Below are positions 1 through 64,000 of a stretch of 64,000 bases of DNA, piece after piece. Within the stretch, counting starts at the first letter, position 1, and each line of letters starts with the position of its first letter. The DNA is from Nitrospinaceae bacterium. GTDB taxonomy: Bacteria; Nitrospinota; Nitrospinia; Nitrospinales; Nitrospinaceae. Where the stretch lies: NCBI GenBank assembly GCA_965223665.1, contig OZ245011.1:2560001-2624000 (forward strand), read 5' to 3'. The notes under the pieces were generated by a model. The model was not told the origin of the DNA. It did no database searches and worked only from the letters and a program-made list of their open reading frames with translations. Made by a program: the position numbers and the translations under genes.

Positions 1-1655
1 GTCGTATTCGTTGTCGTGATATCCGCAGGCGCTGTCACAGTCGGCGGAGTCGTGTCCGTCACCGTTACGTTCTGTGTATCCGTTCCTGTATTACCTGAAC
101 TGTCCGTTGCACTCCAGGTCACCACCGTCAATCCGACCGGGAATCCTGCTGGAGGTGCATCATTCGTCGGGACCAACGGCCCATCCACATCGTCATTCGC
201 CGTACCCGTGCCCAACGCCACTGTCGTCGTCGGGCCTGTCGCTTCCGTCGTCACATCTGCAGGCGCCGTCACTACCGGCGGCGTCGTGTCTTCTGTGATC
301 GTTACGTTCTGCGTATCCGTTCCCGTATTGCCCGCAGTATCCGTCGCACTCCACGTCACGACGGTCGTGCCCACCGGGAACGTGCCCGGGGAATCATTCG
401 TCGGTGTGATCGAACCGTCCACCAGGTCTGTCGCGGTTCCTGTACCTAACGCGGGAGTCGTATTCGTTGTCGTGATATCCGCAGGCGCTGTCACTGTCGG
501 CGGAGTCGTGTCCGTCACCGTTACGTTCTGTGTATCCGTTCCTGTATTGCCTGAACTGTCCGTTGCACTCCAGGTCACCACCGTCAATCCGACCGGGAAT
601 CCTGCTGGAGGTGCATCATTCGTCGGGACCAACGGTCCATCCACATCGTCATTCGCCGTACCCGTGCCCAACGCCACTGTCGTCGTCGGGCCTGTCGCTT
701 CCGTCGTCACATCTGCAGGCGCTGTCACTACGGGAGGCGTCGTGTCTTCTGTGATCGTTACGTTCTGCGTATCCGTTCCCGTATTGCCCGCAGTATCCGT
801 CGCACTCCACGTCACGACAGTTGTGCCCACCGGAAACGTGCCCGGGGAATCATTCGTCGGTGTGATCGAACCATCGACTAAATCATTGGCCGTGCCGGTC
901 CCTAAGTTTGGAGTCGTATCCGTCGTCGTGATATCCGCAGGCGCTGTCACAGTCGGCGGAGTCGTGTCCGTCACCGTTACGTTCTGTGTATCCGTTCCCG
1001 TATTACCTGAACTGTCCGTTGCACTCCAGGTCACCACCGTCAATCCGACCGGGAATCCTGCTGGAGGTGCATCATTCGTCGGGACCAACGGCCCATCCAC
1101 ATCGTCATTCGCCGTACCCGTGCCCAACGCCACTGTCGTCGTCGGGCCTGTCGCTTCCGTCGTCACATCTGCAGGCGCTGTCACTACGGGAGGCGTCGTG
1201 TCTTCTGTGATCGTTACGTTCTGCGTATCCGTTCCCGTATTGCCCGCAGTATCCGTCGCACTCCACGTCACGACGGTCGTGCCCACCGGGAACGTGCCCG
1301 GGGAATCATTCGTCGGTGTGATCGAACCGTCCACCAGGTCTGTCGCGGTTCCTGTACCTAACGCGGGAGTCGTATTCGTTGTCGTGATATCCGCAGGCGC
1401 TGTCACTGTCGGCGGAGTCGTGTCCGTCACCGTTACGTTCTGTGTATCCGTTCCTGTATTACCTGAACTGTCCGTTGCACTCCAGGTCACCACCGTCAAT
1501 CCGACCGGGAATCCTGCTGGAGGTGCATCATTCGTCGGGACCAACGGTCCATCCACATCGTCATTCGCCGTACCCGTGCCCAACGCCACTGTCGTCGTCG
1601 GGCCTGTCGCTTCCGTCGTCACATCTGCAGGCGCCGTCACTACCGGCGGGGTCGT
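1..1655. repeat. Intragenic 456-bp tandem repeat (152 aa, two HYR-like units), at least 3.6 copies
   Basis: Near-identical shadow ORFs start at 74, 530, 986 and 1442 (period 456); the array is more GC-rich than its flanks. Confidence 0.95.
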
Positions 1656-4600
1656 GTCGCCTGAACTGGTAATATCATAGGTAACGGTAAGTTTTGGTCT
1701 TCCCGTTGTAGCTTCACTTGAGTCGAAACCGATTCCATTGTTAGTACCTGCGCTTCTTACCACAATCCCATTATTGGGAATGGTACCGTCTATCCAACCT
1801 TGGACCAAATTGACACCATCAACTCCTAAACTAAATTCTTGCTCATTAAATAAGAAAGGACCGATAGTACCCAAAACCGTAGTTCCCATTGAACCGGTGC
1901 CTCCAAAATTACCCCAAGTCACCGTGTCTTCAGTCCATGTTGAGTTCGCTTGAAGAAAATCGTGATTTCCTGAAGAATCATTAAAGAAATCTAATGTAAT
2001 ACTTACAGCGGTTACGGTAGCATTAGAAGGTATAGATGTAACATCCCATGAGATTACAGAGACAACCTCACCGAATAATCCATTTACAGGGTCAGGCGCT
2101 ACTCCATCCGCCCACAATTCCGATGTATTGTCATTTACATCAGGAGAAGTTTCTCTAAGCAAAGCGTCTTGCGTGCCTAAATAAAGAATATCCGGTTCAA
2201 CCTCATTTTGGAAACTTGTCGTATTGCTACCTTCTACAGTGGGTACTTGAACAATAACTTGTTGCGTTGCTGTTCCTGCATTTGCAGCTGCATCGAGTGC
2301 TGTCCAGGTAACAATTGTGGTGCCTAAAGGATACCCCCCCGCAGGAGCATCGTTGGTCAATGAAACCACTCCAATATTATCTGTTGCAGTAGCAGTACCA
2401 ATGTTAACAGGGGTTAAACTACCCGTGGAAACAGCTGTCACATCGGGAGGTGGTGTCACTACTGGGGGTTCAGTATCTCCAGTGACCGGAGTCGTATAGG
2501 TTACAGTTAATTTTGGTTTTCCCGTTGCCGCTTCACTGGAATTAATAAAAATTCCGTCGTTATTATTATTTACTTGTTTGACTACAATACCATTATTATT
2601 AATGGAACCATCTATCCAACCTTGTAATAGATTGAGACCATCCGCATTGAGGGTAATAACATTTTCTCCAAAAATTCCTGGACTGATTGTTCCAATGGCT
2701 GTTGTCCCAACATTGGTTGAAGATCCACCTAAAATATTCCACGTCACAGTGGCCTCATTCCAAGAAGTCAATACTTCGAATAAATCATAATTGCCTCCAC
2801 TTACATTGGTCAGTTCTAAAGAAATACTGGCAGAGTCAACTGTCGCATCAATAGGAATAGAGGAAATATCCCAAGAAATTACCGAAATCACTTCGCCGAA
2901 TGTTCCATTTGTTGGGTCAGGTTGTACTAAATCTGCACTTAGGGAGGTTTCATCTCCTCGAGGTGTATCCGGAGAAGATTGACGAAGTAAAGAATCCTGG
3001 GTTCCAGCATAACTCGAATCCGGTTCAACCCCATCTTGGAAACTTACAGTAGTGGGTCCACCCGATCCAGCTGCTTGTACGGCGATAACTTGAGTATCCG
3101 TTCCAATATTTCCAGCGGCATCGTCTGCCGTCCAGGTAACAATCGTCGTTCCCTGGGGAAATCCATCCTCAGGTGCATCATTGGTCAAAGAAGTCACTCC
3201 AACGGCATCAGTGGCTGTAGCGGTACCAATATCAACCGGTGTTAACGGACCCGTTTCCGTAACTGTAATGTCTGCCGGAGCAGTTACTACCGGAGCCGTT
3301 GTATCTTCAATAGTTACATTTTGTGTATCCGTATTTATGTTTCCTGAAGTGTCTGTAACAGTCCAGGTAACTAGAGTGAGGCCTACCGGAAAACCACCTG
3401 CAGGTGCATCATTAGTGACTGAAGCAACCCCAACGTTATCTGATGTCGTTGGTGTCCCTAAAGAAACCGGAGTAGCGGGAGCCGTCGCTTCCATTGTGAT
3501 ATCTGCCGGTGCAGTGATGGTAGGTAATACATCATCTACTACTGTTATCGTTTGAGTATCAGTACCAATATTCCCCGCCGCATCCATGGCCGTCCAGGTT
3601 ACGATGGTTGCCCCTGCTGGGAACCCACCTGGAGGTGCATTATTTGTAAGTGATGTCACTCCTACATTGTCCGTTGCTGTGGCTGTGCCAATATCAACAG
3701 GTGTTAAGGGACCCGTAGCAGGAGTTGTAATATCTGCCGGAGCTGTCACAACAGGTGGTTCTGTATCTGTTCCTGCGGGAATAGTATAAGAAATTGCAAT
3801 TTTAGGACGACTTGTTGCTGTTGCCGCTTCACTGGAATGCACGCCCATTCCGTTATTACTACCCGAGGTTTGAATTAAAAATCCATTATTGGGAATTGTT
3901 CCATCGATCCACCCCTGAACTAAATCAATTCCGGCTTGATTTAAGGACACAATGTTCTCATTAAACGTAAGAGGAGGAATTGATCCAAATATCGTACTCC
4001 CCACTGTAGTATTATGACTGATTATACTCCAGGAAACTTCATCCTCTGTCCAACCCGCTTCTACTTCCACTATGTCATGGGCCACCGGTGAATCATTAAA
4101 AACATTAAATGAAACATCTACTGAACTGACCACGGCATTAGGTGGTATAGCCGAAAGATCCCATTTTGTAACAAAAGTTAATTCTCCAAATAATCCTGTA
4201 TCCGGGTCCTGTGATACCCCATCTCCCCAAAGTTCGGTATCGTCTCCTAAATTTTTATGTCGCGAAGTTTCAGTTAAAGTTGAATCCTCTGTCCCAAAAT
4301 AAAAGGCACTTGGCTCCACCCCATCCTGGAAACTAATGGTGTTTGGGCTGGTAGCAGTGGGAACTCTTACTGTTACATTTTGCGAATCGGTTCCCGTATT
4401 ACCTGCCGCGTCCGTTGCGGTCCAAATTACTATAGTGGTTCCCAAAGGAAACCCACCTGCCGGTGCGTCATTGGTTATGGAAGCTACACCAATATCATCC
4501 ACTGCAGCAGCGGTTCCTAGAGACACAGAAGTTTGGTCCCCAGTAGAATCCACCACTACATCCGGTGGAGCAATGATTGATGGAGAAATACTGTCTGCAC

Positions 4601-6866
4601 CGGTTGGCAACGTATAAGTCACAGACAACCGCGGACGGGTGTCCGTTTGCCTGGAAAAAAACCGAATGGCGTTCCACCAGTCAGGATGCTCGCCTGGACC
4701 AGCATTCTGCACCGCCAATCCATTATTGGTAATGCTGCCATCCACCCAACCCTGAATTACACTAATTCCTGCAGCATTCAATGGAATTGTGTTCAATGCA
4801 AACTTCTGGGGTGTGATGGTTCCCATGATCGTGGAACTTACATTGGTGGTTCCGCCTAATGAATTCCAGGTCGCTCCTGTTTCTGTCCATGAAGTCAGTA
4901 TTTCATGCAGATGATAGGAAGTTTCACTACGGTTAAATAAATCAAAATACACGGTGGCCGATTGAATCGTTGCATTCGATGGAATCGATGATAAATCCCA
5001 GGACACCAACACCAGAGCATCACCTTCTATCGTATTTTCGAATCGCCCATGTGCGATCAATTCAGCTTTGGTTCCGTAATTCGTATCCGGTGCCCCTTCA
5101 AAAATATAAGTATCCCGGGTTCCATTGTATCCGGAGTGGGGGTACGTCCCATCCTGAAAGTGTGCTGAGTAAACAGGTGGATCTACAAAACTCGGAGTAA
5201 AACTGAACTGGCTCCCAGGGGCTGGAATCGCCGTATTGGATTCGTGATCCTGAACGTTGGTCACTGTAAGGTTGTACGTCGTTGTGTTACTCAATTCTGA
5301 AGTCAGTAACCTCACGGTTCGATAATCATCCAACAGTTCTGCAGCCGTAATGGTAGCTCCGTTATCTAATACATAGTTAGCAGAATTCTCGGCACTTACT
5401 TTTTCCAAAGGCTCCGAAAACTGTACTTCTAATGTCAACGGATTCGGCGCATAGACAGAAAACATCTCCGGAGGAAACGTATTCAAATCATGAGTAATCG
5501 TAAACTGGTCTTCGATTTTACCCAGGGAATCAATAAAGATCGCTTCCAGACGATTCTCATACACATCCAATACCATGGAACCTAATTTGTTTAATGGAAT
5601 ATACATTGCCGGATGACGGATCAATACCGAAGACAATTGCCCCGAACTTCCGGCCACGGCATAAACAGCGCCGTCATCCCCTACTTTCGTACCATCCGGA
5701 TTTAAGGCTTTGGTATAGGCCCCATCCGCCATATGCAGCGGTTCGGATTTACCATTCCCACTGTCTAAGGCATGAGTGCCCAGATTAAAAGTCGTCTGAT
5801 CCCCATAATGTCCATTCAGAAAATAAGACCGCTCATAAGAATGACTGTGACCCGACAACACTAAATCCACTCCATTGCTTTCCAGAATAGGAACAATGTT
5901 CTCACGCATTTCAATTAATATTTGCTCTAAATTGGAGTTATGAGAACCTCTTGAATAAGGAGGATGGTGCCAATACGCAATGATCCATTCCTTATCATTG
6001 GCCGCTAAATCACTCTGCAACCAGGTGATCATTGAGGAAGGTGCAACTCGGGGATGACCAAACGAATCCAAGACAATAAAGTGAATATTGCCGTAATCAA
6101 ACGAATAATACGCCTCAGTTCCCGAGGCCACTCCACCGGCTTCTGCCGCTCGTGGTAACTGCCAGATATCAAAATAGGTCCCGGTTTCACTTCCCGAAGT
6201 GGCACTGCCAGCATCATGATTCCCAAACGTTGGCCACACTGATACATTCCTTAAAAATTCCGGATACATCAGGAAAACGCCATCGTGGTGGTCGCGATCG
6301 TCACCATCTTCATAGGCATTGTCTCCCAGCATCAACCAGATATCCGGATCACGGTCTTTTGTATAATTCTTAAATCGTTCACCCACCACTAAGGCACGGA
6401 TGTCCCCAGTCCCGGAATCTCCTACCGCCCAAATCCGAATCGGCTTTGCTGTCCCAGGGGTTGGGGGAGTTTTAAAGCTTCCATTGAGTTTGGTTTCTGT
6501 GGAAGGTGTGGTCGATGTTCCGACTGCATAATAGTAACGGGTATCGGCCGTCAAACTGAGAGTCACTTCATATTCTCGCCAGTCCTCAGGACAATAACTA
6601 CAAGACTTGGTCACTGCTGTCGCATCGGTTACTACGGTGGTTAAACTTCCCGGAGACGTCCCAAAATGAATGCTGTCATTGAAATCCTCGGAAGCGGGAA
6701 CGCGCCACTTCACAATTACGCTATTGGGGGTAAGAGTTTGGAGGAAAGGACCCCAATCATTTATATCCGCAAAAGCTGTTTTCCCAAAAAACAAAAAACA
6801 TAGAGTTATTGCAAAAAACCATTTATGGTTTTTTGTAGTAACAAAACCGGCCATTTTCCCCTCCAA
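1..6866 (-). CDS. Giant secreted metallophosphoesterase (purple acid phosphatase-like) with DNRLRE/CBM96-like and HYR-like repeats; paralog 1, 3' end beyond window (>2280 aa)
   Basis: Absent from the ORF track because no stop lies in the window. 5' ~1.8 kb matches 7156..12942 at offset 6076. Start is TTG 6866 or ATG 6854 (GGAGG upstream). The same frame at the window edge reads VTAPADITTTNT (HYR-like). About four DNRLRE-like domains precede a long HYR array. Confidence 0.85.
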   Translation of the reverse strand, partial: MEGKMAGFVTTKNHKWFFAITLCFLFFGKTAFADINDWGPFLQTLTPNSVIVKWRVPASEDFNDSIHFGTSPGSLTTVVTDATAVTKSCSYCPEDWREYEVTLSLTADTRYYYAVGTSTTPSTETKLNGSFKTPPTPGTAKPIRIWAVGDSGTGDIRALVVGERFKNYTKDRDPDIWLMLGDNAYEDGDDRDHHDGVFLMYPEFLRNVSVWPTFGNHDAGSATSGSETGTYFDIWQLPRAAEAGGVASGTEAYYSFDYGNIHFIVLDSFGHPRVAPSSMITWLQSDLAANDKEWIIAYWHHPPYSRGSHNSNLEQILIEMRENIVPILESNGVDLVLSGHSHSYERSYFLNGHYGDQTTFNLGTHALDSGNGKSEPLHMADGAYTKALNPDGTKVGDDGAVYAVAGSSGQLSSVLIRHPAMYIPLNKLGSMVLDVYENRLEAIFIDSLGKIEDQFTITHDLNTFPPEMFSVYAPNPLTLEVQFSEPLEKVSAENSANYVLDNGATITAAELLDDYRTVRLLTSELSNTTTYNLTVTNVQDHESNTAIPAPGSQFSFTPSFVDPPVYSAHFQDGTYPHSGYNGTRDTYIFEGAPDTNYGTKAELIAHGRFENTIEGDALVLVSWDLSSIPSNATIQSATVYFDLFNRSETSYHLHEILTSWTETGATWNSLGGTTNVSSTIMGTITPQKFALNTIPLNAAGISVIQGWVDGSITNNGLAVQNAGPGEHPDWWNAIRFFSRQTDTRPRLSVTYTLPTGADSISPSIIAPPDVVVDSTGDQTSVSLGTAAAVDDIGVASITNDAPAGGFPLGTTIVIWTATDAAGNTGTDSQNVTVRVPTATSPNTISFQDGVEPSAFYFGTEDSTLTETSRHKNLGDDTELWGDGVSQDPDTGLFGELTFVTKWDLSAIPPNAVVSSVDVSFNVFNDSPVAHDIVEVEAGWTEDEVSWSIISHNTTVGSTIFGSIPPLTFNENIVSLNQAGIDLVQGWIDGTIPNNGFLIQTSGSNNGMGVHSSEAATATSRPKIAISYTIPAGTDTEPPVVTAPADITTPATGPLTPVDIGTATATDNVGVTSLTNNAPPGGFPAGATIVTWTAMDAAGNIGTDTQTITVVDDVLPTITAPADITMEATAPATPVSLGTPTTSDNVGVASVTNDAPAGGFPVGLTLVTWTVTDTSGNINTDTQNVTIEDTTAPVVTAPADITVTETGPLTPVDIGTATATDAVGVTSLTNDAPEDGFPQGTTIVTWTADDAAGNIGTDTQVIAVQAAGSGGPTTVSFQDGVEPDSSYAGTQDSLLRQSSPDTPRGDETSLSADLVQPDPTNGTFGEVISVISWDISSIPIDATVDSASISLELTNVSGGNYDLFEVLTSWNEATVTWNILGGSSTNVGTTAIGTISPGIFGENVITLNADGLNLLQGWIDGSINNNGIVVKQVNNNNDGIFINSSEAATGKPKLTVTYTTPVTGDTEPPVVTPPPDVTAVSTGSLTPVNIGTATATDNIGVVSLTNDAPAGGYPLGTTIVTWTALDAAANAGTATQQVIVQVPTVEGSNTTSFQNEVEPDILYLGTQDALLRETSPDVNDNTSELWADGVAPDPVNGLFGEVVSVISWDVTSIPSNATVTAVSITLDFFNDSSGNHDFLQANSTWTEDTVTWGNFGGTGSMGTTVLGTIGPFLFNEQEFSLGVDGVNLVQGWIDGTIPNNGIVVRSAGTNNGIGFDSSEATTGRPKLTVTYDITSSGDTTPPVVTAPADVTTEATGPTTTVALGTGTANDDVDGPLVPTNDAPPAGFPVGLTVVTWSATDSSGNTGTDTQNVTVTDTTPPTVTAPADITTTNTTPALGTGTATDLVDGSITPTNDSPGTFPVGTTVVTWSATDTAGNTGTDTQNVTITEDTTPPVVTAPADVTTEATGPTTTVALGTGTANDDVDGPLVPTNDAPPAGFPVGLTVVTWSATDSSGNTGTDTQNVTVTDTTPPTVTAPADITTTDTTPNLGTGTANDLVDGSITPTNDSPGTFPVGTTVVTWSATDTAGNTGTDTQNVTITEDTTPPVVTAPADVTTEATGPTTTVALGTGTANDDVDGPLVPTNDAPPAGFPVGLTVVTWSATDSSGNTGTDTQNVTVTDTTPPTVTAPADITTTNTTPALGTGTATDLVDGSITPTNDSPGTFPVGTTVVTWSATDTAGNTGTDTQNVTITEDTTPPVVTAPADVTTEATGPTTTVALGTGTANDDVDGPLVPTNDAPPAGFPVGLTVVTWSATDSSGNTGTDTQNVTVTDTTPPTVTAPADITTTNT

Positions 6867-7029
6867 ATATACTTTCGCTCCTTAAAAGTATCTATAACCT
6901 TTTCAGGTAGTTAAATAGTAATGTGTGTGACCATACCTTATCAGGTTGGGTAGATATTGCAAAAATAAATTCGCCTGTTTGGCGGTTAAATTTAAAAGTT
7001 TCAATACCGTAACAAATCAGCAATATTTC
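5074..7029. repeat. Copy 1 of ~1956-bp direct duplication (copy 2 at 11150..13105)
   Basis: Ends mapped by eye: ccgtaattcgtatcc... to ...aatcagcaatatttc. Shadow ORFs are identical at offset 6076. Confidence 0.9.
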
Positions 7030-7155
7030 GGAAAGTTGATAAAAATATATTTTTTGATTGGATTAAATAAACTTTCGCTTGACGGAATGCAATTCCAGCA
7101 ATCAATTATGAGAAAGGACTAAATTTGCCACTTGTAGCAGCCAAAAACTAAATTT

Positions 7156-10100
7156 TTATGGCATCGTGTAATTGACAGTCAATTTAGGTCTACCAGTAAC
7201 CTCTTCACTAGAGTTCCATCCTATACCATCATTGGTTCCTGCACTACGAACCACAATTCCATTATTGGAAATCGATCCATCAATCCAACCCTGAACCAAA
7301 TTGGTTCCATCTATATTTAAAACAATTTCTTGCTCATTAAATAGGAAAGGATCGATAGTTCCCAGAACTATTGCACCAATGGAATCTGTTCCACCAAAAC
7401 TGTTCCAGGTAACAGAATCTTCTGACCAACTGGCGTTTGCTTGAAGAAAGTCATGAATGCCTGATGAACTATTGAAAAGATCTATAGTAATACTAACGGA
7501 TGTAACCACTGCATTTGTTGGAATTGGAGAAACATCCCAAGAAATAACTGATACCACCTCGCCAAATAAACCATTATTCGGATCCGGTGATACACCATCC
7601 GCCCATAATTCTAAATCATTGTCATTAATATCTGGAGAACTCTCTCTTAGTAGCGCATCTTGAGTTCCTAAATAAACAATACTCGGTGATACTTCATCCT
7701 GAAAACTTGTAGTATTACTTCCTGAAACGGTTGGAACCTGTATGGTTACTAATTGAATATCTGTACCGGTATTCCCCGAAGAGTCGGTAGCTGACCAGGT
7801 CACAACCGTTGTACCTACTGGGAACCCTCCGGCCGGGGCATCATTGGTCGGTACTAATGGACCATCCACATTATCGTTAGCGGTACCGGTACCTAAACTA
7901 ACCGGAGTCAGATCCCCTGTAGACACCGTCACAATATCCGCCGGTGCAGTTACTACTGGAGGAATCGTATCTCCTCCACCACTTGGTGTTGAGAAAGTAA
8001 TATTAAGTTTAGGTCTGTTAGTGGTTGCCTCACTGGAGTTAGCCCCGACGCCGTTGTTAGTGCCTGAAGTTTTAAGAACCAATCCGTTATTAGGAATACT
8101 GCCATCAATCCAACCCTGAACCAGACTGATTCCCTGCGCCGTTAAGTTGACCTCGGTTTCATCGAAGGAAAATCCAGGAATCGTGGCTATAATATCGGTG
8201 CCCACATTCGCAGACCCACCCCCAAAACTGTTCCAGGTTACCGTTCCCTCATTCCACGGGGTCAACGCCTGCAGGAAATTATACGGACCTGAACTCGCAT
8301 CAAAGAAATCCATCGTTATGCTCACCGATTGTACCGTCGCATTCGTTGGGATTCCCGACACATCCCAATTCACTACAGTCATCACTTCTCCAAACAAACC
8401 GTTACTCGGATCTGGAGCAACTGCATCAGACAACAGTTGCACATCCGTTCCCACATTTTGATCCGGAGAGGTCTGTCTTAAATAACTGTCCTGCACTCCC
8501 ACATAAGCCGGGTTCGGTTCCACTCCCTCCTGGAAACTCACCGCTTCCACTCCTCCAGATACCGGTATTTGTACCGTTACATTTTGCGTATCTGTACCCG
8601 TATTCCCTGAAGAGTCTGTAGCTGACCAGGTCACAACCGTTGTACCCACCGGGAATCCGCCTGCCGGGGCATCATTGGTCGGCACTAATGGACCATCCAC
8701 ATTATCGTTCGCGGTACCGGTACCTAAACTCACCGGAGTCAGATCTCCTGTAGACACCGTCACAATATCTGCCGGGGCTGTCACCACAGGGGGTTCCGTA
8801 TCACCACCGGTAGGTATCGAATAAGTGATCGTGATCTTAGGTCGATTCGTGGTCGCTTCACTCGAATTCGCTCCAACTCCATTATTGCTTCCACCGGTTT
8901 TCAGAACCAATCCATTATTGGCAATACTTCCATCAATCCAACCCTGAACTAAACTCAGACCCTCGGCCGTTAAATTCACCTCGGTTTCATTGAAGGAAAA
9001 TCCAGGAATCGTGGCTATAATATCGGTGCCCACATTCGCAGACCCACCCCCAAAACTGTTCCACGTTACGGTTCCCTCATTCCACGGGGTCAACGCCTGC
9101 AGGAAATTATACGGACCTGAACTCGCATCAAAGAAATCCATCGTTATGCTGGCGGAGGACACCACAGCCGTATTAGGAACTGAGGTTAAATCCCAGGACA
9201 CCACCGACATCACTTCCCCAAATAAACCGTTACTCGGATCCGGAGCAACCGCATCAGACAACAGTTGCACATCGGTTCCGAAATTTTGATCCGGAGACGT
9301 TTGTCTTAACAAACTATCCTGTGTTCCTGCATAGCCCGCATCCGGTAACACTCCTTCCTGGAAACTCACCGTTACCGGACCACCAGGGGCTTCCTGAACT
9401 GTGACCGATTGGGTGTCCGTTCCAGTATTCCCTGCTGCGTCCGTAGCGCTCCAGGTCACTATCGTGGTTCCCAGCGGAAACGTCCCAGGGGAATCGTTCG
9501 TGGGGGTAATAGCTCCGTCAACTAAATCATTGGCAGTTCCAGTCCCAATGTTCGGGGTCGTTTCAGTGGTCGTCAAATCAGACGGTGCCGTAACCGTTGG
9601 GGCTGTAGTATCTACAACCGTCACATCCTGAGTATCGGTTCCACTATTACCAGCCGCATCCATTGCGGTCCAGGTCACAGTCGTAGTACCCAGAGGAAAT
9701 TCTGCCGGGGCATCGTTAGTTAAAGAAGTAACACCTACATTATCTGTTGCGGTAGCTGTGCCAATATCCACTGGCGTTGTTGGACCGGTTGCTTCAAAGC
9801 CCACTATATCTGCAGGAGCCGTCACCACAGGAGGTTCCGTATCCGGACCCGTCAAAAGTGTGTAAGAAATAGTAATTTTAGGCCTGGTAGTTGCAGTGGT
9901 TGCCTCACTGGAATGCACGCCCATTCCATTATTACTTCCCGCAGTCTGGATATAAAAGCCACCATTTGGTATGGTGCCATCTACCCAGCCCTGCACAAGA
10001 TCAATACCTGCCTGATTTAAAGTGACAACATTCTCATTAAACGTAAGAGGAGGAATTGATCCAAATATCGTACTCCCCACCGTCGTGTTATGGCTGATAA

Positions 10101-12942
10101 TTTCCCACGAAACTTCGTTTTCTGTCCATTCCGCTTCCACTTCCAATATGTCATGGGCCACCGGAGAGTCATTAAACACATTAAATGAAACGTCCACAGC
10201 GGTTACAATAGCACCTGAAGGAATGGCCGATACATCCCATTTGGTAACAAATGTGAGTTCACCAAATTGGCCTGTATCTGGATCAACAGATACACCATCT
10301 CCCCAAAGTTCAGTATCGTCTCCTAAATTTTTATGTCGCGAAGTTTCAGTTAAAGTTGAATCCTCTGTCCCAAAATAAAAGGCACTTGGCTCCACCCCAT
10401 CCTGGAAACTGATCGTATTCACCAGAATGCTTTCCGGAACTTTAACCGTAACTTTTTGAGTGTCTGTTCCAGTATTGCCTGCCGCGTCCGTTGCGGTCCA
10501 GGTTACTATAGTCATTCCCAAAGGAAACCCACCTGCTGGCGCATCGTTACTGACTGTTGGAGATCCATTATCATCGACTGCAACTGCGGAACCAAGAGTC
10601 ACCGAAGTTTGATCCCCAGTAGCATCCACAATTACATCCTCCGGGGCAATGATTGATGGAGATATACTGTCCGCCCCAGTAGGTAATGTATAAGTCACCG
10701 ATATTCGAGGGCGTATATCGGTCTGTCTGGAAAAAAAGCGGATTGCATTCCACCAGTCGGGATGTTCGCCCGGTCCACCATTCTGCACTGCCAATCCGTT
10801 ATTTGTGATGGTCCCGTCCACCCAACCCTGAACTACACTGATGCCTGCGGCATTTAGCGGAACCGTGTTCAAAACAAACTTCTGTGGTGTGATGGTTCCC
10901 ATGATTGTGCCGCTTACATTGGTCAATCCGCCAAAGCTATTCCAGGTAGTTCCCATTTCCGTCCAGGAAGTTAAAATCTGGCGTAAATGATAAGACGTCT
11001 CACTGCGGTTAAATAAATCAAAATACACGGTGGCCGATTGAATCGTCGCATTCGATGGAATGGAGGATAAATCCCAGGAAACTAAAACAATTGCATCTCC
11101 CTGAATGGCGTTTTCAAAGAGACCATGAGAAACGAGTTCTCCCTTCGTCCCGTAATTCGTATCCGGTGCCCCTTCAAAAATATAAGTATCCCGGGTTCCA
11201 TTGTATCCGGAGTGGGGGTACGTCCCATCCTGAAAGTGTGCTGAGTAAACAGGTGGATCTACAAAACTCGGAGTAAAACTGAACTGGCTCCCAGGGGCTG
11301 GAATCGCCGTATTGGATTCGTGATCCTGAACGTTGGTCACTGTAAGGTTGTACGTCGTTGTGTTACTCAATTCTGAAGTCAGTAACCTCACGGTTCGATA
11401 ATCATCCAACAGTTCTGCAGCCGTAATGGTAGCTCCGTTATCTAATACATAGTTAGCAGAATTCTCGGCACTTACTTTTTCCAAAGGCTCCGAAAACTGT
11501 ACTTCTAATGTCAACGGATTCGGCGCATAGACAGAAAACATCTCCGGAGGAAACGTATTCAAATCATGAGTAATCGTAAACTGGTCTTCGATTTTACCCA
11601 GGGAATCAATAAAGATCGCTTCCAGACGATTCTCATACACATCCAATACCATGGAACCTAATTTGTTTAATGGAATATACATTGCCGGATGACGGATCAA
11701 TACCGAAGACAATTGCCCCGAACTTCCGGCCACGGCATAAACAGCGCCGTCATCCCCTACTTTCGTACCATCCGGATTTAAGGCTTTGGTATAGGCCCCA
11801 TCCGCCATATGCAGCGGTTCGGATTTACCATTCCCACTGTCTAAGGCATGAGTGCCCAGATTAAAAGTCGTCTGATCCCCATAATGTCCATTCAGAAAAT
11901 AAGACCGCTCATAAGAATGACTGTGACCCGACAACACTAAATCCACTCCATTGCTTTCCAGAATAGGAACAATGTTCTCACGCATTTCAATTAATATTTG
12001 CTCTAAATTGGAGTTATGAGAACCTCTTGAATAAGGAGGATGGTGCCAATACGCAATGATCCATTCCTTATCATTGGCCGCTAAATCACTCTGCAACCAG
12101 GTGATCATTGAGGAAGGTGCAACTCGGGGATGACCAAACGAATCCAAGACAATAAAGTGAATATTGCCGTAATCAAACGAATAATACGCCTCAGTTCCCG
12201 AGGCCACTCCACCGGCTTCTGCCGCTCGTGGTAACTGCCAGATATCAAAATAGGTCCCGGTTTCACTTCCCGAAGTGGCACTGCCAGCATCATGATTCCC
12301 AAACGTTGGCCACACTGATACATTCCTTAAAAATTCCGGATACATCAGGAAAACGCCATCGTGGTGGTCGCGATCGTCACCATCTTCATAGGCATTGTCT
12401 CCCAGCATCAACCAGATATCCGGATCACGGTCTTTTGTATAATTCTTAAATCGTTCACCCACCACTAAGGCACGGATGTCCCCAGTCCCGGAATCTCCTA
12501 CCGCCCAAATCCGAATCGGCTTTGCTGTCCCAGGGGTTGGGGGAGTTTTAAAGCTTCCATTGAGTTTGGTTTCTGTGGAAGGTGTGGTCGATGTTCCGAC
12601 TGCATAATAGTAACGGGTATCGGCCGTCAAACTGAGAGTCACTTCATATTCTCGCCAGTCCTCAGGACAATAACTACAAGACTTGGTCACTGCTGTCGCA
12701 TCGGTTACTACGGTGGTTAAACTTCCCGGAGACGTCCCAAAATGAATGCTGTCATTGAAATCCTCGGAAGCGGGAACGCGCCACTTCACAATTACGCTAT
12801 TGGGGGTAAGAGTTTGGAGGAAAGGACCCCAATCATTTATATCCGCAAAAGCTGTTTTCCCAAAAAACAAAAAACATAGAGTTATTGCAAAAAACCATTT
12901 ATGGTTTTTTGTAGTAACAAAACCGGCCATTTTCCCCTCCAA
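7156..12942 (-). CDS. Giant secreted metallophosphoesterase (PAP-like) with Ig-like, five DNRLRE/CBM96-like and five HYR-like domains; paralog 2, 1928 aa
   Basis: Signal peptide (..KTAFA/D), FN3-like PAP N-domain, metallophosphoesterase motifs GDSG, GDNAY, GNHD, HHPPY, GHSHSYER. Repeated SFQ[DE]G..GT.D...RPK[IL]T[IV]TY domains alternate with DT.PPVVTAPADI...VTW.ATD..GNTGTDTQ.VTV units. Alternative start ATG 12930. Confidence 0.9.
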   Translation of the reverse strand: MEGKMAGFVTTKNHKWFFAITLCFLFFGKTAFADINDWGPFLQTLTPNSVIVKWRVPASEDFNDSIHFGTSPGSLTTVVTDATAVTKSCSYCPEDWREYEVTLSLTADTRYYYAVGTSTTPSTETKLNGSFKTPPTPGTAKPIRIWAVGDSGTGDIRALVVGERFKNYTKDRDPDIWLMLGDNAYEDGDDRDHHDGVFLMYPEFLRNVSVWPTFGNHDAGSATSGSETGTYFDIWQLPRAAEAGGVASGTEAYYSFDYGNIHFIVLDSFGHPRVAPSSMITWLQSDLAANDKEWIIAYWHHPPYSRGSHNSNLEQILIEMRENIVPILESNGVDLVLSGHSHSYERSYFLNGHYGDQTTFNLGTHALDSGNGKSEPLHMADGAYTKALNPDGTKVGDDGAVYAVAGSSGQLSSVLIRHPAMYIPLNKLGSMVLDVYENRLEAIFIDSLGKIEDQFTITHDLNTFPPEMFSVYAPNPLTLEVQFSEPLEKVSAENSANYVLDNGATITAAELLDDYRTVRLLTSELSNTTTYNLTVTNVQDHESNTAIPAPGSQFSFTPSFVDPPVYSAHFQDGTYPHSGYNGTRDTYIFEGAPDTNYGTKGELVSHGLFENAIQGDAIVLVSWDLSSIPSNATIQSATVYFDLFNRSETSYHLRQILTSWTEMGTTWNSFGGLTNVSGTIMGTITPQKFVLNTVPLNAAGISVVQGWVDGTITNNGLAVQNGGPGEHPDWWNAIRFFSRQTDIRPRISVTYTLPTGADSISPSIIAPEDVIVDATGDQTSVTLGSAVAVDDNGSPTVSNDAPAGGFPLGMTIVTWTATDAAGNTGTDTQKVTVKVPESILVNTISFQDGVEPSAFYFGTEDSTLTETSRHKNLGDDTELWGDGVSVDPDTGQFGELTFVTKWDVSAIPSGAIVTAVDVSFNVFNDSPVAHDILEVEAEWTENEVSWEIISHNTTVGSTIFGSIPPLTFNENVVTLNQAGIDLVQGWVDGTIPNGGFYIQTAGSNNGMGVHSSEATTATTRPKITISYTLLTGPDTEPPVVTAPADIVGFEATGPTTPVDIGTATATDNVGVTSLTNDAPAEFPLGTTTVTWTAMDAAGNSGTDTQDVTVVDTTAPTVTAPSDLTTTETTPNIGTGTANDLVDGAITPTNDSPGTFPLGTTIVTWSATDAAGNTGTDTQSVTVQEAPGGPVTVSFQEGVLPDAGYAGTQDSLLRQTSPDQNFGTDVQLLSDAVAPDPSNGLFGEVMSVVSWDLTSVPNTAVVSSASITMDFFDASSGPYNFLQALTPWNEGTVTWNSFGGGSANVGTDIIATIPGFSFNETEVNLTAEGLSLVQGWIDGSIANNGLVLKTGGSNNGVGANSSEATTNRPKITITYSIPTGGDTEPPVVTAPADIVTVSTGDLTPVSLGTGTANDNVDGPLVPTNDAPAGGFPVGTTVVTWSATDSSGNTGTDTQNVTVQIPVSGGVEAVSFQEGVEPNPAYVGVQDSYLRQTSPDQNVGTDVQLLSDAVAPDPSNGLFGEVMTVVNWDVSGIPTNATVQSVSITMDFFDASSGPYNFLQALTPWNEGTVTWNSFGGGSANVGTDIIATIPGFSFDETEVNLTAQGISLVQGWIDGSIPNNGLVLKTSGTNNGVGANSSEATTNRPKLNITFSTPSGGGDTIPPVVTAPADIVTVSTGDLTPVSLGTGTANDNVDGPLVPTNDAPAGGFPVGTTVVTWSATDSSGNTGTDIQLVTIQVPTVSGSNTTSFQDEVSPSIVYLGTQDALLRESSPDINDNDLELWADGVSPDPNNGLFGEVVSVISWDVSPIPTNAVVTSVSITIDLFNSSSGIHDFLQANASWSEDSVTWNSFGGTDSIGAIVLGTIDPFLFNEQEIVLNIDGTNLVQGWIDGSISNNGIVVRSAGTNDGIGWNSSEEVTGRPKLTVNYTMP

Positions 12943-13105
12943 ATATACTTTCGCTCCTTAAAAGTATCTATAACCTTTTCAGGTAGTTAAATAGTAATGT
13001 GTGTGACCATACCTTATCAGGTTGGGTAGATATTGCAAAAATAAATTCGCCTGTTTGGCGGTTAAATTTAAAAGTTTCAATACCGTAACAAATCAGCAAT
13101 ATTTC
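11150..13105. repeat. Copy 2 of ~1956-bp direct duplication, including ~160 bp of upstream region
   Basis: Matches 5074..7029. Confidence 0.9.
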
Positions 13106-13675
13106 AAATTAAGAAAAAATAGATAATTAAATAGATTTAATAATTTAGGAAAATACGGTTGTTCCCAAAAAATCCCTTGATCCAACATTCTTAACTTTAA
13201 ACGTTAAACCAGAACCACCAATTTAGCTAAGGCCAAAAGGCTGAATTTATTAGTATGATAGAAATTTAAGTTCTTAAATAAGCTCTGACTTACTTAGAAA
13301 TAACCGAGTTGTGTGGTTGCTTTACAAAAAGCTTGAAACTGGAATCTGTATGATAGATCTATGAAACAAAATTTCCAAGAACGCTTCAGCCTGGATGATA
13401 CTTCCGGCATTCTCTTTTATGATAACGAAAAGGAGAGGTTAGCCCTGGAAGAGGAAAATTATATAAATCCCGATTTCAAAGATTTTAGGACGTCACAGAT
13501 GTTTTTATGAAAAACTTATTTTTAAAGGCCATTAAAGAATTGGAGACCTTATTGTAGGATTAAAACAAATCTCCCTTTATACAAAGGGTAAAAAAAGGAG
13601 AATATTTTCTAGATAATTTTCTAATCTGAGATTAAGGAAATAAACTTTTTATATAGAATTGTTTTATTTTCTAAA

Positions 13676-13720
13676 GGCACGCCTGGCAGGACTCGAACCT
13701 GCGACCTACGGATTAGAAGT
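13676..13720 (-). repeat. att site: duplicated 3' part of tRNA-Arg(UCU)
   Basis: ggcacgcctggcaggactcgaacctgcgacctacggattagaagt is identical to 52331..52375. Confidence 0.97.
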
Positions 13721-13844
13721 ACATCGAATACTTTAATTTCCTTTCCTTCCTTGATCTTCCCATAAGTTCCCAATATAATAATTTCAGCTATTTATAAACC
13801 TTATCGAGAAAATTGTTTTTCTTCGAAAGTAGAGATGGGAAGTA

Positions 13845-15098
13845 TTGGGAATGCAAAAATGTGATAAAAATGTGATAAAAGTAGACCCGCGGATGAATAA
13901 CAAATCGGTCCACTGGGTTGGGACTAAATATCCCGGGGTGCAATTCAGGGAACATGAGACTCGCAAATTTAAAAGGCGATTAGACCGCTCTATCATCATT
14001 CGCTATCGAAAACACGGAAAATTAGTGAATGAAACTGTTGGTTGGGAAACTGATGGTGCCACTTTAGAAGAAGCGGCGAAACTACGTGGACAAATCATTC
14101 AAAATATTCGCTTAGGTTCTGGATTTCAATCTTTAAAAGAAAAGCGAGAGTTGGAGCAAACCAAACGAAAGAAGAAAATCGAAGAAAAGAAATCTAAAGA
14201 AATAGAAAATATATCTTTCGAACAATTAGCTCAAAATTATCTAGACTGGGCCAGGTCCCATAAAAAAAGTTGGCGTGATGACTACTCCCGCTACCAATAT
14301 CATTTGGGTCCATCTTTAGGGAAACTAGTTGCGAAAAAGATTAAAGTTTTAGAATTAGAACGATTCAAGAAAAAATTGAATCACAAAGGTCTTGCTCCAG
14401 GAACCATTCGTCATTGTTTAGTCTTAATCCGGCAAATCTACAACCGTGCCTCGCGGATAGGATTATTTGATGGTCCAAATCCGATTAAGGAAACCTCTCA
14501 AATTGATCGCCATTTTTTAAAAACACCTGATAACCGACGCTTACGGTTTTTGAGTCGAGATGAAGCAGATTCCTTACTTACGGAACTGAAGCAAAGAAGT
14601 CCGCAAGTGTATAACATGACCTTACTTTCGTTGCATACGGGTATGCGAGCCGGTGAAATATTTGCGCTTACTTGGCAAGATATAGACTTGGCCCATAAAA
14701 TTATCACTATTCGAAATCCTAAGAACAATGAAAGTCGGCAAGCGTATATGACACCGCAGGTTTTTGAAATATTGGGGCAATTAAAAAATGCTAACTCTAA
14801 AAGACAACATCTGATCTTTAGTAATCGCAAGGGAAACCAAATTAAAGAGATTTCGAATGTGTTTTCAAAGATTGTGCAACAGCTTGGGTTAAATGACGGG
14901 GTAACAGATTTAAGAAGCAAACTGGTATTTCATTCGATCCGGCACACGTTTGCAAGCTGGTTGGCTCTTCAAGGAGAAACCTTATTAACGATAAAGGAAT
15001 TAATGGGTCATAAAGATATAAACATGACAATGCGTTATGCTCATTTAATTCCAGATCAAAAAAGAAATGCAGTAATTAAACTGGGGATAGGAGAATAG
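13845..15098 (+). CDS. int: Tyrosine recombinase / phage integrase
   Basis: Catalytic motifs HTGMRAGE (R), NPKN (K), HSIRH, LMGH, TMRY. The real start may be ATG 13893. Confidence 0.95.
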   Translation: MGMQKCDKNVIKVDPRMNNKSVHWVGTKYPGVQFREHETRKFKRRLDRSIIIRYRKHGKLVNETVGWETDGATLEEAAKLRGQIIQNIRLGSGFQSLKEKRELEQTKRKKKIEEKKSKEIENISFEQLAQNYLDWARSHKKSWRDDYSRYQYHLGPSLGKLVAKKIKVLELERFKKKLNHKGLAPGTIRHCLVLIRQIYNRASRIGLFDGPNPIKETSQIDRHFLKTPDNRRLRFLSRDEADSLLTELKQRSPQVYNMTLLSLHTGMRAGEIFALTWQDIDLAHKIITIRNPKNNESRQAYMTPQVFEILGQLKNANSKRQHLIFSNRKGNQIKEISNVFSKIVQQLGLNDGVTDLRSKLVFHSIRHTFASWLALQGETLLTIKELMGHKDINMTMRYAHLIPDQKRNAVIKLGIGE

Positions 15099-15105
15099 GA
15101 ATAAA

Positions 15106-16071
15106 ATGAATGAATTAATAAAGTATTTAGAAATTCATCCTTCCTTTAACCAAAATACAAAACCTGAGCAATTAGAGAAAATTTTGAGAGGTCCATGGTG
15201 TCCATTACTTGGAAGAATTCCAAAACTCGGGCTGCCATTAAATTCACCCGAAAACAGGTGTTTGTTTATAATAATTGAATCAAGAAAATTATGGGGGATC
15301 GACTTTGAGCCAACTTTTAATAGATGTGGAAAAAATCCCGACTGGCCGAAAAAGAATAGTATAAATTCTTACCCCGAAAAGGAATTTGCGGAGATTGTTT
15401 TAAAGACGGCGCGTGAAATTGATCGGTTGTCACCGTCGATAATGTTGAATTCTGAAATTCGAGATCCCAAGAAAGATTATCTTTTAATGGAAGATGGATC
15501 TTACGCTATTTCTAAGGGTATTGATCAGGTTCCAATTCATGAAATACGAATTGTTGCGAATTCTTTGTTACGTCCAAGCTATCAAAAATTTAAAGATCAA
15601 CAACTTTTGGCAAGTCTAGCTATTTACAGTGCTTGGCATGTTTTTGAATTTTTGATAAGAAAATTTTCAGATGTAGATATAACTGAAATACTTCCCAGGT
15701 TATACCGGGCGGAAGGTTTATTAAGAACAGCAAAAATAATAGAGGGTAATGAAAAAGCCGAAGATTCAATAAAGTTAGGATTCCAAAAAGGACAAAAAGA
15801 AGGAATCTCAGTCCAAAATAGATTAAATGCCAAGAAACCCAGAAGGCCTGATCCGTTAAATGAATTTATTTTAAATATCCTTAAAAAAAATAAAGGCAAT
15901 CTAAATTCAAATCAAATGTGGCAGATTATTAAAGCAAATGTAGGCGAAGACTGTATAGTGACTGTGACCGATTCGGTTATTGAGTATGAAGATAAAAATT
16001 CCAGGATAAACTCGTTAAAGAAAAAATCTTTCCCTCCTCGATTCCATAGAATAAAAAAATTGCTCTTTTAA
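15106..16071 (+). CDS. Hypothetical protein, basic C-terminus possibly DNA-binding
   Basis: 321-aa ORF with GGAG/AGGA RBS, 7 bp after int; no recognised family. Confidence 0.6.
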   Translation: MNELIKYLEIHPSFNQNTKPEQLEKILRGPWCPLLGRIPKLGLPLNSPENRCLFIIIESRKLWGIDFEPTFNRCGKNPDWPKKNSINSYPEKEFAEIVLKTAREIDRLSPSIMLNSEIRDPKKDYLLMEDGSYAISKGIDQVPIHEIRIVANSLLRPSYQKFKDQQLLASLAIYSAWHVFEFLIRKFSDVDITEILPRLYRAEGLLRTAKIIEGNEKAEDSIKLGFQKGQKEGISVQNRLNAKKPRRPDPLNEFILNILKKNKGNLNSNQMWQIIKANVGEDCIVTVTDSVIEYEDKNSRINSLKKKSFPPRFHRIKKLLF

Positions 16072-16100
16072 AATTTCAAAAGCGCGCTTTTGAAATTTTA
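16069..16100. promoter_or_regulatory. Perfect 32-bp palindrome (operator or hairpin)
   Basis: TAAAATTTCAAAAGCG|CGCTTTTGAAATTTTA. Confidence 0.6.
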
Positions 16101-16155
16101 CCAATGTAAATTAACTATCAATTATTAACCCAATGGAAAAGTTGGGAACTTTACA

Positions 16156-16383
16156 TTGGAAAGGAGAATTATGAATAAAGAAATCAACCCTAAAATGATA
16201 GCCCGCACAAATGTTCACGAGTTATTCCCTGGTCTTTCCTCTAAATACTTAGCCAATTTGAAATCACTGGGGAAAGGTCCTCAACCTTATAAAGTGGGAC
16301 GAAGAATTTTCTACCTTGTATCCGACATTGAAGGGTTTATGAAGAAAAATCCTCTTCCTTTAAAAGCTGGAAACCCTATTTAA
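16156..16383 (+). CDS. Excisionase/AlpA-like helix-turn-helix protein
   Basis: LSSKYLANLKSLGKGPQPYKVGRRIFYLVSDIEGF fits the MerR-like Xis/AlpA pattern. Likely start ATG 16171 after AGGAGA. Confidence 0.8.
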   Translation: MERRIMNKEINPKMIARTNVHELFPGLSSKYLANLKSLGKGPQPYKVGRRIFYLVSDIEGFMKKNPLPLKAGNPI

Positions 16384-16501
16384 ATTCTCAAATTGTTAAT
16401 TTAAGTCAATGCAGCAAATATTGAAAAATTTATTTTTTTACATAATTTTATACTGCCGTGAGAATAATACTTTCCAAAGGATTTAAAATCAAAGGTGAAT
16501 T

Positions 16502-17596
16502 ATGAAATGGTTTAAACATATGACCGATGCTCAAGATGATGAATTTATTGCCGAATTGGAATCTCAGTATCGTGGATTTGATGGTCCTGGTCGATGGTGG
16601 AGATTGTTAGAAATCATTGGCAAGCATGTGGACCAAACAGGGAAGTGTGAAGCCATCTATTCTGTTTCGCAATGGTGTCAAAAGTTAAAAGTGACGCGTT
16701 CAGGTCTGCTTAAGTTTACAAACTTGGTGGTAATTTGGGGCAAAGTGGAAACCAAAACTATTGATACAAGAATGCTAATAAGATGCCCTAAGTTACTAGA
16801 AATAAGAGATGAATATACAAGGAAATCCGGACAATCTCCTGATAAACTCCAACCAGAAACAGAAGCAAAAACAAATTTAAGAAATAATAAAAAAGAAAAG
16901 AGTGTAGAAAAGCCTTCACTCTCAATGACTGTGAAACAAAAATTTACAAATCTAAAGCAACTTGGTCCTCCCGCATCTTTAAATGGCAATGTATCTGATA
17001 TTGATAAATTCTTAAACCAAGCTCAACGTGTTCATACTAAGATCCGGGGACCAATGATCCTAAATCAAAAAAGGGACGTTAAGGTAGCGCATCGGTTAGT
17101 AAAGGAAATTCCAGACTTCAAACGGCTCAACCTACTCTGGACAATTTTTCTTAATCTAAATAATTCCTGGCTTAACACCAACCCTGGTAGGCGCTGTTTG
17201 AGCGTGTTCCCAAAGTTTTTAAATGATTGCCAAGCAGAAGTTAATCGTTTGTTTAAAGCCCGGGATTACCGAAAACAAAATAGCAGACGGGGAAACAAAA
17301 CAACGCCAAAATATGAACCCTTAACTAGAGATGATCAAATCACTTGGCAAACAGTTTTGAAAGAAGTTGAGTCTTCTAACTTGCCAGAGAATTACCAAAC
17401 CTGGTTTACCCCAATTTATCCCTTAGGCCGCAAGGGGAAAAAATTAATTATTGCAGTTCCTAACGAATATTTTTCACGTTGTTTATCTGAAAACTATTTA
17501 AAGAGGATTATGAAAATATTGAATGAACTGGATAGTACAATTGAAAATGTTGAATTTATGGCAAAACCTGAAGAAAACATGGGTGCATTCAATTAA
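16502..17596 (+). CDS. Phage-type replication initiator with C-terminal DnaA_N-like domain
   Basis: N-terminal MKWFKHMTD...WWRLLEII resembles phage replisome organisers. C-terminal WQTVLKEV...YQTWFTPI...LIIAVPNEY...Y resembles DnaA domain I. Confidence 0.7.
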   Translation: MKWFKHMTDAQDDEFIAELESQYRGFDGPGRWWRLLEIIGKHVDQTGKCEAIYSVSQWCQKLKVTRSGLLKFTNLVVIWGKVETKTIDTRMLIRCPKLLEIRDEYTRKSGQSPDKLQPETEAKTNLRNNKKEKSVEKPSLSMTVKQKFTNLKQLGPPASLNGNVSDIDKFLNQAQRVHTKIRGPMILNQKRDVKVAHRLVKEIPDFKRLNLLWTIFLNLNNSWLNTNPGRRCLSVFPKFLNDCQAEVNRLFKARDYRKQNSRRGNKTTPKYEPLTRDDQITWQTVLKEVESSNLPENYQTWFTPIYPLGRKGKKLIIAVPNEYFSRCLSENYLKRIMKILNELDSTIENVEFMAKPEENMGAFN

Positions 17597-17637
17597 TGGT
17601 CAATTGATTTTTAGTTGATATCATTTTTATAGCTTAC

Positions 17638-17692
17638 GGGTCCTTCCTAGGGGTCGTGCCTAACGGGTGCGCGGCAGCACTGGATATCGCTA
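17638..17692 (+). other. Lambda-like cos packaging site (cosQ + cosN)
   Basis: GGGTCCT-N16-TAACG-GGTGCGCGGCAG-CACTG-GATATCGCTA aligns with lambda GGGTCCT-N18-TTACG-GGGCGGCGACCT-CGCGG-GTTTTCGCTA (lambda recalled from memory) and lies directly upstream of a Nu1-like gene. Confidence 0.75.
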
Positions 17693-17806
17693 GAGAACTG
17701 TCCAAAAAATGTTTTGACGTTTTGACGCTTTAGAAAGTCTTTTAAACTGTTTTTGGATTCTCAAAACCTTTGTAACTCATTTCAAATAAAAGACTGAAAT
17801 ATTTTT

Positions 17807-18346
17807 ATGGAATTAGTTTCTCTTTATGAATATGAAAAAAGAACGGGAATCAAGCGTCAAAAAACTCACTACAATGTAAAAATTGGACGCCTCAAAACTT
17901 ATAAGGGAAAAATAAATGTAGATGAGGCCAATGAACTATTTGGCTTAATAGATAAGATTGAATCAAATCAAGAATCTTTTCATTCAAATAAATCCAATAA
18001 GAATGAAGAGGAATTCAATTACTATAAGGAACGAGCTATACATGAAAAGTTAAAAATACAACTCACACAATTAGAATTGGGAAGAAAGTCCGGTCAACTT
18101 GTGGAAATTGAATTAGTAGATCAGGAATTGAGTAAGTTAGTAACCGCAGTTCGCCAGAGGTTGTTGGCTTTACCTACCAAACTTACACCTCAACTAGTTA
18201 ATCAAAAATCTCCGGGGTTCATTAAAGAATTAATTACTGAAGCAATTTACGAAGCATTAAGTGAATTTCAACATTATAACCCGGAAAGCGGAAAAATTCT
18301 CTCCGAAAAACTCACATGCTCTCAAGGAGAAAGTGATAATTATTGA
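17807..18346 (+). CDS. Terminase small subunit, lambda Nu1-like
   Basis: N-terminal wHTH-like segment, then Y.KERA.HE...QL.QLEL....GQLV.....V......LV..VRQRLLALP.KL.PQL, typical of Nu1; 179 aa. Confidence 0.8.
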   Translation: MELVSLYEYEKRTGIKRQKTHYNVKIGRLKTYKGKINVDEANELFGLIDKIESNQESFHSNKSNKNEEEFNYYKERAIHEKLKIQLTQLELGRKSGQLVEIELVDQELSKLVTAVRQRLLALPTKLTPQLVNQKSPGFIKELITEAIYEALSEFQHYNPESGKILSEKLTCSQGESDNY

Positions 18347-18582
18347 CTCACTATCTTTTAACTTATATTATTTCTTTAAGAATTAAAGACAAAACTAATT
18401 TTTCAGGTTTCTCGAGAAGGGTTGAGGGTAAATTGTTCAAATCCTAAAAAAAGAAAATTCGATGTTATGCAATTTACATCTTCCTCAGCAAATTATTGAT
18501 ATTTTGAATTATTTTTTAAATTGGATAAAAAATTAATTTTTTTATTTAAATAAATTTAACTCCAATAGGTTCGTAGTTTTTT

Positions 18583-20277
18583 ATGAAAGCTGGTATTACT
18601 TTCCTAGGTATAATTTTAATAATAATTCCTCTTACTTTTTCTGATATTTTTGCAGATGGGGAGCGCGGTCTCAGAGTAATTTTGACTGACAAACCCAAAA
18701 ATAAAGTGTTCTATAAGGAAAGTCATGCATTAATAATCGGTGCAACCAATTATACGCAAGGTTGGCCTAGTTTTCCTAACATCGAAAACGAAATTAACAA
18801 GATAAAAGAAATTCTTTCAAAAATTGGATTTGATGTTGAAGTATTAATGGATCCCACAAAAAGCCAAATGGTTTCGTATATATCAGATTTTGCAGACCAC
18901 TTCGGTCAAGAGATTGATTCTCGCATATTTCTTTATTTTATTGGTCACGGATATTCTCACAAAAATTTCTTTTCTCAGAAAACCGGATTCTTTGTACCGG
19001 TTGATGCACCGAAACCGAATAAAGATTTAGACGGATTTATAAAAAAAGCCTTTTCTTTAAATGAACTAGAGTCTATTACCAGTGGAATTAAAGCAAAACA
19101 TATTTTGTATCTATTTAATAGTTCCTTTACTAATGCCAATATGTCTTCCACTCCTTTTTCACAAAATGAAATAACTTTGGAAACCAACCAAGCTTCCAGG
19201 CAAATAATAATTGCTGATACTAATAGTTTATTGGTTGGGAAAAAACATGGGTTGGGGGAAATGTTTGTTAATGCTCTAAAAGGAATGGGAGACTTCAACA
19301 AAGATGGAAAAATAACCGGAAGTGAATTAGCTAAATACTTTCGTGATTCAATAAAAGAGTATTCAAATGAGAACTGGGATATACAGTTTGGAAACTTCCA
19401 AAGTTTGGAGAATGCAAAAGGGGATTTTGTTTTTTCAAAAATCTCCTCAGAGTTATCAGAAGATAAATCTATTCACTCTTATGAAAATTCAGAAAAAGAT
19501 GAAAACACGGACGATTTTAAAACCGAGACCTCTATTGATGAAAAGAAGCGTATTGCTGAGGAGGAGAGAAGGATAAAAGAGATAAAGGAAAAGCTGAAAT
19601 TATCAAGTTTGGAACCCCAAAAAAAGATTCCTTTTGTAACCCAATCTACTCCCCCTGAAGGAATGGTATTTGTTCTAGGTTCCGAATACCTAGCCGGTTC
19701 TGAGAAAACAGGAAGTGACTCTGTACCTTTACGAAAAGTATTTATTCAGAGTTTCTACATTGATAAAACAGAGGTAACCCAAGAGAAATATAAAAAAATC
19801 ATGGGAAGAAATCCCTCAAGGTTTAAAGGAGAAAATCTTCCTGTGGAAAGAGTTAGTTGGTCAAAAGCCCGAAAGTATTGCCAAAAAATAGGTAAACGAC
19901 TTCCTACAGAGGCAGAATGGGAATATGCTGCGAGGGGAGGAGCTGGAAATAATTCACTCGGAGATTATTGGTTCAATGGAAATACTCAACATAGTCAACC
20001 AGTTGGGAAGAAGGAACCCAATTCAATTGGATTATACGATATGCTTGGGAATGTGTGGGAATGGACCCAAGACTGGTATGACAAAAATTACTATGAAACC
20101 AGATTGGATAATAACCCTCTTGGCCCTAAAAAAGGAACTAAAAAAGTTTTACGTGGTGGAGCATGGAATTCATCCTTGGATATGATTCATCCCTCTTATC
20201 GAAGTTACTACGATCCCAGATACAAGAGTGCGACTTTTGGTTTTCGATGTGCGAAAAGCTTAAAAAATAACCAGTGA
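18583..20277 (+). CDS. Secreted caspase-like (C14) domain + FGE/SUMF1 sulfatase-modifying domain protein
   Basis: Signal peptide; SHALIIG...YFIGHG; Cys site degenerate (LFNSSF); C-terminal RLPTEAEWEYAARGG, GLYDMLGNVWEW, GFRCA. Confidence 0.88.
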   Translation: MKAGITFLGIILIIIPLTFSDIFADGERGLRVILTDKPKNKVFYKESHALIIGATNYTQGWPSFPNIENEINKIKEILSKIGFDVEVLMDPTKSQMVSYISDFADHFGQEIDSRIFLYFIGHGYSHKNFFSQKTGFFVPVDAPKPNKDLDGFIKKAFSLNELESITSGIKAKHILYLFNSSFTNANMSSTPFSQNEITLETNQASRQIIIADTNSLLVGKKHGLGEMFVNALKGMGDFNKDGKITGSELAKYFRDSIKEYSNENWDIQFGNFQSLENAKGDFVFSKISSELSEDKSIHSYENSEKDENTDDFKTETSIDEKKRIAEEERRIKEIKEKLKLSSLEPQKKIPFVTQSTPPEGMVFVLGSEYLAGSEKTGSDSVPLRKVFIQSFYIDKTEVTQEKYKKIMGRNPSRFKGENLPVERVSWSKARKYCQKIGKRLPTEAEWEYAARGGAGNNSLGDYWFNGNTQHSQPVGKKEPNSIGLYDMLGNVWEWTQDWYDKNYYETRLDNNPLGPKKGTKKVLRGGAWNSSLDMIHPSYRSYYDPRYKSATFGFRCAKSLKNNQ

Positions 20278-20280
20278 TTT

Positions 20281-23200
20281 CTATTTAACCGCAATCACAA
20301 GGTTCCTCATTCCTGTGGGTATTACTGCGAAAGGATGCTGCGTACTGTCCAGTTCTGAATTTGGAATGGATTTCAATAAAATTCCTCGACTTTGCATAGC
20401 AGATAATACTTCAATATTTCGCTTAGGAACTTCTTTGTCTACATAATTTCTTAATGAAGTAAAAAATAATTTTCCATCTTTAAATCGAGCCTTACCTTTT
20501 ATCCCATCTATGATTGCCCGGGTGAAAACGCCGCCCTTTTCCGTTTCTAATCCAAGTTCCTGACGAGATGTTCCTGTATAAATAATAGAATTCACATCAT
20601 GAATATCTTTAGCTAATTTCTGAAGGTCTTTCGAGTTTTCACTAATCACTTCCCCAGCTTCGCAAGTATCAATAATTACCATGCGTCTGCCAAGGGTTTG
20701 ATCTAAGATTTTATGCAATTTTACCCAATCAAAGCTAGTCCCCGAAGTAGACACTTTTAACTGACTATTGGATTTTTTGATTTCAGAATCTGCTGTCAAA
20801 AAATGATAATTTCCCTTTTCGTCAGTTATCCCGTGACCCGCAAAAAAATAGATCGTAGTATCATTTGGTCCAATATTTTGTATCTGGTTCAATAAAAAGG
20901 TATCAATGTCTGAGGCTTTTATTAATTTCCCATCTTGATCAGTCAAAATATTCACAACAACATTTTTAAAAAGTTTTTTTCCTTTAATTTTAAAAAGTTG
21001 AGCCATATTGAAAGCATCCAGAGGAGGGGAATACAATTGTTGCTTCTCAGGTAAATTGGGATATTGACCTATCCCAATAGCATTAACATGCAAGGTACCT
21101 TCATTGTTTTCGTTTTTATCTTTTTTGTTATTTTTTACCCATCTTTGATCACCATTTTCTGCCCACAAATTTTCAACCAGAACCTTTATGTGGTTATTAC
21201 TTCTTGGAAGAAAAGTTTGAAAATGTAAAGTATCCCCAGGATTGACTCCAGAAAGATTTCTTTGCTCTTGGGGAAGGATTTGGAAACCATTTACATAAAT
21301 GGTTATCCGTTCGGGTACCGTAATCTTATTTTTCCCCAGTTTGATGTTTATATCTGTTTTCCCTGATTTGTCGGTCTGGATGGATGCAATTTTTACATTT
21401 ACCGGAGCTCGTTTGATTAACTCATCAACCGAAATTTTTTCCAGGCCGGCCTTTTTAATTGCCCGCGTTGAGGAACTTAAAGCAAGAGTATCTCTAATAA
21501 TATCAGGACGATAAAGAAATCGGCGAAATTGGGAAGCAGTGTAATAATCGGCTGGCTTATCATATCCTCTATTTACCCGCCAACCCACATAACGATCTCC
21601 TTTGGGAGAAGCATCATAAAACCCCTCAGGTGTCCAAGCAACCCACTCATCATCAAATCCATGAAAAATACTGAGAAGCAGGCTACCTGAAGATATATCC
21701 CAAATCTTTATTGTTTGATCCGCGGAGCCTGAAAATAGCCAGCGGTTATCAGGCGAAACCGATAAAGCCCAAACATCAGACGTATGACCAATAAAGTCAT
21801 TCACTTTTTTGCCATTTTCAATGTTGTAAGAAGTTAAAACACCGTGAGCACCCCCACTAATAATTAATTTCCCGTTGTGAGTTATGGTAACACTTCGGTG
21901 GTCAGAACCCGTAAACTGGTCTTTCTTTATCCTTTTATGAAAGACTCCCTTTTTATAAATGTTAAGAGTAGGATGAATATTTTTATTAGGTGTATCTATT
22001 GACCAGTTTTCTATTTTCTTAAAAGCCTGAAAATAATTTTTATCGTCTTGTATTAAAGAACCGACACCAAGATTAAAATCACCAGAGGGTTCCTGCAAAA
22101 TAAAACTTTTTAAGAGAGGAACATTGAACTTAAGGCAACTTTTTCCAGGACAAATTCTTTTTTTTCTCCAAGCAAGTCTCTTTCCCTCTTTTGAAATACC
22201 AATACCAAAAATTCCTTTTCCTTTTCCAACCAATTTTTTTATAACTTCTCCAGTAGATATGTCCCATAAATAAAATTCATGGTTTACTCCTCCACCTGTG
22301 AGAGCGATTTTTCCATTTGGAGAAATAGCTGTCGCTAATGTAATATTGTCATGTTTGCTAAAAAAAGATAGACGCTTCCCAGTTGGAATTTCAAAAACAT
22401 TGTTTATTGAGGTATCACCAGCAGCTCCAGTTAAAACTTTTTTCCCATCCGGAGAAATGGAAATATTTGCTACATCGGAACCCTGCACTCCTAAGATTTT
22501 TAAATATTTTCCAGTTAGGCCGTTCCATATTCGAATACTATTGTCCCGGCTTCCCGAAAGTATGTACTCCCCATTCGGAGTAAAAGCAACTGTATCAACA
22601 AAATCTATATGTCCTCTTAAGTTGGAAATTAGGTTGCCAGATGAAACATCCCATAGTTTTAACGTATTATCATGACTCCCTGTTACAACCATTGAGTCAT
22701 CCGGTGAAAAAGCGACTGCCGCAACTTTTCCTTTATGACCTTTCAATATATGTTTTGTTTTTCCAGTTTTTAGATTCCAAATTCTAGCAATATTATCAAA
22801 GCCTCCTGAGATCAAAAATTTACCACTATTTGAAAAAGCTAAGTCTAGAATAACGTTTGTATGCCCCTTTAATAATTTGATTATTTCACCAGTATGGAAA
22901 TCTATAATTCGAATATTTCCACATTGGCCGGGGCATTCATTGTGAAACCACCCTCCCAAAGCTAACAGATTATTATTGGGAGAAAGAGCCGCAGCGTATA
23001 TCATTCCTTCTGTTGCATTTCCAATTTGTCCCCTGAAAACTTTTGTGGTAATTCCTCTTTCAATATCTATCACACGGGCAGTTTTATCGTCAGAGATTGT
23101 AACCAAACTTTTACCATCTTTAGTAAAAAATGCATCTCTAATAATGGATGTATGACCTCCTGAATTAATTTCAAGAATAGGCTTTTCAAATGAATTTTTA

Positions 23201-23397
23201 GTATTACTAACCTTATTGAATGAAATATTAGTTCTATAGAATAATGGGGAGGTTAAGGATACGTTTTGAGGGGCAGCGTTTAACTTACTAGTGAAATGAG
23301 AAAAAAAAATAAAACAAATAGAAGTAATTATACTTAATATCAAATGCAATTTAGAAAGAGACCTGACAGGAAGGCCTATTTTGCATGTTTTTGACAT
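20281..23397 (-). CDS. WD40-repeat protein with C-terminal caspase-like (C14) domain
   Basis: Many GH...WD repeats; WVAWTPEGFYDAS linker; FFAGHG and IIDTCEAG His/Cys dyad; N-terminal hydrophobic segment. Confidence 0.9.
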   Translation of the reverse strand: MSKTCKIGLPVRSLSKLHLILSIITSICFIFFSHFTSKLNAAPQNVSLTSPLFYRTNISFNKVSNTKNSFEKPILEINSGGHTSIIRDAFFTKDGKSLVTISDDKTARVIDIERGITTKVFRGQIGNATEGMIYAAALSPNNNLLALGGWFHNECPGQCGNIRIIDFHTGEIIKLLKGHTNVILDLAFSNSGKFLISGGFDNIARIWNLKTGKTKHILKGHKGKVAAVAFSPDDSMVVTGSHDNTLKLWDVSSGNLISNLRGHIDFVDTVAFTPNGEYILSGSRDNSIRIWNGLTGKYLKILGVQGSDVANISISPDGKKVLTGAAGDTSINNVFEIPTGKRLSFFSKHDNITLATAISPNGKIALTGGGVNHEFYLWDISTGEVIKKLVGKGKGIFGIGISKEGKRLAWRKKRICPGKSCLKFNVPLLKSFILQEPSGDFNLGVGSLIQDDKNYFQAFKKIENWSIDTPNKNIHPTLNIYKKGVFHKRIKKDQFTGSDHRSVTITHNGKLIISGGAHGVLTSYNIENGKKVNDFIGHTSDVWALSVSPDNRWLFSGSADQTIKIWDISSGSLLLSIFHGFDDEWVAWTPEGFYDASPKGDRYVGWRVNRGYDKPADYYTASQFRRFLYRPDIIRDTLALSSSTRAIKKAGLEKISVDELIKRAPVNVKIASIQTDKSGKTDINIKLGKNKITVPERITIYVNGFQILPQEQRNLSGVNPGDTLHFQTFLPRSNNHIKVLVENLWAENGDQRWVKNNKKDKNENNEGTLHVNAIGIGQYPNLPEKQQLYSPPLDAFNMAQLFKIKGKKLFKNVVVNILTDQDGKLIKASDIDTFLLNQIQNIGPNDTTIYFFAGHGITDEKGNYHFLTADSEIKKSNSQLKVSTSGTSFDWVKLHKILDQTLGRRMVIIDTCEAGEVISENSKDLQKLAKDIHDVNSIIYTGTSRQELGLETEKGGVFTRAIIDGIKGKARFKDGKLFFTSLRNYVDKEVPKRNIEVLSAMQSRGILLKSIPNSELDSTQHPFAVIPTGMRNLVIAVK

Positions 23398-23486
23398 TTT
23401 TAGATCTTGTATTGACTAAAAAAATATTAATTTTTTTTTAAAAAGAAATACTTCGTATTCTAAATAATTATACAATGAAATTAAAT

Positions 23487-25670
23487 TTATTGATCACCTT
23501 GACAGGCTTGGTCTCCTTCAATACAGCCTCCGGCATCTAACTCCTCTGTTTCTTGTTCAAGTAGGACTATCATATCTGCCGGGTCAGTTTTCTCAGGTTG
23601 TCTTTCTTCACTTTTAGTTTTAGTAATTTGGCGAGTAGATTGAACCGCCTGTTCAGCGGGTTCATTAGTTGTCTGGCTGTCCACTCGGGCTTGGCATGCT
23701 GGTCCGCTGCAATTTCTACCTCCCCCTCCGGGATCCCGTTTATATCCTCTTGGTTGTCCTAAAAGCACAAGCTGACCGCCCTCTATCGAACGGTCTGGAC
23801 CCCTTGTATCCAAGGTAATATTGTCTAAAAAGGAAAGATCCCGAAATTTCCAATCTAACACTTGCCCTTCGGTAACGGAATTTTCATCTTCATCTACCAC
23901 AGTATCTAAATTTGATATTAGAATCCCAATATTCCCTCCTCTGGTTGTAATTCTATTGTTTGTTTCTTCAAATATAATTTCATTTGTTTCAAAAAGTACA
24001 GAGGGGGTTGGGTATTTCTGGTCCCCAGGCGTAATTCCTCCGTCAATACCGTCTATTAAAAATTTTTCACCATCTTTACGTAAGGTTTGTTTAAGATCCA
24101 AGATATTATCTGAAAGCCTTTCTAAAATTATTGCTTCATCTGCAATTAAATGAATGAATGTATCTTTTCCTATTCTTTCCAAGGCTTCCTCCGAAACAAC
24201 CTCTGTTCCTAGTTCCGCATTATCTCTACTGTCTGGAACCGGATCTGTTTGAAAACCACTAAGATCATTTTCGATGGATCCTCCATCAAATTCAGTTCTA
24301 CTATCTGAAAATATCGAGATTTCACCAATAGGTTTTTCCAAGAGTGGTCTTCCAAATTCCTCATCAGTGATTCTCAATATTCTTGGATCTAACAATAGAG
24401 CTCCAGCTGAGCCATTTGTAGAACCTGCATCTACAAATCCAGCAAAAGTGAGGTTTTCTTTTCCTGATACTTCTACCAATCCACCGTCGCCCGAAACTGA
24501 ACCACCTCGTGAATCAATATTTCCAAAATAACGTGTCGTTCCATCCGCCCAAAGAATGACCTTGCCACCGTCTCCGTTTTCCAAAGCAGATGCATCAATT
24601 ATTGTATTGGGCCCTACATAAGTTTGAGTAGCATTCGGTACCTCTCCCTTACCCTGGAAATCTCCTCCGACTAATGCAGTTCCTCCTCCAGATACTCCCG
24701 AAACATTTATAAATGCATATTGAAATAACCCTACCTTATCTCCCAACACATGAACCGTACCACCCATATCCCCTGATTCATTGCCAGATGCATCCAATTC
24801 GCCGGTTACAGCAGTAATTCCATTCTCTCCACCCATCAGCCAGATTTCCCCATTTTTCTCCTGGAGAGTATTTGCCCGGATTCGACCTGAATGATTCACC
24901 GTATTACGAATTACGGAACCTGCATCCAACGCTGAAAGTATTACTCTTCCACCATCTGCTTCAATTATTCCGGTATTTAATACTCTATTTTCAAGAATGT
25001 TACCTTGATCATCAAGAACATCCCCTTCCACTGCTTCAGATATTGCGAAGTTAATCAAACCATCACCCGCAAAATCAAGAGTAACCTCAGTACCTGAAGC
25101 CAAGGCCACAGACCCAAGGTTTGCCGTTATGGTCCCTTTGTTGTATACCGCCGGAGCAAGTAATCCTATTGTGGTTCCCTCAATATGCCCTTCATTAATA
25201 ATTGCAGACAAGGGATTATTTGGATCTTGAGAAAACAAATAATTTTGATTCAAAAAATCCTGGTCTGAAATATTCAATGTAGTTGCTACTAAGCCTCCGA
25301 CATTAATACGGGCATCTTGACCAAAAATAATTCCTGAGCGGTTCGTAAGAAAAACTTTTCCATTCGAGGATAAACTTCCCAAAATAGCACTGGGATTAGC
25401 CCCTACCACTCGATTGAGCGCAACAGCATTTGAATTGGGTTGAGAAAAATGAACAGACTCAGCTTTTCCAATACTGAAGGAATTCCAATTGGTTATCAGT
25501 TGTTGGGAGGATTGGTTAATCACCATACTCTTCGGATCAGGTTGGTGAATATTTCCTTGACCAGATGTGATTTGACCTCCTTGGGGAAGTGCAAAGGAAG
25601 AAAGAGGATTAGCAAAATAAAGGATAATTAGAAAGCTGAGAAAACTTTTCTTGAAAAATATTTTATTCAT
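23487..25670 (-). CDS. TpsA / filamentous haemagglutinin N-terminal (TPS) domain exoprotein
   Basis: Signal peptide then LPQGG...INQ...NWNSFSIG...LNRV.G...SNGKVFL.N..GIIFG; beta-helix G-rich repeats; GALLLDP. Confidence 0.9.
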   Translation of the reverse strand: MNKIFFKKSFLSFLIILYFANPLSSFALPQGGQITSGQGNIHQPDPKSMVINQSSQQLITNWNSFSIGKAESVHFSQPNSNAVALNRVVGANPSAILGSLSSNGKVFLTNRSGIIFGQDARINVGGLVATTLNISDQDFLNQNYLFSQDPNNPLSAIINEGHIEGTTIGLLAPAVYNKGTITANLGSVALASGTEVTLDFAGDGLINFAISEAVEGDVLDDQGNILENRVLNTGIIEADGGRVILSALDAGSVIRNTVNHSGRIRANTLQEKNGEIWLMGGENGITAVTGELDASGNESGDMGGTVHVLGDKVGLFQYAFINVSGVSGGGTALVGGDFQGKGEVPNATQTYVGPNTIIDASALENGDGGKVILWADGTTRYFGNIDSRGGSVSGDGGLVEVSGKENLTFAGFVDAGSTNGSAGALLLDPRILRITDEEFGRPLLEKPIGEISIFSDSRTEFDGGSIENDLSGFQTDPVPDSRDNAELGTEVVSEEALERIGKDTFIHLIADEAIILERLSDNILDLKQTLRKDGEKFLIDGIDGGITPGDQKYPTPSVLFETNEIIFEETNNRITTRGGNIGILISNLDTVVDEDENSVTEGQVLDWKFRDLSFLDNITLDTRGPDRSIEGGQLVLLGQPRGYKRDPGGGGRNCSGPACQARVDSQTTNEPAEQAVQSTRQITKTKSEERQPEKTDPADMIVLLEQETEELDAGGCIEGDQACQGDQ

Positions 25671-25713
25671 GACTCCCCCAAGTATAAAAATATCAAAAAA
25701 ATATCCTTTGAAA

Positions 25714-27477
25714 TTAAAAAGTCAAAATTCCATTTACAAGCCAAGTATGATCACTCCCATCAGAGGGCCTTGGTCCTGACAGAGGCTTACTGTAACTTAC
25801 GGCAAATGAAAAAGCCGGGATCCAAAACTCAGCTTTTAATTTTGGAATATTGATTTGCAAACCAAACCCATATCCAGAGATATATTCATCATTAGATTCC
25901 CCCGGCAAAGCATCAATAACAAAAACACCCCCGTAATCAATAAATCCAATAAAAGAAAAAATATCCTTTAATGACAAACCATTGATGCCCAAAGGTATAT
26001 CTACAGGGAACGGTAAAACATATTCAGCAGAAACTGCAAATCCATGGTCTCCTGAAAACTCTGCCAAGGGATACCCTCGAACTGTACCTACACCCCCAAT
26101 GGCAAATAAGTCCGGGGCCAGAACCCTAGAGCTTGCTATTTGCCCTGACCCTTTTAATATGAAATAACTATTTAATACATTTATATTTTGATACCGAGTT
26201 ATTACTGCATACCCAATGGTCGCATCATCATTTCCTCCTCGGTCTAAAGGAAGAAGATTACTCTCGTCAAAAACCGTTTGCTGACCTCTTAAATCAAAAA
26301 ACGTCCACCCTAAAAAATTATCTCGTATATTTCCCCTAATCGCTATAAAAGCATCCCCAATATCATCATCACTGGTTTTGATAGTATCAAACTGGAAGTT
26401 ATTATAAATTCTGTATTCAAATCCTCCGAATAAACCAATTTGAATTGATCGAGATCTGAATACAGGGATTCCCAATTCAATGTTAAATAAATTTGCATCC
26501 CCTCCTCCTCTTAATGCCGAAAGAGATTGTCCCAGTGTAAAATCTGAATAAGTGTAAGAAAACTTTAAAGAAAACCCGAGGCTATTAAAAAAATATAAAT
26601 AAGAGGCATTGATATAATTTAAATCCTCGTCGGTTTTGATTCCTCTAAAATAAATTTGATCTCCAAGACTCAAAAGGTTCGCAACTAAAGCCGACACACC
26701 AAATCTGTTTCCGCCTGTAAAACGGGATCCAAAATTATCACCGTCAATAGAAATAGAATAATTTTGGGTTTCAGTAATTTGAAGGACCAGATCGGAAGTG
26801 CCTGGAAGTTCTCCTGGACGTAAAGTGGATCGAACAGTAACGCCCATAAGATCATTTAATTGCAAAAGCAAACTTTCAAGATTTTGTTCCCTTAAAGGAG
26901 CTCCTCCCGTAAGTTTTTTTAGTCGGGCTCTGATATCATTAGAATCAATCTTGTTGTTACCCAATATTTCAATTTGATCTACCCTACCTTCTGCAATTAT
27001 AATTTTTACTAGACCATCTAATATTTTCTGTTGTGGAATATAGGCTTCAGATAGAATAAAACCTTCTTCACCATAGAAAGAAGTTATCTTATTCGCAATT
27101 TGATTCAATTCCTCTACAGTCATTTTCTTATTTGGAGAAACTTCTATAATCTCAGATAATTTTTGGTCACTAAAAACCGTATTGCCTTCAAAAATAATTT
27201 GTTTTACCAATACCGATGGACCTTTTAACCTTTCCGGTGCTTTGACTTTTGGTCCTTTCGTACCTGTATCCGGTATTGAAATTTCTGGTTGTTTTTTTTC
27301 GGGAGGTCGAACCGTGGGTTGAGATTTTCGAAGGGATCTATCAATAACACCTGATTTACCAGCATCAGGAACTTGGGAAAGGGAAAAGTCTACAAAACCT
27401 AGAATTATTACAAAAGAAAGAAAAAACCCAACAAAAACAGGTCGAACAGTTAGAATTAGCATAGTGAAGATCACCAA
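25714..27477 (-). CDS. TpsB (ShlB/FhaC/HecB family) transporter
   Basis: POTRA (FEGNTVFS...YGEEGFILSEAYIPQQ...EG), DNFGSRFTG, GG..TVRGY motif, C-terminal Phe. Confidence 0.92.
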   Translation of the reverse strand: MVIFTMLILTVRPVFVGFFLSFVIILGFVDFSLSQVPDAGKSGVIDRSLRKSQPTVRPPEKKQPEISIPDTGTKGPKVKAPERLKGPSVLVKQIIFEGNTVFSDQKLSEIIEVSPNKKMTVEELNQIANKITSFYGEEGFILSEAYIPQQKILDGLVKIIIAEGRVDQIEILGNNKIDSNDIRARLKKLTGGAPLREQNLESLLLQLNDLMGVTVRSTLRPGELPGTSDLVLQITETQNYSISIDGDNFGSRFTGGNRFGVSALVANLLSLGDQIYFRGIKTDEDLNYINASYLYFFNSLGFSLKFSYTYSDFTLGQSLSALRGGGDANLFNIELGIPVFRSRSIQIGLFGGFEYRIYNNFQFDTIKTSDDDIGDAFIAIRGNIRDNFLGWTFFDLRGQQTVFDESNLLPLDRGGNDDATIGYAVITRYQNINVLNSYFILKGSGQIASSRVLAPDLFAIGGVGTVRGYPLAEFSGDHGFAVSAEYVLPFPVDIPLGINGLSLKDIFSFIGFIDYGGVFVIDALPGESNDEYISGYGFGLQINIPKLKAEFWIPAFSFAVSYSKPLSGPRPSDGSDHTWLVNGILTF

Positions 27478-27773
27478 GAAGAATTCAGGTTAAGCGCATT
27501 GTTACTTTGATATTTTAATTGCTGTTTTTTAGGGTGATCTTGCTATTTCATGTCTAAAAAGTCAACTGTTTTTTTTCCGAAAATGATTGGTTAGTTTACA
27601 AAATATTCTTAAAGCAGGTGGGCGAGAAAAAGGAAAGAAAATGAGAGTAAATATAATCAATTTACAAAAATCCAAGCAAATTAATTAAACTAAAGTTAAA
27701 ATAAACCCTATATTTTCCAAAATTTACTTTACATCCAACTATGACTGCAAAAACTACAAAAATTGGTTATTTT

Positions 27774-28817
27774 TTAAGGAACGGTTTCGAATCTCCAGCT
27801 ACTTTTATAAAATTCAACGGGTTGTGACGAATCAGAACCAAGCAGTTTAACACCACGAGAAACCAGTTTGTCATATTTGACTTTTGTTCCTTTGAATTGA
27901 TTTAATCCAGAACCTATTGGAATTAAATCTGTCGTCCCTAATTGAGTTTCACTGGCAAATACGGTTACCGTGTCAATTCCAAAAGGTGGAGAAGATTCTA
28001 TTTCAAACTTATCTCCCTTGAGTTTGTCGGGTATCTCGTAAATCTGCCCTCTCTTAAAAAAATTATTGGTTCTTGCCTTATTAGGAAGCAGTTGAATAAC
28101 ATTACCATCTAAATCTGTATCAATTATATTTGCGAAAAAATCATGATTGCCCTGTAAATAAATAATTATCTTCTCCCCTTCTTTATATTGTTTCTTTTCG
28201 GTCCATACCCTCACGGTGAGAGGAGACCCCTTTTCTTTTAATAAATTTGATAAACTTTTGGGTTGAAAAGTCTGCACTTTTTTAACATTTGAACCAACTT
28301 TTCCTTTATCAAATTGCTCCTGATTATTGGCAAGATAGTTTTTCTCGGAAGCATTAATTTTAGAACTGGAGTTTGAGAGTTCAAGAATATATTCAATTTT
28401 TGCATTTATTCGGACATGGTATTTTGAGGTCTTTTTATCAAAACCATCATCAATCCGCTCTAATAAAGTTACATAGTTTCCATCTTTATTTTTGACAAGG
28501 TGAAAATCAAAGTATTTATTTTTTAATTTTGTCTTTGACATGATTATATTCTTTGAATTCTCAACAGCTTTAAGTTTAGCATCTTGTAATGCCTTTTCCC
28601 TAGCTACTTCCAAAGATTCATTTGGGCCTACATAATAATAACCATTGCTTTGCCGAATTACTGAGCGGGTTTCTTCCTGTGGGACAATTTCTAATCCACG
28701 AAATTGCTGTGACGATGCATTAGATGCGTTAACCATGCAAAGAATATAAATAGCAATCATAAATTTGCCCATAGCTAACAAAAAATGATTTTGAAACATG
28801 TTTTCCTCAATATTCAT
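27774..28817 (-). CDS. Exported DUF4384-domain protein
   Basis: VWTEKKQYKEGEKI...DG.VIQLLPN...YEIP....FEI..PFG.D.V.VFAS; N-terminal AREKALQDAK.KAVE (LPP20/FlgT-N-like helix). Confidence 0.75.
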   Translation of the reverse strand: MNIEENMFQNHFLLAMGKFMIAIYILCMVNASNASSQQFRGLEIVPQEETRSVIRQSNGYYYVGPNESLEVAREKALQDAKLKAVENSKNIIMSKTKLKNKYFDFHLVKNKDGNYVTLLERIDDGFDKKTSKYHVRINAKIEYILELSNSSSKINASEKNYLANNQEQFDKGKVGSNVKKVQTFQPKSLSNLLKEKGSPLTVRVWTEKKQYKEGEKIIIYLQGNHDFFANIIDTDLDGNVIQLLPNKARTNNFFKRGQIYEIPDKLKGDKFEIESSPPFGIDTVTVFASETQLGTTDLIPIGSGLNQFKGTKVKYDKLVSRGVKLLGSDSSQPVEFYKSSWRFETVP

Positions 28818-29014
28818 AACAACCTCTAAATGAAAAAAATCTTATCGAGAAAGTTTAAACTAAAATGAATTTTTATCTGTTTCAGGAAGGAAAAACGAGT
28901 GAAAAAAATATTTAAATAAAAGAAAGTATTAAATTTCTTTTCCCAATTTTAAAAATAAACAAATTTTAAAATGAAACTTTCCAAAATAAAATAATTTGGG
29001 GATCTGGAATTTCT

Positions 29015-29758
29015 TTAGTTTTCCTGGGCAACCGAAAAATCATCCTCTTGAGCTCCCTGCCCCTCTACTTCAAGGACCCCCTCTTCACCAATCACCTTTT
29101 CTCCCAGCATGTTTGAGACCTCAGAAATATTAAGTGACATTTTTACATATGCATCACCAGATTCATTCCAGCCAAAGTCAGAAACATCTGCTAAATAACA
29201 CGTCGCAAGAACTTTTACTTTCACCTCATCTGAGGTCAGAATGTAATTATTAATAGTAGTATGGCTTTCCAGAGTGAATCCCACAATCCGCTTAGCCAAC
29301 TGTTTATAAGCATCTACTTCTGCAGCACGCAACGCTTTTAAAGGCCCTGCCAATGAAGGGGTAGATGTTGAAAAAGCAACTCGTTTAAAAACTTTATTAC
29401 CCAAATTTACCGTCTTACCATCTATATTAGTAATGCTTTCAAGTCTTACGGAGGCAGTGACTTTCGCCAAATCCTTTTCAGGATCATATAAAACCTCCTC
29501 AAATTTGATCCCCTTCATAAACGCTTTTGCTTTTGTCTCTGTTTTGCCAACAAATTTTGCTGCAACCATATTTTCCACCTCTTCGGTACTTCGTACTTTC
29601 ATGCCATAAACTGATTCGATTAAACCTCTTTCAGCTAAAACTTTTGCAGCCGTTATAGTCATAATTCTTTTATTTCCAGCACTAGCGCTAACCACGGAAA
29701 TTAAAAAGACAACAGCAAGCAAAATAAAAAAGCTAATGGTTTTATTAATTCTTACCAT
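29015..29758 (-). CDS. Exported protein with two LPP20/FlgP-like domains
   Basis: Signal peptide; internal duplication AAKVLAERGLIESVYG.KV.S...V.N / AAEVDAYKQLAKRIVG..L.S...I.N. Confidence 0.7.
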   Translation of the reverse strand: MVRINKTISFFILLAVVFLISVVSASAGNKRIMTITAAKVLAERGLIESVYGMKVRSTEEVENMVAAKFVGKTETKAKAFMKGIKFEEVLYDPEKDLAKVTASVRLESITNIDGKTVNLGNKVFKRVAFSTSTPSLAGPLKALRAAEVDAYKQLAKRIVGFTLESHTTINNYILTSDEVKVKVLATCYLADVSDFGWNESGDAYVKMSLNISEVSNMLGEKVIGEEGVLEVEGQGAQEDDFSVAQEN

Positions 29759-30083
29759 CCGCCTCTCCTTCTAAAGATGGTTGGTCTTTATGTTTTTTAT
29801 TTAACTGAATTTTCCCCTCCTTTATAAGAGAAGATTTTTTGTCATAGGTCTTAAATAAAATCTTGGTAGTTTTTCTCTCATTAATAAATACTTTTGCTTC
29901 AACGCGTCCATTTTTAGGTAAATCCGGCAAAGAGCCAACAACACTTTTATTCAATTGATCCATCTGGTCAATTCTCTTTTCTATAAGCTCAGAATTCCCC
30001 CCCCATGCAAGCCCTACGAAAAATATACAAAGAATTTTTATAAAAAATAAAATATTCAAACATATGATCTTAGAATTCTTCAT
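29745..30083 (-). CDS. Small exported hypothetical protein (112 aa)
   Basis: ATG 30083 (MKNSKII...) followed by a hydrophobic signal; overlaps both neighbours by 14 bp. Confidence 0.6.
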   Translation of the reverse strand: MKNSKIICLNILFFIKILCIFFVGLAWGGNSELIEKRIDQMDQLNKSVVGSLPDLPKNGRVEAKVFINERKTTKILFKTYDKKSSLIKEGKIQLNKKHKDQPSLEGEADGKN

Positions 30084-31491
30084 CACTAAGGATCCTTCCA
30101 ATTCCTGGAACACTTTTCTTTTGAGAATTAGGTTGCTTTTCTTTTTCTGGGGGATTGGAAGCTTGAGCATTGTGGCTTTGGACTGGCGCAGGATTCGATT
30201 GCACCCCTTCTGAATCCAAAATTTCTGGGGTTTCCTCTTTAGCAACTTCCGTAACAACACTCTTAGGAGCTTCTTCTAAATTATTTTGATTAATCTTGGT
30301 CAAAATCATTCGCCGCCCTAACGATTCTTTGTTAATGGGTATAGAAAAATAAATTTTTTTAAATAATTCTACATTTACTTTAGTGTTAGAAACCCCAAAA
30401 CTAGAGTCCACTTCTTTCAAAGCAGAAATCGTTGCCGGATCCAATGTACCATTTAAAGTAACATCATAACCGTATAAAAATAGCCATTCCTGAATTTTTA
30501 AAATAACTTCTGACTCGTTTAATGAAAAATAATAATTCTCTATCCCATCCACCACAACTATTCCAGGTTTAGCATCATCACCTAGAAGTCTCCAGTAAGG
30601 TAGGATAAAGTACTTTCCAATTATCTGAATCATACTCATTTCAACAAGAAGTCGGATTGCCGCATGCCTTCCCTGGACTTTTTTACTTGTTCCCTTAAGA
30701 CCGAAGTTAATTCCAAATAGACCAATCCCAAGCTCTTTACCTGCCACGGCCTTATGAACCTCCATGGTGGTAACCGTATTATTTCTTTGAATACCAACCA
30801 TAGTTTCAAAATTTAACAAATTGAAGTCCAGGGTTATACGAGCAAGCCCTTGCTTATTTCCAATACCACCTCTCAAAGACAAATCACCAGAAGACAAAAT
30901 ACTTGTTGGAGAACCCGGTATGGAAGCAGACCCATCAATATCCGTATTTTCTCCCTTTGTACTCAACCCTCTATCAAATTCTGTGATTCCACCACTTAAA
31001 ACCACCTCTGGGATAATTTTTTTCTCAAACCTTGAATATTCAGTATTTATCTGATTGGCCATAAAGTTTGGGTCGTATGGTATATATAATACGTTTCCAC
31101 CAATCGAGTTGAGCGAACTTTTAATCATTTCCGTAATATCTCTTGGTATTTCTCCTCCTGTCGAACCAGAGGTCCCGGTCAAATCGCTAATAGGTTTGCT
31201 TAGAATTTTCAAAATTGCCGTATCATAAATTTCGGTCATTAAACCTAAATCTCTTAATGCCTTTGTAAATGTAGTGGTTTTTACAGCGGGGGGAGTCGCT
31301 TTTAATTTTGCATCAACTTTTCTTGGGTCATTCGCGCAAGAAGAAACCAGGAAAAAAATAAGTAAGAAGGCCAACAAATAACTTGTCTGAAATATAAAAG
31401 ATTTACTTTTTAATCTATCTTCAAACATTGAAACCTTTGCATTTAAGAATATTTTTCTAAATAAGTAAATTATCCAAACTTCATCTATCAC
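30070..31491 (-). CDS. CsgG/HfaB-like outer-membrane lipoprotein with C-terminal peptidoglycan-binding-like domain
   Basis: Lipobox LVSS-C; ISDLTG...EIP; LSGGITEFD; ITLDFNL; AAIRLLVE; IQEWL...GY....NG.LD..T..ALK. Probable start ATG 31428. Confidence 0.7.
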   Translation of the reverse strand: MIDEVWIIYLFRKIFLNAKVSMFEDRLKSKSFIFQTSYLLAFLLIFFLVSSCANDPRKVDAKLKATPPAVKTTTFTKALRDLGLMTEIYDTAILKILSKPISDLTGTSGSTGGEIPRDITEMIKSSLNSIGGNVLYIPYDPNFMANQINTEYSRFEKKIIPEVVLSGGITEFDRGLSTKGENTDIDGSASIPGSPTSILSSGDLSLRGGIGNKQGLARITLDFNLLNFETMVGIQRNNTVTTMEVHKAVAGKELGIGLFGINFGLKGTSKKVQGRHAAIRLLVEMSMIQIIGKYFILPYWRLLGDDAKPGIVVVDGIENYYFSLNESEVILKIQEWLFLYGYDVTLNGTLDPATISALKEVDSSFGVSNTKVNVELFKKIYFSIPINKESLGRRMILTKINQNNLEEAPKSVVTEVAKEETPEILDSEGVQSNPAPVQSHNAQASNPPEKEKQPNSQKKSVPGIGRILSDEEF

Positions 31492-31735
31492 GCGAACAAT
31501 TGAAACTCAAGAAAATACAAATTCAATAGTTTTAAATCTAACCGGAAAAAAAATTCAGTTTTGGGGTAGGAGGTGACTAAACTCAGAAAAACCTTAAAGA
31601 GAAGATGGAGAAAAATTATCATACTAACCCTTCGCATAGAAAAATTTCCCTTGAGAGACAGTGACAGCTTTAAAGTACAAATCGATTTAGCAAAACAAAT
31701 AAACCTTTTGGGAAACTTACGAAATAGTATAAAAA

Positions 31736-32068
31736 TTACTTTTTGTCTGAAACAATATTAATTACTTCTTTTACATTTGATCCCGGTCCAATTACAATAC
31801 TGTTTTCATTATTGTCACCGTTATTGCACTTCGAGTTTTTTGAACAATTCTTAGCTTTGGATTTTGCTTTAACAATAATATAACTTATATTAGTATCGGT
31901 TTTACCTGCTTTGTCATTTTTGGCAATGCTATCATCAGTATATTTAGAAATACCATCGTCTAAATCTCCTCCTGCCATACTATTATCTAGAGGAAATGCC
32001 ACTAAGAAAATTAATTGAACTAGCAAAATAAATAATCTCGTGCTCATAATTATCTCTCCATATGTCAA
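31736..32068 (-). CDS. Small secreted protein with a partial repeat-like C-terminus
   Basis: Signal peptide (start likely ATG 32047, GGAGA RBS); C-terminal NENSIVIGPGSNVKEVINI; one Cys pair. Confidence 0.7.
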   Translation of the reverse strand: MTYGEIIMSTRLFILLVQLIFLVAFPLDNSMAGGDLDDGISKYTDDSIAKNDKAGKTDTNISYIIVKAKSKAKNCSKNSKCNNGDNNENSIVIGPGSNVKEVINIVSDKK

Positions 32069-32203
32069 ATAAACCAGGGAATCTTTTTATTGGCCGAAAG
32101 CTAAGTTTATAGATTGATATACGTTTCCCACCTTTAAAATCTTTAAAAAATCCAATATCAAATCCCTACTCATACCTTTAAATTTTTCCAAAAATTGGAA
32201 CAC

Positions 32204-32240
32204 GCTAAAAGGAAACCTCATTTTGGGGTTTCCTTTTAGC
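32204..32240 (-). terminator. Stem-loop downstream of the 164-aa repeat protein
   Basis: gctaaaaggaaacc-N9-ggtttccttttagc, 14-bp perfect inverted repeat. Confidence 0.7.
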
Positions 32241-32302
32241 TTTTAAAGATAAAGAACAAAAACAATTAATTTTAAAAAAAATATAAGTCAATATTTACTG
32301 TT

Positions 32303-32797
32303 TTATTCCATAGTCACAGAACCTACGCTTGCTTCGCTCCCTTGACCAATTGCTATATTGGCTGATTCTTTTACATCAGACTTATTAATTACTCTACCCT
32401 TAACGGAAGAATTTTTCATGGTAACGCTCCCCATGTTTGCTGTTGCATTTTTTCCGACCGCAATGTTGGCTGATTTATCTACATTAGATCTATTAATTAC
32501 TTTTCCTTTTACAGAAGAGTCTTCTAAGGTGACGCTACCCATGTTTGCTTTGGCATTTTTTCCAATTGCCATATTAGCTGATTTCTTAACATTGGATTTA
32601 TTGATTACTTTCCCTTTTACATTAGAGTTTTTTAGAGATATACCACCCATTCGAGCCTTTGCATTTTTCCCTACAGCTATGTTAGTCGATTTTTTTACTT
32701 TTGATTTGTTTAATAGCTTTCCTTTAACTTCTGAATCCGCATAGGCAGTTGAAATACCAAAAAGACAAAATATTAAAATTATTGTAAAATTTTTCAT
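32303..32797 (-). CDS. Secreted protein of exactly four 36-aa repeats (candidate amyloid/beta-solenoid subunit)
   Basis: 20-aa signal (..TAYA) + 4 x 36 aa, consensus [DN]S.VKGKVINKS.VK.SANIA[VI]GKNA.ANMGSVT[ML]. Confidence 0.85.
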   Translation of the reverse strand: MKNFTIILIFCLFGISTAYADSEVKGKLLNKSKVKKSTNIAVGKNAKARMGGISLKNSNVKGKVINKSNVKKSANMAIGKNAKANMGSVTLEDSSVKGKVINRSNVDKSANIAVGKNATANMGSVTMKNSSVKGRVINKSDVKESANIAIGQGSEASVGSVTME

Positions 32798-33009
32798 TTG
32801 AGTCCCCCTATTAAAAATTAGACATATAAAGTTGGATTACATTAAACTTCGCCATTTTTAAATTAAAACTAATATCCCTCTTTAAATAAAAAAGAACCAT
32901 AAGGAATCTAAAAATTTATTTTTCTATTTATAAAAGCTTGCCCATATCATTCAGAAATTATTAAAATTACCAAATGCAAGTCAGAAAAATCAGAAGATTC
33001 CTCAAAACG

Positions 33010-35058
33010 CTATTTAAAAACAATGGAATTTTTGTTGGAAGTTTTTCCTCCCACGGCAATATTGGTATTTTGACCAAAACTAAATAGAGATAAGTCCACA
33101 TCATTTATAATCAAACCAGATCCAGAAGAAGTACCAACGTTCCCACCTACATTGCGGTTTTTTATAACTACAGAACCTGAGTTTGCCTCACTGCCAGATC
33201 CTGCCGCTACATTTGTTACTAACGCGCCTTTTGCTCTATTAAAGATGTCGCCATCGAAGCTTCCATTTTCAAGAACCACAGACCCAAGGTTTGCTTTTGT
33301 ATTTCTACCAACAGCAATATTGGTTGCTATTCCTGCCCCTACGTTATTTACAATATTACCTTTCATAGAACTATTTTTCATACTTACAGAAGCTGTATTC
33401 GCCTCAGAATTACTTCCAACAGCAGCATTTGTTATTATTCCACCAACCGCGGTATTAGTGACACTTCCTTTTTTACTGCTGTTCTCCATATTTACGGAAC
33501 CTGTATTCGCCTTGCTATTACTTCCGATGGCAGCGTTTGTGATTATTCCTCCTGCAGCAGTATTCACTGTCGTGCCGGAGTTTTTGCTGTTCTCCATATT
33601 TACGGAACCTGTATTCGCCTTGCTATTACTTCCGATGGCAGCGTTTGTGATTATTCCTCCTGCAGCAGTATTCACTGTCGTGCCGGAGTTTTTACTGTTC
33701 TCCATATTCATGGAACCTGTATTCGCCTTGCTATTACTTCCGATGGCAGCGTTTGTGATTATTCCTCCTGCAGCAGTATTCACTGTCGTGCCGGAGTTTT
33801 TACTGTTCTCCATATTCATGGAACCTGTATTCGCCTTGCTATTACTTCCGATGGCAGCGTTTGTGATTATTCCTCCTGCAGCAGTATTCACTGTCGTGCC
33901 GGAGTTTTTGCTGTTCTCCATATTTACGGAACCTGTATTCGCCTTGCTATTACTTCCGATGGCAGCGTTTGTGATTATTCCTCCTGCAGCAGTATTCACT
34001 GTCGTGCCGGAGTTTTTACTGTTCTCCATATTCATGGAACCTGTATTCGCCTTGCTATTACTTCCGATGGCAGCGTTTGTTAAAGTCTGACCTGCGGCAG
34101 TATTTATGGAAGTACCGGAGTTTTTGCTGTTCTCCATATTCTTGGAACCTGTATTCGCCTTGCTATTACTTCCGATGGCAGCGTTTGTTAAAGTCTGACC
34201 TGCGGCAGTATTTATGGAAGTACCGGAGTTTTTGCTGTTCTCCATATTTACGGAACCTGTATTCGCCTTGCTATTACTTCCGATGGCAGCGTTTGTTAAA
34301 ATCTGACCTGCGGCAGTATTTATGGAAGTACCGGAGTTTTTGCTGTTCTCCATATTCTTGGAACCTGTATTCGCCTTGCTATTACTTCCGATGGCAGCGT
34401 TTGTTAAAGTCTGACCTGCGGCAGTATTTATGGAAGTACCGGAGTTTTTGCTGTTCTCCATATTCTTGGAACCTGTATTCGCCTTGCTATTACTTCCGAT
34501 GGCAGCGTTTGTTAAAGTCTGACCTGCGGCAGTATTTATGGAAGTACCGGAGTTTTTGCTGTTCTCCAAATCTAGGGAAGCTGTATTTGCTTTACTTTTA
34601 TTTCCTATAGCAATATTTGAAAGCATTTTCGAACTTGAGTTATTAACAACATCTCCTTTAACCTTACTTCCCGTCAGATTTACCGAATTTAAATTTGCTT
34701 TATTTTTGCTTCCAATCGCCAAGTTAACCTTATTCTTTCCTGTCGAAAAATTCAAAAGATTTCCATCTACTTCGCTTTTCTTTGAGCTTACAGAACCAAA
34801 GTTAGATTCATTATTCTTTCCAACAGCCAAATTGGCATTATTACTGCTCGAATCCTTATTAAGAATAAGTCCACTAGCCTTAGTATCCTTTAAATTTATC
34901 GACCCAAGGTTTGCTTTATTTTCTTTTCCAACAGAGATATTTGCAGAGTTTCTGGTTTTATTTAAGTTTATTACGGAACTTTTTACTTCCGATTCCGAAA
35001 AAACTAAAGAGGGATAAATAAATAAAAAGCCTACTATCCAAATAATTTTTTTGTTCAT
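33010..35058 (-). CDS. Secreted N/S/G/T/A-rich protein with about 17-18 36-aa repeats (candidate amyloid/beta-solenoid subunit)
   Basis: Signal peptide; repeat ENSKNSGT..NTAAG...TNAAIGSNSKANTGS.NM, homologous to the repeat of 32303..32797. Confidence 0.85.
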   Translation of the reverse strand: MNKKIIWIVGFLFIYPSLVFSESEVKSSVINLNKTRNSANISVGKENKANLGSINLKDTKASGLILNKDSSSNNANLAVGKNNESNFGSVSSKKSEVDGNLLNFSTGKNKVNLAIGSKNKANLNSVNLTGSKVKGDVVNNSSSKMLSNIAIGNKSKANTASLDLENSKNSGTSINTAAGQTLTNAAIGSNSKANTGSKNMENSKNSGTSINTAAGQTLTNAAIGSNSKANTGSKNMENSKNSGTSINTAAGQILTNAAIGSNSKANTGSVNMENSKNSGTSINTAAGQTLTNAAIGSNSKANTGSKNMENSKNSGTSINTAAGQTLTNAAIGSNSKANTGSMNMENSKNSGTTVNTAAGGIITNAAIGSNSKANTGSVNMENSKNSGTTVNTAAGGIITNAAIGSNSKANTGSMNMENSKNSGTTVNTAAGGIITNAAIGSNSKANTGSMNMENSKNSGTTVNTAAGGIITNAAIGSNSKANTGSVNMENSKNSGTTVNTAAGGIITNAAIGSNSKANTGSVNMENSSKKGSVTNTAVGGIITNAAVGSNSEANTASVSMKNSSMKGNIVNNVGAGIATNIAVGRNTKANLGSVVLENGSFDGDIFNRAKGALVTNVAAGSGSEANSGSVVIKNRNVGGNVGTSSGSGLIINDVDLSLFSFGQNTNIAVGGKTSNKNSIVFK
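33470..34568. repeat. 108-bp tandem repeat, 10 near-identical units in two blocks of five
   Basis: gttctcca recurs at 33481, 33589 ... 34021 ... 34561. Confidence 0.95.
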
Positions 35059-35840
35059 TACGCTCGGAGCCTCCCTTGTTGAGAGAGTATTTTTAAAATA
35101 ATTTTAAAGAAAAGGTATTTATGTAATTTTGGGAAAATACATTTAATTAACCAACGTCAAGGATGTTGAATTAATTTAATTACTACTTTTAGTTTTTATT
35201 ACTCAAACATTAAAAAAATCGGAAAACACCTTATTTTACTGTGTCACCATTAATTATAACTTTATAAGGATAATATAATTTGATAAATCTTGCTATTTAT
35301 ATAGGAATAAGTCAAACAATTTTTGAGACCAAAGTTATACCCTGAAGATTAGTTTTGGGAAAAATTGCCTATCAAGAAGGAACCCAAGGCACTCTGAAAG
35401 GGGTAACCTTATAACGAATTGATCTTATTATACTATTGTAAAGTATTAAAACAATTAGATTTAAAGACAAAACTTGGTAATAAAATAGGAGATATATTCA
35501 TTGGAGCTTGTTCGATACCAGGTTGGGGTTTATTGTTTTTAGCAATTTTCTCTTTTCTTACCAAGGTGAACCCTGGTCAAATCCCCTATTGAGAAAATTT
35601 TTACTATTGACACATAGTTTTAAAAATTAATTTCCTATTTAGCTGGCTCATCAAATAGCTGAGAATTTTTCACTACAAAAAATTGGTTGGAATATTTATT
35701 CTTACTCTAATTTAATCTTTTTAAGATAAGCGGGAAAAGTAGAATGCCATTATATTATCTAAAGAGGGTAAATTATGATTAATCAAAAAAACTTTTGGAA
35801 AAAATTGCCAAATAACAGATAAGATTTAATAGAGAAATAA

Positions 35841-36260
35841 ATGTTAAATTTTTTAATAGTTAAAAGCAGAATTAAGCTGTTTATTTTCCTTATTTTGTTA
35901 ACACCAAATGCTGTTTTACTCTGTTTAGTCCACCCTGCCATGGCTAAAAATATTTTGGTCAATCCTCCTTTTTCAGGTTCAAAATATGAGGTAGAAGCAG
36001 TAGAAGCTAATGCTTTTTCTTCAGGTCAGGTAATAGTCAATGGTAGAGTAAAAAATACCGATTTAATGCCTGTAAAAGGCTACGTGGTAATTTATTTTTT
36101 AGGTGAAGGAGAAGACTTATTACAAATCCGTGAAACAGAAGTTAATAACAAGAAAGAAATTGGTCCTGGATTGACTGGGAATTTTAAAATTATTACTCAA
36201 ATAGAAAACCAAAAAAACTTAAAGAGAGTTTATGTCGAATTTTTTAAATTACCACCTTAA
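35841..36260 (+). CDS. Small exported Ig-like (FxLYD-like) protein
   Basis: Signal segment; VNGRVKNT...V.IYF.......L......I.PG..G.F pattern. Confidence 0.5.
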   Translation: MLNFLIVKSRIKLFIFLILLTPNAVLLCLVHPAMAKNILVNPPFSGSKYEVEAVEANAFSSGQVIVNGRVKNTDLMPVKGYVVIYFLGEGEDLLQIRETEVNNKKEIGPGLTGNFKIITQIENQKNLKRVYVEFFKLPP

Positions 36261-36594
36261 AAATAAAAAAACTATTCAAGCCAAATTATGGTATGAGAAC
36301 TACTTTTCACAAAACTTTCTAATTAAGGTTTTAAATTTATTAGCGTAAATATGATTTAGGTAAATTTCTATACTAAAAACTTAAAATAATATAATCATTT
36401 ACCATTTTTTTTATTCTTATTATTTGTCCAAAACATGTAATATTTTTAATCAAAATAATTAATTTTTATTACATTTTATCCGAAATTTTATGAAGAATAA
36501 CTTGATCACCATATCTCCCGGGTCATAAAATGAAAAATTATTCCAAAATCCTTTTTGAGATAATCCAAAGTTATTAAAACAAAATTTAAAAGTT

Positions 36595-37758
36595 ATGCAA
36601 TTAATAAAAATGCCTATATATAAAAACGTAGCGCGACTTTTAATTTATTTTGCCTTAACATCGATATTCTATTCCTTTCACATGGCTGAGGGATTTGAAC
36701 AAAACACACCTCCCCTTAGGAAAAATGTTGAGTTGATACTAAAGTCAATTCACCATCAAAATCAACTTGAAGGAAAAAAAGTTACAGCTTTTTATATTTA
36801 TGAAAGAAACTCTAAAAAATCTTGCTCTCTCTCTAATACTCTGACAGATATAATTCAAGATGTTCTTCATAGCGTTAGAGAGTATGTTAAATTCACTATC
36901 CTTACCCGGGATGAAATTGATATTATTGAGCAAGAAACTTTAATAAAGGCCGGTGGTGGTATCGATTCGGAAGATACCTCCTACGATCCAATTTCTCTTC
37001 TAGGTTCGGCAGATGTGATAATTTCCGCGACTTATCAAAATTTTAACAATAATTCTTTTAACGTTGCACTAAAAGCCATAAAAATAGAGGAAAATGGAGC
37101 AAAACAATTAGCATTTAAGAAAGTGCTGTTAAAAAAAAATGGCTTGAGTAATGAGGATCTAAAATGTCTTACATCAACCGGAAAAAGCAATGACTCTACA
37201 GATATTTCCGCAAAGTTTACTTTTTTAAATGATAATAACTTACGATTGGAGTCGGGGGCAAGGGTCACAAAAGGGGAGCGTTACCATATTTTACTTGAAG
37301 TAACTCAAACCTCTTGGGTCTATACTTTTGGTATTGATGGGAGTTCAATATTATCGCCAATTTTCCCACATTATAAAATAATTTATAGCAATCCCCTTAA
37401 ACCAGGAAAAACCTATCAACTTCCGGGCTCGGGACAACAATATCGTTTTGATGACACAAAAGGGGAAGAGACATTTTATACATTGATTTCAAATAAACCT
37501 CTAGACCGCCTGGAAAAGTTGCTCACTCTTGCTTCTAAGGAAAAAGTAACAATCACCAAAAAAGAATTGTTTGGGAAACATATGGTACAAAGTTTAGATT
37601 ATTCTGTATCAGAGGCAAGGAAAGAATTGCATAAATATGGGCGGGGGATAATTATTGAAAATATTGATACCAACAATAATAAAGCTAATAATGTATTTGA
37701 ACACTTGGAGTCAGATACTGGTTTAATCATCAGGAAATTAGAGTTTGATCACTATTAA
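36595..37758 (+). CDS. Exported protein, N-terminal FlgO/CsgG-like alpha/beta domain + DUF4384
   Basis: FTILTRDEIDIIEQE...LLGSADVIISATY; GERY.I......WVY.F.IDG....PIFP...YQLP....Y.FD.TKGEETFY...S. Confidence 0.7.
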   Translation: MQLIKMPIYKNVARLLIYFALTSIFYSFHMAEGFEQNTPPLRKNVELILKSIHHQNQLEGKKVTAFYIYERNSKKSCSLSNTLTDIIQDVLHSVREYVKFTILTRDEIDIIEQETLIKAGGGIDSEDTSYDPISLLGSADVIISATYQNFNNNSFNVALKAIKIEENGAKQLAFKKVLLKKNGLSNEDLKCLTSTGKSNDSTDISAKFTFLNDNNLRLESGARVTKGERYHILLEVTQTSWVYTFGIDGSSILSPIFPHYKIIYSNPLKPGKTYQLPGSGQQYRFDDTKGEETFYTLISNKPLDRLEKLLTLASKEKVTITKKELFGKHMVQSLDYSVSEARKELHKYGRGIIIENIDTNNNKANNVFEHLESDTGLIIRKLEFDHY

Positions 37759-37902
37759 TTTTAAAATTCAACATTTTTCCATAATACCTTTTTCCCACCA
37801 AAGAATTTTGATTAACCTGTTTACTTGGATTTCATTGGGAAAAAAATATTTAATTTTTTTGAATATAAATCAAGAGACCAATCTCAAATATGAAAAACTA
37901 CA

Positions 37903-39051
37903 ATGAGAACTCTAGGATTATTATTCTTTTCGATGTTTTTTGTTTCAACATTGAACATTTCCACGGCGAAAGCCCAAAATAAAGAATGGATCACGATTGA
38001 AGGAATTGCTCCACTTGGCCCAGACTCTGAGAATTTGGCATTAAGAGATGCAATGCGAAAAGCAATTCAGCAAGTTCTTGGTGTAATGGTTGAGTCGCAA
38101 ACATTGGTAGAAAACTTCCAAGTAATATCCGATAAAATACTCACAGCCAGCCAAGGTTATGTTTCAGATTATAAAATAGTTTCTAGCGGACTTGAACCAT
38201 CTAAAGAAGTATATAAAGTAATTATACAAGCAAAAGTAAAGCGCAAAGCTATCTTAGATGATATCAGAGGATTAAAAATATTTATCAATACTAAACTAGA
38301 TAATAAGCATCTGATGATTATTTATCATAAAAGATCTAATGGGTTGGACCGCAAAAATAAGGCTGTAAAAAGTGCTCAAAATTCCATTCGAAACTATTTT
38401 TTAAAAAAACAGTTTCGTGTTTTCAACGAGGATGCAGTAACCCCAATATACGAAAAAATTAAAGAATTAGGCGAGGACTTTTCAGATAAAAAATTAAACC
38501 AATTGGCCATTAATCAGGATGCTGAATTATTAATAAAATTCAGCCTAAGTAGTAGAACAAAACCTGGCCCAACTTTTTCAATTGTTATTGCAACAGTAAC
38601 AACAAAAGTTTTTAATCCTTCAACTGGAAAAATACTTGGTTCTTCAGAAAAAAGCACAAAACAAATTTATCCATCTAACAATAATTTAGCATTTGAGGAA
38701 GCTCTAATAAAAGCTTCAGTTCAAGCAGCTAAGTCGACATCATCCTCAATTGTAGAAATGATACTAACTAATTTATCTATTTCGGATACAAAAGAATTCC
38801 TAATTATTTTTAAAAATTTTGAAGAAAAAGAGATGGACCAAATTTATTCACTTGTAAAATCGATTGGCTTTCGAAAATTTCGAGAACTAAGGTTTGAGCC
38901 TTATTTTTTAGAATTGGAAATATTCGAAGACATTGAAAGCACATCAAACATCAGACGAATTTTAAAAAATGCTCTAGAAAATAAAGGGCTTTTACTAGAA
39001 ACCCTAGAAACATCTGGAAACCGTATTATTTTTAAACGAAAAAAAAGCTGA
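37903..39051 (+). CDS. Exported FlgT N-terminal-like domain protein
   Basis: Signal; ITIEG.A......ALRDAMRKAIQQVLGVMVESQTLVENF....DKI.T.SQGYV.DYKI...V.I.AKV. Confidence 0.7.
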   Translation: MRTLGLLFFSMFFVSTLNISTAKAQNKEWITIEGIAPLGPDSENLALRDAMRKAIQQVLGVMVESQTLVENFQVISDKILTASQGYVSDYKIVSSGLEPSKEVYKVIIQAKVKRKAILDDIRGLKIFINTKLDNKHLMIIYHKRSNGLDRKNKAVKSAQNSIRNYFLKKQFRVFNEDAVTPIYEKIKELGEDFSDKKLNQLAINQDAELLIKFSLSSRTKPGPTFSIVIATVTTKVFNPSTGKILGSSEKSTKQIYPSNNNLAFEEALIKASVQAAKSTSSSIVEMILTNLSISDTKEFLIIFKNFEEKEMDQIYSLVKSIGFRKFRELRFEPYFLELEIFEDIESTSNIRRILKNALENKGLLLETLETSGNRIIFKRKKS

Positions 39052-39643
39052 CCATTATCTAATCTTAAATATATACAGTCCCTATGATTTACGAAAACTT
39101 TAAGCAAAGAAAGGGATCCGGCAATACCACTTGGTCTTTGTTAAATGGATTCAATCAAAAACCCATATACAAATTTTAAACAAACTATTCAATGACCTTC
39201 TCCCCGAAACCTTTACGGGTTAGACGGTTATTCAGTCAAAGTCATAATTCAACCAAAAACAATTGCAGCTTAAAATTTACACTGGTACATATAAGAGACG
39301 GATAAATTTCTGCTGGATCAGATTTTTAAGTTTGATTGGAATCCGCAGGTCTTGCCAACGATCTATTTATCAGTAACCCTTCCTTGAGTGTTGCATTTTT
39401 AACACCCACTTATCGAGGGTTCGAGGGGACAACCAGAAAAAATGGTTGATTTTTAAAGGGTTAAAATGGGTCCTAGGTTCCAAGAACCATGCAAGACACC
39501 GAAAATAAACACTCCACCGTTTATTAACGGACGATCGGTCATTATTCCATGTTGAATAACTAGACAATTTCATTTAATAAAGGGTTGCCCCACTAGATTT
39601 AGTTTTTAGCGAAACTGAAAAGGCATTCAAGGGAGGAAAATCA

Positions 39644-41230
39644 TTGGCTTCAAAGCGTCTCATCAGTGGAGATATCCCCGTTATTGATCTTTTTGCCGGT
39701 CCGGGTGGACTGGGGGAAGGATTCAGTCAGTTCCGTATCCCGAATAAACAACCATTCAAAATAGCGCTCTCCATTGAGAAAGATCCAATTGCTCACAGTA
39801 CGCTTGAACTCCGTAGCTTTTTTCGTCAGTTCATCAGAAACGGAGTGCCTGAAGACTATTACCGTTTTCTGAGAGGTGAACTGACCAGAAAAGAGCTATT
39901 TGACCGATTCCCGATTGAAGCTTCTGATTCAAAAAGAGAAGCATGGCATGCCACATTGGGAGAAACACCCCAGAAGGAAATCAGTCAGCGCATAAAGGCC
40001 GCGGTTGGAGATAAAAAGCTCTGGGTTCTTACCGGTGGCCCGCCCTGCCAAGCATATTCACTGGTGGGCCGATCCCGTAAGGGCGGAATAGATTCGAAAG
40101 ATAAAAATGTCAGACTCTATATTGAATATCTTAAGATTATCAGTCAGTTTTCTCCGCCTGTTTTCATCATGGAAAATGTTAAGGGTCTCCTTTCTTCAAA
40201 ACTGGGAAACCATAAAATTTTTGATCAAATACGATCCCAGCTTGAAAACCCGGATTCCATTACAGAAGTAAGACACTCTCGGAAATCCCACCGGGCTGGG
40301 CATATTCCAACATACAGGATTTTTTCCTTGGTTCATGAACCCCGGGGAATAGATTTCTGGGGAAATCCCGTATATGAAAGCACAGATTATGTTATCAGGT
40401 GTGAAAATTTTGGAATTCCACAGGCACGACACAGAATAATATTAATGGGAATCCGTGAAGACTTGGATCGTACCCCCATTCCACTCAGGAAAAAGGATTC
40501 CTTCGTTACAGTTAAGGAAGCTCTTAGGGGTCTACCCAAGATTCGCAGTGGCCTGTCGAAATCTGAAGACAGTTCCAAGCTCTGGAAAAATCTATTGAAA
40601 AGTGCATCCGGACAATTCTGGGTCTCTCAGATAAAAAGAAAACATCCAGAAGTTTACAAGAACGTCATAAAGGTCCTTGACCAGTTATCTTCCCCACTGA
40701 AAAACCGTGGTGGTGAATTTATTCCCTGGCAGATCACTAATAGTAAAGACTTTCTCCTGAATTGGCTTGAAGACAGTCAAATTGGTGGAGTCTGCAACCA
40801 CACCTCCAGGGGACATATGGAGGAAGACCTGTATCGATATCTTTTTGCCGCCTGTTATGCCAAGGTCTTCAGAGAATCACCCAAGCTTGGCGATTTTCCC
40901 GAAATTCTTCTCCCAAAACATAACAATGTACCTAGAGCCGTGAAGGGTTCCCTATTTTCAGATCGCTTCAGAGTTCAGATCTCGAACAAACCAGCCACTA
41001 CCATCACAAGTCATATCTCAAAGGATGGTCATTATTATATACACTATGATCCTCAGCAGTGCCGCAGTCTAACAGTCAGAGAAGCAGCAAGACTCCAGAC
41101 CTTTCCTGACAATTACTTTTTTTGTGGACCCCGTACAGCACAATATACCCAAGTAGGAAATGCTGTGCCCCCCTATCTGGCACTGCAGATTGCTGAAACC
41201 GTATTTAATGTGCTTAACCAAGATGAGTAA
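39644..41230 (+). CDS. dcm: DNA (cytosine-5)-methyltransferase
   Basis: DLFAGPGG, GGPPCQ, MENVKG, Q.RHR, R.LTVREAARLQTFP, QVGNAVP. Confidence 0.96.
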   Translation: MASKRLISGDIPVIDLFAGPGGLGEGFSQFRIPNKQPFKIALSIEKDPIAHSTLELRSFFRQFIRNGVPEDYYRFLRGELTRKELFDRFPIEASDSKREAWHATLGETPQKEISQRIKAAVGDKKLWVLTGGPPCQAYSLVGRSRKGGIDSKDKNVRLYIEYLKIISQFSPPVFIMENVKGLLSSKLGNHKIFDQIRSQLENPDSITEVRHSRKSHRAGHIPTYRIFSLVHEPRGIDFWGNPVYESTDYVIRCENFGIPQARHRIILMGIREDLDRTPIPLRKKDSFVTVKEALRGLPKIRSGLSKSEDSSKLWKNLLKSASGQFWVSQIKRKHPEVYKNVIKVLDQLSSPLKNRGGEFIPWQITNSKDFLLNWLEDSQIGGVCNHTSRGHMEEDLYRYLFAACYAKVFRESPKLGDFPEILLPKHNNVPRAVKGSLFSDRFRVQISNKPATTITSHISKDGHYYIHYDPQQCRSLTVREAARLQTFPDNYFFCGPRTAQYTQVGNAVPPYLALQIAETVFNVLNQDE

Positions 41231-41643
41231 TGGCCGATCAAATCTCACCCGAGCACAGAAGTTGGAACATGTCCCGAATCAGGGGCAAAGATACAAAACC
41301 CGAAAAGATTGTACGCTCAATACTTCATAAATCGGGTTACCGTTTCAGACTCCACCGTAAAGACCTTCCAGGAAAACCTGACATTGTTCTTCCCAAATAC
41401 AACACAATAATATTTGTCCATGGCTGTTTCTGGCACCGTCACAAGAACTGTCGTTTTGCTTATACTCCCAAATCCAGAAAGGAGTTCTGGAATGCAAAGT
41501 TCAGAGATAACAAAAGAAGAGACAAAAAGAACCAAAAAAAATTGAAAAATCTTAATTGGAGGGTAATCACAATCTGGGAATGCCAAACCCGAAATCTTGA
41601 ACTAATCAGGAAAATAATTAAAAAAAACCTAGAAGGCACCTAA
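41230..41643 (+). CDS. vsr: Very-short-patch repair endonuclease
   Basis: RSWNMSRIRGKDTKPE, LPGKPD, FVHGCFWH.H, IWEC; TAATG coupling with the methyltransferase. Confidence 0.96.
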   Translation: MADQISPEHRSWNMSRIRGKDTKPEKIVRSILHKSGYRFRLHRKDLPGKPDIVLPKYNTIIFVHGCFWHRHKNCRFAYTPKSRKEFWNAKFRDNKRRDKKNQKKLKNLNWRVITIWECQTRNLELIRKIIKKNLEGT

Positions 41644-41726
41644 TGTATTTGGGACTTCATTTAAATCCATCACAACCAATATCACAATTATGAGTGTTCA
41701 TTCCTTGTCCGATTTTAATAGAGTTC

Positions 41727-42572
41727 TCACCAAGTTTTTTTCCAAGAGACATTAAGGTCGGAAGATACTTTGCGTACTGTTTCCTTAGGTTTAAAATCGG
41801 AAAATACTTTGTCTATGGTTTCCTTAAGATCGGTTTCAGGCAAACATTCAAAACTTATGACTGGCGCCCAGGCTCTGATTCTTTTAAAGGTTTCACGATG
41901 AACGGGTTCCATTTTCTCACGTCCTATTTTCTCTGATGTGCTCTTCCAGCCCAGCGCCAAGGCTCTTGCAACCTTAGGACTGGAAGAAATTCCCGGTCTC
42001 TCAAAAATGGCAACCTGAGCATCTTCTGTAAGCACTCTTAATAATTCAAGATCCTTATCATTACCACCATCAGCTGTCATAAGAAATCCCCTTCGCCATA
42101 ACCTCTGAAAGGTATTTCTGGTTCCTCCAAAAAAGCGGCTCTTTCTATCATCAATGTTGTCATCATGTCTTTTTTTAAGAGGAAATCTCCATCGGCAGAG
42201 ATTGGGAAGGAGAACAAGGGTAAAAAACATCCAAGTTTCATTCCTCAGGGCTTCGCCCACCGGCATACTTGAATTTTTAACAAGATAAGCTGCGCATTTT
42301 GTATCAAAGTCCGTCAACTGTTTTTTGGAGACTTCTCCCGGGTATCCATTTTGAGTTGCCAGTTTAGAAATGCCATCCTGAATTGTTTTAAGCACATCGA
42401 TATTCACTTTGGTGCCACCCGTTTCAGAATAAAAAGCAAAGTCACAGGTGAAACCTGAAATTTTCTCCAGCTGAGGTATGCTTTTATCCCTTATTTCAGC
42501 CCATATTTTTTCTGCATGAACTTTATTTATTCGAGGGAAAAGATATCGCGGCATGTTATTCATTTCCCTCAA
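41727..42572 (-). CDS. Hypothetical protein (DUF6339-like) of the Z1 operon
   Basis: W.FFTL..LP....WRF...RFFGG.RNTFQRLW.R...ED..V.I.ERP. Confidence 0.6.
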   Translation of the reverse strand: MREMNNMPRYLFPRINKVHAEKIWAEIRDKSIPQLEKISGFTCDFAFYSETGGTKVNIDVLKTIQDGISKLATQNGYPGEVSKKQLTDFDTKCAAYLVKNSSMPVGEALRNETWMFFTLVLLPNLCRWRFPLKKRHDDNIDDRKSRFFGGTRNTFQRLWRRGFLMTADGGNDKDLELLRVLTEDAQVAIFERPGISSSPKVARALALGWKSTSEKIGREKMEPVHRETFKRIRAWAPVISFECLPETDLKETIDKVFSDFKPKETVRKVSSDLNVSWKKTW

Positions 42573-43464
42573 AAAAAGTTGATTGAATTATCGACTCCAT
42601 CTCAGAGGGGTTATTTTTTTTGCGGGCACGGAGATCATTAAAATTAAAATCCCCAAATGTAACGCTGAGCCATTCCTTTATCATGTAACCCAGAGTTCCA
42701 CTCTCATATTCACTAAGTTGATTGTAATCAATGTCCTCTAGGTCAATAGTCCGCAAACATACCTGCCTGACAATATCGGATACCATAAGAGAAATTAATA
42801 ATGGATCATTGCTTCTAATTTTCTCAATAAAATTCTTGTTCCCGGAATTAACATACAGCGTGACATTGCCAAGAAAAGACTGTTCAAGAGCATCCGGATC
42901 CCAGCTGAGATACCAGAGACCAGAAGATGAATCCTTAGGAAACCCCTCATTAAAGTCTATTGCAACCATTGGAAACCGGCCAAGCGTTCCTTCAAGGGGG
43001 ATCTGAAATAAATCCTCCCAGAGCCTGCTTCCCTTATGTTTGGCAACAAAAGCCTTTTTGGGTTTCAAAGTTGAATTCAGAAAAATTATCGTCTCCAATA
43101 CAAGCTTGGATGCCAGACGGGAGCTATCCAGTTCTATCTGAATCGTTTCACTCCACAACCCTTTTGCAGGCAACTGGAATAATCTTACCGGATGCTTGTA
43201 GCTGTTACCTTCGGCGCCACTTATAGGAATAACGGCCAGAATGAGGTTCTCTGCTGAATACTCATGACCTGTTTCTCTAAGAACCCGGTTGATATCTATA
43301 TTAAATTCTCTTTCCAAGGTTAGATTCAGATTATAGTCCCAACCGGGTATTCCCTCCTTCACTTTTAAAGGGCTGCCATCAGCCTGTTTCAAAACCCATG
43401 GTTTACAAAGAACTGAATCTTGATCAGACACTGTTTGGTAGGGAAAAGCTATTTCTTCTCTCAC
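42556..43464 (-). CDS. Hypothetical protein of the Z1 operon
   Basis: 302-aa ORF overlapping both neighbours. Confidence 0.65.
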   Translation of the reverse strand: MREEIAFPYQTVSDQDSVLCKPWVLKQADGSPLKVKEGIPGWDYNLNLTLEREFNIDINRVLRETGHEYSAENLILAVIPISGAEGNSYKHPVRLFQLPAKGLWSETIQIELDSSRLASKLVLETIIFLNSTLKPKKAFVAKHKGSRLWEDLFQIPLEGTLGRFPMVAIDFNEGFPKDSSSGLWYLSWDPDALEQSFLGNVTLYVNSGNKNFIEKIRSNDPLLISLMVSDIVRQVCLRTIDLEDIDYNQLSEYESGTLGYMIKEWLSVTFGDFNFNDLRARKKNNPSEMESIIQSTFFEGNE

Positions 43465-45323
43465 TTGGAAACCTCCTCAAGAAAGGCCTTAAGTGATACT
43501 GCAACATATCCTGGAATGGAGACTAGTACGGATAACATCTCCTCACCCGTAGTCTCTATTAGAAGCAACTCCGTATTTCCAATTTCCCTATCACTGGAAT
43601 CACGCCATTCGAGAACTTCAGGCTTCTTCCCTCCAGGCAATTCAGAAATGGTTCCCCCACCATCAATAACCACTTCGGGTTTAACCCTAATAATTATTTT
43701 CTTACCTTTTGGCCCCTTCAACCTGATATCGAATCTGGCACATGGCATACCTTTTTTCACTGTATGGCATTTAAATTTAGGCTTTTCCAATCTGAACGGC
43801 TTTTGCCTTCCACCTCTAGATCCAGTTCTTTCCCTCCCCCGGGTCACTCCTCCCAGTCTGCTCCCTGCAAGACCTGAAATCATGCTTCCTACCGCATCTG
43901 CAACACTTCCAATGGATTCACCGTTTTTATCCCCCCCAATCTTTGGTTCTGGAGAATGGAAGGCAATCATTGCTTCCCTGATTCTCTTGAGAGCAACCTT
44001 GACAAAGGTTTTTTTTCTGCTTTTCGCAGGAAGATAATCTGGTATCCAGTCATCATGAGCAGGGGGTTCCGCTTCTGCAAATGCCCTTTCAACTTGGTGG
44101 TCTGAGTCAACAATAAAAACACCTGCCCATTCGACATCGTCAATACCCATGGATTCTCCCTCAAGGTATTTTAGAACAAGTTCTGCAGGTCGCATCAGAG
44201 CCACATGCTGGCTTTTGGAAGGAATAATATTCTCACTAGACTGCAATGCAGGATTTCTCAGGGATCTGAGATTTTTTACAGTTGAAAGTTTTCCAAGTAT
44301 TTTTTTGGGACTTTTACATTCAATTTTTAGGTTGGTGCTACTGTCAGCTTTAAGGTTGCGCATCGCCTCCGAGAAGAGATCAATCGGGGAACAGTCTTCG
44401 GGTTTTGGCAAAGAGCACTCTTCTCTCTCTATCTCAAGAGAAAATTTCATGGAAGCCGGACAGGAGTCATATTCAATCATTTTGGGCCAGAAATTCCAGA
44501 GAAGTATTTCGGCCAGCCTAGCCTTCATTTCCTTCCTTGAGTTTTCATCAATATCCGGGGCAAGTATCATAATGGAGGTACCGAATTCTTCCTCCCTCCT
44601 ATCAGGAAAACCGAGCGCCGAGGCCAAACCAGCCGCATCATCGGAAGTAACCGGTTCAACAACCTCTCCACCATTTCGAACTCCCCACCAGTGCCTTCCG
44701 GTAAATCTTTTCCCGCCATCATCACCTATAGAATCATATCTGTGACCAATTTTGCATGCCATCAGTCTTCGTACGACTTCATTCCTGCATTTTGCCAAGG
44801 TATCAACAATGATCGTATGACATCGACTAAAGGAATAAAGACAGGATTTGCCATATCCATAAGTTCCTCCACCTTGAAAGGTATCTCTTGGCGTTCCTAT
44901 ATTCCTCAGAAAATCCACAAAATCTGGAGCCTCGCCCTTTTCCGGAATTTCATCTGGATGGGTAGGTCCACCCAGACCACAGGTACCAAAATCACAAATC
45001 TCAAAAACACTGAAATTCTCTCCTTCAGCCAGCAAATCCTGAATTCTTCGGTATTCTTCACCATCAGGTTCGTCAGGGAGATCAGGAAATATGTTCTCAG
45101 CCAAAATGTTCTTTTCCTGGGGCAAAAGGGTTCTGAGTCGAATACGGTATTCCGGTATCTTCCCCTCCTCTCTTGCATCCCATGAATTCTGAACTGTTTC
45201 ACGAATTACAGTCTGGAGCTGGTCAAGATTAGGAGCTCCCAAAAGTTTGGATACCCCATCCGCAGAAATATTCCCGTACCTTGAATAAGGTTCGGAGTCT
45301 CTGACCAAAGTTGTTAATATCAT
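43461..45323 (-). CDS. GHKL (MutL/MORC-like) ATPase-domain protein
   Basis: RETVQNSWDA (N box), DFGTCGL (G1), GGTYGYGK (G2), GTSI. Confidence 0.8.
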   Translation of the reverse strand: MILTTLVRDSEPYSRYGNISADGVSKLLGAPNLDQLQTVIRETVQNSWDAREEGKIPEYRIRLRTLLPQEKNILAENIFPDLPDEPDGEEYRRIQDLLAEGENFSVFEICDFGTCGLGGPTHPDEIPEKGEAPDFVDFLRNIGTPRDTFQGGGTYGYGKSCLYSFSRCHTIIVDTLAKCRNEVVRRLMACKIGHRYDSIGDDGGKRFTGRHWWGVRNGGEVVEPVTSDDAAGLASALGFPDRREEEFGTSIMILAPDIDENSRKEMKARLAEILLWNFWPKMIEYDSCPASMKFSLEIEREECSLPKPEDCSPIDLFSEAMRNLKADSSTNLKIECKSPKKILGKLSTVKNLRSLRNPALQSSENIIPSKSQHVALMRPAELVLKYLEGESMGIDDVEWAGVFIVDSDHQVERAFAEAEPPAHDDWIPDYLPAKSRKKTFVKVALKRIREAMIAFHSPEPKIGGDKNGESIGSVADAVGSMISGLAGSRLGGVTRGRERTGSRGGRQKPFRLEKPKFKCHTVKKGMPCARFDIRLKGPKGKKIIIRVKPEVVIDGGGTISELPGGKKPEVLEWRDSSDREIGNTELLLIETTGEEMLSVLVSIPGYVAVSLKAFLEEVSK

Positions 45324-46324
45324 TTTACATATTCCTTGAAAACTTCCTGAATCGATTCTTCAACAGCAAATTCTCTAGCAACAGAAAGGTCAAGCATATA
45401 CCGGATATGAGAAATTCCTTCCTTTGGATTCCCCTCTCGAAATGCGTTTATAGTCAGCTTAGGAAAGGAATCTGAAATCTGGTAGGTCATAATTTGATAA
45501 AGGTTAAATCTATACTTTTTCCAGATCTCCTTGTCCTCCTTCAGATATCCCCCCATGCCAATTAATTCTTCAAATCTTTCAGGACGGCCGGCTTTTTCCA
45601 GCAGCTCTTCCGCGATGGAGGGAACATCCAGATTGCCCACTGGGTTTGACTCAAAAATATGATGAACAAGATAAAGACTACCTCCGTTCGGAGGTTCAAG
45701 CTGATCCAGAGAGGTTATTTCTATTACCGGTTTCTGCGTACGTACCGATGCCTTGGATTCCAAAGCTGTTTGCCCAGACGTGAAGTCATGTCTTCCCCCT
45801 TCCGGTCCCAACCAAGTCTTCCATGCGTCTGCCCTGTACCCCATAAGTTGACGCAGAAGCATCAGCTCTCCGAGAAGACCTGTAACCTTTTCCCGCGTTA
45901 TTTCCAATCTGGATATCTTCAGCAAATTGCGGAATTCCTTTAGGCTCTCCTCCACCGCTTTTAAGGGTATTTCCCTTTCGTTCACTCTTCGCAAAATGTC
46001 GGAAACAACTTCTCCAAAGACCGCTTCTAAGTTGTTCTCAAGACATACCAGATCCAGGAATCTTGTATTCTTCCCGCCGACCAGATAACTTTTATCTTGG
46101 ATATCAAGAGATTTTCCTCCAAGCTCTTTATTTATTCTATCCCTTGGATCGATTGGAACGAGGAGGCGCGCTTCTCCTGATCCACCAAGAGCCAGACGGA
46201 GGGGACCAAATCTGGTTTTCGCTTCCAGCGGACTGGTTGCAAAACCAACTGTGGTATCGGACACCCCAGTTTCTGTTCTGAGGTGAGTCCACCTTAGAAC
46301 CGGATCAATTTTACTGTTCTCCAT
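45320..46324 (-). CDS. PD-(D/E)XK motif protein (DUF4420-like)
   Basis: GLLGEL..L...W.GP....HDF......E.K.......I.SL.QL. Confidence 0.85.
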   Translation of the reverse strand: MENSKIDPVLRWTHLRTETGVSDTTVGFATSPLEAKTRFGPLRLALGGSGEARLLVPIDPRDRINKELGGKSLDIQDKSYLVGGKNTRFLDLVCLENNLEAVFGEVVSDILRRVNEREIPLKAVEESLKEFRNLLKISRLEITREKVTGLLGELMLLRQLMGYRADAWKTWLGPEGGRHDFTSGQTALESKASVRTQKPVIEITSLDQLEPPNGGSLYLVHHIFESNPVGNLDVPSIAEELLEKAGRPERFEELIGMGGYLKEDKEIWKKYRFNLYQIMTYQISDSFPKLTINAFREGNPKEGISHIRYMLDLSVAREFAVEESIQEVFKEYVK

Positions 46325-48926
46325 TTATATCCTCAGGAATATCTGGTTCCTCATAATCCTGTTCCGGAAGAGGAACCTGAACATAGATTTGTGTATCATC
46401 GGTTGCCTTGGGAAATACAAAGCCTAAACCAAGAACATCCGTCATGGCATTAAGAGGTTCGCGGTTCTTTGATGACACAGGTGTTGATTCAGAGTTTATC
46501 GGATAAAAAATCAACAAAGGCTTTTTCCCAATCTTATTTTCCCTTTCATTTCTCAATTCGGCCCAACCCTTTTCGGAAACTTTAATGTTATCGTCAACAT
46601 CGATAAAAACATCAGCTTTGGACATGAGAGCTTTGATGTCAGCATCGTTTTCCAGTCCCCCGTCCTTTAACCGGGACCGGACAATTGTTCTTACTTTTCC
46701 TAAAGATCCTAAATTCTCTTGACTCTGAGCACCGGAAGACGGCTGAAGAACTCCTAAATTCCAGAATTTAAGATCACCAGCTGTTTGGCGGTTCTGGTCT
46801 TCGATATAATTTATAAGTGATACTTTATTCAATGCATTATGGGTCTCGTGTACTTCGTATGATTCAATAAAATTCAGAATCAAGCCAACTGGAACATTCA
46901 GAAATACAGGACCTCTTCCAAAGTCGGAGGAATTTATTCCTTTTGACTTTACAGAATTGATCAATTCAGAACCAGCCTTCCAGTTTTTATCCAGCCATCC
47001 CCCATCCTTCTCTTTGAATCGAAAAGTCTGAACATGAGAATCAGAATAAGAAACAGAGACGGCCTGAGCTGCCATCATTTTAGTCCTAGCCGTAATGGCC
47101 AGCCCCGGAAGCTGCCGGATCCTGACAGCAAATTGCATTGGAGTGAGTTTATCCCTAGCATAAATCTCTATATCCTGTCGGATTTCTGCTTCAACTGTGG
47201 CCAGATCATGAAATGCATTTCTCATATCTCTGGTCATCCAGATTCTTGGAAGATCTTCAAATTTGTTTCGGTATCCGAACCACCGCCCCATCTGCATTAT
47301 CGAATCGTACTGTGTGGATGTCCTCATGAAAAAACTTACAATCAGACCCTCAATTGTCAGTCCTCTGGCAAGAACATTACCCCCTACGACAATATAACGC
47401 CTTGTCCTGCTGCTGAAATCAAGCCTTTCTTCGCTTTCACTGTTTTCAACCACCACTTCAATCTGACCCACTGTTTCAGGCACATGATTCCATAGATCAT
47501 CAAATTCGACCGTCCTGTTCCCAAAACTTTCTGCAGGTACGCAATTCCTTTCCTCATCCCATAATTGCTTTAATTCTTTAAAAATCTTTTGATCGTTTCC
47601 AATGAGTTTATTTTGAACCCATTCTAGAAACTCTTCAATGCGTTGCTGTGCACTGAAATGAGGTTCCTTATAAATCGTCGTATGTATCAGCATTGACGAA
47701 TGGCAGTTTTCATCTCCTCTAACCTTTCGCACCGCCGTGGCCAAGATGAAATATAATAAGGATTTCCGGAGAGTGCTGGTAATTTCGAACGAAAAACTAT
47801 CTCTGTCTTTTTTCTTCTGGGGCCTTAATAATGGTGATTCCTCGTCAGGAATGAGGCGGATCATGTCAAGACCCTCCTCTTCAGGATGAACTTCGTCCCC
47901 CTCAAGAATATCTCTTCCAAACAGGCTTTCCGCGCCAAAATATTCCTCAGGTTTTTCCAGGGAATAGATAAAATCTTTCGGATAAAGATCATCAGGGTGT
48001 TCTGGGTTTGCAAGAACCGGGTTAATGAGAATATTTGCAAAAGGAGTTGCTGTATACCCTATATAGGCAACTCTTGGCAGAAGCTTCAGCAAGGTTCGTA
48101 CACTCTCATTTATGGCACTCATTTCTTCAGCGAATTTCGCACTGTTGACACTTGCCTGGTCACATTCATCATCAATTACCATGAAGGGGCAACTTTTCAA
48201 TATGGCAGGAGGAGTACTTTTTAAAACACCTATCAGCCTTGAAAGGATATGTTTATTCTTTTTAATAACAGCGATATTTCTCTGATCAGGGCTGAATGAT
48301 GGAAAGCTTGATAACCTGAGATTAAAGTCTGTTCCGATATTTGTCCATTTCTGCCACTTGGCCGGATTCCTTTTTACAAGATCGTTCTCAAATCTTTCCT
48401 GAGTCTGATTTCTCAGTGCATCAGTAAGGCCTGATAGCACAATGAAAAACCTGAAACTGGCATCTGCAGCTTTTGCCATAACAGCTGTCATATTTGCAGT
48501 CTTTCCACTTTGAACATATCCAACAACCAGACCTTTTGTCTTGAATTCGTTCAAACCGGGATTATCCAGATGCTGGATAATACTTGTTGAGGATCTGTTG
48601 ATTTTCCTAACTGTAAAATCACGCCATTCTTTGTCCTCCAAAAGATATTTTTTCAGAGCCGGCCAGAAAATGTCTGAATCCTTTGGACCAAAGTACCATT
48701 CCTTTCTGTCCTCTAGGATCGCAAATCCACCTTCACTGATATATTCAACAGGAATATCCCTTAATTCCTGGTAAGCCTTCTCCATGTATTCTTTATTTTC
48801 ATTATAAAAATCGAAATCCTTTGCCTGGTTTACACACTCTTGGTAGGCCTTATCAAGGGTATAGCCGTTTGCTATGACCTTTTCGGATATTATTCCTTTG
48901 AATTTTTTAACTTTGGATCCATCCAT
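46311..48926 (-). CDS. Z1-domain SF2-helicase-like endonuclease subunit
   Basis: GYVQSGKT, DDECD, GYTATPFAN, SSMLIH, VGGN.LARGLT.EGL, QMGRWFGYR. Confidence 0.92.
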   Translation of the reverse strand: MDGSKVKKFKGIISEKVIANGYTLDKAYQECVNQAKDFDFYNENKEYMEKAYQELRDIPVEYISEGGFAILEDRKEWYFGPKDSDIFWPALKKYLLEDKEWRDFTVRKINRSSTSIIQHLDNPGLNEFKTKGLVVGYVQSGKTANMTAVMAKAADASFRFFIVLSGLTDALRNQTQERFENDLVKRNPAKWQKWTNIGTDFNLRLSSFPSFSPDQRNIAVIKKNKHILSRLIGVLKSTPPAILKSCPFMVIDDECDQASVNSAKFAEEMSAINESVRTLLKLLPRVAYIGYTATPFANILINPVLANPEHPDDLYPKDFIYSLEKPEEYFGAESLFGRDILEGDEVHPEEEGLDMIRLIPDEESPLLRPQKKKDRDSFSFEITSTLRKSLLYFILATAVRKVRGDENCHSSMLIHTTIYKEPHFSAQQRIEEFLEWVQNKLIGNDQKIFKELKQLWDEERNCVPAESFGNRTVEFDDLWNHVPETVGQIEVVVENSESEERLDFSSRTRRYIVVGGNVLARGLTIEGLIVSFFMRTSTQYDSIMQMGRWFGYRNKFEDLPRIWMTRDMRNAFHDLATVEAEIRQDIEIYARDKLTPMQFAVRIRQLPGLAITARTKMMAAQAVSVSYSDSHVQTFRFKEKDGGWLDKNWKAGSELINSVKSKGINSSDFGRGPVFLNVPVGLILNFIESYEVHETHNALNKVSLINYIEDQNRQTAGDLKFWNLGVLQPSSGAQSQENLGSLGKVRTIVRSRLKDGGLENDADIKALMSKADVFIDVDDNIKVSEKGWAELRNERENKIGKKPLLIFYPINSESTPVSSKNREPLNAMTDVLGLGFVFPKATDDTQIYVQVPLPEQDYEEPDIPEDINGEQ

Positions 48927-48975
48927 TTGTTCTGTTTTTCCTGAAAATCAGTATTTCGCTGGCAAGAAATAATTA

Positions 48976-50184
48976 TCAAGATTCAATTTTCACTTTAATT
49001 GACTCAACCCATTTGTCCAAGCGATTTCCTTTATTATTCCCACCAAGTTCATTAGAAATTAATATTTTCGCGATGTCACCTCCAGATATTAATAAAATTG
49101 GATGTCTATCCTCATGGATTTCTTTCTGAACCTGCTCATTAAAATAAGATGTAGTTAAGAAGATACCTAAATCTCTATGCTTTAATCGAGATATCAACCT
49201 CGACATCGGCTTTACCCCTATACCGGCTTTCCATTTCTTAACTTCTCCGATCACCTCCAGAAAAATTTCAGTTCCGGGTAACCCTAATTTAAAGAACCCT
49301 ACTATGTCCCTTCCACGGTCTTTAGAGCGAGGTGTTGTATCTAAATTCACAAAGTTATTGTTCAACATTTGCAGAATTTCTTTACAGGCAACTTCAAATT
49401 CATAGGGGGTTAAAAACGACAATGACTTCAAGACCTTTTTTTCTTGTTCTGTTTGAGGAAGTTGTTCGTTTTTTGTGCGTGGCAAAAATGTATTCTGGCA
49501 CTGGATAGTTTTATAGCTTCCCTTCTTGACCCAGTTTTTCCATGCTTTGGGACAATGAACCGAATAAGTGGGCAGAACTCCGGAAACCAAATCATCAAGC
49601 CAAGGCCAAGGAACAATTTCTTCGGCTAAAATACTGAAAACAGCTTTGTAGTTTTGAAATCTCTTTTTCTTAGCAACTCTCCAAACGGCTGTTAAATCTT
49701 CCAAACTTGAAAAACCTGTACCCCCTGGAGCAGCTAAGCCCAAAAATTTCATGCTGCTTAACTTCTTCTCTTTTAAATTTTCAAAACAGAGAAAAGGAGG
49801 AATATTTTTCTTTTTGCCTTCATGCATATCGTTGTAAACTGCTGCTAAAAGCTTATTTCCCCCTATATGGGTTTTGTGAATAGGATTACCAGGCTCTCTG
49901 TTATCACCCCAATACGTAAATATTCCTGTTGACAAATCAATTGAATCGGGCCATTCGTTTTCTTTAAAGTTTGTAATAAGCAATACAAAAGCTGCGTTCT
50001 GGATTCCAGTTGGTCCCTTAATTTTACTTTTGAAGCGAAACCCCCCTACATTTTGAATTCCCTTATTATCATCAAAAAACCTGAACATTTTGTTGAACTG
50101 GTCTTTTGGGTTTTTCCAATTATTTCTATCGTTTCTGAACTTGGCATCCAAAAACAGCGGCGGTCTATCAAATTTAGAGAGCAT
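48976..50184 (-). CDS. Modification-dependent restriction endonuclease, AspBHI/Mrr-like
   Basis: N-terminal GI.N.GGFR...WPD..D..TG.FTYWGDN (SRA-like); C-terminal FE...T.RS.D.G.D...E.K...RL.SRL.HR..G...TTSY...Q..EI.ED.HP. Confidence 0.85.
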   Translation of the reverse strand: MLSKFDRPPLFLDAKFRNDRNNWKNPKDQFNKMFRFFDDNKGIQNVGGFRFKSKIKGPTGIQNAAFVLLITNFKENEWPDSIDLSTGIFTYWGDNREPGNPIHKTHIGGNKLLAAVYNDMHEGKKKNIPPFLCFENLKEKKLSSMKFLGLAAPGGTGFSSLEDLTAVWRVAKKKRFQNYKAVFSILAEEIVPWPWLDDLVSGVLPTYSVHCPKAWKNWVKKGSYKTIQCQNTFLPRTKNEQLPQTEQEKKVLKSLSFLTPYEFEVACKEILQMLNNNFVNLDTTPRSKDRGRDIVGFFKLGLPGTEIFLEVIGEVKKWKAGIGVKPMSRLISRLKHRDLGIFLTTSYFNEQVQKEIHEDRHPILLISGGDIAKILISNELGGNNKGNRLDKWVESIKVKIES

Positions 50185-50348
50185 GTCTGTTTCTCATAAT
50201 TGTCTTCAAAATTCGCAACATAGGTTTTCAGATTTAGCGAACCTAACAAATATTGACATTTTCGGCAAGTTTAAATAAAGTCGAAGCACCTAACTAAGCG
50301 TAGCGGAATTCTTACCATAAAAGGACTATCCTTAAAATCTTTCTTATT

Positions 50349-50756
50349 TTGCAGGTAAACTTTACAAATATTCTCCACCAAACTTGCGTGGTTGTTGTCT
50401 CTAGTTTGAATCCATATATAAACAAAATTAATTTAAATAATTCAAACATTAGAGGTTTAAAATTACCGGCTGCCTACCTTCAAAATATCAACACGCAAGA
50501 AGTAAACCTTGAAGAAGCCGATCTAGAAAGGGCTGACTTAAGTAAAGCTAACTTGAAAGGAACTAATCTGAGTAACGCCGAACTGCTAGGGGCTGACCTT
50601 AGAGGAGCAAAGAATTTAACCTATCTACAACTAACAAAGGCCAAAATATATAAAAACACACAACTCCCCGATTATATCGATCCAAACCAATTGACCTTTG
50701 AGGATGAAAAGAAAGAACCCGAGGAAAACAAAAAACAAGAACCGAAGCCCTTTTAA
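50349..50756 (+). pseudogene. Pentapeptide-repeat protein, probably a 5'-truncated fragment
   Basis: ADLERADLSKANLKGTNLSNAELLGADLRGA; weak TTG start, no RBS seen. Confidence 0.5.
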
Positions 50757-50841
50757 ACCATAAACCGAAGTGATTGATCTTTAATTGTGTAAGCCAAAGC
50801 GATTTAATACTCAAAATTTTTTTAATCCCTTCCCAATTTTC

Positions 50842-51837
50842 TCACCTGATAATAAATTTCAAAGCCTTACCTGGAGGTTTGGGATAATGATAAATTCCCT
50901 TTTCACGATAGCTTCTGCTTTGAACCACATTTTTGAACTCGGAATAGAACTCATTTTTAGTCATTTGAAAAGTTCCCTCAGGACAAATTATTCTAAAACT
51001 TTCCTCGGCATTAAGAGATTCTATAACTTTTGCCAAAAAGCTGAGGCGGCTAAACTCATAAACCTTCAAAGATTTTTCTTTATTAGAAGTTTTATTTTTT
51101 GTTTTCACCTTGGATGAAGTCTTTATAAAGTCGAAAGATTTATTGTTAATGGTTCCGTTATTGCACAGTTGAAATATCTTCTGATAATTTTTTATGTGTC
51201 CATCCCCTTCCAAGCGTGCATTAGGCTGGTAAACCCAATTCGATTTTGATAATAATTCAGAAGAAAAAAATTGTGAAATTTCATTCCAAACGGTTTTACC
51301 AATTACTACAATTCGTTCAGGTTTTGACTTTTCAATAACATTTTTAACATAGCCATTCCATGAACAACAAAGCGCTTGTTTTACTTTTATAGGTCTAGGT
51401 TTTGAACCGCCAGGAATGTAAAGACCACAAATACTGGCATCCACTAACCAAATACCCCTTTCTTTCATTTGTTGAAGTATTTTAAGTTTATTATTAAAAT
51501 CCTTTATGAACTCAAAATCTTGATGAGATTCGATCCAATTTAGCGTGCTATAAAATATCCTCCAAAACTGACGAGTTTCTCTGTAATTTATACAATAAAC
51601 AAAACGCACAAAGTTTGAAGGATAATTGGGTAGAATTGAATCTAATTTATTTTTTCTTCGCGAATAATCTTCTGAAGTTGTATATACATGACTCTCAGCT
51701 AATAAAAGGGTTTTAACGACTTTTGGTTTCCAATACTGCCTATATTCTTCAACGGTTTTAATAACCTCTAAAGGTTCCTTGTAATCAGGCCCCAATATTT
51801 CCATAATTTTTATATAGCAATTCTCCAAATCACTCAT
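50842..51837 (-). CDS. Uracil-DNA glycosylase-like fold protein with extra C-terminal domain
   Basis: YWKP..VKTLLLAESH, GIWLVDAS, P..IVVIGK.V, QP.A. Confidence 0.55.
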   Translation of the reverse strand: MSDLENCYIKIMEILGPDYKEPLEVIKTVEEYRQYWKPKVVKTLLLAESHVYTTSEDYSRRKNKLDSILPNYPSNFVRFVYCINYRETRQFWRIFYSTLNWIESHQDFEFIKDFNNKLKILQQMKERGIWLVDASICGLYIPGGSKPRPIKVKQALCCSWNGYVKNVIEKSKPERIVVIGKTVWNEISQFFSSELLSKSNWVYQPNARLEGDGHIKNYQKIFQLCNNGTINNKSFDFIKTSSKVKTKNKTSNKEKSLKVYEFSRLSFLAKVIESLNAEESFRIICPEGTFQMTKNEFYSEFKNVVQSRSYREKGIYHYPKPPGKALKFIIR

Positions 51838-52170
51838 AAATATTAAAAATCTAAAAATAAAAATGGTTAGTTATAAAATCCAATGATTAAATTATCTCTA
51901 ATTCTTATACCATTTTATTGTTTAAGAGTTTAGAGGAAGAAATTGGCAGGATTAGCAAGATTAGCAGTCTAACATTTAAAGTTTTGTTATTTGGAATTGT
52001 GAAGGGAGAAAAAATCAAATTCTAGCAGGCAAATAAATTCCCACCACTCCCATTGGTTGGTTTCTTGACAAGCTTGAGGAAAATTGACTAACTTTTAATT
52101 CTCTTGCCTATTAGACGCCTATTAATAAAAATAGGGACTTCAGGAAAACCTTATAACTTATTGTTTTTAT

Positions 52171-52217
52171 TGATGAGCCGTCAAGAAATCGAACCCTCAA
52201 CCTACTGATTAAGAGTC
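52171..52217 (-). pseudogene. Degenerate 3' half of tRNA-Lys(CUU); relic att core
   Basis: Reverse complement GACTCTTAATCAGTAGGTTGAGGGTTCGATTTCTTGACGGCTCATCA: CTT anticodon loop, GGTTCGA T-loop, decayed CCA. Confidence 0.75.
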
Positions 52218-52329
52218 TTTGGCTTTTAGTTGCTTAAATGAAAACTACATTTATTTGATAAAAAAGTGATAATTTAAATTTTTTCCACGATACACAACAA
52301 AGCTACCCCTATTAACTTATTGATTTTAT

Positions 52330-52406
<77 letters not shown>

Positions 52407-52551
52407 AAAATGTTAGGATTTTCTTTGTGGGCATTTCGAAGGCAAGCTTCACGACTTTATCACTTTTTCAAAATACTATAACAGAAACTTTTGCGGTTTG
52501 GTGCATTTACTTTTCATCTCTCCCAATAGACTGAAGTTACCTAAACCGGAT

Positions 52552-53589
52552 TTATCTTTGAAACCTTTGCCCTGAAGGATGGTTGGATCCATGAATAAGG
52601 CTGTGGCAATTCAAGCAAGATTTTCCGCCAATATAAGAACTGCGGTTTCTTAATTGCTGCCCTTCATAAAGATCACTAACATGAAAAACATCCATATGAC
52701 ATTGTTGACAAAGATAAGGAACTTTTCCTTTTAAAAGCGGACGAAAATTTGATCCGTGAGGGTCATGACAGGTTGCACAGTTTTCCAAGGCTGGGGGATG
52801 TTGCCATAAAAACGGACCTCTCTTTTCCTGATGGCATATGAAACAGGTTTCGTTAATGGTGGATCGTTTCAACAGACTTGGACCAAAGCCTCCGTGAGGA
52901 TTATGGCAGGAACCACAATCCTGTTTGCCTTCTTTTAAGGGCATATGAGATGTTCGGAACATTTTTGCTCTTACATTTCTGTGACAAGAAAAGCAGCTTC
53001 GCTTTGGATCTTCCGTAATTAACAATTTTCGTTTTCCTCTTTTATTCATCACATAATGACAATTGTCACAACTGACCTCCATCATTTGATGAGAACTTCC
53101 TTTCCAAGACATCAATTTTGAGTTTTCGTGACATTGTAAACAGATTGCATTTTTTTTTATGGGCTCTATTGATGAAAAAGAAACTACAAATTTTGCTCCT
53201 GTTTTTTTTGTGACAGAAGGCAATCGTTTTTTAATAGAAGCTATTTCGTTTAAATGTTTACTCATCGGACCATGACAGGTTTCACAAATGGTAGCTAAAT
53301 TTTTCCCATATTTTCTAACCAGCCATTTGGCGTGCTTGGTTCGTCCAAACGCCTTAATATAATCTTTGTGACATAACAAACATTCAGTCTGGTCATTTGA
53401 ATCGCTTTTTTGAGGAATAGGAGCAACCCCTTTGAGGTTGGGATTAATTTTTTCCCAATTTATTGTTTTTTCGGCATGAAGCGGTGATGAAATCGTAACA
53501 TTTAGGGCAACTAATATAAAAAAAGTATGCGTAAAAATTTTCAAATTAATTTCCTTAAAGTAAGGTAGGAGAAAAAAGTTTTTACCCAA
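52552..53589 (-). CDS. Decaheme c-type cytochrome, MtrA/DmsE/PioA family
   Basis: Ten CxxCH motifs; EKRGPFLW.H.P; C-terminal IHGSNHPSG..F.R. Confidence 0.95.
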   Translation of the reverse strand: MGKNFFLLPYFKEINLKIFTHTFFILVALNVTISSPLHAEKTINWEKINPNLKGVAPIPQKSDSNDQTECLLCHKDYIKAFGRTKHAKWLVRKYGKNLATICETCHGPMSKHLNEIASIKKRLPSVTKKTGAKFVVSFSSIEPIKKNAICLQCHENSKLMSWKGSSHQMMEVSCDNCHYVMNKRGKRKLLITEDPKRSCFSCHRNVRAKMFRTSHMPLKEGKQDCGSCHNPHGGFGPSLLKRSTINETCFICHQEKRGPFLWQHPPALENCATCHDPHGSNFRPLLKGKVPYLCQQCHMDVFHVSDLYEGQQLRNRSSYIGGKSCLNCHSLIHGSNHPSGQRFQR

Positions 53590-53604
53590 AGTTTATTTTA
53601 AGTA

Positions 53605-54024
53605 TTAATTTTTTACTTTTATTAATACTTTATCCATTATTGGCGGATTATAAGGAACATGGTTTCCATATGAAAAAAGTGCAATTATTACGTGATTTCC
53701 AGGTTCCATTTTTAATTTTACACAGGTTTGTGCTTTAGATAAATGAATGGCCTCCTTACGCTTTAAAGGTTTACTTAAATCTGCAGGCAAGGAACTAAAT
53801 AATATATGATGATGGCCAAATCCTTCTCTTGTTCCATTATCTGCTGGTTCAAGAATTAATCCTTTCACCCCCATACAAAGTTTAAAAGGGTTAGTCACTT
53901 CTGCCCCACTTTCAGGCAGAGTGATAATGACTTGCCTTTCCCCAGCCCGTCCTAGACCTAAAAAAAGAAAGAAATAAAGTGGCCATATAAAATAATTTAT
54001 TTTCAAAAAAAATTTAAAAGACAT
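53605..54024 (-). CDS. DUF4399-like exported protein
   Basis: GHHHI...IH...QT...L...PG.H.I......H.PY.PP. Confidence 0.75.
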   Translation of the reverse strand: MSFKFFLKINYFIWPLYFFLFLGLGRAGERQVIITLPESGAEVTNPFKLCMGVKGLILEPADNGTREGFGHHHILFSSLPADLSKPLKRKEAIHLSKAQTCVKLKMEPGNHVIIALFSYGNHVPYNPPIMDKVLIKVKN

Positions 54025-54046
54025 TTCATCAATTTTAAATCAAAAA

Positions 54047-56032
54047 TTAAGTATACTTTTTTGAATTTACAAAACCATTAATAATCTCAAGAAAATTAGC
54101 AATTTCTATAGGCTTAGTGATATAAGCTTCAAAACCGGCGCTCATGGCTTTTTTTATATCGCTTTCCATAGCATCGGCACTAATGGCAATGACTGGTATG
54201 TGTTTAGTCTTCTCAATTGATCTTAATATCTTTAATGCTTCAATTCCATCTAGTTCCGGAAGGTTAATGTCCATTAAAATCAAATCAGGTTGATGAGTTT
54301 TGGCCAATTCAATTCCTAATTTTGCCTGAGGAGCAGAAAGCAAGTTTATTGATTCGTGAACTGATAAAATATCTTCAACCAAACTTAAATTGAGGGGATT
54401 ATCCTCAACATATAAAATTTGAAAATGGTCTGCAGAAGTAAAATGTTCTTTTTCCTCTTTCTTAAAATCGGGTTCCTTATCAAGTAAAAAATCACCTTTC
54501 ACAAGATTCAGTTCAATGAAAAACGTGGTACCTTTATCCTGATCACTTTGAAAGAATATTTCACCTTCCATTAAGTTCACTAATCTTCTTGAGATCGCTA
54601 GACCAATTCCCGTCCCATCAATCTCAGTATTTTCCCAATCCAACCTCTCAAAAGGTTGAAAAATTCTTGACTGCTGCTCAGGAGAAATTCCTATTCCAGT
54701 ATCCTCCATTTTAATACAAACCTTATTGGCACCCTTTTTTTCATAAGAAATTCTCACCAATCCATTTTCAGTATTGTATTTTATCGCATTTGTAATCAAA
54801 TTAAGTAATACTTGGCGGAGCCTCAGCTTATCGGCAAGAATAATGACGGGTGCATTTCCTTTACAATTATCAATAATCCTAACGGAATGCTCTTGGGCCA
54901 TAGGCTGGAGAAGTCCAATTAATTCATCTTTTAAATCAATAAAATTTACCTGCTCTAATAGCAAACCAATTTTTCCTGATTCAATTGAAGACAAATCTAA
55001 TATTTCGTTAATTAAAGCTAATAGATGATTCCCAGCAATTCGAATTTGTTTTAAGTTTTGCTCAAAATTGGCGATTTTATTCTTTTGAACTTGCATTTCC
55101 ATTAATTGACTAAAACCCAAAATTGCATTCATGGGGGTTCTCAGTTCGTGACTCATTCTGGATAAAAATTCACTTTTTGCCTGGTTCGCTTTTACAGCTT
55201 CCTCTTTCGCATATTCTAAATCCTGAGTTCTTTCTTTAACACGATTTTCTAGTTCTAAATTTAGATTAGTCATTGCCAAATTTTGTTTTTGTATTTGTGT
55301 AAGCATTTGGTTATAGCGATCGATCAAAACTCCTAATTCATCTTCACTTTGCTTTTGTGCCCGGAGCCTATAATCTCGTTTTAAAGCAACATGATTTGAG
55401 ACATCTGCCAAGTGTCTTATAGGTCTGGAAATATGATTGGAAAGAAAAATGGCAAGAAAAATTCCAATTAATAAAACCACAGATGCAAAAACAATGGATT
55501 CAGTTTGGTTCAACAAAATTTCACGATTTAACGACTCTAATGATAACCCTATAATCACCTTTCCTTTATGAATAGATTCTTGTTGAATTTGATCAAATGC
55601 TTCAATGTCCTGTGACAAAAAAAGTACCTCATCAATTAAAAAGGAACCTGTTTTTTGTAATAATATTTTTTGATCCCATTTACTTTCTTTTTTGGGGTCC
55701 AGGGTGGCAACAACCTCACTTTTTGAATCGTATATAGAAAGAAAAACCAATCGTTCATCCTGTTTCAACCAGTTGATGGTGTTTCTAATATATTCAAAAT
55801 CAAAATTCTTGAATCCAAATGCTGTAGTTTCGGAAACCACTTTTGCCATATTTTTAATTTCACTTTGGGCTGACTTTAATGCAAAGTTTTTATTCTCATT
55901 AACGGAGAACATTATGATTACAACTGAAACCACTGAAAGCACCAGCACAAAGCTTACTAGAATTTTTGTACGAATTGGGAGTTTTGAAAAAATGTTCTTC
56001 ATTTGAAAATTCAAAGCTTTATTAATCTCCAA
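54047..56032 (-). CDS. Membrane hybrid histidine kinase (HAMP-HisKA-HATPase-REC)
   Basis: Two TM segments, [41 protein letters not shown]. Confidence 0.93.
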
Positions 56033-58337
56033 TCCTATAAATAAAATACAACATAGCTAAATGTGCCTCATAATCTTGAATCGCTCGACTCAACAATAAG
56101 ACTCTTCCACCTGCTGGGGAACCTAGAAGAATATCAAGGGGTTCAAATTGGTTTAAAGCAAAATCATTATTCTCAAAGTTCTCATATAAATAGGATAAAC
56201 CCACTAAAAACTTCTTAGTAATTTTATATTCACTTTTAGTGGTAAAACTATGCAAAGTCGTTTTTAAATTGGGCAAACCTTGTGGGCTTGATAAAGCAGA
56301 CCCTGCAATAAAATTAAAACCTGAATTACTACTTGTAAAGGTATATTCTAAATCCCAAGTCAATCTATTTTTTAAAAATGAAAAATGTGCTCCGCTTCCT
56401 GCTGTATAAGACTTATCATTAGTCTCTAATTGCCAATTGAAATTTGGATTGGATCTTGACCCTGGAATCCCAAAGTTATGAGCTCTCCCCATTTGTTCTT
56501 TTTTCCAATTGTTAAAGGTGAAAAACGCAAAAAATGAACCTTGCTCCTGGAAAGCGTAATTCACATCTATTGTTATTGCTTGATTTAAAGCGTCTCTTAA
56601 TCCTAAAACACCATCAGTAAAGTTATCTATATGCAATTGGTAATTCAAACCAAATACTAGAAACTCTGTGGCCATTAAGGATAAGTTCCAACCAAATTTA
56701 TAACGATCTCGGTCAGCAATATCAAACCTTCTAAGGTCTGGAAGTTTTGCAAGCAATACCGCAGTTGGAGAAGTTAAAAATGCAGAAGTATGCCGACTAT
56801 TAGTTACCTGGGTGGCATCATATGCACTACCCGATTTCGTTGAAAATGATAAGCTAAGGTTGGTGGTAATATGAGATAAATAATTTGAAAACATGCTAAT
56901 TTTAAAAATATTTTCAATGGTATCTTCCACAGCGCGAAAACTTCGATCGTATATCTCTAACTCATAACCTAATTTCAGGCTGGTTGCGCGAAATAGTTTA
57001 TAAGTACCTTCCAGTTGAATTTGGTCTTGAATATATTCATAGGGAAGATTAAAAAGTGCGGCATCGTCTGCAGGTAGCACTTGGGCACCGGTATCATTGA
57101 TCACGGGCATAAATAATGTTTTAGGAGTTTTATTGATTGTCTGGTAATGCCGAAATTTTGCTTTTAAGTTTATTTTCGAATTTAACCTAGAATTGGCTTG
57201 AAGAGTAAAATGCAGGATATGCATTTTTGCTTCCGCAGTATTTCTGGGTAGCAAATTGGTATTTGTGGTTAAAGAATAAGGCAATAATTCTTCATCCTGA
57301 TACGAAAAACTATATTCGGCTGTCGCAGAAATTCGAGTTGTAGGTGAAAGGTTGACTCCCCCAGTAAAACTCAATCTATGAAATTGATGATCCGGCTCTC
57401 TAGAAACACGTCCTTGAAATGGCAAAGCACCTACCGTAAAGGGAGAGACACGGTCAAAAAAACCTACCGTGCCCGCATAAGGGCTCTCGAATAATACGGA
57501 TTCTTTACGATTGTCATTTAATGACAAAAGATAATCTACTTGCAATTGAACTTTTTTCCCAGAATAAGCAAATGAAGCAAGCATTTCGTTGGTAACTTGA
57601 TCAACGGGTACAGGAAGAATCGTGGAATGAGGATTTGCAGGATGATTACCTACCACCCCACCTAAAGATTGAATTCCATCTTTGTTGATCCGTTTATATT
57701 CTACTGTCCAAGATTTTTTCCCAAAGATTTTTGAAAAACCAAACCTGGTTGTATTTCTGTCATCTATTTGTAAATCTAAATTATTTGAATTAGAAATTAC
57801 ATTAGGAACCGCTGGGACAGTAATCGTTGCCGGAGTTATGGTTAACTTAGCTAAGGCAGGGTTAATTGAAAGTTGCGCACTTCCTCCCCCGGTAAATGGA
57901 GTCAAGTTTTGACTAAATAATAAATGAGGGTTTTGATCATACTCAGCATATATTGTGTAATTACTGGTTTGACCTGCTTCTAAAAACAAATTTCTATTAT
58001 CCAACCCTAAATTATCCACCCAAAAATTTAAATAATAGGTCTGATAAATATAACTTAGTTCTGCTTCACCAATTGGATACCCTCCATTGTCATCAATACC
58101 CGTATATTCCCCAAACTTAAACGTTTCTCGACTCAGGGTCGCTGAGCCAGCACCAAGTTTCACATTTCCTGATAGTCCCTCATTTACAAGACCTTCTTTG
58201 CCTTGTGGAGATTTAATCTCGTTACCAACAATTTCATATACTTCTTCTTCCAGTTTTTCCTCAGAAAACGAAACCTTCGTTAGGCTAAACCCAAAAAAGT
58301 GACTAAAAATAAAAAGAATAAAAAGTTTTTTAAACAT
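56022..58337 (-). CDS. MtrB/PioB family outer-membrane beta-barrel
   Basis: Signal; KFGEYTG; LP.PVDQ.T; PD.QFH; LRRFD.ADR.R; YLYE.F...DFA; in an operon with the decaheme gene. Confidence 0.88.
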
Positions 58338-58747
58338 TTAGGGGAGCGCTAAAAAATTAATCACTCATGTAGACAAGTTATTAAAAAATGCGTAGTTACA
58401 ACAGAAACCATTGAAATATAATTTAATTTGTGGTTTTAGAAAATAGAAAAAAGGAGCATTAATAAGAAGAATGTACTATCGGAATCTACAAGATCAAAAA
58501 AAGGAAAAAACTTAACTTTATAATCAAAGACAATCTCCATAAAATCAACCAAAAAAAGGTATCTTAATCTAAAACCCAATTCTTAATTTTTAGAGTAAGG
58601 CATTTTAAAGAGTTGAGTAATATTTAAATAGCTTTTTAATCAAATAAAATGCCTTTAGAATCAACAATTTATCCGATTTCCGATTTAATGAACCTGGATA
58701 GAAACGAACCAAAAATACAGTTTTTTATTGAAGTAATTTTGCGAACT

Positions 58748-61700
58748 TTAGGAATTTTTCTGTCTAAAAATATAATGTCTGTTAGCTAAAAGGGGGTGGG
58801 AAAACTTGGTGAACTCACCATTAGACCAATGAATTTCTACTTCCTTAATAGATTCATAAGCTCCTAAGCCAAAATGAACCCGTGATCCATCAAAGGAACG
58901 GAATCCTCCACTGGCTTTTACCTCGCGAAATTGATGCCGTTTCCAATCGGGTCCGTAACGAATAATTATTCGACACCCAATGCAAAATCGATTACCGGTT
59001 TCTTGTTTTAAATCAAAGGTAATGCTATTTCCTTTGCTTTCATTATTTCTATAGAATTTGAATGGGCCATAGAGAGTATTTGCAATAATATCTAAATCCC
59101 CATCATTATCGAAATCTAAATATGTATAAGAGGAACTATGGTCCAAATCTTCTAAACCAAATTCTTTTTGAGAGGGCTTAAATCCTTTTCCTTTTTGATT
59201 ATGAAAAAAGTTGTTTGAAGCAAATTCTTGGGTTATTAATACTCCATTTACAACATACAAATCCTGCCATTCATCATTATCTAAATCAGCAAACTTAGCA
59301 TTCCAACTCCATTCAGCAGTTTGGGCATTCGTATTTTCAGAAATATCTTCCCAAACATTGTTCCCTTTCCCTTTTAAAAGAATATTTGTCAGCGAACGAA
59401 AAGGAATTTCTTCCTTTCTATCAAACTCCAAAAATTTTGCTTCAAAATACATCTTACAAAGCGTTTGGCTCAATGGATGACTTTTACTTAATTTTTCGCA
59501 TAAATTAGGCTTATCTTTCTTTATAGCCAGTAAAGCCATACGGGTAGCCATACAATTCCCGACTTTTTCACGAGTTCCCAATTGATCACATCTTTCGGAA
59601 GTGTCTTGCCTTTCTGGATTAAGTAAAGTCACTAACTTTATAAGGTCGTGACACATATTCGATTCAATTGCACTTACCCCAGGCTTGCAAAAATTTCTAC
59701 CCACTTCCTTCATTCCTTGACCAAAAATATTAGATACGACATCAATTCCTCTGCTAAAACCAATATTAGCCAAATAAATATCAGGGATTAAATCATTATC
59801 AATATCACCGGTATCCATGCTCATGGTGTTCTCAGTGGTGATAGGTATAATATTTTCCTGTTTTAAAATTTTCTGAAAATTCCCTTCTCCTTGGCCCCAA
59901 TAATAAGTATCTGCCACACGATAATCATTTCCAATCAATAAGTCTAATTTCGAATCAAGATTAATATCAGAAAGAAGTGAGGTTTGCGTTTGGCCTGGAA
60001 TGCCTGGCAAGTTTTTTAATTCAAATTGAAGTTGCTTATTCAAGACTAATTGATTTTGAGATTGCTCAAGAGGAGTTCTTGTTAGAACTCCTAAAAAATA
60101 GTTGCCATTTACTATATCTAAATAGCCATCCCCATCTATATCGCCAAAAGAAACTGAATTGGTAATCAGCGCAGATTTATTCGGAACAATTAATCTTTTA
60201 GGAAAAGGTTCCCGATCTGAAGATTGAATCCATAAAAAATTTCCATTATTAAAGGTCGTTGAGAATATATCCAAAACTCCATCATTGTTCATATCCACCA
60301 AGGCTACATTCATTGCTTCATTTCCTGAAAAAGTTCCTGAAAAAGTGTCTAACTTTTGGAATTTCTGTCCATTAATATTTTGGTATATTTCAATTCCTTT
60401 ATCCGTTGCAATGGCGATATCGACCCAGCCATCTCCCGTGAAATCTCCAGAAGCAATCCCTCGTCCAAAAAAGAATGGGTCAAAAAAATTAACTGAAGAT
60501 AACTTGTTAAAGTATTCAATTCCTAACTCCAGACCAAGTATTCTAGTGAAGGGTAATTCCGATGCACTAAAACTCCTTTTATTATGTGCAAAATATTCTA
60601 TTGACAAATCATTTGCGTCATACAACAGTTTTGGTTTTACCGGGGTGGTTGAAAAGAAATTTATAACTGTAGGGTTCGGGTAAGAAGTTTCTTCCTTTTC
60701 AAAATCAGTAGAATGTAATTCATTGTCTGAATGCTTCACAAAAGTTTCATAGCTCTCCAACCATCGAACGAATTGATAATCAGAGTAAGCATTAGCCACA
60801 TATCCTAAACCCATTCCAAAAAAAGCAACTATAAGGTAAAGCTGTATTGCAATTTTTAAGGAGAATGTTCTATAGACTACCAACGCTGAATAAATGCTAA
60901 AAGTTCCTAAGGTAAATAATAAAGTCATAATGAAACCTTCAGCAAGACCTGAAACTTTTAATGCTTGAGCAAGCATAATGTCAAAAGCAATAGGTAAGGG
61001 TAAAAAAGTTCCAAGGAAAGAAATAAAACCCAATGTTTTCCAGGTTACGGGCATCCCAATAAATTTTTCAAAGCTCCAAACATGACTGGCTAGTGCTCCC
61101 AGAAATCCAGCCAGAAGCATGAAGGGGACAGTTCTAATTACTATGTATTTAAAGTTTTGAAAATAATCTTTACACGATCCAATTACAGATTCTACCCAAG
61201 ATTCCTTACCGGGTAAAATATCGCATTGAATTGCAGAAGGAGTTTTCTCTAATACTTCCTTTTTGGTTTTTAAATCAGCTTTTGATATTAAAGGGACTAT
61301 CAATAAAACCAAAACTAAGGTTGAACCCACTTTTAACAAAGCCATATAAAAAGGAAAGATGGTAAACACCATAGTAAGAATAACAATATTGAGTGTGGGG
61401 GAACTAAACATTACAGCTAATGCTGTTTCCATTTTACTTCCAGCTTCGTAAATTCCCTTTGCAATGGGGGCAACACAATTTACACAAACTCCTAAGGGAG
61501 TTCCGACTAACATTCCCATCAAACTATTTTTTAACCGGTGCTCTGAAGATTTTTGGGGCAAATAACTTAAAAGAGTCAAAAATCCTCCGGCCAAAACTAA
61601 ACCAAAGGCCATTCCTCTCCAATTACTTTCATACCAATTTAATGTGGAAATGAAAACTCTTTCATAAGAAGAAGCATTTTCACTGGGCTGGAAATGAGGC

Positions 61701-61864
61701 TGGTGAGAAAGTTGGTCTTCAAAAGCCTCCATTCCAGACATTGCAGCTTTACTATCCAAGGCAGGGTATCTAGAAACTAGCCAGAATCCAAGGGATACAA
61801 AAACAATGAATACAAGTAATACAAGAGCTCTTTGCTTCTTTTCCATATTGTCCAGACAAATCAA
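58748..61864 (-). CDS. Fusion of DUF318/ArsP-like permease with FG-GAP repeats and ASPIC/UnbV domain (CRTAC1-like)
   Basis: Multi-TM N-terminus with PLGVCVNCVAP and SSPTLN; D..GDG..D repeats; C-terminal GGF.S.....VHFGLG......VEI.W.NG. Confidence 0.8.
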   Translation of the reverse strand: MICLDNMEKKQRALVLLVFIVFVSLGFWLVSRYPALDSKAAMSGMEAFEDQLSHQPHFQPSENASSYERVFISTLNWYESNWRGMAFGLVLAGGFLTLLSYLPQKSSEHRLKNSLMGMLVGTPLGVCVNCVAPIAKGIYEAGSKMETALAVMFSSPTLNIVILTMVFTIFPFYMALLKVGSTLVLVLLIVPLISKADLKTKKEVLEKTPSAIQCDILPGKESWVESVIGSCKDYFQNFKYIVIRTVPFMLLAGFLGALASHVWSFEKFIGMPVTWKTLGFISFLGTFLPLPIAFDIMLAQALKVSGLAEGFIMTLLFTLGTFSIYSALVVYRTFSLKIAIQLYLIVAFFGMGLGYVANAYSDYQFVRWLESYETFVKHSDNELHSTDFEKEETSYPNPTVINFFSTTPVKPKLLYDANDLSIEYFAHNKRSFSASELPFTRILGLELGIEYFNKLSSVNFFDPFFFGRGIASGDFTGDGWVDIAIATDKGIEIYQNINGQKFQKLDTFSGTFSGNEAMNVALVDMNNDGVLDIFSTTFNNGNFLWIQSSDREPFPKRLIVPNKSALITNSVSFGDIDGDGYLDIVNGNYFLGVLTRTPLEQSQNQLVLNKQLQFELKNLPGIPGQTQTSLLSDINLDSKLDLLIGNDYRVADTYYWGQGEGNFQKILKQENIIPITTENTMSMDTGDIDNDLIPDIYLANIGFSRGIDVVSNIFGQGMKEVGRNFCKPGVSAIESNMCHDLIKLVTLLNPERQDTSERCDQLGTREKVGNCMATRMALLAIKKDKPNLCEKLSKSHPLSQTLCKMYFEAKFLEFDRKEEIPFRSLTNILLKGKGNNVWEDISENTNAQTAEWSWNAKFADLDNDEWQDLYVVNGVLITQEFASNNFFHNQKGKGFKPSQKEFGLEDLDHSSSYTYLDFDNDGDLDIIANTLYGPFKFYRNNESKGNSITFDLKQETGNRFCIGCRIIIRYGPDWKRHQFREVKASGGFRSFDGSRVHFGLGAYESIKEVEIHWSNGEFTKFSHPLLANRHYIFRQKNS

Positions 61865-62131
61865 TGCATCAATTCATAATTGGGAAAAAGTCACTTAAAT
61901 TACCATTATCAATCGATAAGTTTCAAAATTTTTTTTCTACTTTAAACATTGATTTTCTGGCATTTAAAAGGAACGAATCAAAACCTTAGCTAATAAAAAT
62001 TAATTCACTCCTTGAGAGAGACAATTAAAATTTTATTTCGCTTTGAAGGAATAGTATTTATAAAATGAAAAATTCCCTTATACTTAAAATATTACCATTC
62101 AATTCTATTTTTTCATTTCGGAGAATATTTT

Positions 62132-63310
62132 TTGGAAACCCCTTGTCTTAATTTACTGCTTTTTTCAAACTCAACGGACAAATCAGACTTAAATCAAATT
62201 TTTTCCGAAAACTCTCAACCAAATTTCAATTTATTTTTTAAAAGTTGTCAGAATGAAAAAGAAGTAGAAATTGAGTTAGGCAAAACTTCTTATGATTTTT
62301 TGATTTTAAAATACAACCCAAACAACATTTCCTGTCAAAAATTTATTGAAAAAATTAAAAATGACTTTTCTTCCATTTTAATAATTTATCTAATTCCGGA
62401 TGATTTGAAAATTGAACAGCTAGAAAAAGTTGATGAATCCATTGAAGTAATTCAACAATCTTCTTTAAAAAAAGGTTCTCTTGAAAAAACCCTTTGGACC
62501 TTAGTAAGGAGAAAAAAGAATTTATTGAAGTTCAAAAAATTAAAAGATTCTTTTTCTAAAATAAAAAAACGCTTTGCAGCCAAACATCAAGTCTTAGTGA
62601 AATCTAATGATTATAAAGATTTACTTCTTTCCATGGGAATTCATGATATTCGAAATCCATTAGGTGCTTTAATGGGTTATACAGAAATATTGATAAATGA
62701 TCGTGAAATGATCGATCCTTCTGAAATGGAAGAAATTACTCAAGTTATGAACATAACCTGCAAGCAATTAGAAAATCTATTAGAAGATCTCTCAATGCTT
62801 TTTTTCCTTGAAAATGGAAAAATAAAACTGAACAAGACTAAAAATTCCCTAAAAGACCTTATCGAAGATCGTATTCATACCAATAAACAAGAGGCTGAGA
62901 AAAAAAATATAAAAATACTTTCAGAATATGAAAATGTGCCTAATGTTTACTTTGACTTTCAGCAAATTTCCGAGGTTTTCAATAATTTATTAAGCAACGC
63001 TATAAAATGGTCTCCTAAAAACTCAAAAATTTTTATTGAATTAAATTTAGAAGATGAATGGGCAAAAATCAGTGTAAAAGATCAAGGCCCAGGTCTTACC
63101 AAGCTAGACCAAGAAAATGTGTTTGTTCCTTTTTCTAAACTTAAAAACAAACCTCAAGGAGATGACATAGGAAGCCAACTTGGGTTGGCCATAAATAAAA
63201 AAGTTATGGATTTGCATAATGGAACTATCATGGTTAAGGGAATGCCTAATGAAGGGGCTACCTTTATCTTTGGTTTGCCCTTAGAAAACAATAGACTTTC
63301 TTCAAAATAA
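62132..63310 (+). CDS. Cytoplasmic histidine kinase with degenerate N-terminal receiver-like domain
   Basis: HDIRNPL, NLLSNAIKW, DQGPG, LGLAI, GATF. Confidence 0.85.
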   Translation: METPCLNLLLFSNSTDKSDLNQIFSENSQPNFNLFFKSCQNEKEVEIELGKTSYDFLILKYNPNNISCQKFIEKIKNDFSSILIIYLIPDDLKIEQLEKVDESIEVIQQSSLKKGSLEKTLWTLVRRKKNLLKFKKLKDSFSKIKKRFAAKHQVLVKSNDYKDLLLSMGIHDIRNPLGALMGYTEILINDREMIDPSEMEEITQVMNITCKQLENLLEDLSMLFFLENGKIKLNKTKNSLKDLIEDRIHTNKQEAEKKNIKILSEYENVPNVYFDFQQISEVFNNLLSNAIKWSPKNSKIFIELNLEDEWAKISVKDQGPGLTKLDQENVFVPFSKLKNKPQGDDIGSQLGLAINKKVMDLHNGTIMVKGMPNEGATFIFGLPLENNRLSSK

Positions 63311-63430
63311 TTTTTCCATAATTAATTTATCCCTTCACGATTTTCTCTCTATTCAAAAATTATTGTTTTTGATATAAAGTGAGACCCACTATCAGTAAAT
63401 ATTAATTTCTAATTATTTAATTGGGGAAAA

Positions 63431-63658
63431 ATGGATACTATGCGTAAAGACAGGTTTAACATTGAAATGGAAGATATTGATGCTTTCTCTTTGGAGCGCT
63501 CTCAGGATTGCCAGGAATGGGAGGATGTTTCAAAAGAGGATGTGAATGAAATTCTAGATAAGGTTTCTGAAGAAAAAGCAAAAACATTTCTTGGTGTAAT
63601 TAGAAATGGAAGTATGTGCCAATTAGGCGGCTTTTTTTATCGAATTATTCCAGATTGA
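63431..63658 (+). CDS. Small hypothetical protein
   Basis: 75-aa ORF with GGGG RBS, directly upstream of trmL. Confidence 0.6.
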   Translation: MDTMRKDRFNIEMEDIDAFSLERSQDCQEWEDVSKEDVNEILDKVSEEKAKTFLGVIRNGSMCQLGGFFYRIIPD

Positions 63659-63670
63659 TTTTTCCCCATT

Positions 63671-64000
63671 ATGCCGCATAAGCTAAATATTGTACTAATT
63701 GAACCCCAAATACCTTCCAATACCGGATCGATTGGAAGACTTTGTTTAGCTACTAACTCTACTCTTCATTTAGTAGAACCTCTAGGTTTTGAAATTACTG
63801 ATAGTAGATTAAAAAGAGCTGGGTTGGATTATTGGCAACATTTAAATTTAAAAATTTATCCTGACTGGAAAACGTTTTTAAATTCTCTTTCCCCAGATAC
63901 TCACAAAGTGTTTTTTTCCAAAAAGGCAAAGCCTTTATACTCTGATTTTACATTTAAAGAAGGAAGCTATTTAATTTTTGGAAAGGAAACTACCGGCTTA
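63671..64000 (+). CDS. trmL: tRNA (cytidine/uridine-34 2'-O)-methyltransferase, runs off the window
   Basis: Hand translation: MPHKLNIVLIEPQIPSNTGSIGRLCLATNSTLHLVEPLGF...LKRAGLDYW...YLIFGKETTGL. Confidence 0.93.
   Translation, partial: MPHKLNIVLIEPQIPSNTGSIGRLCLATNSTLHLVEPLGFEITDSRLKRAGLDYWQHLNLKIYPDWKTFLNSLSPDTHKVFFSKKAKPLYSDFTFKEGSYLIFGKETTGL

Follow-up and report, generated by a model that had tools for sequence, protein, structure and literature searches.

Phage satellites are described as about one third as long as their helpers, which limits their cargo to a few kilobases. Among the closest described systems are the Gram-negative cos PICIs of the EcCICFT073 type, which have an integrase-led unidirectional core with an AlpA-like gene and combine the cosQ and cosN of the helper with a different cosB (PMC6092414, PMC6739421). 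EcCICFT073 is reported to be about one third of its lambdoid helper in length and to be packaged in full-size heads by skipping cos sites; it replicates with a primase, uses Rpp together with phage TerS and carries a capsid homologue (PMC6092414, PMC6739421). Capsid-less PICIs of type B follow the standard order of integrase, regulator, replication gene and small terminase, and then cargo. The SatelliteFinder survey that reports them sized elements from integrase to final core gene (median 9.5 kb, with 17 elements of 20–28 kb) and placed >99.9% of its PICIs in Proteobacteria or Firmicutes (PMC10085698). Among the SaPIs, pac members use their own TerS with the helper TerL, and cos members such as SaPIbov5 carry the helper cos; enlarged cos SaPIs without a capsid-redirection gene are reported there as searched for and not found (PMC5052747). 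The marine VEIMEs and PICMIs fill full-size heads without capsid remodelling (PMC9618062, PMC10803314), and PICI-like tycheposons are reported as cargo-free (bioRxiv 2020.12.28.424599). PICIs longer than 22 kb exist in the HE-PICI survey (11 profiles), where the long elements are extended by captured phage late genes (PMC10111431).

The island studied here lies in a 64,000-nucleotide stretch of a Nitrospinaceae genome (the window, to which all positions refer). It spans 38,655 bp from att to att, about 3-fold larger than typical phage satellites. It resembles the EcCICFT073-type elements in its core direction, its candidate AlpA-like gene and its cos site, and packaging in full-size heads is proposed for it too. 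In contrast, its length is 90% of that of the candidate helper, and it has an initiator-type Rep, a full-length TerS of its own and no capsid gene. It shares gene order, cargo after terS and the lack of tail and portal genes with type B PICIs, but it may fall outside both types A and B because capsid and primase, 2 of the 5 core components, are absent; the survey's measure would size it at about 4.5 kb (PMC10085698). Like SaPIbov2 (27 kb, no cpmB), it would be an oversized satellite of large capsids only, whereas SaPIbov2 uses headful (pac) packaging and is well below a headful; an enlarged cos satellite without capsid redirection, the configuration reported as absent among SaPIs, is that of the island (PMC5052747). 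It is marine and att-integrated like the VEIMEs, PICMIs and PICI-like tycheposons (PMC9618062, PMC10803314, bioRxiv 2020.12.28.424599). Like VEIMEs and PICMIs, it would fill full-size heads without remodelling, but with one monomer rather than with concatemers of short monomers (<5–16.8 kb; 8 x 6 kb) (PMC9618062, PMC10803314). Unlike the long HE-PICI elements, it owes its length to non-phage cargo, and terS is its sole late gene (PMC10111431).

The island is one unit with a PICI-like core

The left att repeat (13676..13720, minus strand) is a 45-bp copy of the 3' half of tRNA-Arg(TCT) and is identical (45/45) to 52331–52375, in the 3' part of the tRNA-Arg(TCT) gene (52330..52406, minus strand). 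Tandem repeats that probably serve as integrase arm sites are found at 13862..13878 and 52256..52272 (both plus strand). This motif occurs only twice in the whole genome, once inside each island end, and the island is therefore regarded as one unit. As in PICIs, an integrase gene and att repeats lie at a specific site, and the same tRNA is unoccupied by the island in a genome of the same genus (G018).

The first-pass annotation described the layout as int-ORF-xis-rep-cos-terS between repeats 38,655 bp apart, and every part of it was found at the positions given there, with the five ORFs co-oriented. The tyrosine integrase (13893..15098, plus strand; PF00589, E 4e-33) has a frame open from TTG 13845, and comparison of homologue N-termini makes ATG 13893 the likelier start. 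It shares 51% identity with the integrase of a PICI-like element (16 kb) in G042 and 22% with that of a neighbouring prophage. Its relatives head PICI-like elements, and neither gpA-TerL nor portal was matched in the 12 analysed contexts.

The second ORF (15106..16071, plus strand) encodes a 321-aa protein with a possible C-terminal winged helix and an AlphaFold pLDDT of 38. No match was found in Pfam, PHROG, NCBIfam or PADLOC, and none of the 12 scanned among its 29 distant relatives (24–43% identity) has a named family above cut-off. Its C-terminus resembles the same-position ORF of a 36.0-kb island in G012 (E 4e-6, 10-sequence set). A perfect 32-nt palindrome (16069..16100), the sole one in the island with arms of at least 10 bp, lies between this ORF and xis and is a candidate terminator or operator. 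The Xis/AlpA-like protein of 70–75 aa (16171..16383, plus strand; start placed at ATG 16171) matches only phrog_66 (E 1e-3) and has no Pfam AlpA match; of the elements with related integrases, 4/4 compared carry a positional homologue (E 5e-10 to 3e-9, 5-sequence set).

The next ORF (16502..17596, plus strand; 364 aa) has a Lin1244_N-like N-terminus and a DnaA domain I-like C-terminus (DnaA_N, E 7e-10), and its relatives carry PF14297. It is a putative phage-type replication initiator, Rep. The primase-replicase of PICIs is missing, as Pfam and PHROG scans of the island found neither primase nor helicase. No iterons or replication origin were found in the island and no repressor gene in the core.

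The cosN end is shared with a resident prophage

The cosQ-like heptamer (17638..17644, plus strand) is identical to the lambda cosQ context (J02459), and its spacer to ACG is 18 nt, versus 20 in lambda. The predicted 12-nt cohesive end, cosN (17666..17677, plus strand), is identical (12/12) to that of P1, an intact lambdoid prophage of 42,804 bp on the same chromosome, and matches P2, a second resident prophage, at 10/12 positions. The arrangement of cosQ, ACG and cohesive end upstream of terS is that of lambda. Matching at the cos-like site greatly exceeds chance expectation: over 43 nt, the island matches the P1 cos at 39 and the P2 cos at 29 positions, with 27/43 as best background in the 4.35-Mb genome. 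The strict motif, which yields few loci in scans, has exactly 3 genomic sites, those of the island, P1 and P2. The motif marks a genuine cos, since a gpA TerL follows it within 3 kb in 13/21 viral loci. Of 34 motif loci, 4 end 11–12 nt after ACG, at the predicted cut, although 3 of these 4 are one phage.

The identity to P1 is 41/48 from cosQ to cosN and falls to 21/62 downstream of cosN, where P2 is closer (30/62). A tandem 8-mer repeat (17712..17727, plus strand), the putative TerS binding site, occupies the cosB-like position, and the repeat there differs in P1, P2, the sibling element of G047 and others. As judged from sequence, the island and P1 share the cutting site (cosQ/cosN), and the island has a private recognition site (cosB-like repeats and TerS N-terminus).

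In P1, the frames of the terS, gpA terL, portal, protease-capsid, connector and tail genes are open, whereas a scan of 25 P1 proteins recognised no lysis gene. The search for a host prophage with a matching cos, which had been suggested earlier, identified P1, and the shared cosN and a shared TerS stretch make it a candidate helper. The island is 0.90 of the P1 length (38,655/42,804) instead of about one third, and lengths of 36.2–42.8 kb were obtained for four lambdoid prophages in the phylum. Packaging tolerates 78–105% of genome length in lambda, a figure for lambda and not for P1. These data support the earlier claim of a cos-type PICI-like satellite with a monomer of about one helper genome.

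The small terminase is predicted to contact the helper TerL

The ORF at 17807..18346 (plus strand) encodes a full-length small terminase of the Nu1 type (phrog_57, E 5e-21; hhalign to lambda Nu1, 137 columns, E 7e-5, probability 63). Its model (pLDDT 79) has an N-terminal winged helix and a helical C-terminus and matches a TerS in BFVD (E 6e-4); a word search with TerS retrieved only itself. The C-terminal part matches P1 TerS at 47/97 positions, whereas the N-terminal DNA-binding domain matches at 11/50 and is nearer to P2 (19/47). Residues 108–120, 13 in all, are identical in the island and P1 and are inside the modelled TerL interface. When two copies of island TerS (60–170) and P1 TerL (9–300) were modelled by ESMFold2, the score was 0.65 versus 0.02 for the best control, at least 83% of contacts were shared among runs and partner pLDDT was at least 77. 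This mark was reached by 116/157 solved pairs versus 2/215 mismatched pairs. P1 is not singled out by the modelled complex, since it represents a textbook pairing and close cousins pass as well.

The Rpp-like character suggested for this protein in the first-pass annotation is not supported. Rpp is short and needs the helper TerS to reach TerL, whereas the full-length island protein, with a C-terminal half that is modelled in contact with the helper TerL, resembles SaPI TerS more closely than Rpp.

The cargo contains no phage structural genes

About 34 kb of cargo follow terS. It consists of block A (18583..39051, GC 35%) and block B (39644..51837, GC 40%). Block A encodes caspase-domain/FGE and WD40-caspase proteins, a TPS/ShlB two-partner secretion pair, two DUF4384 proteins, two 36-aa-repeat proteins and exported proteins without an assigned family. 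Block B encodes Dcm and Vsr, DUF6339, MzaD-like and Z1/MzaC-like proteins (the Mza matches fall below NCBIfam cut-offs), a methyl-directed restriction endonuclease, a pentapeptide protein and ORFs without an assigned family. It is probably an anti-phage cluster.

The absence of structural and TerL genes reported earlier was confirmed. TerS was the sole head/packaging match when 29 island ORFs were scanned against PHROGs. No remnant of a TerL, portal, capsid or tail gene was detected in the island by tblastn (E<=0.01) with queries from P1, P2, three further lambdoid loci and lambda Nu1/gpA. TerL, portal, tail and lysis genes are lacking, with the sole exception of a secondary match of one FGE-sulfatase protein in the cargo to phrog_11262 ('tail protein', E 6e-9) over its FGE domain. 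The set of capsid-forming PICIs (cf-PICIs), with TerL, portal, capsid and head-tail genes of their own, is not present, and no capsid or capsid-morphogenesis gene was found, while the G047 sibling has one.

Size distribution and alternative origins

The unusual feature of the island is its size. The same layout recurs as ordinary PICI-like elements of 7–20 kb in two phyla, and the capsid-encoding G047 sibling, at 14,268 bp, has the same gene order and amounts to a third of a head. No second copy or close relative of the exact core was found. The undescribed family proposed earlier is unsupported, because the gene order is that of known capsid-less PICIs with relatives of 7–20 kb.

The island could be an ordinary PICI-like satellite bloated by cargo at a tRNA hot spot, perhaps immobile or poorly packaged, with a coincidental match to head size. 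We consider this unlikely, although most measured elements (14/17) are 7–20 kb, the cargo blocks differ in GC, and a stray tRNA-Lys(CTT) 3'-half fragment (52172..52217, minus strand; 43/46 to the tRNA-Lys at C1:3671046) forms a second att-like sequence. The same genome also has several large islands, among them a 45.4-kb satellite-like island at tRNA-Pro for which the genome (G000) offers no matching P27-type helper, both of its PF05119 matches being TerL-less elements; mapping of four runs from one study showed neither an att-site junction nor a depth gain on the island. Against bloating, the att repeats are perfect, both arms are retained, the core ORFs are open, 87% of the sequence is coding, and profile scans matched neither a second integrase nor a transposase. 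In addition, the 17 sizes leave the range from 20 to 36 kb empty, a gap that log-normal simulations produced in 0.55% of cases and log-uniform simulations in 2%, in this post hoc test of a mixed set.

A deleted lambdoid prophage, in which cargo replaced the late genes of a P1/P2-like phage and left a non-functional rep-cos-terS, is less probable still. The module is likely of phage origin under every reading, and this one stands apart in taking it to be non-functional. In its favour, Rep is 35% identical (425 columns) to the P1 gene at the same position and 40% to that of P2, cos and TerS are homologous to those of the prophages in the same order, and the island is as long as a prophage. Satellite TerS proteins form no single clade and group with local phages, and the island and P1 pair with support of no more than 86/93, in the C-terminal tree. 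The terS 3' end still resembles a terS/terL overlap, but the overlapping terL start codon of P1 and P2 reads ATA in the island and the frame closes soon after. The marks of a lambdoid prophage (terL or structural remnants after terS, a repressor, a prophage-type integrase) are lacking. Integrase and Xis belong to the satellite-associated group, with no match between the integrases of island and P1; gpZ and the other P1/P2 rep-to-cos genes are cleanly gone, leaving 41 bp from the rep stop to cosQ, and the core is intact at 22–48% divergence from P1.

An Rpp-like TerS, forming heteromers with the helper TerS and blocking helper packaging, or another true helper (P2-like or non-resident) is very improbable: Rpp too has an N-terminal winged helix (PMC6739421) and the DNA-binding domain and downstream cosB-like region favour P2, but profile and PDB fold searches found no RppC match, TerS is full length and models onto TerL, cosN is identical to P1 and differs from P2 at 2/12 positions, and this assembly has terL and rep of P2 as split genes.

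Proposed life cycle and significance

The reading we favour, with somewhat better than even confidence, is a PICI-like satellite that depends on a helper, is packaged through cos, leaves the capsid unshrunk and places one copy in each full-size head. With the cosN of P1, its own TerS and no shell genes, the island probably rides P1 particles as one full-length copy. Helper induction would turn on the co-oriented core, and Int and Xis would excise a 38,655-bp circle via the att cores and arm repeats, for which the sites are present. Rep may then make concatemers, possibly recruiting the host helicase through its DnaA-domain-I-like end. TerS would bind the cosB-like repeats of the island, its conserved helix recruiting the gpA-type TerL of P1 or a close relative, as modelled. 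TerL would cut the shared cosN and package one island, from cos to cos, so that it fills a P1 head. Having no capsid-size gene makes about 34 kb of cargo possible, as in a natural cosmid.

The island may further represent a recurring class of head-filling cos PICI-like satellites that are one helper genome long, carry 30–40 kb of cargo and have given up capsid shrinking, a suggestion we make only tentatively. Satellite lengths would then cluster at the head capacity divided by whole numbers, leaving 20–35 kb empty. Besides this island, the class would include the two further satellite-like islands of 36–45 kb in the phylum, the 45.4-kb one at tRNA-Pro and possibly the 36.0-kb one of G012; the latter has a candidate TerS-like gene, and no cos match with its co-resident prophage was seen. 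Such elements would have been overlooked because current tools size by core or detect concatemers, and concatemer detection would miss elements with one monomer per head.

Our literature search found no report of PICI-like satellites in this phylum, and the island extends them to Nitrospinota. A single near-complete genome contains both the satellite and its candidate helper, and their specificity code can be read: cosN and the modelled TerL-binding helix are shared and the DNA-binding domain and repeats are private, so both the packaging piracy and the size rule are directly testable. If the proposed cycle is true, a cos satellite filling the whole head would transfer defence and surface genes totalling about 34 kb with phage-like frequency.

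Boundaries and content of the island

The island is bounded by att repeats, as the first-pass annotation had claimed. The repeats are identical over 45 bp, at window positions 13676-13720 and 52331-52375, with a spacing of 38,655 bp, and the right repeat is the 3' part of tRNA-Arg(TCT). Just two copies of a tandem arm-type motif exist in the 4.35-Mb genome, and each island end has one on its inner side. From sequence, we read the two copies as both arms of a single attP, and therefore the whole 38.7 kb would be a single integrase unit. In G018, a genome of the same genus, synteny is kept on both flanks, the island is absent and 2.2 kb of other DNA is in its place. A stretch of about 570 bp beyond the left att (13105-13675) is likewise not common to G018 and lies, as does the island, on a low-depth contig; this DNA may have arrived together with the island or with an earlier element. 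Immediately interior to the right arm is a 3' fragment of tRNA-Lys(CTT) (52172-52217), which could be left over from the att site of another element, or else serve as a second att.

The claimed co-oriented core was confirmed. Five genes in the same direction follow the left repeat: an integrase (PF00589), ORF2 (321 aa, unknown; 15106-16071, + strand), a weakly assigned Xis/AlpA-like ORF, a rep-like protein of 364 aa whose C-terminal domain is DnaA_N, and a small terminase (TerS; phrog_57, E 5e-21). The predicted structure of ORF2 had a pLDDT of 38 and no usable fold, its Atlas matches were unnamed and of low recognition, and word-based protein searches with ORF2 and with TerS each retrieved the query only. 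A PDB-based identity for TerS was rejected, the matches being weak MerR/Xis winged-helix ones (E>0.3). A perfect 32-nt palindrome (16069-16100) marks the ORF2 end, and xis lies downstream of it. No iteron array was found in rep, tRNA was the sole match of the Rfam scan, and the promoter/terminator scan gave no signal above the shuffled level.

The cargo of about 34 kb consists of one block that encodes repeat proteins, exported proteins and a two-partner secretion pair, and a second block with a methylase/restriction/Mza-like cluster; the coding density of the island is 87%. Two paralogous exported proteins made of 36-aa repeats (32303-35058) have no Pfam match. Two giant repeat proteins are encoded in tandem on the minus strand outside the island (1-12942) and are kept in G018; HYR, CBM96 and metallophosphoesterase were found in the one scanned. 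TerL, portal, capsid and tail genes, and remnants of them, were all undetected within the island, in agreement with the earlier claim.

No att or cos junction of an excised form was present in the contigs of four DNA runs from one study, which is possibly the source. In two runs the island contigs had depths of 2-5, versus 14.5-22.8 for flanking DNA to the left of 13105; these contig figures are not a copy number and were not used as evidence.

The cos site and the candidate helper

Compared with lambda (J02459), the cosQ heptamer, ACG and the 12-mer are all present in the island, with a spacer of 18 nt versus 20. The site, annotated before as cos-like, belongs to a true cos motif, which is followed by a gpA-type TerL within 3 kb downstream in 13 of 21 viral loci. 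Four of 34 motif loci (three of them one phage) terminate 11-12 nt past ACG, matching filled-in cohesive ends. A looser cos pattern was set aside because its matches in 120 genomes were no better than the reversed-control (chance) level.

The motif was also seen in other settings. A small element of about 6.9 kb at tmRNA (L099) has cos, int and a rep-like ORF without terS, and the same rep-like ORF accompanies cos, again without terS, on a short contig (L150). At L156, L170 and L172, where no terminase is close by, a cos-like motif stands upstream of ORFs of 95 aa and ~545 aa and of a primase-like one. L145, a metagenomic TerL-less cos-terS locus, has a cos identical at 43/48 positions to that of a phage (L149/L102) and a different cosB-like repeat; judged by sequence, they are probably another satellite-helper pair.

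The proposed check for a host prophage with a matching cos led to P1. The genome carries two lambdoid prophages, P1 and P2, whose rep, cos and terS are homologous to those of the island. In P1 (contig C1:2236392-2279240, tRNA-Glu, 42,804 bp) the frames of terS, gpA terL, portal, protease-capsid, connectors and tail are open, and a scan of 25 of its proteins recognised no lysis gene. Its layout is unusual: the tRNA-Glu att site lies ~130 bp from the start of rep, with repressor and integrase at the opposite end, and its cargo of ~12 kb includes a Dcm/Vsr pair, whose Vsr is 53% identical to that of the island. P2 (contig C2, 36,972 bp) has terL and rep split in this assembly. C2 is one of four among five small contigs (C2, C3, C4, C6) that are mobile elements, namely a second lambdoid prophage and satellite variants akin to the islands on C1.

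Between the island and P1, cosQ-cosN is identical at 41/48 positions, the cosN 12-mer at 12/12 and the downstream DNA at 21/62, and TerS is identical at 11/50 in residues 1-50 and at 47/97 in residues 65-165. For P2, the corresponding values are 31/48, 10/12 and 30/62 for DNA, and 19/47 (N-terminal) and 38/97 (residues 65-165) for TerS. A short tandem repeat after the A-tract differs in sequence among the island, P1, P2 and other elements, and we infer from this pattern that it may be the TerS-binding (cosB-like) site. A contact between island TerS and P1 TerL is predicted by modelling: the complex scored 0.65 versus 0.02 for the best control, with contact agreement of at least 83% and partner pLDDT of at least 77, and the mark used was reached by 116/157 solved pairs and 2/215 mismatched pairs. 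The modelled interface includes 13 consecutive residues in which island and P1 TerS agree. As TerS-TerL is a textbook pair whose cousins pass as well, the model shows likeness, not binding.

The island has 90% of the length of P1, which falls inside the 78-105% packaging window of lambda. Four lambdoid prophages in the phylum measure 36.2, 38.0, 39.8 and 42.8 kb.

Relatives of the core

Among 120 genomes of the phylum, 11 contained 15 TerS matches, seven with TerL downstream and eight without (at one of the eight the contig ends). Relatives of the island integrase were present in 17/120 genomes. The 12 contexts analysed were PICI-like or degenerate elements with varying replication and packaging genes; none had a gpA-TerL or portal match, and one (G042) had capsid and tape-measure-like genes. 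The G047 element (14,268 bp) is ordered int-ORF-alpA-rep-capsid-ORF-cos-terS-cargo. In 401 Pseudomonadota genomes, phrog_57 was found in 93 and gpA in 75. When 20 TerS matches from these genomes were hand-picked as lacking a listed TerL, eight were integrase-led satellite cores, and the five that could be sized were 13.9-19.4 kb. Since integrase-led TerL-less terS cores recur, the design is common, and the suggestion of an undescribed family is unsupported. Satellite TerS genes form no single clade.

A second copy of the exact core was not found in cos scans, the TerS scan of viral contigs or word searches. The single-protein TerS scan over viral contigs returned nothing, and the TerS alignment scan gave 12 viral loci that were rejected as satellites, because every one has TerL downstream and is therefore a phage. 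The Rep search across the phylum was uninformative, as it was swamped by host DnaA. One genome has four related TerS-only satellites (L213-L216, G401:C6) and no gpA TerL was found there; three measure ~14-15 kb and three carry a ~870-aa gene directly after terS.

Size distribution and other large islands

Tabulating att-to-att lengths gave 17 values, that of the island included, and placed the island among the largest; most relatives are of ordinary size, 6.9-19.9 kb. The lower group (n=14) measures 6.9, 8.2, 12.6, 13.2, 13.9, 14.1, 14.2, 14.3, 14.4, 14.9, 15.1, 16.1, 19.4 and 19.9 kb, and the upper group (n=3) 36.0, 38.7 and 45.4 kb. Simulations gave a gap this wide in 0.55% of log-normal and 2% of log-uniform runs, the test being post hoc and the set mixed, with some elements lacking a recognised TerS and three resting on repeats of 15-27 nt. 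It omits 11 elements with no repeat found or a contig end (G401c, G141, G342, G238, G138, G067, G060, G059, G016, G046:C16 and G049).

The largest island lies in the same genome at tRNA-Pro(CGG) (G000 C1:549132-594548, L290-L292; 45,369 bp). It has the same layout as the 38.7-kb island, with int, an ORF, an O-like rep, a P27-family terS, ~41 kb of cargo and an arm repeat at each end; a scan of 29 ORFs found no structural gene. Its terS is 87% identical to one on contig C3. Its upstream site was tried as an HK97-type cos and rejected, the likeness being loose. The third island (G012:C16, L285-L286; tRNA-Arg(CCG), 36,002 bp) shares its integrase and Xis families with the 38.7-kb island and has a rep, a primase-helicase and an unproven TerS-like gene. 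Its length is 95% of that of a co-resident 38-kb prophage, and no cos match was found between the two.

Comparison with known satellites and proposed mechanism

The island resembles EcCICFT073 in cos logic (PMC6092414, PMC6739421) and, like SaPIs, has its own TerS (PMC5052747). Set against the PICI criteria of PMC10085698, it has an integrase, a TerS and no structural gene, but lacks primase and capsid and departs from the one-third size rule, and therefore it is filed as PICI-like, not as a prototypical PICI. The nearest oversized precedent is SaPIbov2 (27 kb, pac), for which a cos counterpart was sought among SaPIs and not found (PMC5052747). In marine VEIMEs and PICMIs, full heads are filled by small monomers joined in concatemers (PMC9618062, PMC10803314), and PICIs >22 kb in the HE-PICI survey owe their extra length to late genes (PMC10111431). 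No report of a helper-sized, capsid-less cos satellite was found in a mostly open-access search of article text, though the supplements of PMC10085698 and PMC10111431 may list large capsid-less elements; the same search found no report on satellites in Nitrospinota.

The satellite interpretation is partly supported: the lambda-type cos, the candidate helper P1 and the helper-size length (0.9 of P1) speak for it, but not for an undescribed family. The island is probably a PICI-like satellite, in which a helper would trigger excision, Rep would drive replication, the cos would be recognised privately and the element would be packaged as a monomer. At the sequence level, this reading is based on the att cores and arms, the intact core, the cosN and TerS helix common with P1, the divergent DNA-binding end and repeats, and the absence of a capsid gene. 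That the island is a bloated PICI, possibly immobile, is unlikely, though the best of the rivals. A deleted prophage is less likely still: the integrase is of satellite type, gpZ and the terL start are cleanly lost and no remnants were found. An Rpp-like mode, or another helper, appears improbable beside the 12/12 cosN match with P1. Beyond the PICI-like satellite proposed for this island, the upper size group may represent a recurring class of head-filling satellites with quantised sizes, which we regard as possible rather than probable.

Follow-up and report, generated by a model that had tools for sequence, protein, structure and literature searches.

A gene cluster on a tRNA-integrated island of a Nitrospinaceae bacterium is predicted to encode a curli-like secretion system for fibres of 36-residue repeats

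The window analysed here is the whole 64,000-nucleotide stretch of DNA from a Nitrospinaceae bacterium (GCA_965223665.1 OZ245011.1:2560001-2624000), and all positions are counted from its first letter. An initial annotation had described a co-oriented cluster of genes for a long and a short repeat protein, two small exported proteins, a lipoprotein, an LPP20-family protein, and a DUF4384 protein. Every one of these genes is present, and all lie on the minus strand; the genes of interest are as follows.

33010..35058, minus strand: long repeat subunit, 682 aa, 17 repeats of 36 aa
32303..32797, minus strand: short repeat-only subunit, 164 aa, signal peptide plus 4 repeats of 36 aa
31736..32047, minus strand: sm110, small exported protein, 103 aa (alignment A3)
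30070..31428, minus strand: outer-membrane lipoprotein, predicted CsgG fold, 452 aa (P0001)
29745..30083, minus strand: sm113, small exported protein, a variable accessory
29015..29758, minus strand: p247, exported LPP20-family protein, 247 aa (homologue matches to PF02169)
27774..28817, minus strand: exported DUF4384 protein (PF14326, E 9.5e-21)
35841..36260, plus strand: p139, divergent small exported protein, a recurrent accessory
36595..37758, plus strand: second DUF4384 protein (PF14326, E 2.8e-8)
37903..39051, plus strand: p382, exported protein with an LPP20/FlgT_N-like N-terminus, a recurrent accessory

The ATG at 31428 is the real start of the lipoprotein gene, and the ATG at 32047 is the likely start of sm110. 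The sm113 reading frame overlaps each neighbouring gene by 14 nt, stop codon against start codon, at two junctions. A promoter and terminator scan was uninformative because shuffled sequence gave more sites than the locus itself.

The subunits carry Sec signal peptides followed by whole numbers of 36-aa repeats, with no caps. In the long protein, a 21-aa signal peptide precedes 17 in-register repeats (about 17 to 18 had been estimated) that run without an indel from residue 22 to residue 633, and at the DNA level the gene shows a 108-nt period (10.5 copies, 94% match, 33477-34612). The repeats are followed by a 49-aa nonrepeat tail ending in ..TSNKNSIVFK, and this C-terminal module is kept in 15 distinct sequences (8 of them in alignment A6). 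The short protein (pI 10.4, net charge +18) consists of a 20-aa signal peptide and then, as first annotated, exactly 4 x 36 aa. Pro, Trp, Tyr, Cys, and His were reported to be missing from both mature repeat proteins, and we count zero of each; the conserved columns noted in the repeat recur in 11 homologues, in which Asn, Gly, and Ala columns are invariant. Across 63 complete homologues, the lengths of the repeat-only class cluster at a signal peptide plus n x 36 aa, several members being just 2 repeats long, and members of the long class reach 600-1125 aa. The family is mostly basic, with a pI above 8 in 90% of these 63 members. For the repeat proteins, sm110, and sm113, nothing meaningful came out of Pfam and NCBIfam, only chance-level matches such as Ice_binding and YadA_head at E>0.01. 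Neither library recognised curlin repeats in the subunits, and hhalign of A2 against E. coli CsgA gave a probability of 0.4%.

Among five subunit models, one was confident, and the remaining four had pLDDT values of 33-54. The short subunit was modelled (pLDDT 87.5) as the all-beta, uncapped solenoid that the initial annotation had anticipated, each repeat showing an identical arrangement of strands between residues 22 and 163 of 164. Its fold matches are all beta-solenoids or beta-helices, including the CsgA fibril (Z 6.1), and Foldseek and VIA found no specific structural relative (best Z 6.7, no row with Z >= 8). At the top of the list stand beta-helix adhesins that are monomeric and passengers of autotransporters (SRRP, Z 6.7; Vag8, Z 6.1; UpaB, Z 5.3), and they favour an alternative in which the repeat proteins leave through a CsgG-like channel but serve as non-amyloid beta-helical adhesins or a surface coat, as monomers or in lateral arrays. 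The long class would be sufficient for a stalk, and the high pI of most members would suit anionic surfaces. Many members, however, are a signal peptide plus 2 repeats, and some 72 mature residues with neither cap nor anchor do not suffice for a helix that is stable as a monomer. The predicted contact between copies also argues against this alternative, since it continues the solenoid in register. Three copies of the short subunit were predicted to stack head to tail, as had been proposed, with repeat 4 (127-164) meeting repeat 1 (21-58) of the next copy and residue pairs offset by exactly 108. The ipSAE was 0.84, 0.88, and 0.88 in three runs (best of 3 controls, 0.00), with contact agreement of at least 95% and partner pLDDT of at least 91. 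In calibration, 20 of 30 proteins solved as pairs attained this ipSAE mark, against 1 of 23 solved as single chains; because the calibration used two copies, it is only a rough guide for a trimer. Structure predictors tend to stack open solenoids, and the trimer result therefore speaks for compatibility with stacking, not for assembly. Taken together, we regard the adhesin alternative as unlikely.

The lipoprotein has a VSSC lipobox, with C32 invariant in 30/30 aligned sequences. Besides its CsgG-fold domain it has a helical, peptidoglycan-binding-like domain and a disordered linker, and its C-terminus is conserved (GIGRILSDEE[FW]). Its earlier description as CsgG-like stands at the level of the fold and not at that of Pfam, where CsgG (PF03783) gave no match to the window protein even at E<=10. 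Among 30 channel homologues, 16 matched the same model below threshold (best E 0.0014), 12 matched PG_binding_1, and 11 gave weak matches to NCBIfam HfaB (NF037935; best E 5.2e-4); a precomputed PF03783 match exists for 1 of the 120 channel homologues listed. The window protein itself scored 14.8 bits (E 0.012) against HfaB, short of the 300-bit cut-off. Comparison with E. coli CsgG by hhalign reached a probability of just 15%, and the channel profile found no match among PDB sequences. Structural comparison placed CsgG on top, as the earlier annotation would have it: Foldseek of the lipoprotein model returned CsgG at E 2e-5 with probability 1.00, and in VIA the best of 995 chains was CsgG 6l7a_A (Z 14.4, 194/246 residues aligned, rmsd 7.4 A). 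The model, although mediocre (mean pLDDT 66.9), thus points to a CsgG fold.

The same core fold occurs in other proteins. In VIA, PelC, LptE, and TolB-N aligned over the core only (Z 8-11, 106-140 residues), and XCC0632/DUF330 (Z 12.6, 143 residues) and FlgT (Z 11.9, 145 residues) were intermediate. The lipoprotein might accordingly be no pore but a periplasmic, peptidoglycan-tethered ring or scaffold of the PelC, FlgT, or LpoB kind, with the repeats and the LPP20/FlgT_N-like proteins building a periplasmic or inner-leaflet structure. Besides the shared core (Z 8-12 for PelC, FlgT, LptE, and TolB-N), the peptidoglycan-binding-like domain and the ring-type LPP20/FlgT_N-like partners fit such a role, and the presumed first hairpin (156-194) is modelled with low confidence, below pLDDT 50. 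On the other hand, CsgG is the top match with the longest alignment, 194 residues against 106-148 in other families, and two amphipathic segments seem to fall where CsgG has its membrane hairpins, the first of them in the low-pLDDT region. Hydrophobicity alternates at residues 163-171, 184-190, and 234-243, the first two within that region. The conserved core moreover lacks a separate outer-membrane barrel (TpsB, 0/80 loci). We consider the scaffold role improbable. Ring lipoproteins of the CsgG fold that serve no fibre substrate (PelC, FlgT, LpoB, and GNA1162/DUF799 clusters) resemble the present protein in the alpha/beta core (Z 8-12) and in having LPP20/FlgT_N-like partners; their systems have no repeat-only secreted subunits, and they align over the core fold only. 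The loop TGTSGSTGGEIPRD, which hhalign places opposite the CsgG constriction within a weak overall alignment, is almost invariant.

Of the accessory proteins, sm110 lies directly upstream of the channel gene in 68/70 loci. It has an invariant DLDDGIS motif near its N-terminus and a repeat-like N.NS[VI]V strand at its C-terminus, and hhalign found a weak 20-column match to the repeat junction (probability 16%). Its relatives number 575, none of the 120 listed being named, and no named family was found for it in the Atlas. From these sequence features, sm110 is a candidate adaptor or nucleator. The second small protein, sm113, is present in 43/58 assessable loci. No CsgE or CsgF had been recognised in the cluster, and the sm110 and sm113 profiles likewise gave hhalign probabilities of only 0.1-5% against E. 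coli CsgE and CsgF, single-sequence templates that leave room for very distant kinship. The gene for p247 is downstream of the channel gene in 49/53 loci, and its Atlas cluster score is 0.97. Pfam gave no match for p247 itself, and PF02169 (LPP20) is matched by 12/13 aligned homologues (48-66% identity, best E 2.2e-9) over residues of about 133-207; the LPP20 assignment made earlier is thus supported through the homologues, and its description as tandem is not, because the match covers just the C-terminal half. The DUF4384 assignment was sound, with PF14326 scoring 74.1 bits for 27774..28817 and 34.2 bits for the second protein at 36595..37758 (cut-off 27). DUF4384 is fused to the channel reading frame in 3/80 loci (L078, L079, and L097), and the gene is a loose accessory outside the core. 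Homologues of p139 occur in 17/80 loci and those of p382 in 13/80; p382 matches LPP20 at E 0.036, and one of its homologues matches FlgT_N (E 1.7e-7). Elsewhere in the window, a TpsA/TpsB pair (23487-27477) offered itself as an alternative exporter, but none of the 80 related loci has it, and it was rejected on that ground.

The genes for the repeat protein, sm110, the channel, and the LPP20 protein are linked almost without exception. A contig search with a single protein query found one locus only. A repeat gene lies upstream of the channel gene in 51/53 assessable metagenome loci (42/44 after dereplication). In a second phylum, 6 of 401 genomes have the channel and 5 have the repeats, and all 5 are channel positive with the genes adjacent. 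The co-occurrence of repeat and channel genes that the initial annotation had proposed to examine is thus near universal. In the window's own phylum, repeats and channel occur together in 1/120 genomes, the present one. The island described below is a mosaic with unrelated cargo beside the cluster, as might be expected if these genes were neighbours by chance or through island packaging and did not form one system. That notion is hardly credible: it is already contradicted by the linkage in metagenomes and in the second phylum, where co-occurrence is perfect, by a gene order kept across 59 dereplicated channel clusters with channel identity down to 41%, and by the stop/start overlaps on either side of sm113.

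The cluster is carried on an island of 38.6 kb, which has an integrase and, as a direct repeat, 45 bp of a tRNA-Arg gene:

13676..13720, strand not assigned: distal att repeat, an exact 45-nt copy of the tRNA-Arg 3' part
13845..15098, plus strand: island tyrosine integrase (PF00589, E 3.9e-33)
52330..52406, minus strand: tRNA-Arg(TCT), the integration site, holding the other 45-nt repeat (52331-52375)

In a congener (G018) the same site is empty, and its flanks are 2.2 kb apart versus 39 kb here. Integrase, direct repeat, and empty site in a relative together identify a tRNA-integrated genomic island and bear out the earlier description of the system as mobile. GC content is no useful island marker here (0.366 for the island versus 0.383 for the genome).

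Among known systems, the closest parallel is with curli (E. coli CsgA/B/C/E/F/G), in which, as here, a CsgG-fold lipoprotein adjoins Sec-exported, Cys-free, Asn/Gly/Ser/Ala-rich repeat-only subunits. In both cases the subunit is an open-ended polymerising beta-solenoid, as predicted here, and the subunits fall into two classes, of which one may be an anchor or nucleator. In contrast to curli, the repeat is 36 aa long and not about 20, the subunits escape curlin models and hhalign against CsgA, and they are aromatic-free and basic where curli subunits are acidic. CsgE, CsgF, and CsgC have no detectable homologues in the cluster, the helpers being sm110, sm113, and the LPP20-family protein, and the channel, which falls below the Pfam CsgG threshold, adds the peptidoglycan-binding-like domain and a conserved acidic-aromatic C-terminus. 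In the Caulobacter holdfast anchor (HfaA/HfaB/HfaD), a lipoprotein of the CsgG/HfaB type reportedly exports small, amyloid-like anchor proteins that multimerise (PMC6707917). The weak HfaB matches of 11/30 channel homologues recall that system, but the 14.8 bits of the window protein compare with a cut-off of 300, no HfaA or HfaD match was reported, and the holdfast polysaccharide locus is absent here. Fap of Pseudomonas has a similar repeat length, and nominally FapC heads the Foldseek matches of the subunit model (E 1.4e-3), but with a TM-score of only 0.11. Pfam and NCBIfam scans matched no Fap family in the cluster, in keeping with the earlier failure to recognise a FapF, and the exporter here has a predicted CsgG fold and is not a FapF-type barrel.

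Overall, the cluster probably encodes a type VIII-like (curli-like) secretion and assembly system that would build an extracellular beta-solenoid fibre from 36-residue rungs. Each check proposed in the initial annotation that was feasible in silico favoured its reading of a distinct, mobile fibre-secretion system, which fold, stacking, linkage, and island all support, export and amyloid nature being predictions. The lipoprotein may form an oligomer by which unfolded subunits pass the outer membrane, to polymerise once outside. The long subunit, through its C-terminal module, and sm110 would anchor or nucleate the fibre, like CsgB and CsgF in curli, and the LPP20-family protein and sm113 may be periplasmic or outer-membrane helpers. 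The system reached the present genome on the island inserted in tRNA-Arg. A fuller proposal, to which we give slightly less than an even chance, is that the locus represents a hitherto undescribed branch of type VIII secretion, horizontally mobile and scattered over anaerobic and sediment lineages, in which a cationic, aromatic-free functional amyloid of quantised 36-residue rungs is served by its own sm110 nucleator or adaptor, an anchor subunit bearing a dedicated C-terminal module, and a CsgG-like pore tethered to peptidoglycan.

To our knowledge, curli and Fap are the only well-characterised dedicated Gram-negative amyloid export systems. The operon is widely conserved and apparently undescribed; full-text searches, which covered the literature in part, found no description of the system, and supplementary curli/Fap operon lists could in principle include such loci (PMC12822426, PMC10192328). 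Subunits of 2 to 4 repeats, being very small and Cys-free, lend themselves to testing and might serve as engineered fibres, and a CsgG-fold pore with a different constriction loop would be of interest for nanopore work. If the reading is true, this would be a third system, with unrelated subunit sequence and helpers and a CsgG-fold pore, and as such it would bear on the essential features of type VIII secretion, on how beta-solenoid fibres assemble without Gln or aromatic ladders, and on how matrix systems spread on integrative islands.

The fibre cluster comprises seven open reading frames, given here in order of transcription (sm110, sm113 and p247 are working names for its small or exported proteins):

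33010-35058, minus strand, long repeat protein, 682 aa
32303-32797, minus strand, short repeat protein, 164 aa
31736-32047/32068, minus strand, sm110, about 103 aa
30070-31428, minus strand, channel lipoprotein, 452 aa
29745-30083, minus strand, sm113, 112 aa
29015-29758, minus strand, p247, 247 aa
27774-28817, minus strand, DUF4384 protein, 347 aa

The initial annotation had described a co-oriented cluster of repeat proteins, small exported ORFs and a lipoprotein, and this run of minus-strand ORFs bears it out. The channel and sm113 genes overlap by 14 nt, as do those for sm113 and p247.

Both repeat proteins were cut into 36-residue blocks. The long protein consists of a 21-aa signal peptide, 17 in-register repeats with no indels and a 49-aa tail; the 36-aa period originally proposed stands, and the estimate of 17 to 18 copies resolves to 17 plus the tail. 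In the short protein, a signal peptide of 20 aa precedes exactly four repeats, as first read. Pro, Trp, Tyr, Cys and His are indeed absent from both mature proteins, which are strongly basic (pI 10.0 and net charge +28 for the long protein, pI 10.4 and +18 for the short one). At the nucleotide level, Tandem Repeats Finder reported a 108-nt period at 33477-34612, with 10.5 copies and a 94% match. Neither repeat protein had a credible match in Pfam or NCBIfam. A word-indexed search found 14 relatives, nine of which are 92-104 aa long and contain a signal peptide and two repeats and nothing more. When a profile of 11 repeat sequences (alignment A2) was searched against 1.84 billion cluster representatives, it matched 255 proteins at E<=1e-3; 99 of them passed E<=1e-10 and 15 passed E<=1e-30. 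Judged from sequence, the repeat proteins are a real, unnamed family.

We examined 85 repeat ORFs in the related metagenome loci. The best self-match period was 36 or 72 in 68 of these and 37, 38, 74 or 76 in the other 17. Their pooled composition is dominated by N (14.3%), A (13.3%), G (13.0%), V (11.2%), S (9.9%) and K (8.6%), whereas none of F, P, H and Y exceeds 0.3% and C and W stand at 0.0%; 90% of the 63 complete ORFs have a pI above 8. Two classes are seen. Among the 63 complete ORFs, those of the repeat-only class have lengths that cluster at a signal peptide plus n x 36 aa (93, 131, 166, about 201, 236, 272, 309 and 381), and their C-terminus falls at a repeat boundary, ..ANMGSVxx[EKQ]. 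Members of the long class, mostly 600-1125 aa, end in a conserved module, ..SG.GL[VI]IND...P.G...NTN[IV]A.GG.TSNKNS[IV]V.K, represented by 15 distinct sequences, eight of them in the module alignment (A6).

The short subunit was modelled with AlphaFold2 on alignment A2. The best model (pLDDT 87.5, pTM 0.75; the remaining four were poor, with pLDDT 33-54) is all beta, with a four-strand pattern of 14, 5, 3 and 5 residues in every repeat. Its strands begin at residue 22, directly behind the signal peptide, and end at residue 163 of the 164, and no capping element is present, so that the uncapped beta-solenoid anticipated by the initial annotation was obtained in this one model. Foldseek returned weak solenoid-type rows only, including pentapeptide-repeat proteins, with FapC at E 1.4e-3 (TM 0.11) and a CsgA fibril at rank 16. 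Among 48,161 chains compared with VIA, none reached Z 8; the best was the SRRP beta-helix (Z 6.7), and the CsgA fibril scored 6.1. The model is therefore an open beta-solenoid of a generic kind, to which no solved structure is specifically related.

Structure predictors readily stack open solenoids. We co-predicted three mature copies of the short subunit in three runs alongside three controls. The runs gave ipSAE values of 0.84, 0.88 and 0.88, with at least 95% contact agreement and partner pLDDT of at least 91; the best control gave 0.00. In the prediction tool's calibration, 20 of 30 proteins solved as pairs reach the mark of the trimer, as does 1 of 23 solved as single chains; these counts apply only approximately to the trimer, since the calibration was made with two copies and the tool's own alignments. 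In the predicted interface, residues 127-164 (repeat 4) meet residues 21-58 (repeat 1) of the next copy, and the most confident pairs (138/30, 147/39, 157/49 and 159/51) are offset by exactly 108, or 3 x 36. The interface is thus predicted to be an in-register continuation of the solenoid from subunit to subunit, and the oligomer models stack head to tail. The trimer prediction supports polymerisation, short of demonstrating it. A less likely reading makes the repeat proteins a non-amyloid adhesin or surface coat; we infer an amyloid character for the subunits.

The window's channel lipoprotein matched neither CsgG nor any other Pfam family; in NCBIfam its sole match was HfaB, which scored 14.8 bits where the cut-off is 300, and a PDB sequence search with the channel profile gave no match. 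Among 8000 candidates scored, 781 were relatives, the best 120 of which show 47-66% identity and carry the source labels Thermodesulfobacteriota, Desulfuromonas, Desulfobacula, Nitrospirota, Nitrospinota, Sulfurospirillaceae and Pseudomonadota. Pfam CsgG was matched below threshold by 16 of 30 aligned channel members (best E 0.0014) and HfaB weakly by 11, while PG_binding_1 was found in 12 and PG_binding_3 in five; the lipobox Cys is invariant among the aligned sequences. An hhalign comparison with E. coli CsgG was colinear over 182 columns, though weak (probability 15.5%, E 0.0017).

The AlphaFold2 model of the channel (pLDDT 66.9, pTM 0.59) falls below pLDDT 50 at residues 33-52, 156-194 and 387-445, numbered, like all channel residues here, on a 453-aa translation that starts one codon before the ATG. 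CsgG chains rank first in Foldseek (E 2e-5, probability 1.00) and occupy seven of the nine top VIA rows, with 194 of 246 residues of CsgG 6l7a_A aligned at Z 14.4 and an rmsd of 7.4 A. XCC0632/DUF330 follows at Z 12.6 with 143 residues aligned and FlgT at Z 11.9 with 145, and families sharing only the core fold (PelC, LptE and TolB-N) score Z 8-11 over 106-140 residues. By these matches the channel lipoprotein has the CsgG fold, and the CsgG likeness first proposed for 30070..31491 holds at the level of fold and not in Pfam. Column hydrophobicity alternates at 163-171, 184-190 and 234-243, the positions of the two membrane hairpins of CsgG, and an almost invariant loop rich in Gly, Ser and Thr (TGTSGSTGGEIPRD) aligns with the constriction of CsgG. 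C-terminal of the CsgG-like domain lie a confident helical domain (291-386), a disordered linker and a conserved GIGRILSDEE[FW] end; this C-terminus, ..ILSDEE[FW], might act as a ligand for PDZ or TPR domains. Less probably, the proteins form a periplasmic scaffold instead of an export system; we favour export through the channel.

When metagenomes were scanned with the channel alignment, 263 relatives were confirmed and 80 loci kept; the six-frame ORFs of these loci were searched with phmmer and hmmsearch. The recurrent order is [long repeat protein] - repeat protein - sm110 - channel - (sm113) - p247. A repeat gene lies within 2.5 kb upstream of the channel in 51 of the 53 loci with at least 1 kb of upstream DNA, sm110 just upstream in 68 of 70 assessable loci, p247 downstream in 49 of 53 and sm113 downstream in 43 of 58. 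Dereplication at >=90% channel identity reduced the 80 loci to 59 clusters, for which single-sequence phmmer gave 42/44 for the repeat gene, 52/55 for sm110 and 37/42 for p247. Two loci, L075 and L098, have no upstream repeat gene; in L098 it lies downstream instead. Channel identity among the related loci ranges down to 41%.

Counts by genome are consistent with this linkage. The window's own genome has one channel gene, and its repeats are confined to this locus. Within its phylum, repeats occur in 1 of 120 genomes, namely the window's own, and the channel in two, the second being a weak match (E 3.9e-15). In a second phylum, that of the related metagenome locus L001, six of 401 genomes have the channel and five the repeats; all five repeat-positive genomes carry the channel, with the genes adjacent, and the sixth channel match is a truncated 219-aa frame. 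Homologues of sm110 and the channel also have consecutive locus tags in three MAGs (RBR22_09400/09405, J7K75_10770/10775 and A2X84_02545/02550). That the genes are chance neighbours is very unlikely; the recurrence of the arrangement speaks for one system, and co-occurrence of repeat and channel genes had been suggested as a check.

Relatives of sm110 number 575 at E<=1e-5, and none of 120 among the matches listed had a name or a Pfam match. A DLDDGIS motif after the signal peptide is invariant. The C-terminal segment, ..N.NS[VI]V.G.G..V.GD[IV].., aligns weakly to the repeat junction in hhalign (probability 16%, E 0.0016, 20 columns) and also, at a probability of 6%, to the point where the long-class tail begins, on which basis sm110 is proposed as a candidate adaptor or nucleator. 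In hhalign, sm110 and sm113 showed no resemblance to E. coli CsgE or CsgF (probabilities 0.1-5%), in agreement with the earlier view that the cluster has no recognisable CsgE/F. LPP20 was matched by 12 of 13 p247 homologues (best E 2.2e-9; Atlas score 0.97), which probably places p247 in that family; of the "tandem LPP20 protein" first described, the LPP20 assignment is kept as probable, and the match is limited to the C-terminal half. The mature chains of sm113 and p247 both open, directly after the signal peptide, with a conserved A-G-N-K motif (G and N invariant in sm113; N invariant and G nearly so in p247), which might serve both proteins in processing or docking.

Other proteins recur near the system. 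Two more loosely associated accessory proteins with working names, p139 and p382 (the latter with an LPP20/FlgT_N-like N-terminus), are present in 17 and 13 of the 80 loci, FGE-sulfatase-like proteins in seven, and the channel ORF carries a DUF4384 fusion in three (L078, L079 and L097). Across loci L021-L100, a DUF2807/GIN-domain protein is found near the system in 31 and a trypsin-PDZ protease in 13, both being absent from the window. Canonical CsgG lipoproteins, not found in the window, recur nearby in two clusters of four loci each.

The surroundings of the cluster contain the following features:

13676-13720, direct repeat, an exact 45-nt copy of the 3' part of tRNA-Arg, matching 52331-52375
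13845-15098, plus strand, tyrosine integrase adjoining that repeat
16502-17596, DnaA_N-domain protein, island cargo
18583-23397, caspase (Peptidase_C14) + FGE-sulfatase fusion protein and 1038-aa WD40 protein, island cargo
23487-27477, minus strand, TpsA/TpsB pair on the island, directly downstream of the fibre cluster
39644-41643, Dcm methylase and Vsr, island cargo
41727-50184, restriction-like genes (DUF6339, DUF4420, Z1, AspBHI/Mrr-like), island cargo
52330-52406, minus strand, tRNA-Arg(TCT), integration site

In the congener G018, the left and right flanks (C13:3126837-3129414 and 3131642-3134306) are 2.2 kb apart, compared with 39 kb in the window, and the island is absent from this site. 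The repeat, the integrase and this empty site therefore establish that the cluster is carried on a 38.6-kb integrative island in tRNA-Arg(TCT), 13676-52406, and the system was rightly called mobile. GC content was rejected as an island marker (0.366 for the island, 0.383 for the genome). TpsA has a TPS domain (E 7.1e-34) and TpsB is of the ShlB/FhaC type; a two-partner secretion pair was linked to the system in none of the 80 loci. In a genome of the same family (G019, C1), the 3' 44 nt of the tRNA-Arg occur at about ten places with 91-98% identity, some of them in clusters, such as the pair at 1533632 and 1534743 and a group of four between 3422646 and 3429932, which suggests repeated or tandem island integrations. 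Just beyond the island, at 52552-58337 on the minus strand, are genes for a multihaem c-type cytochrome, a DUF4399 protein, a hybrid histidine kinase and an MtrB/PioB-type outer-membrane porin (E 1e-102), which together look like an extracellular electron-transfer module. At the other side, the higher-GC flank (3-12942, minus strand, GC 0.47) holds two very large ORFs, one of 2288 aa that extends past the edge of the window and one of 1928 aa, of which G018 has at least three paralogous copies (81-83% DNA identity); its domains are HYR, CBM96, Metallophos and disaggregatase repeats.

Of the mechanisms considered, a curli-like nucleation-precipitation pathway has the best support. Unfolded subunits, free of Cys and aromatics, would be exported by Sec, pass through an oligomer of the peptidoglycan-tethered CsgG-fold lipoprotein and polymerise end to end outside the cell, where the long subunit's tail and sm110 may serve as anchor or nucleator. 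Such a system, known here from genes and predicted structures, would work like type VIII secretion. It differs from curli in that its subunits did not pass as curli subunits and CsgE and CsgF were likewise not found; the test for Fap membership was also negative, and the channel falls short of both the curated CsgG and HfaB models. The distinctness claimed initially, with no FapF and with repeats unlike those of Fap, is upheld by these tests. Gene anatomy, folds, predicted stacking, linkage and island are shown by the analysis, whereas passage through the channel, localisation, the roles of the helpers and the amyloid character are inferred. Full-text literature searches found no description of the present system, and two large curli/Fap surveys (PMC12822426, PMC10192328) relied on curlin or Fap signatures. 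This window contributes the mobile-island context with its empty site, co-occurrence counts at genome level, the division of the subunits into two classes of quantised length and the controlled prediction of head-to-tail stacking.
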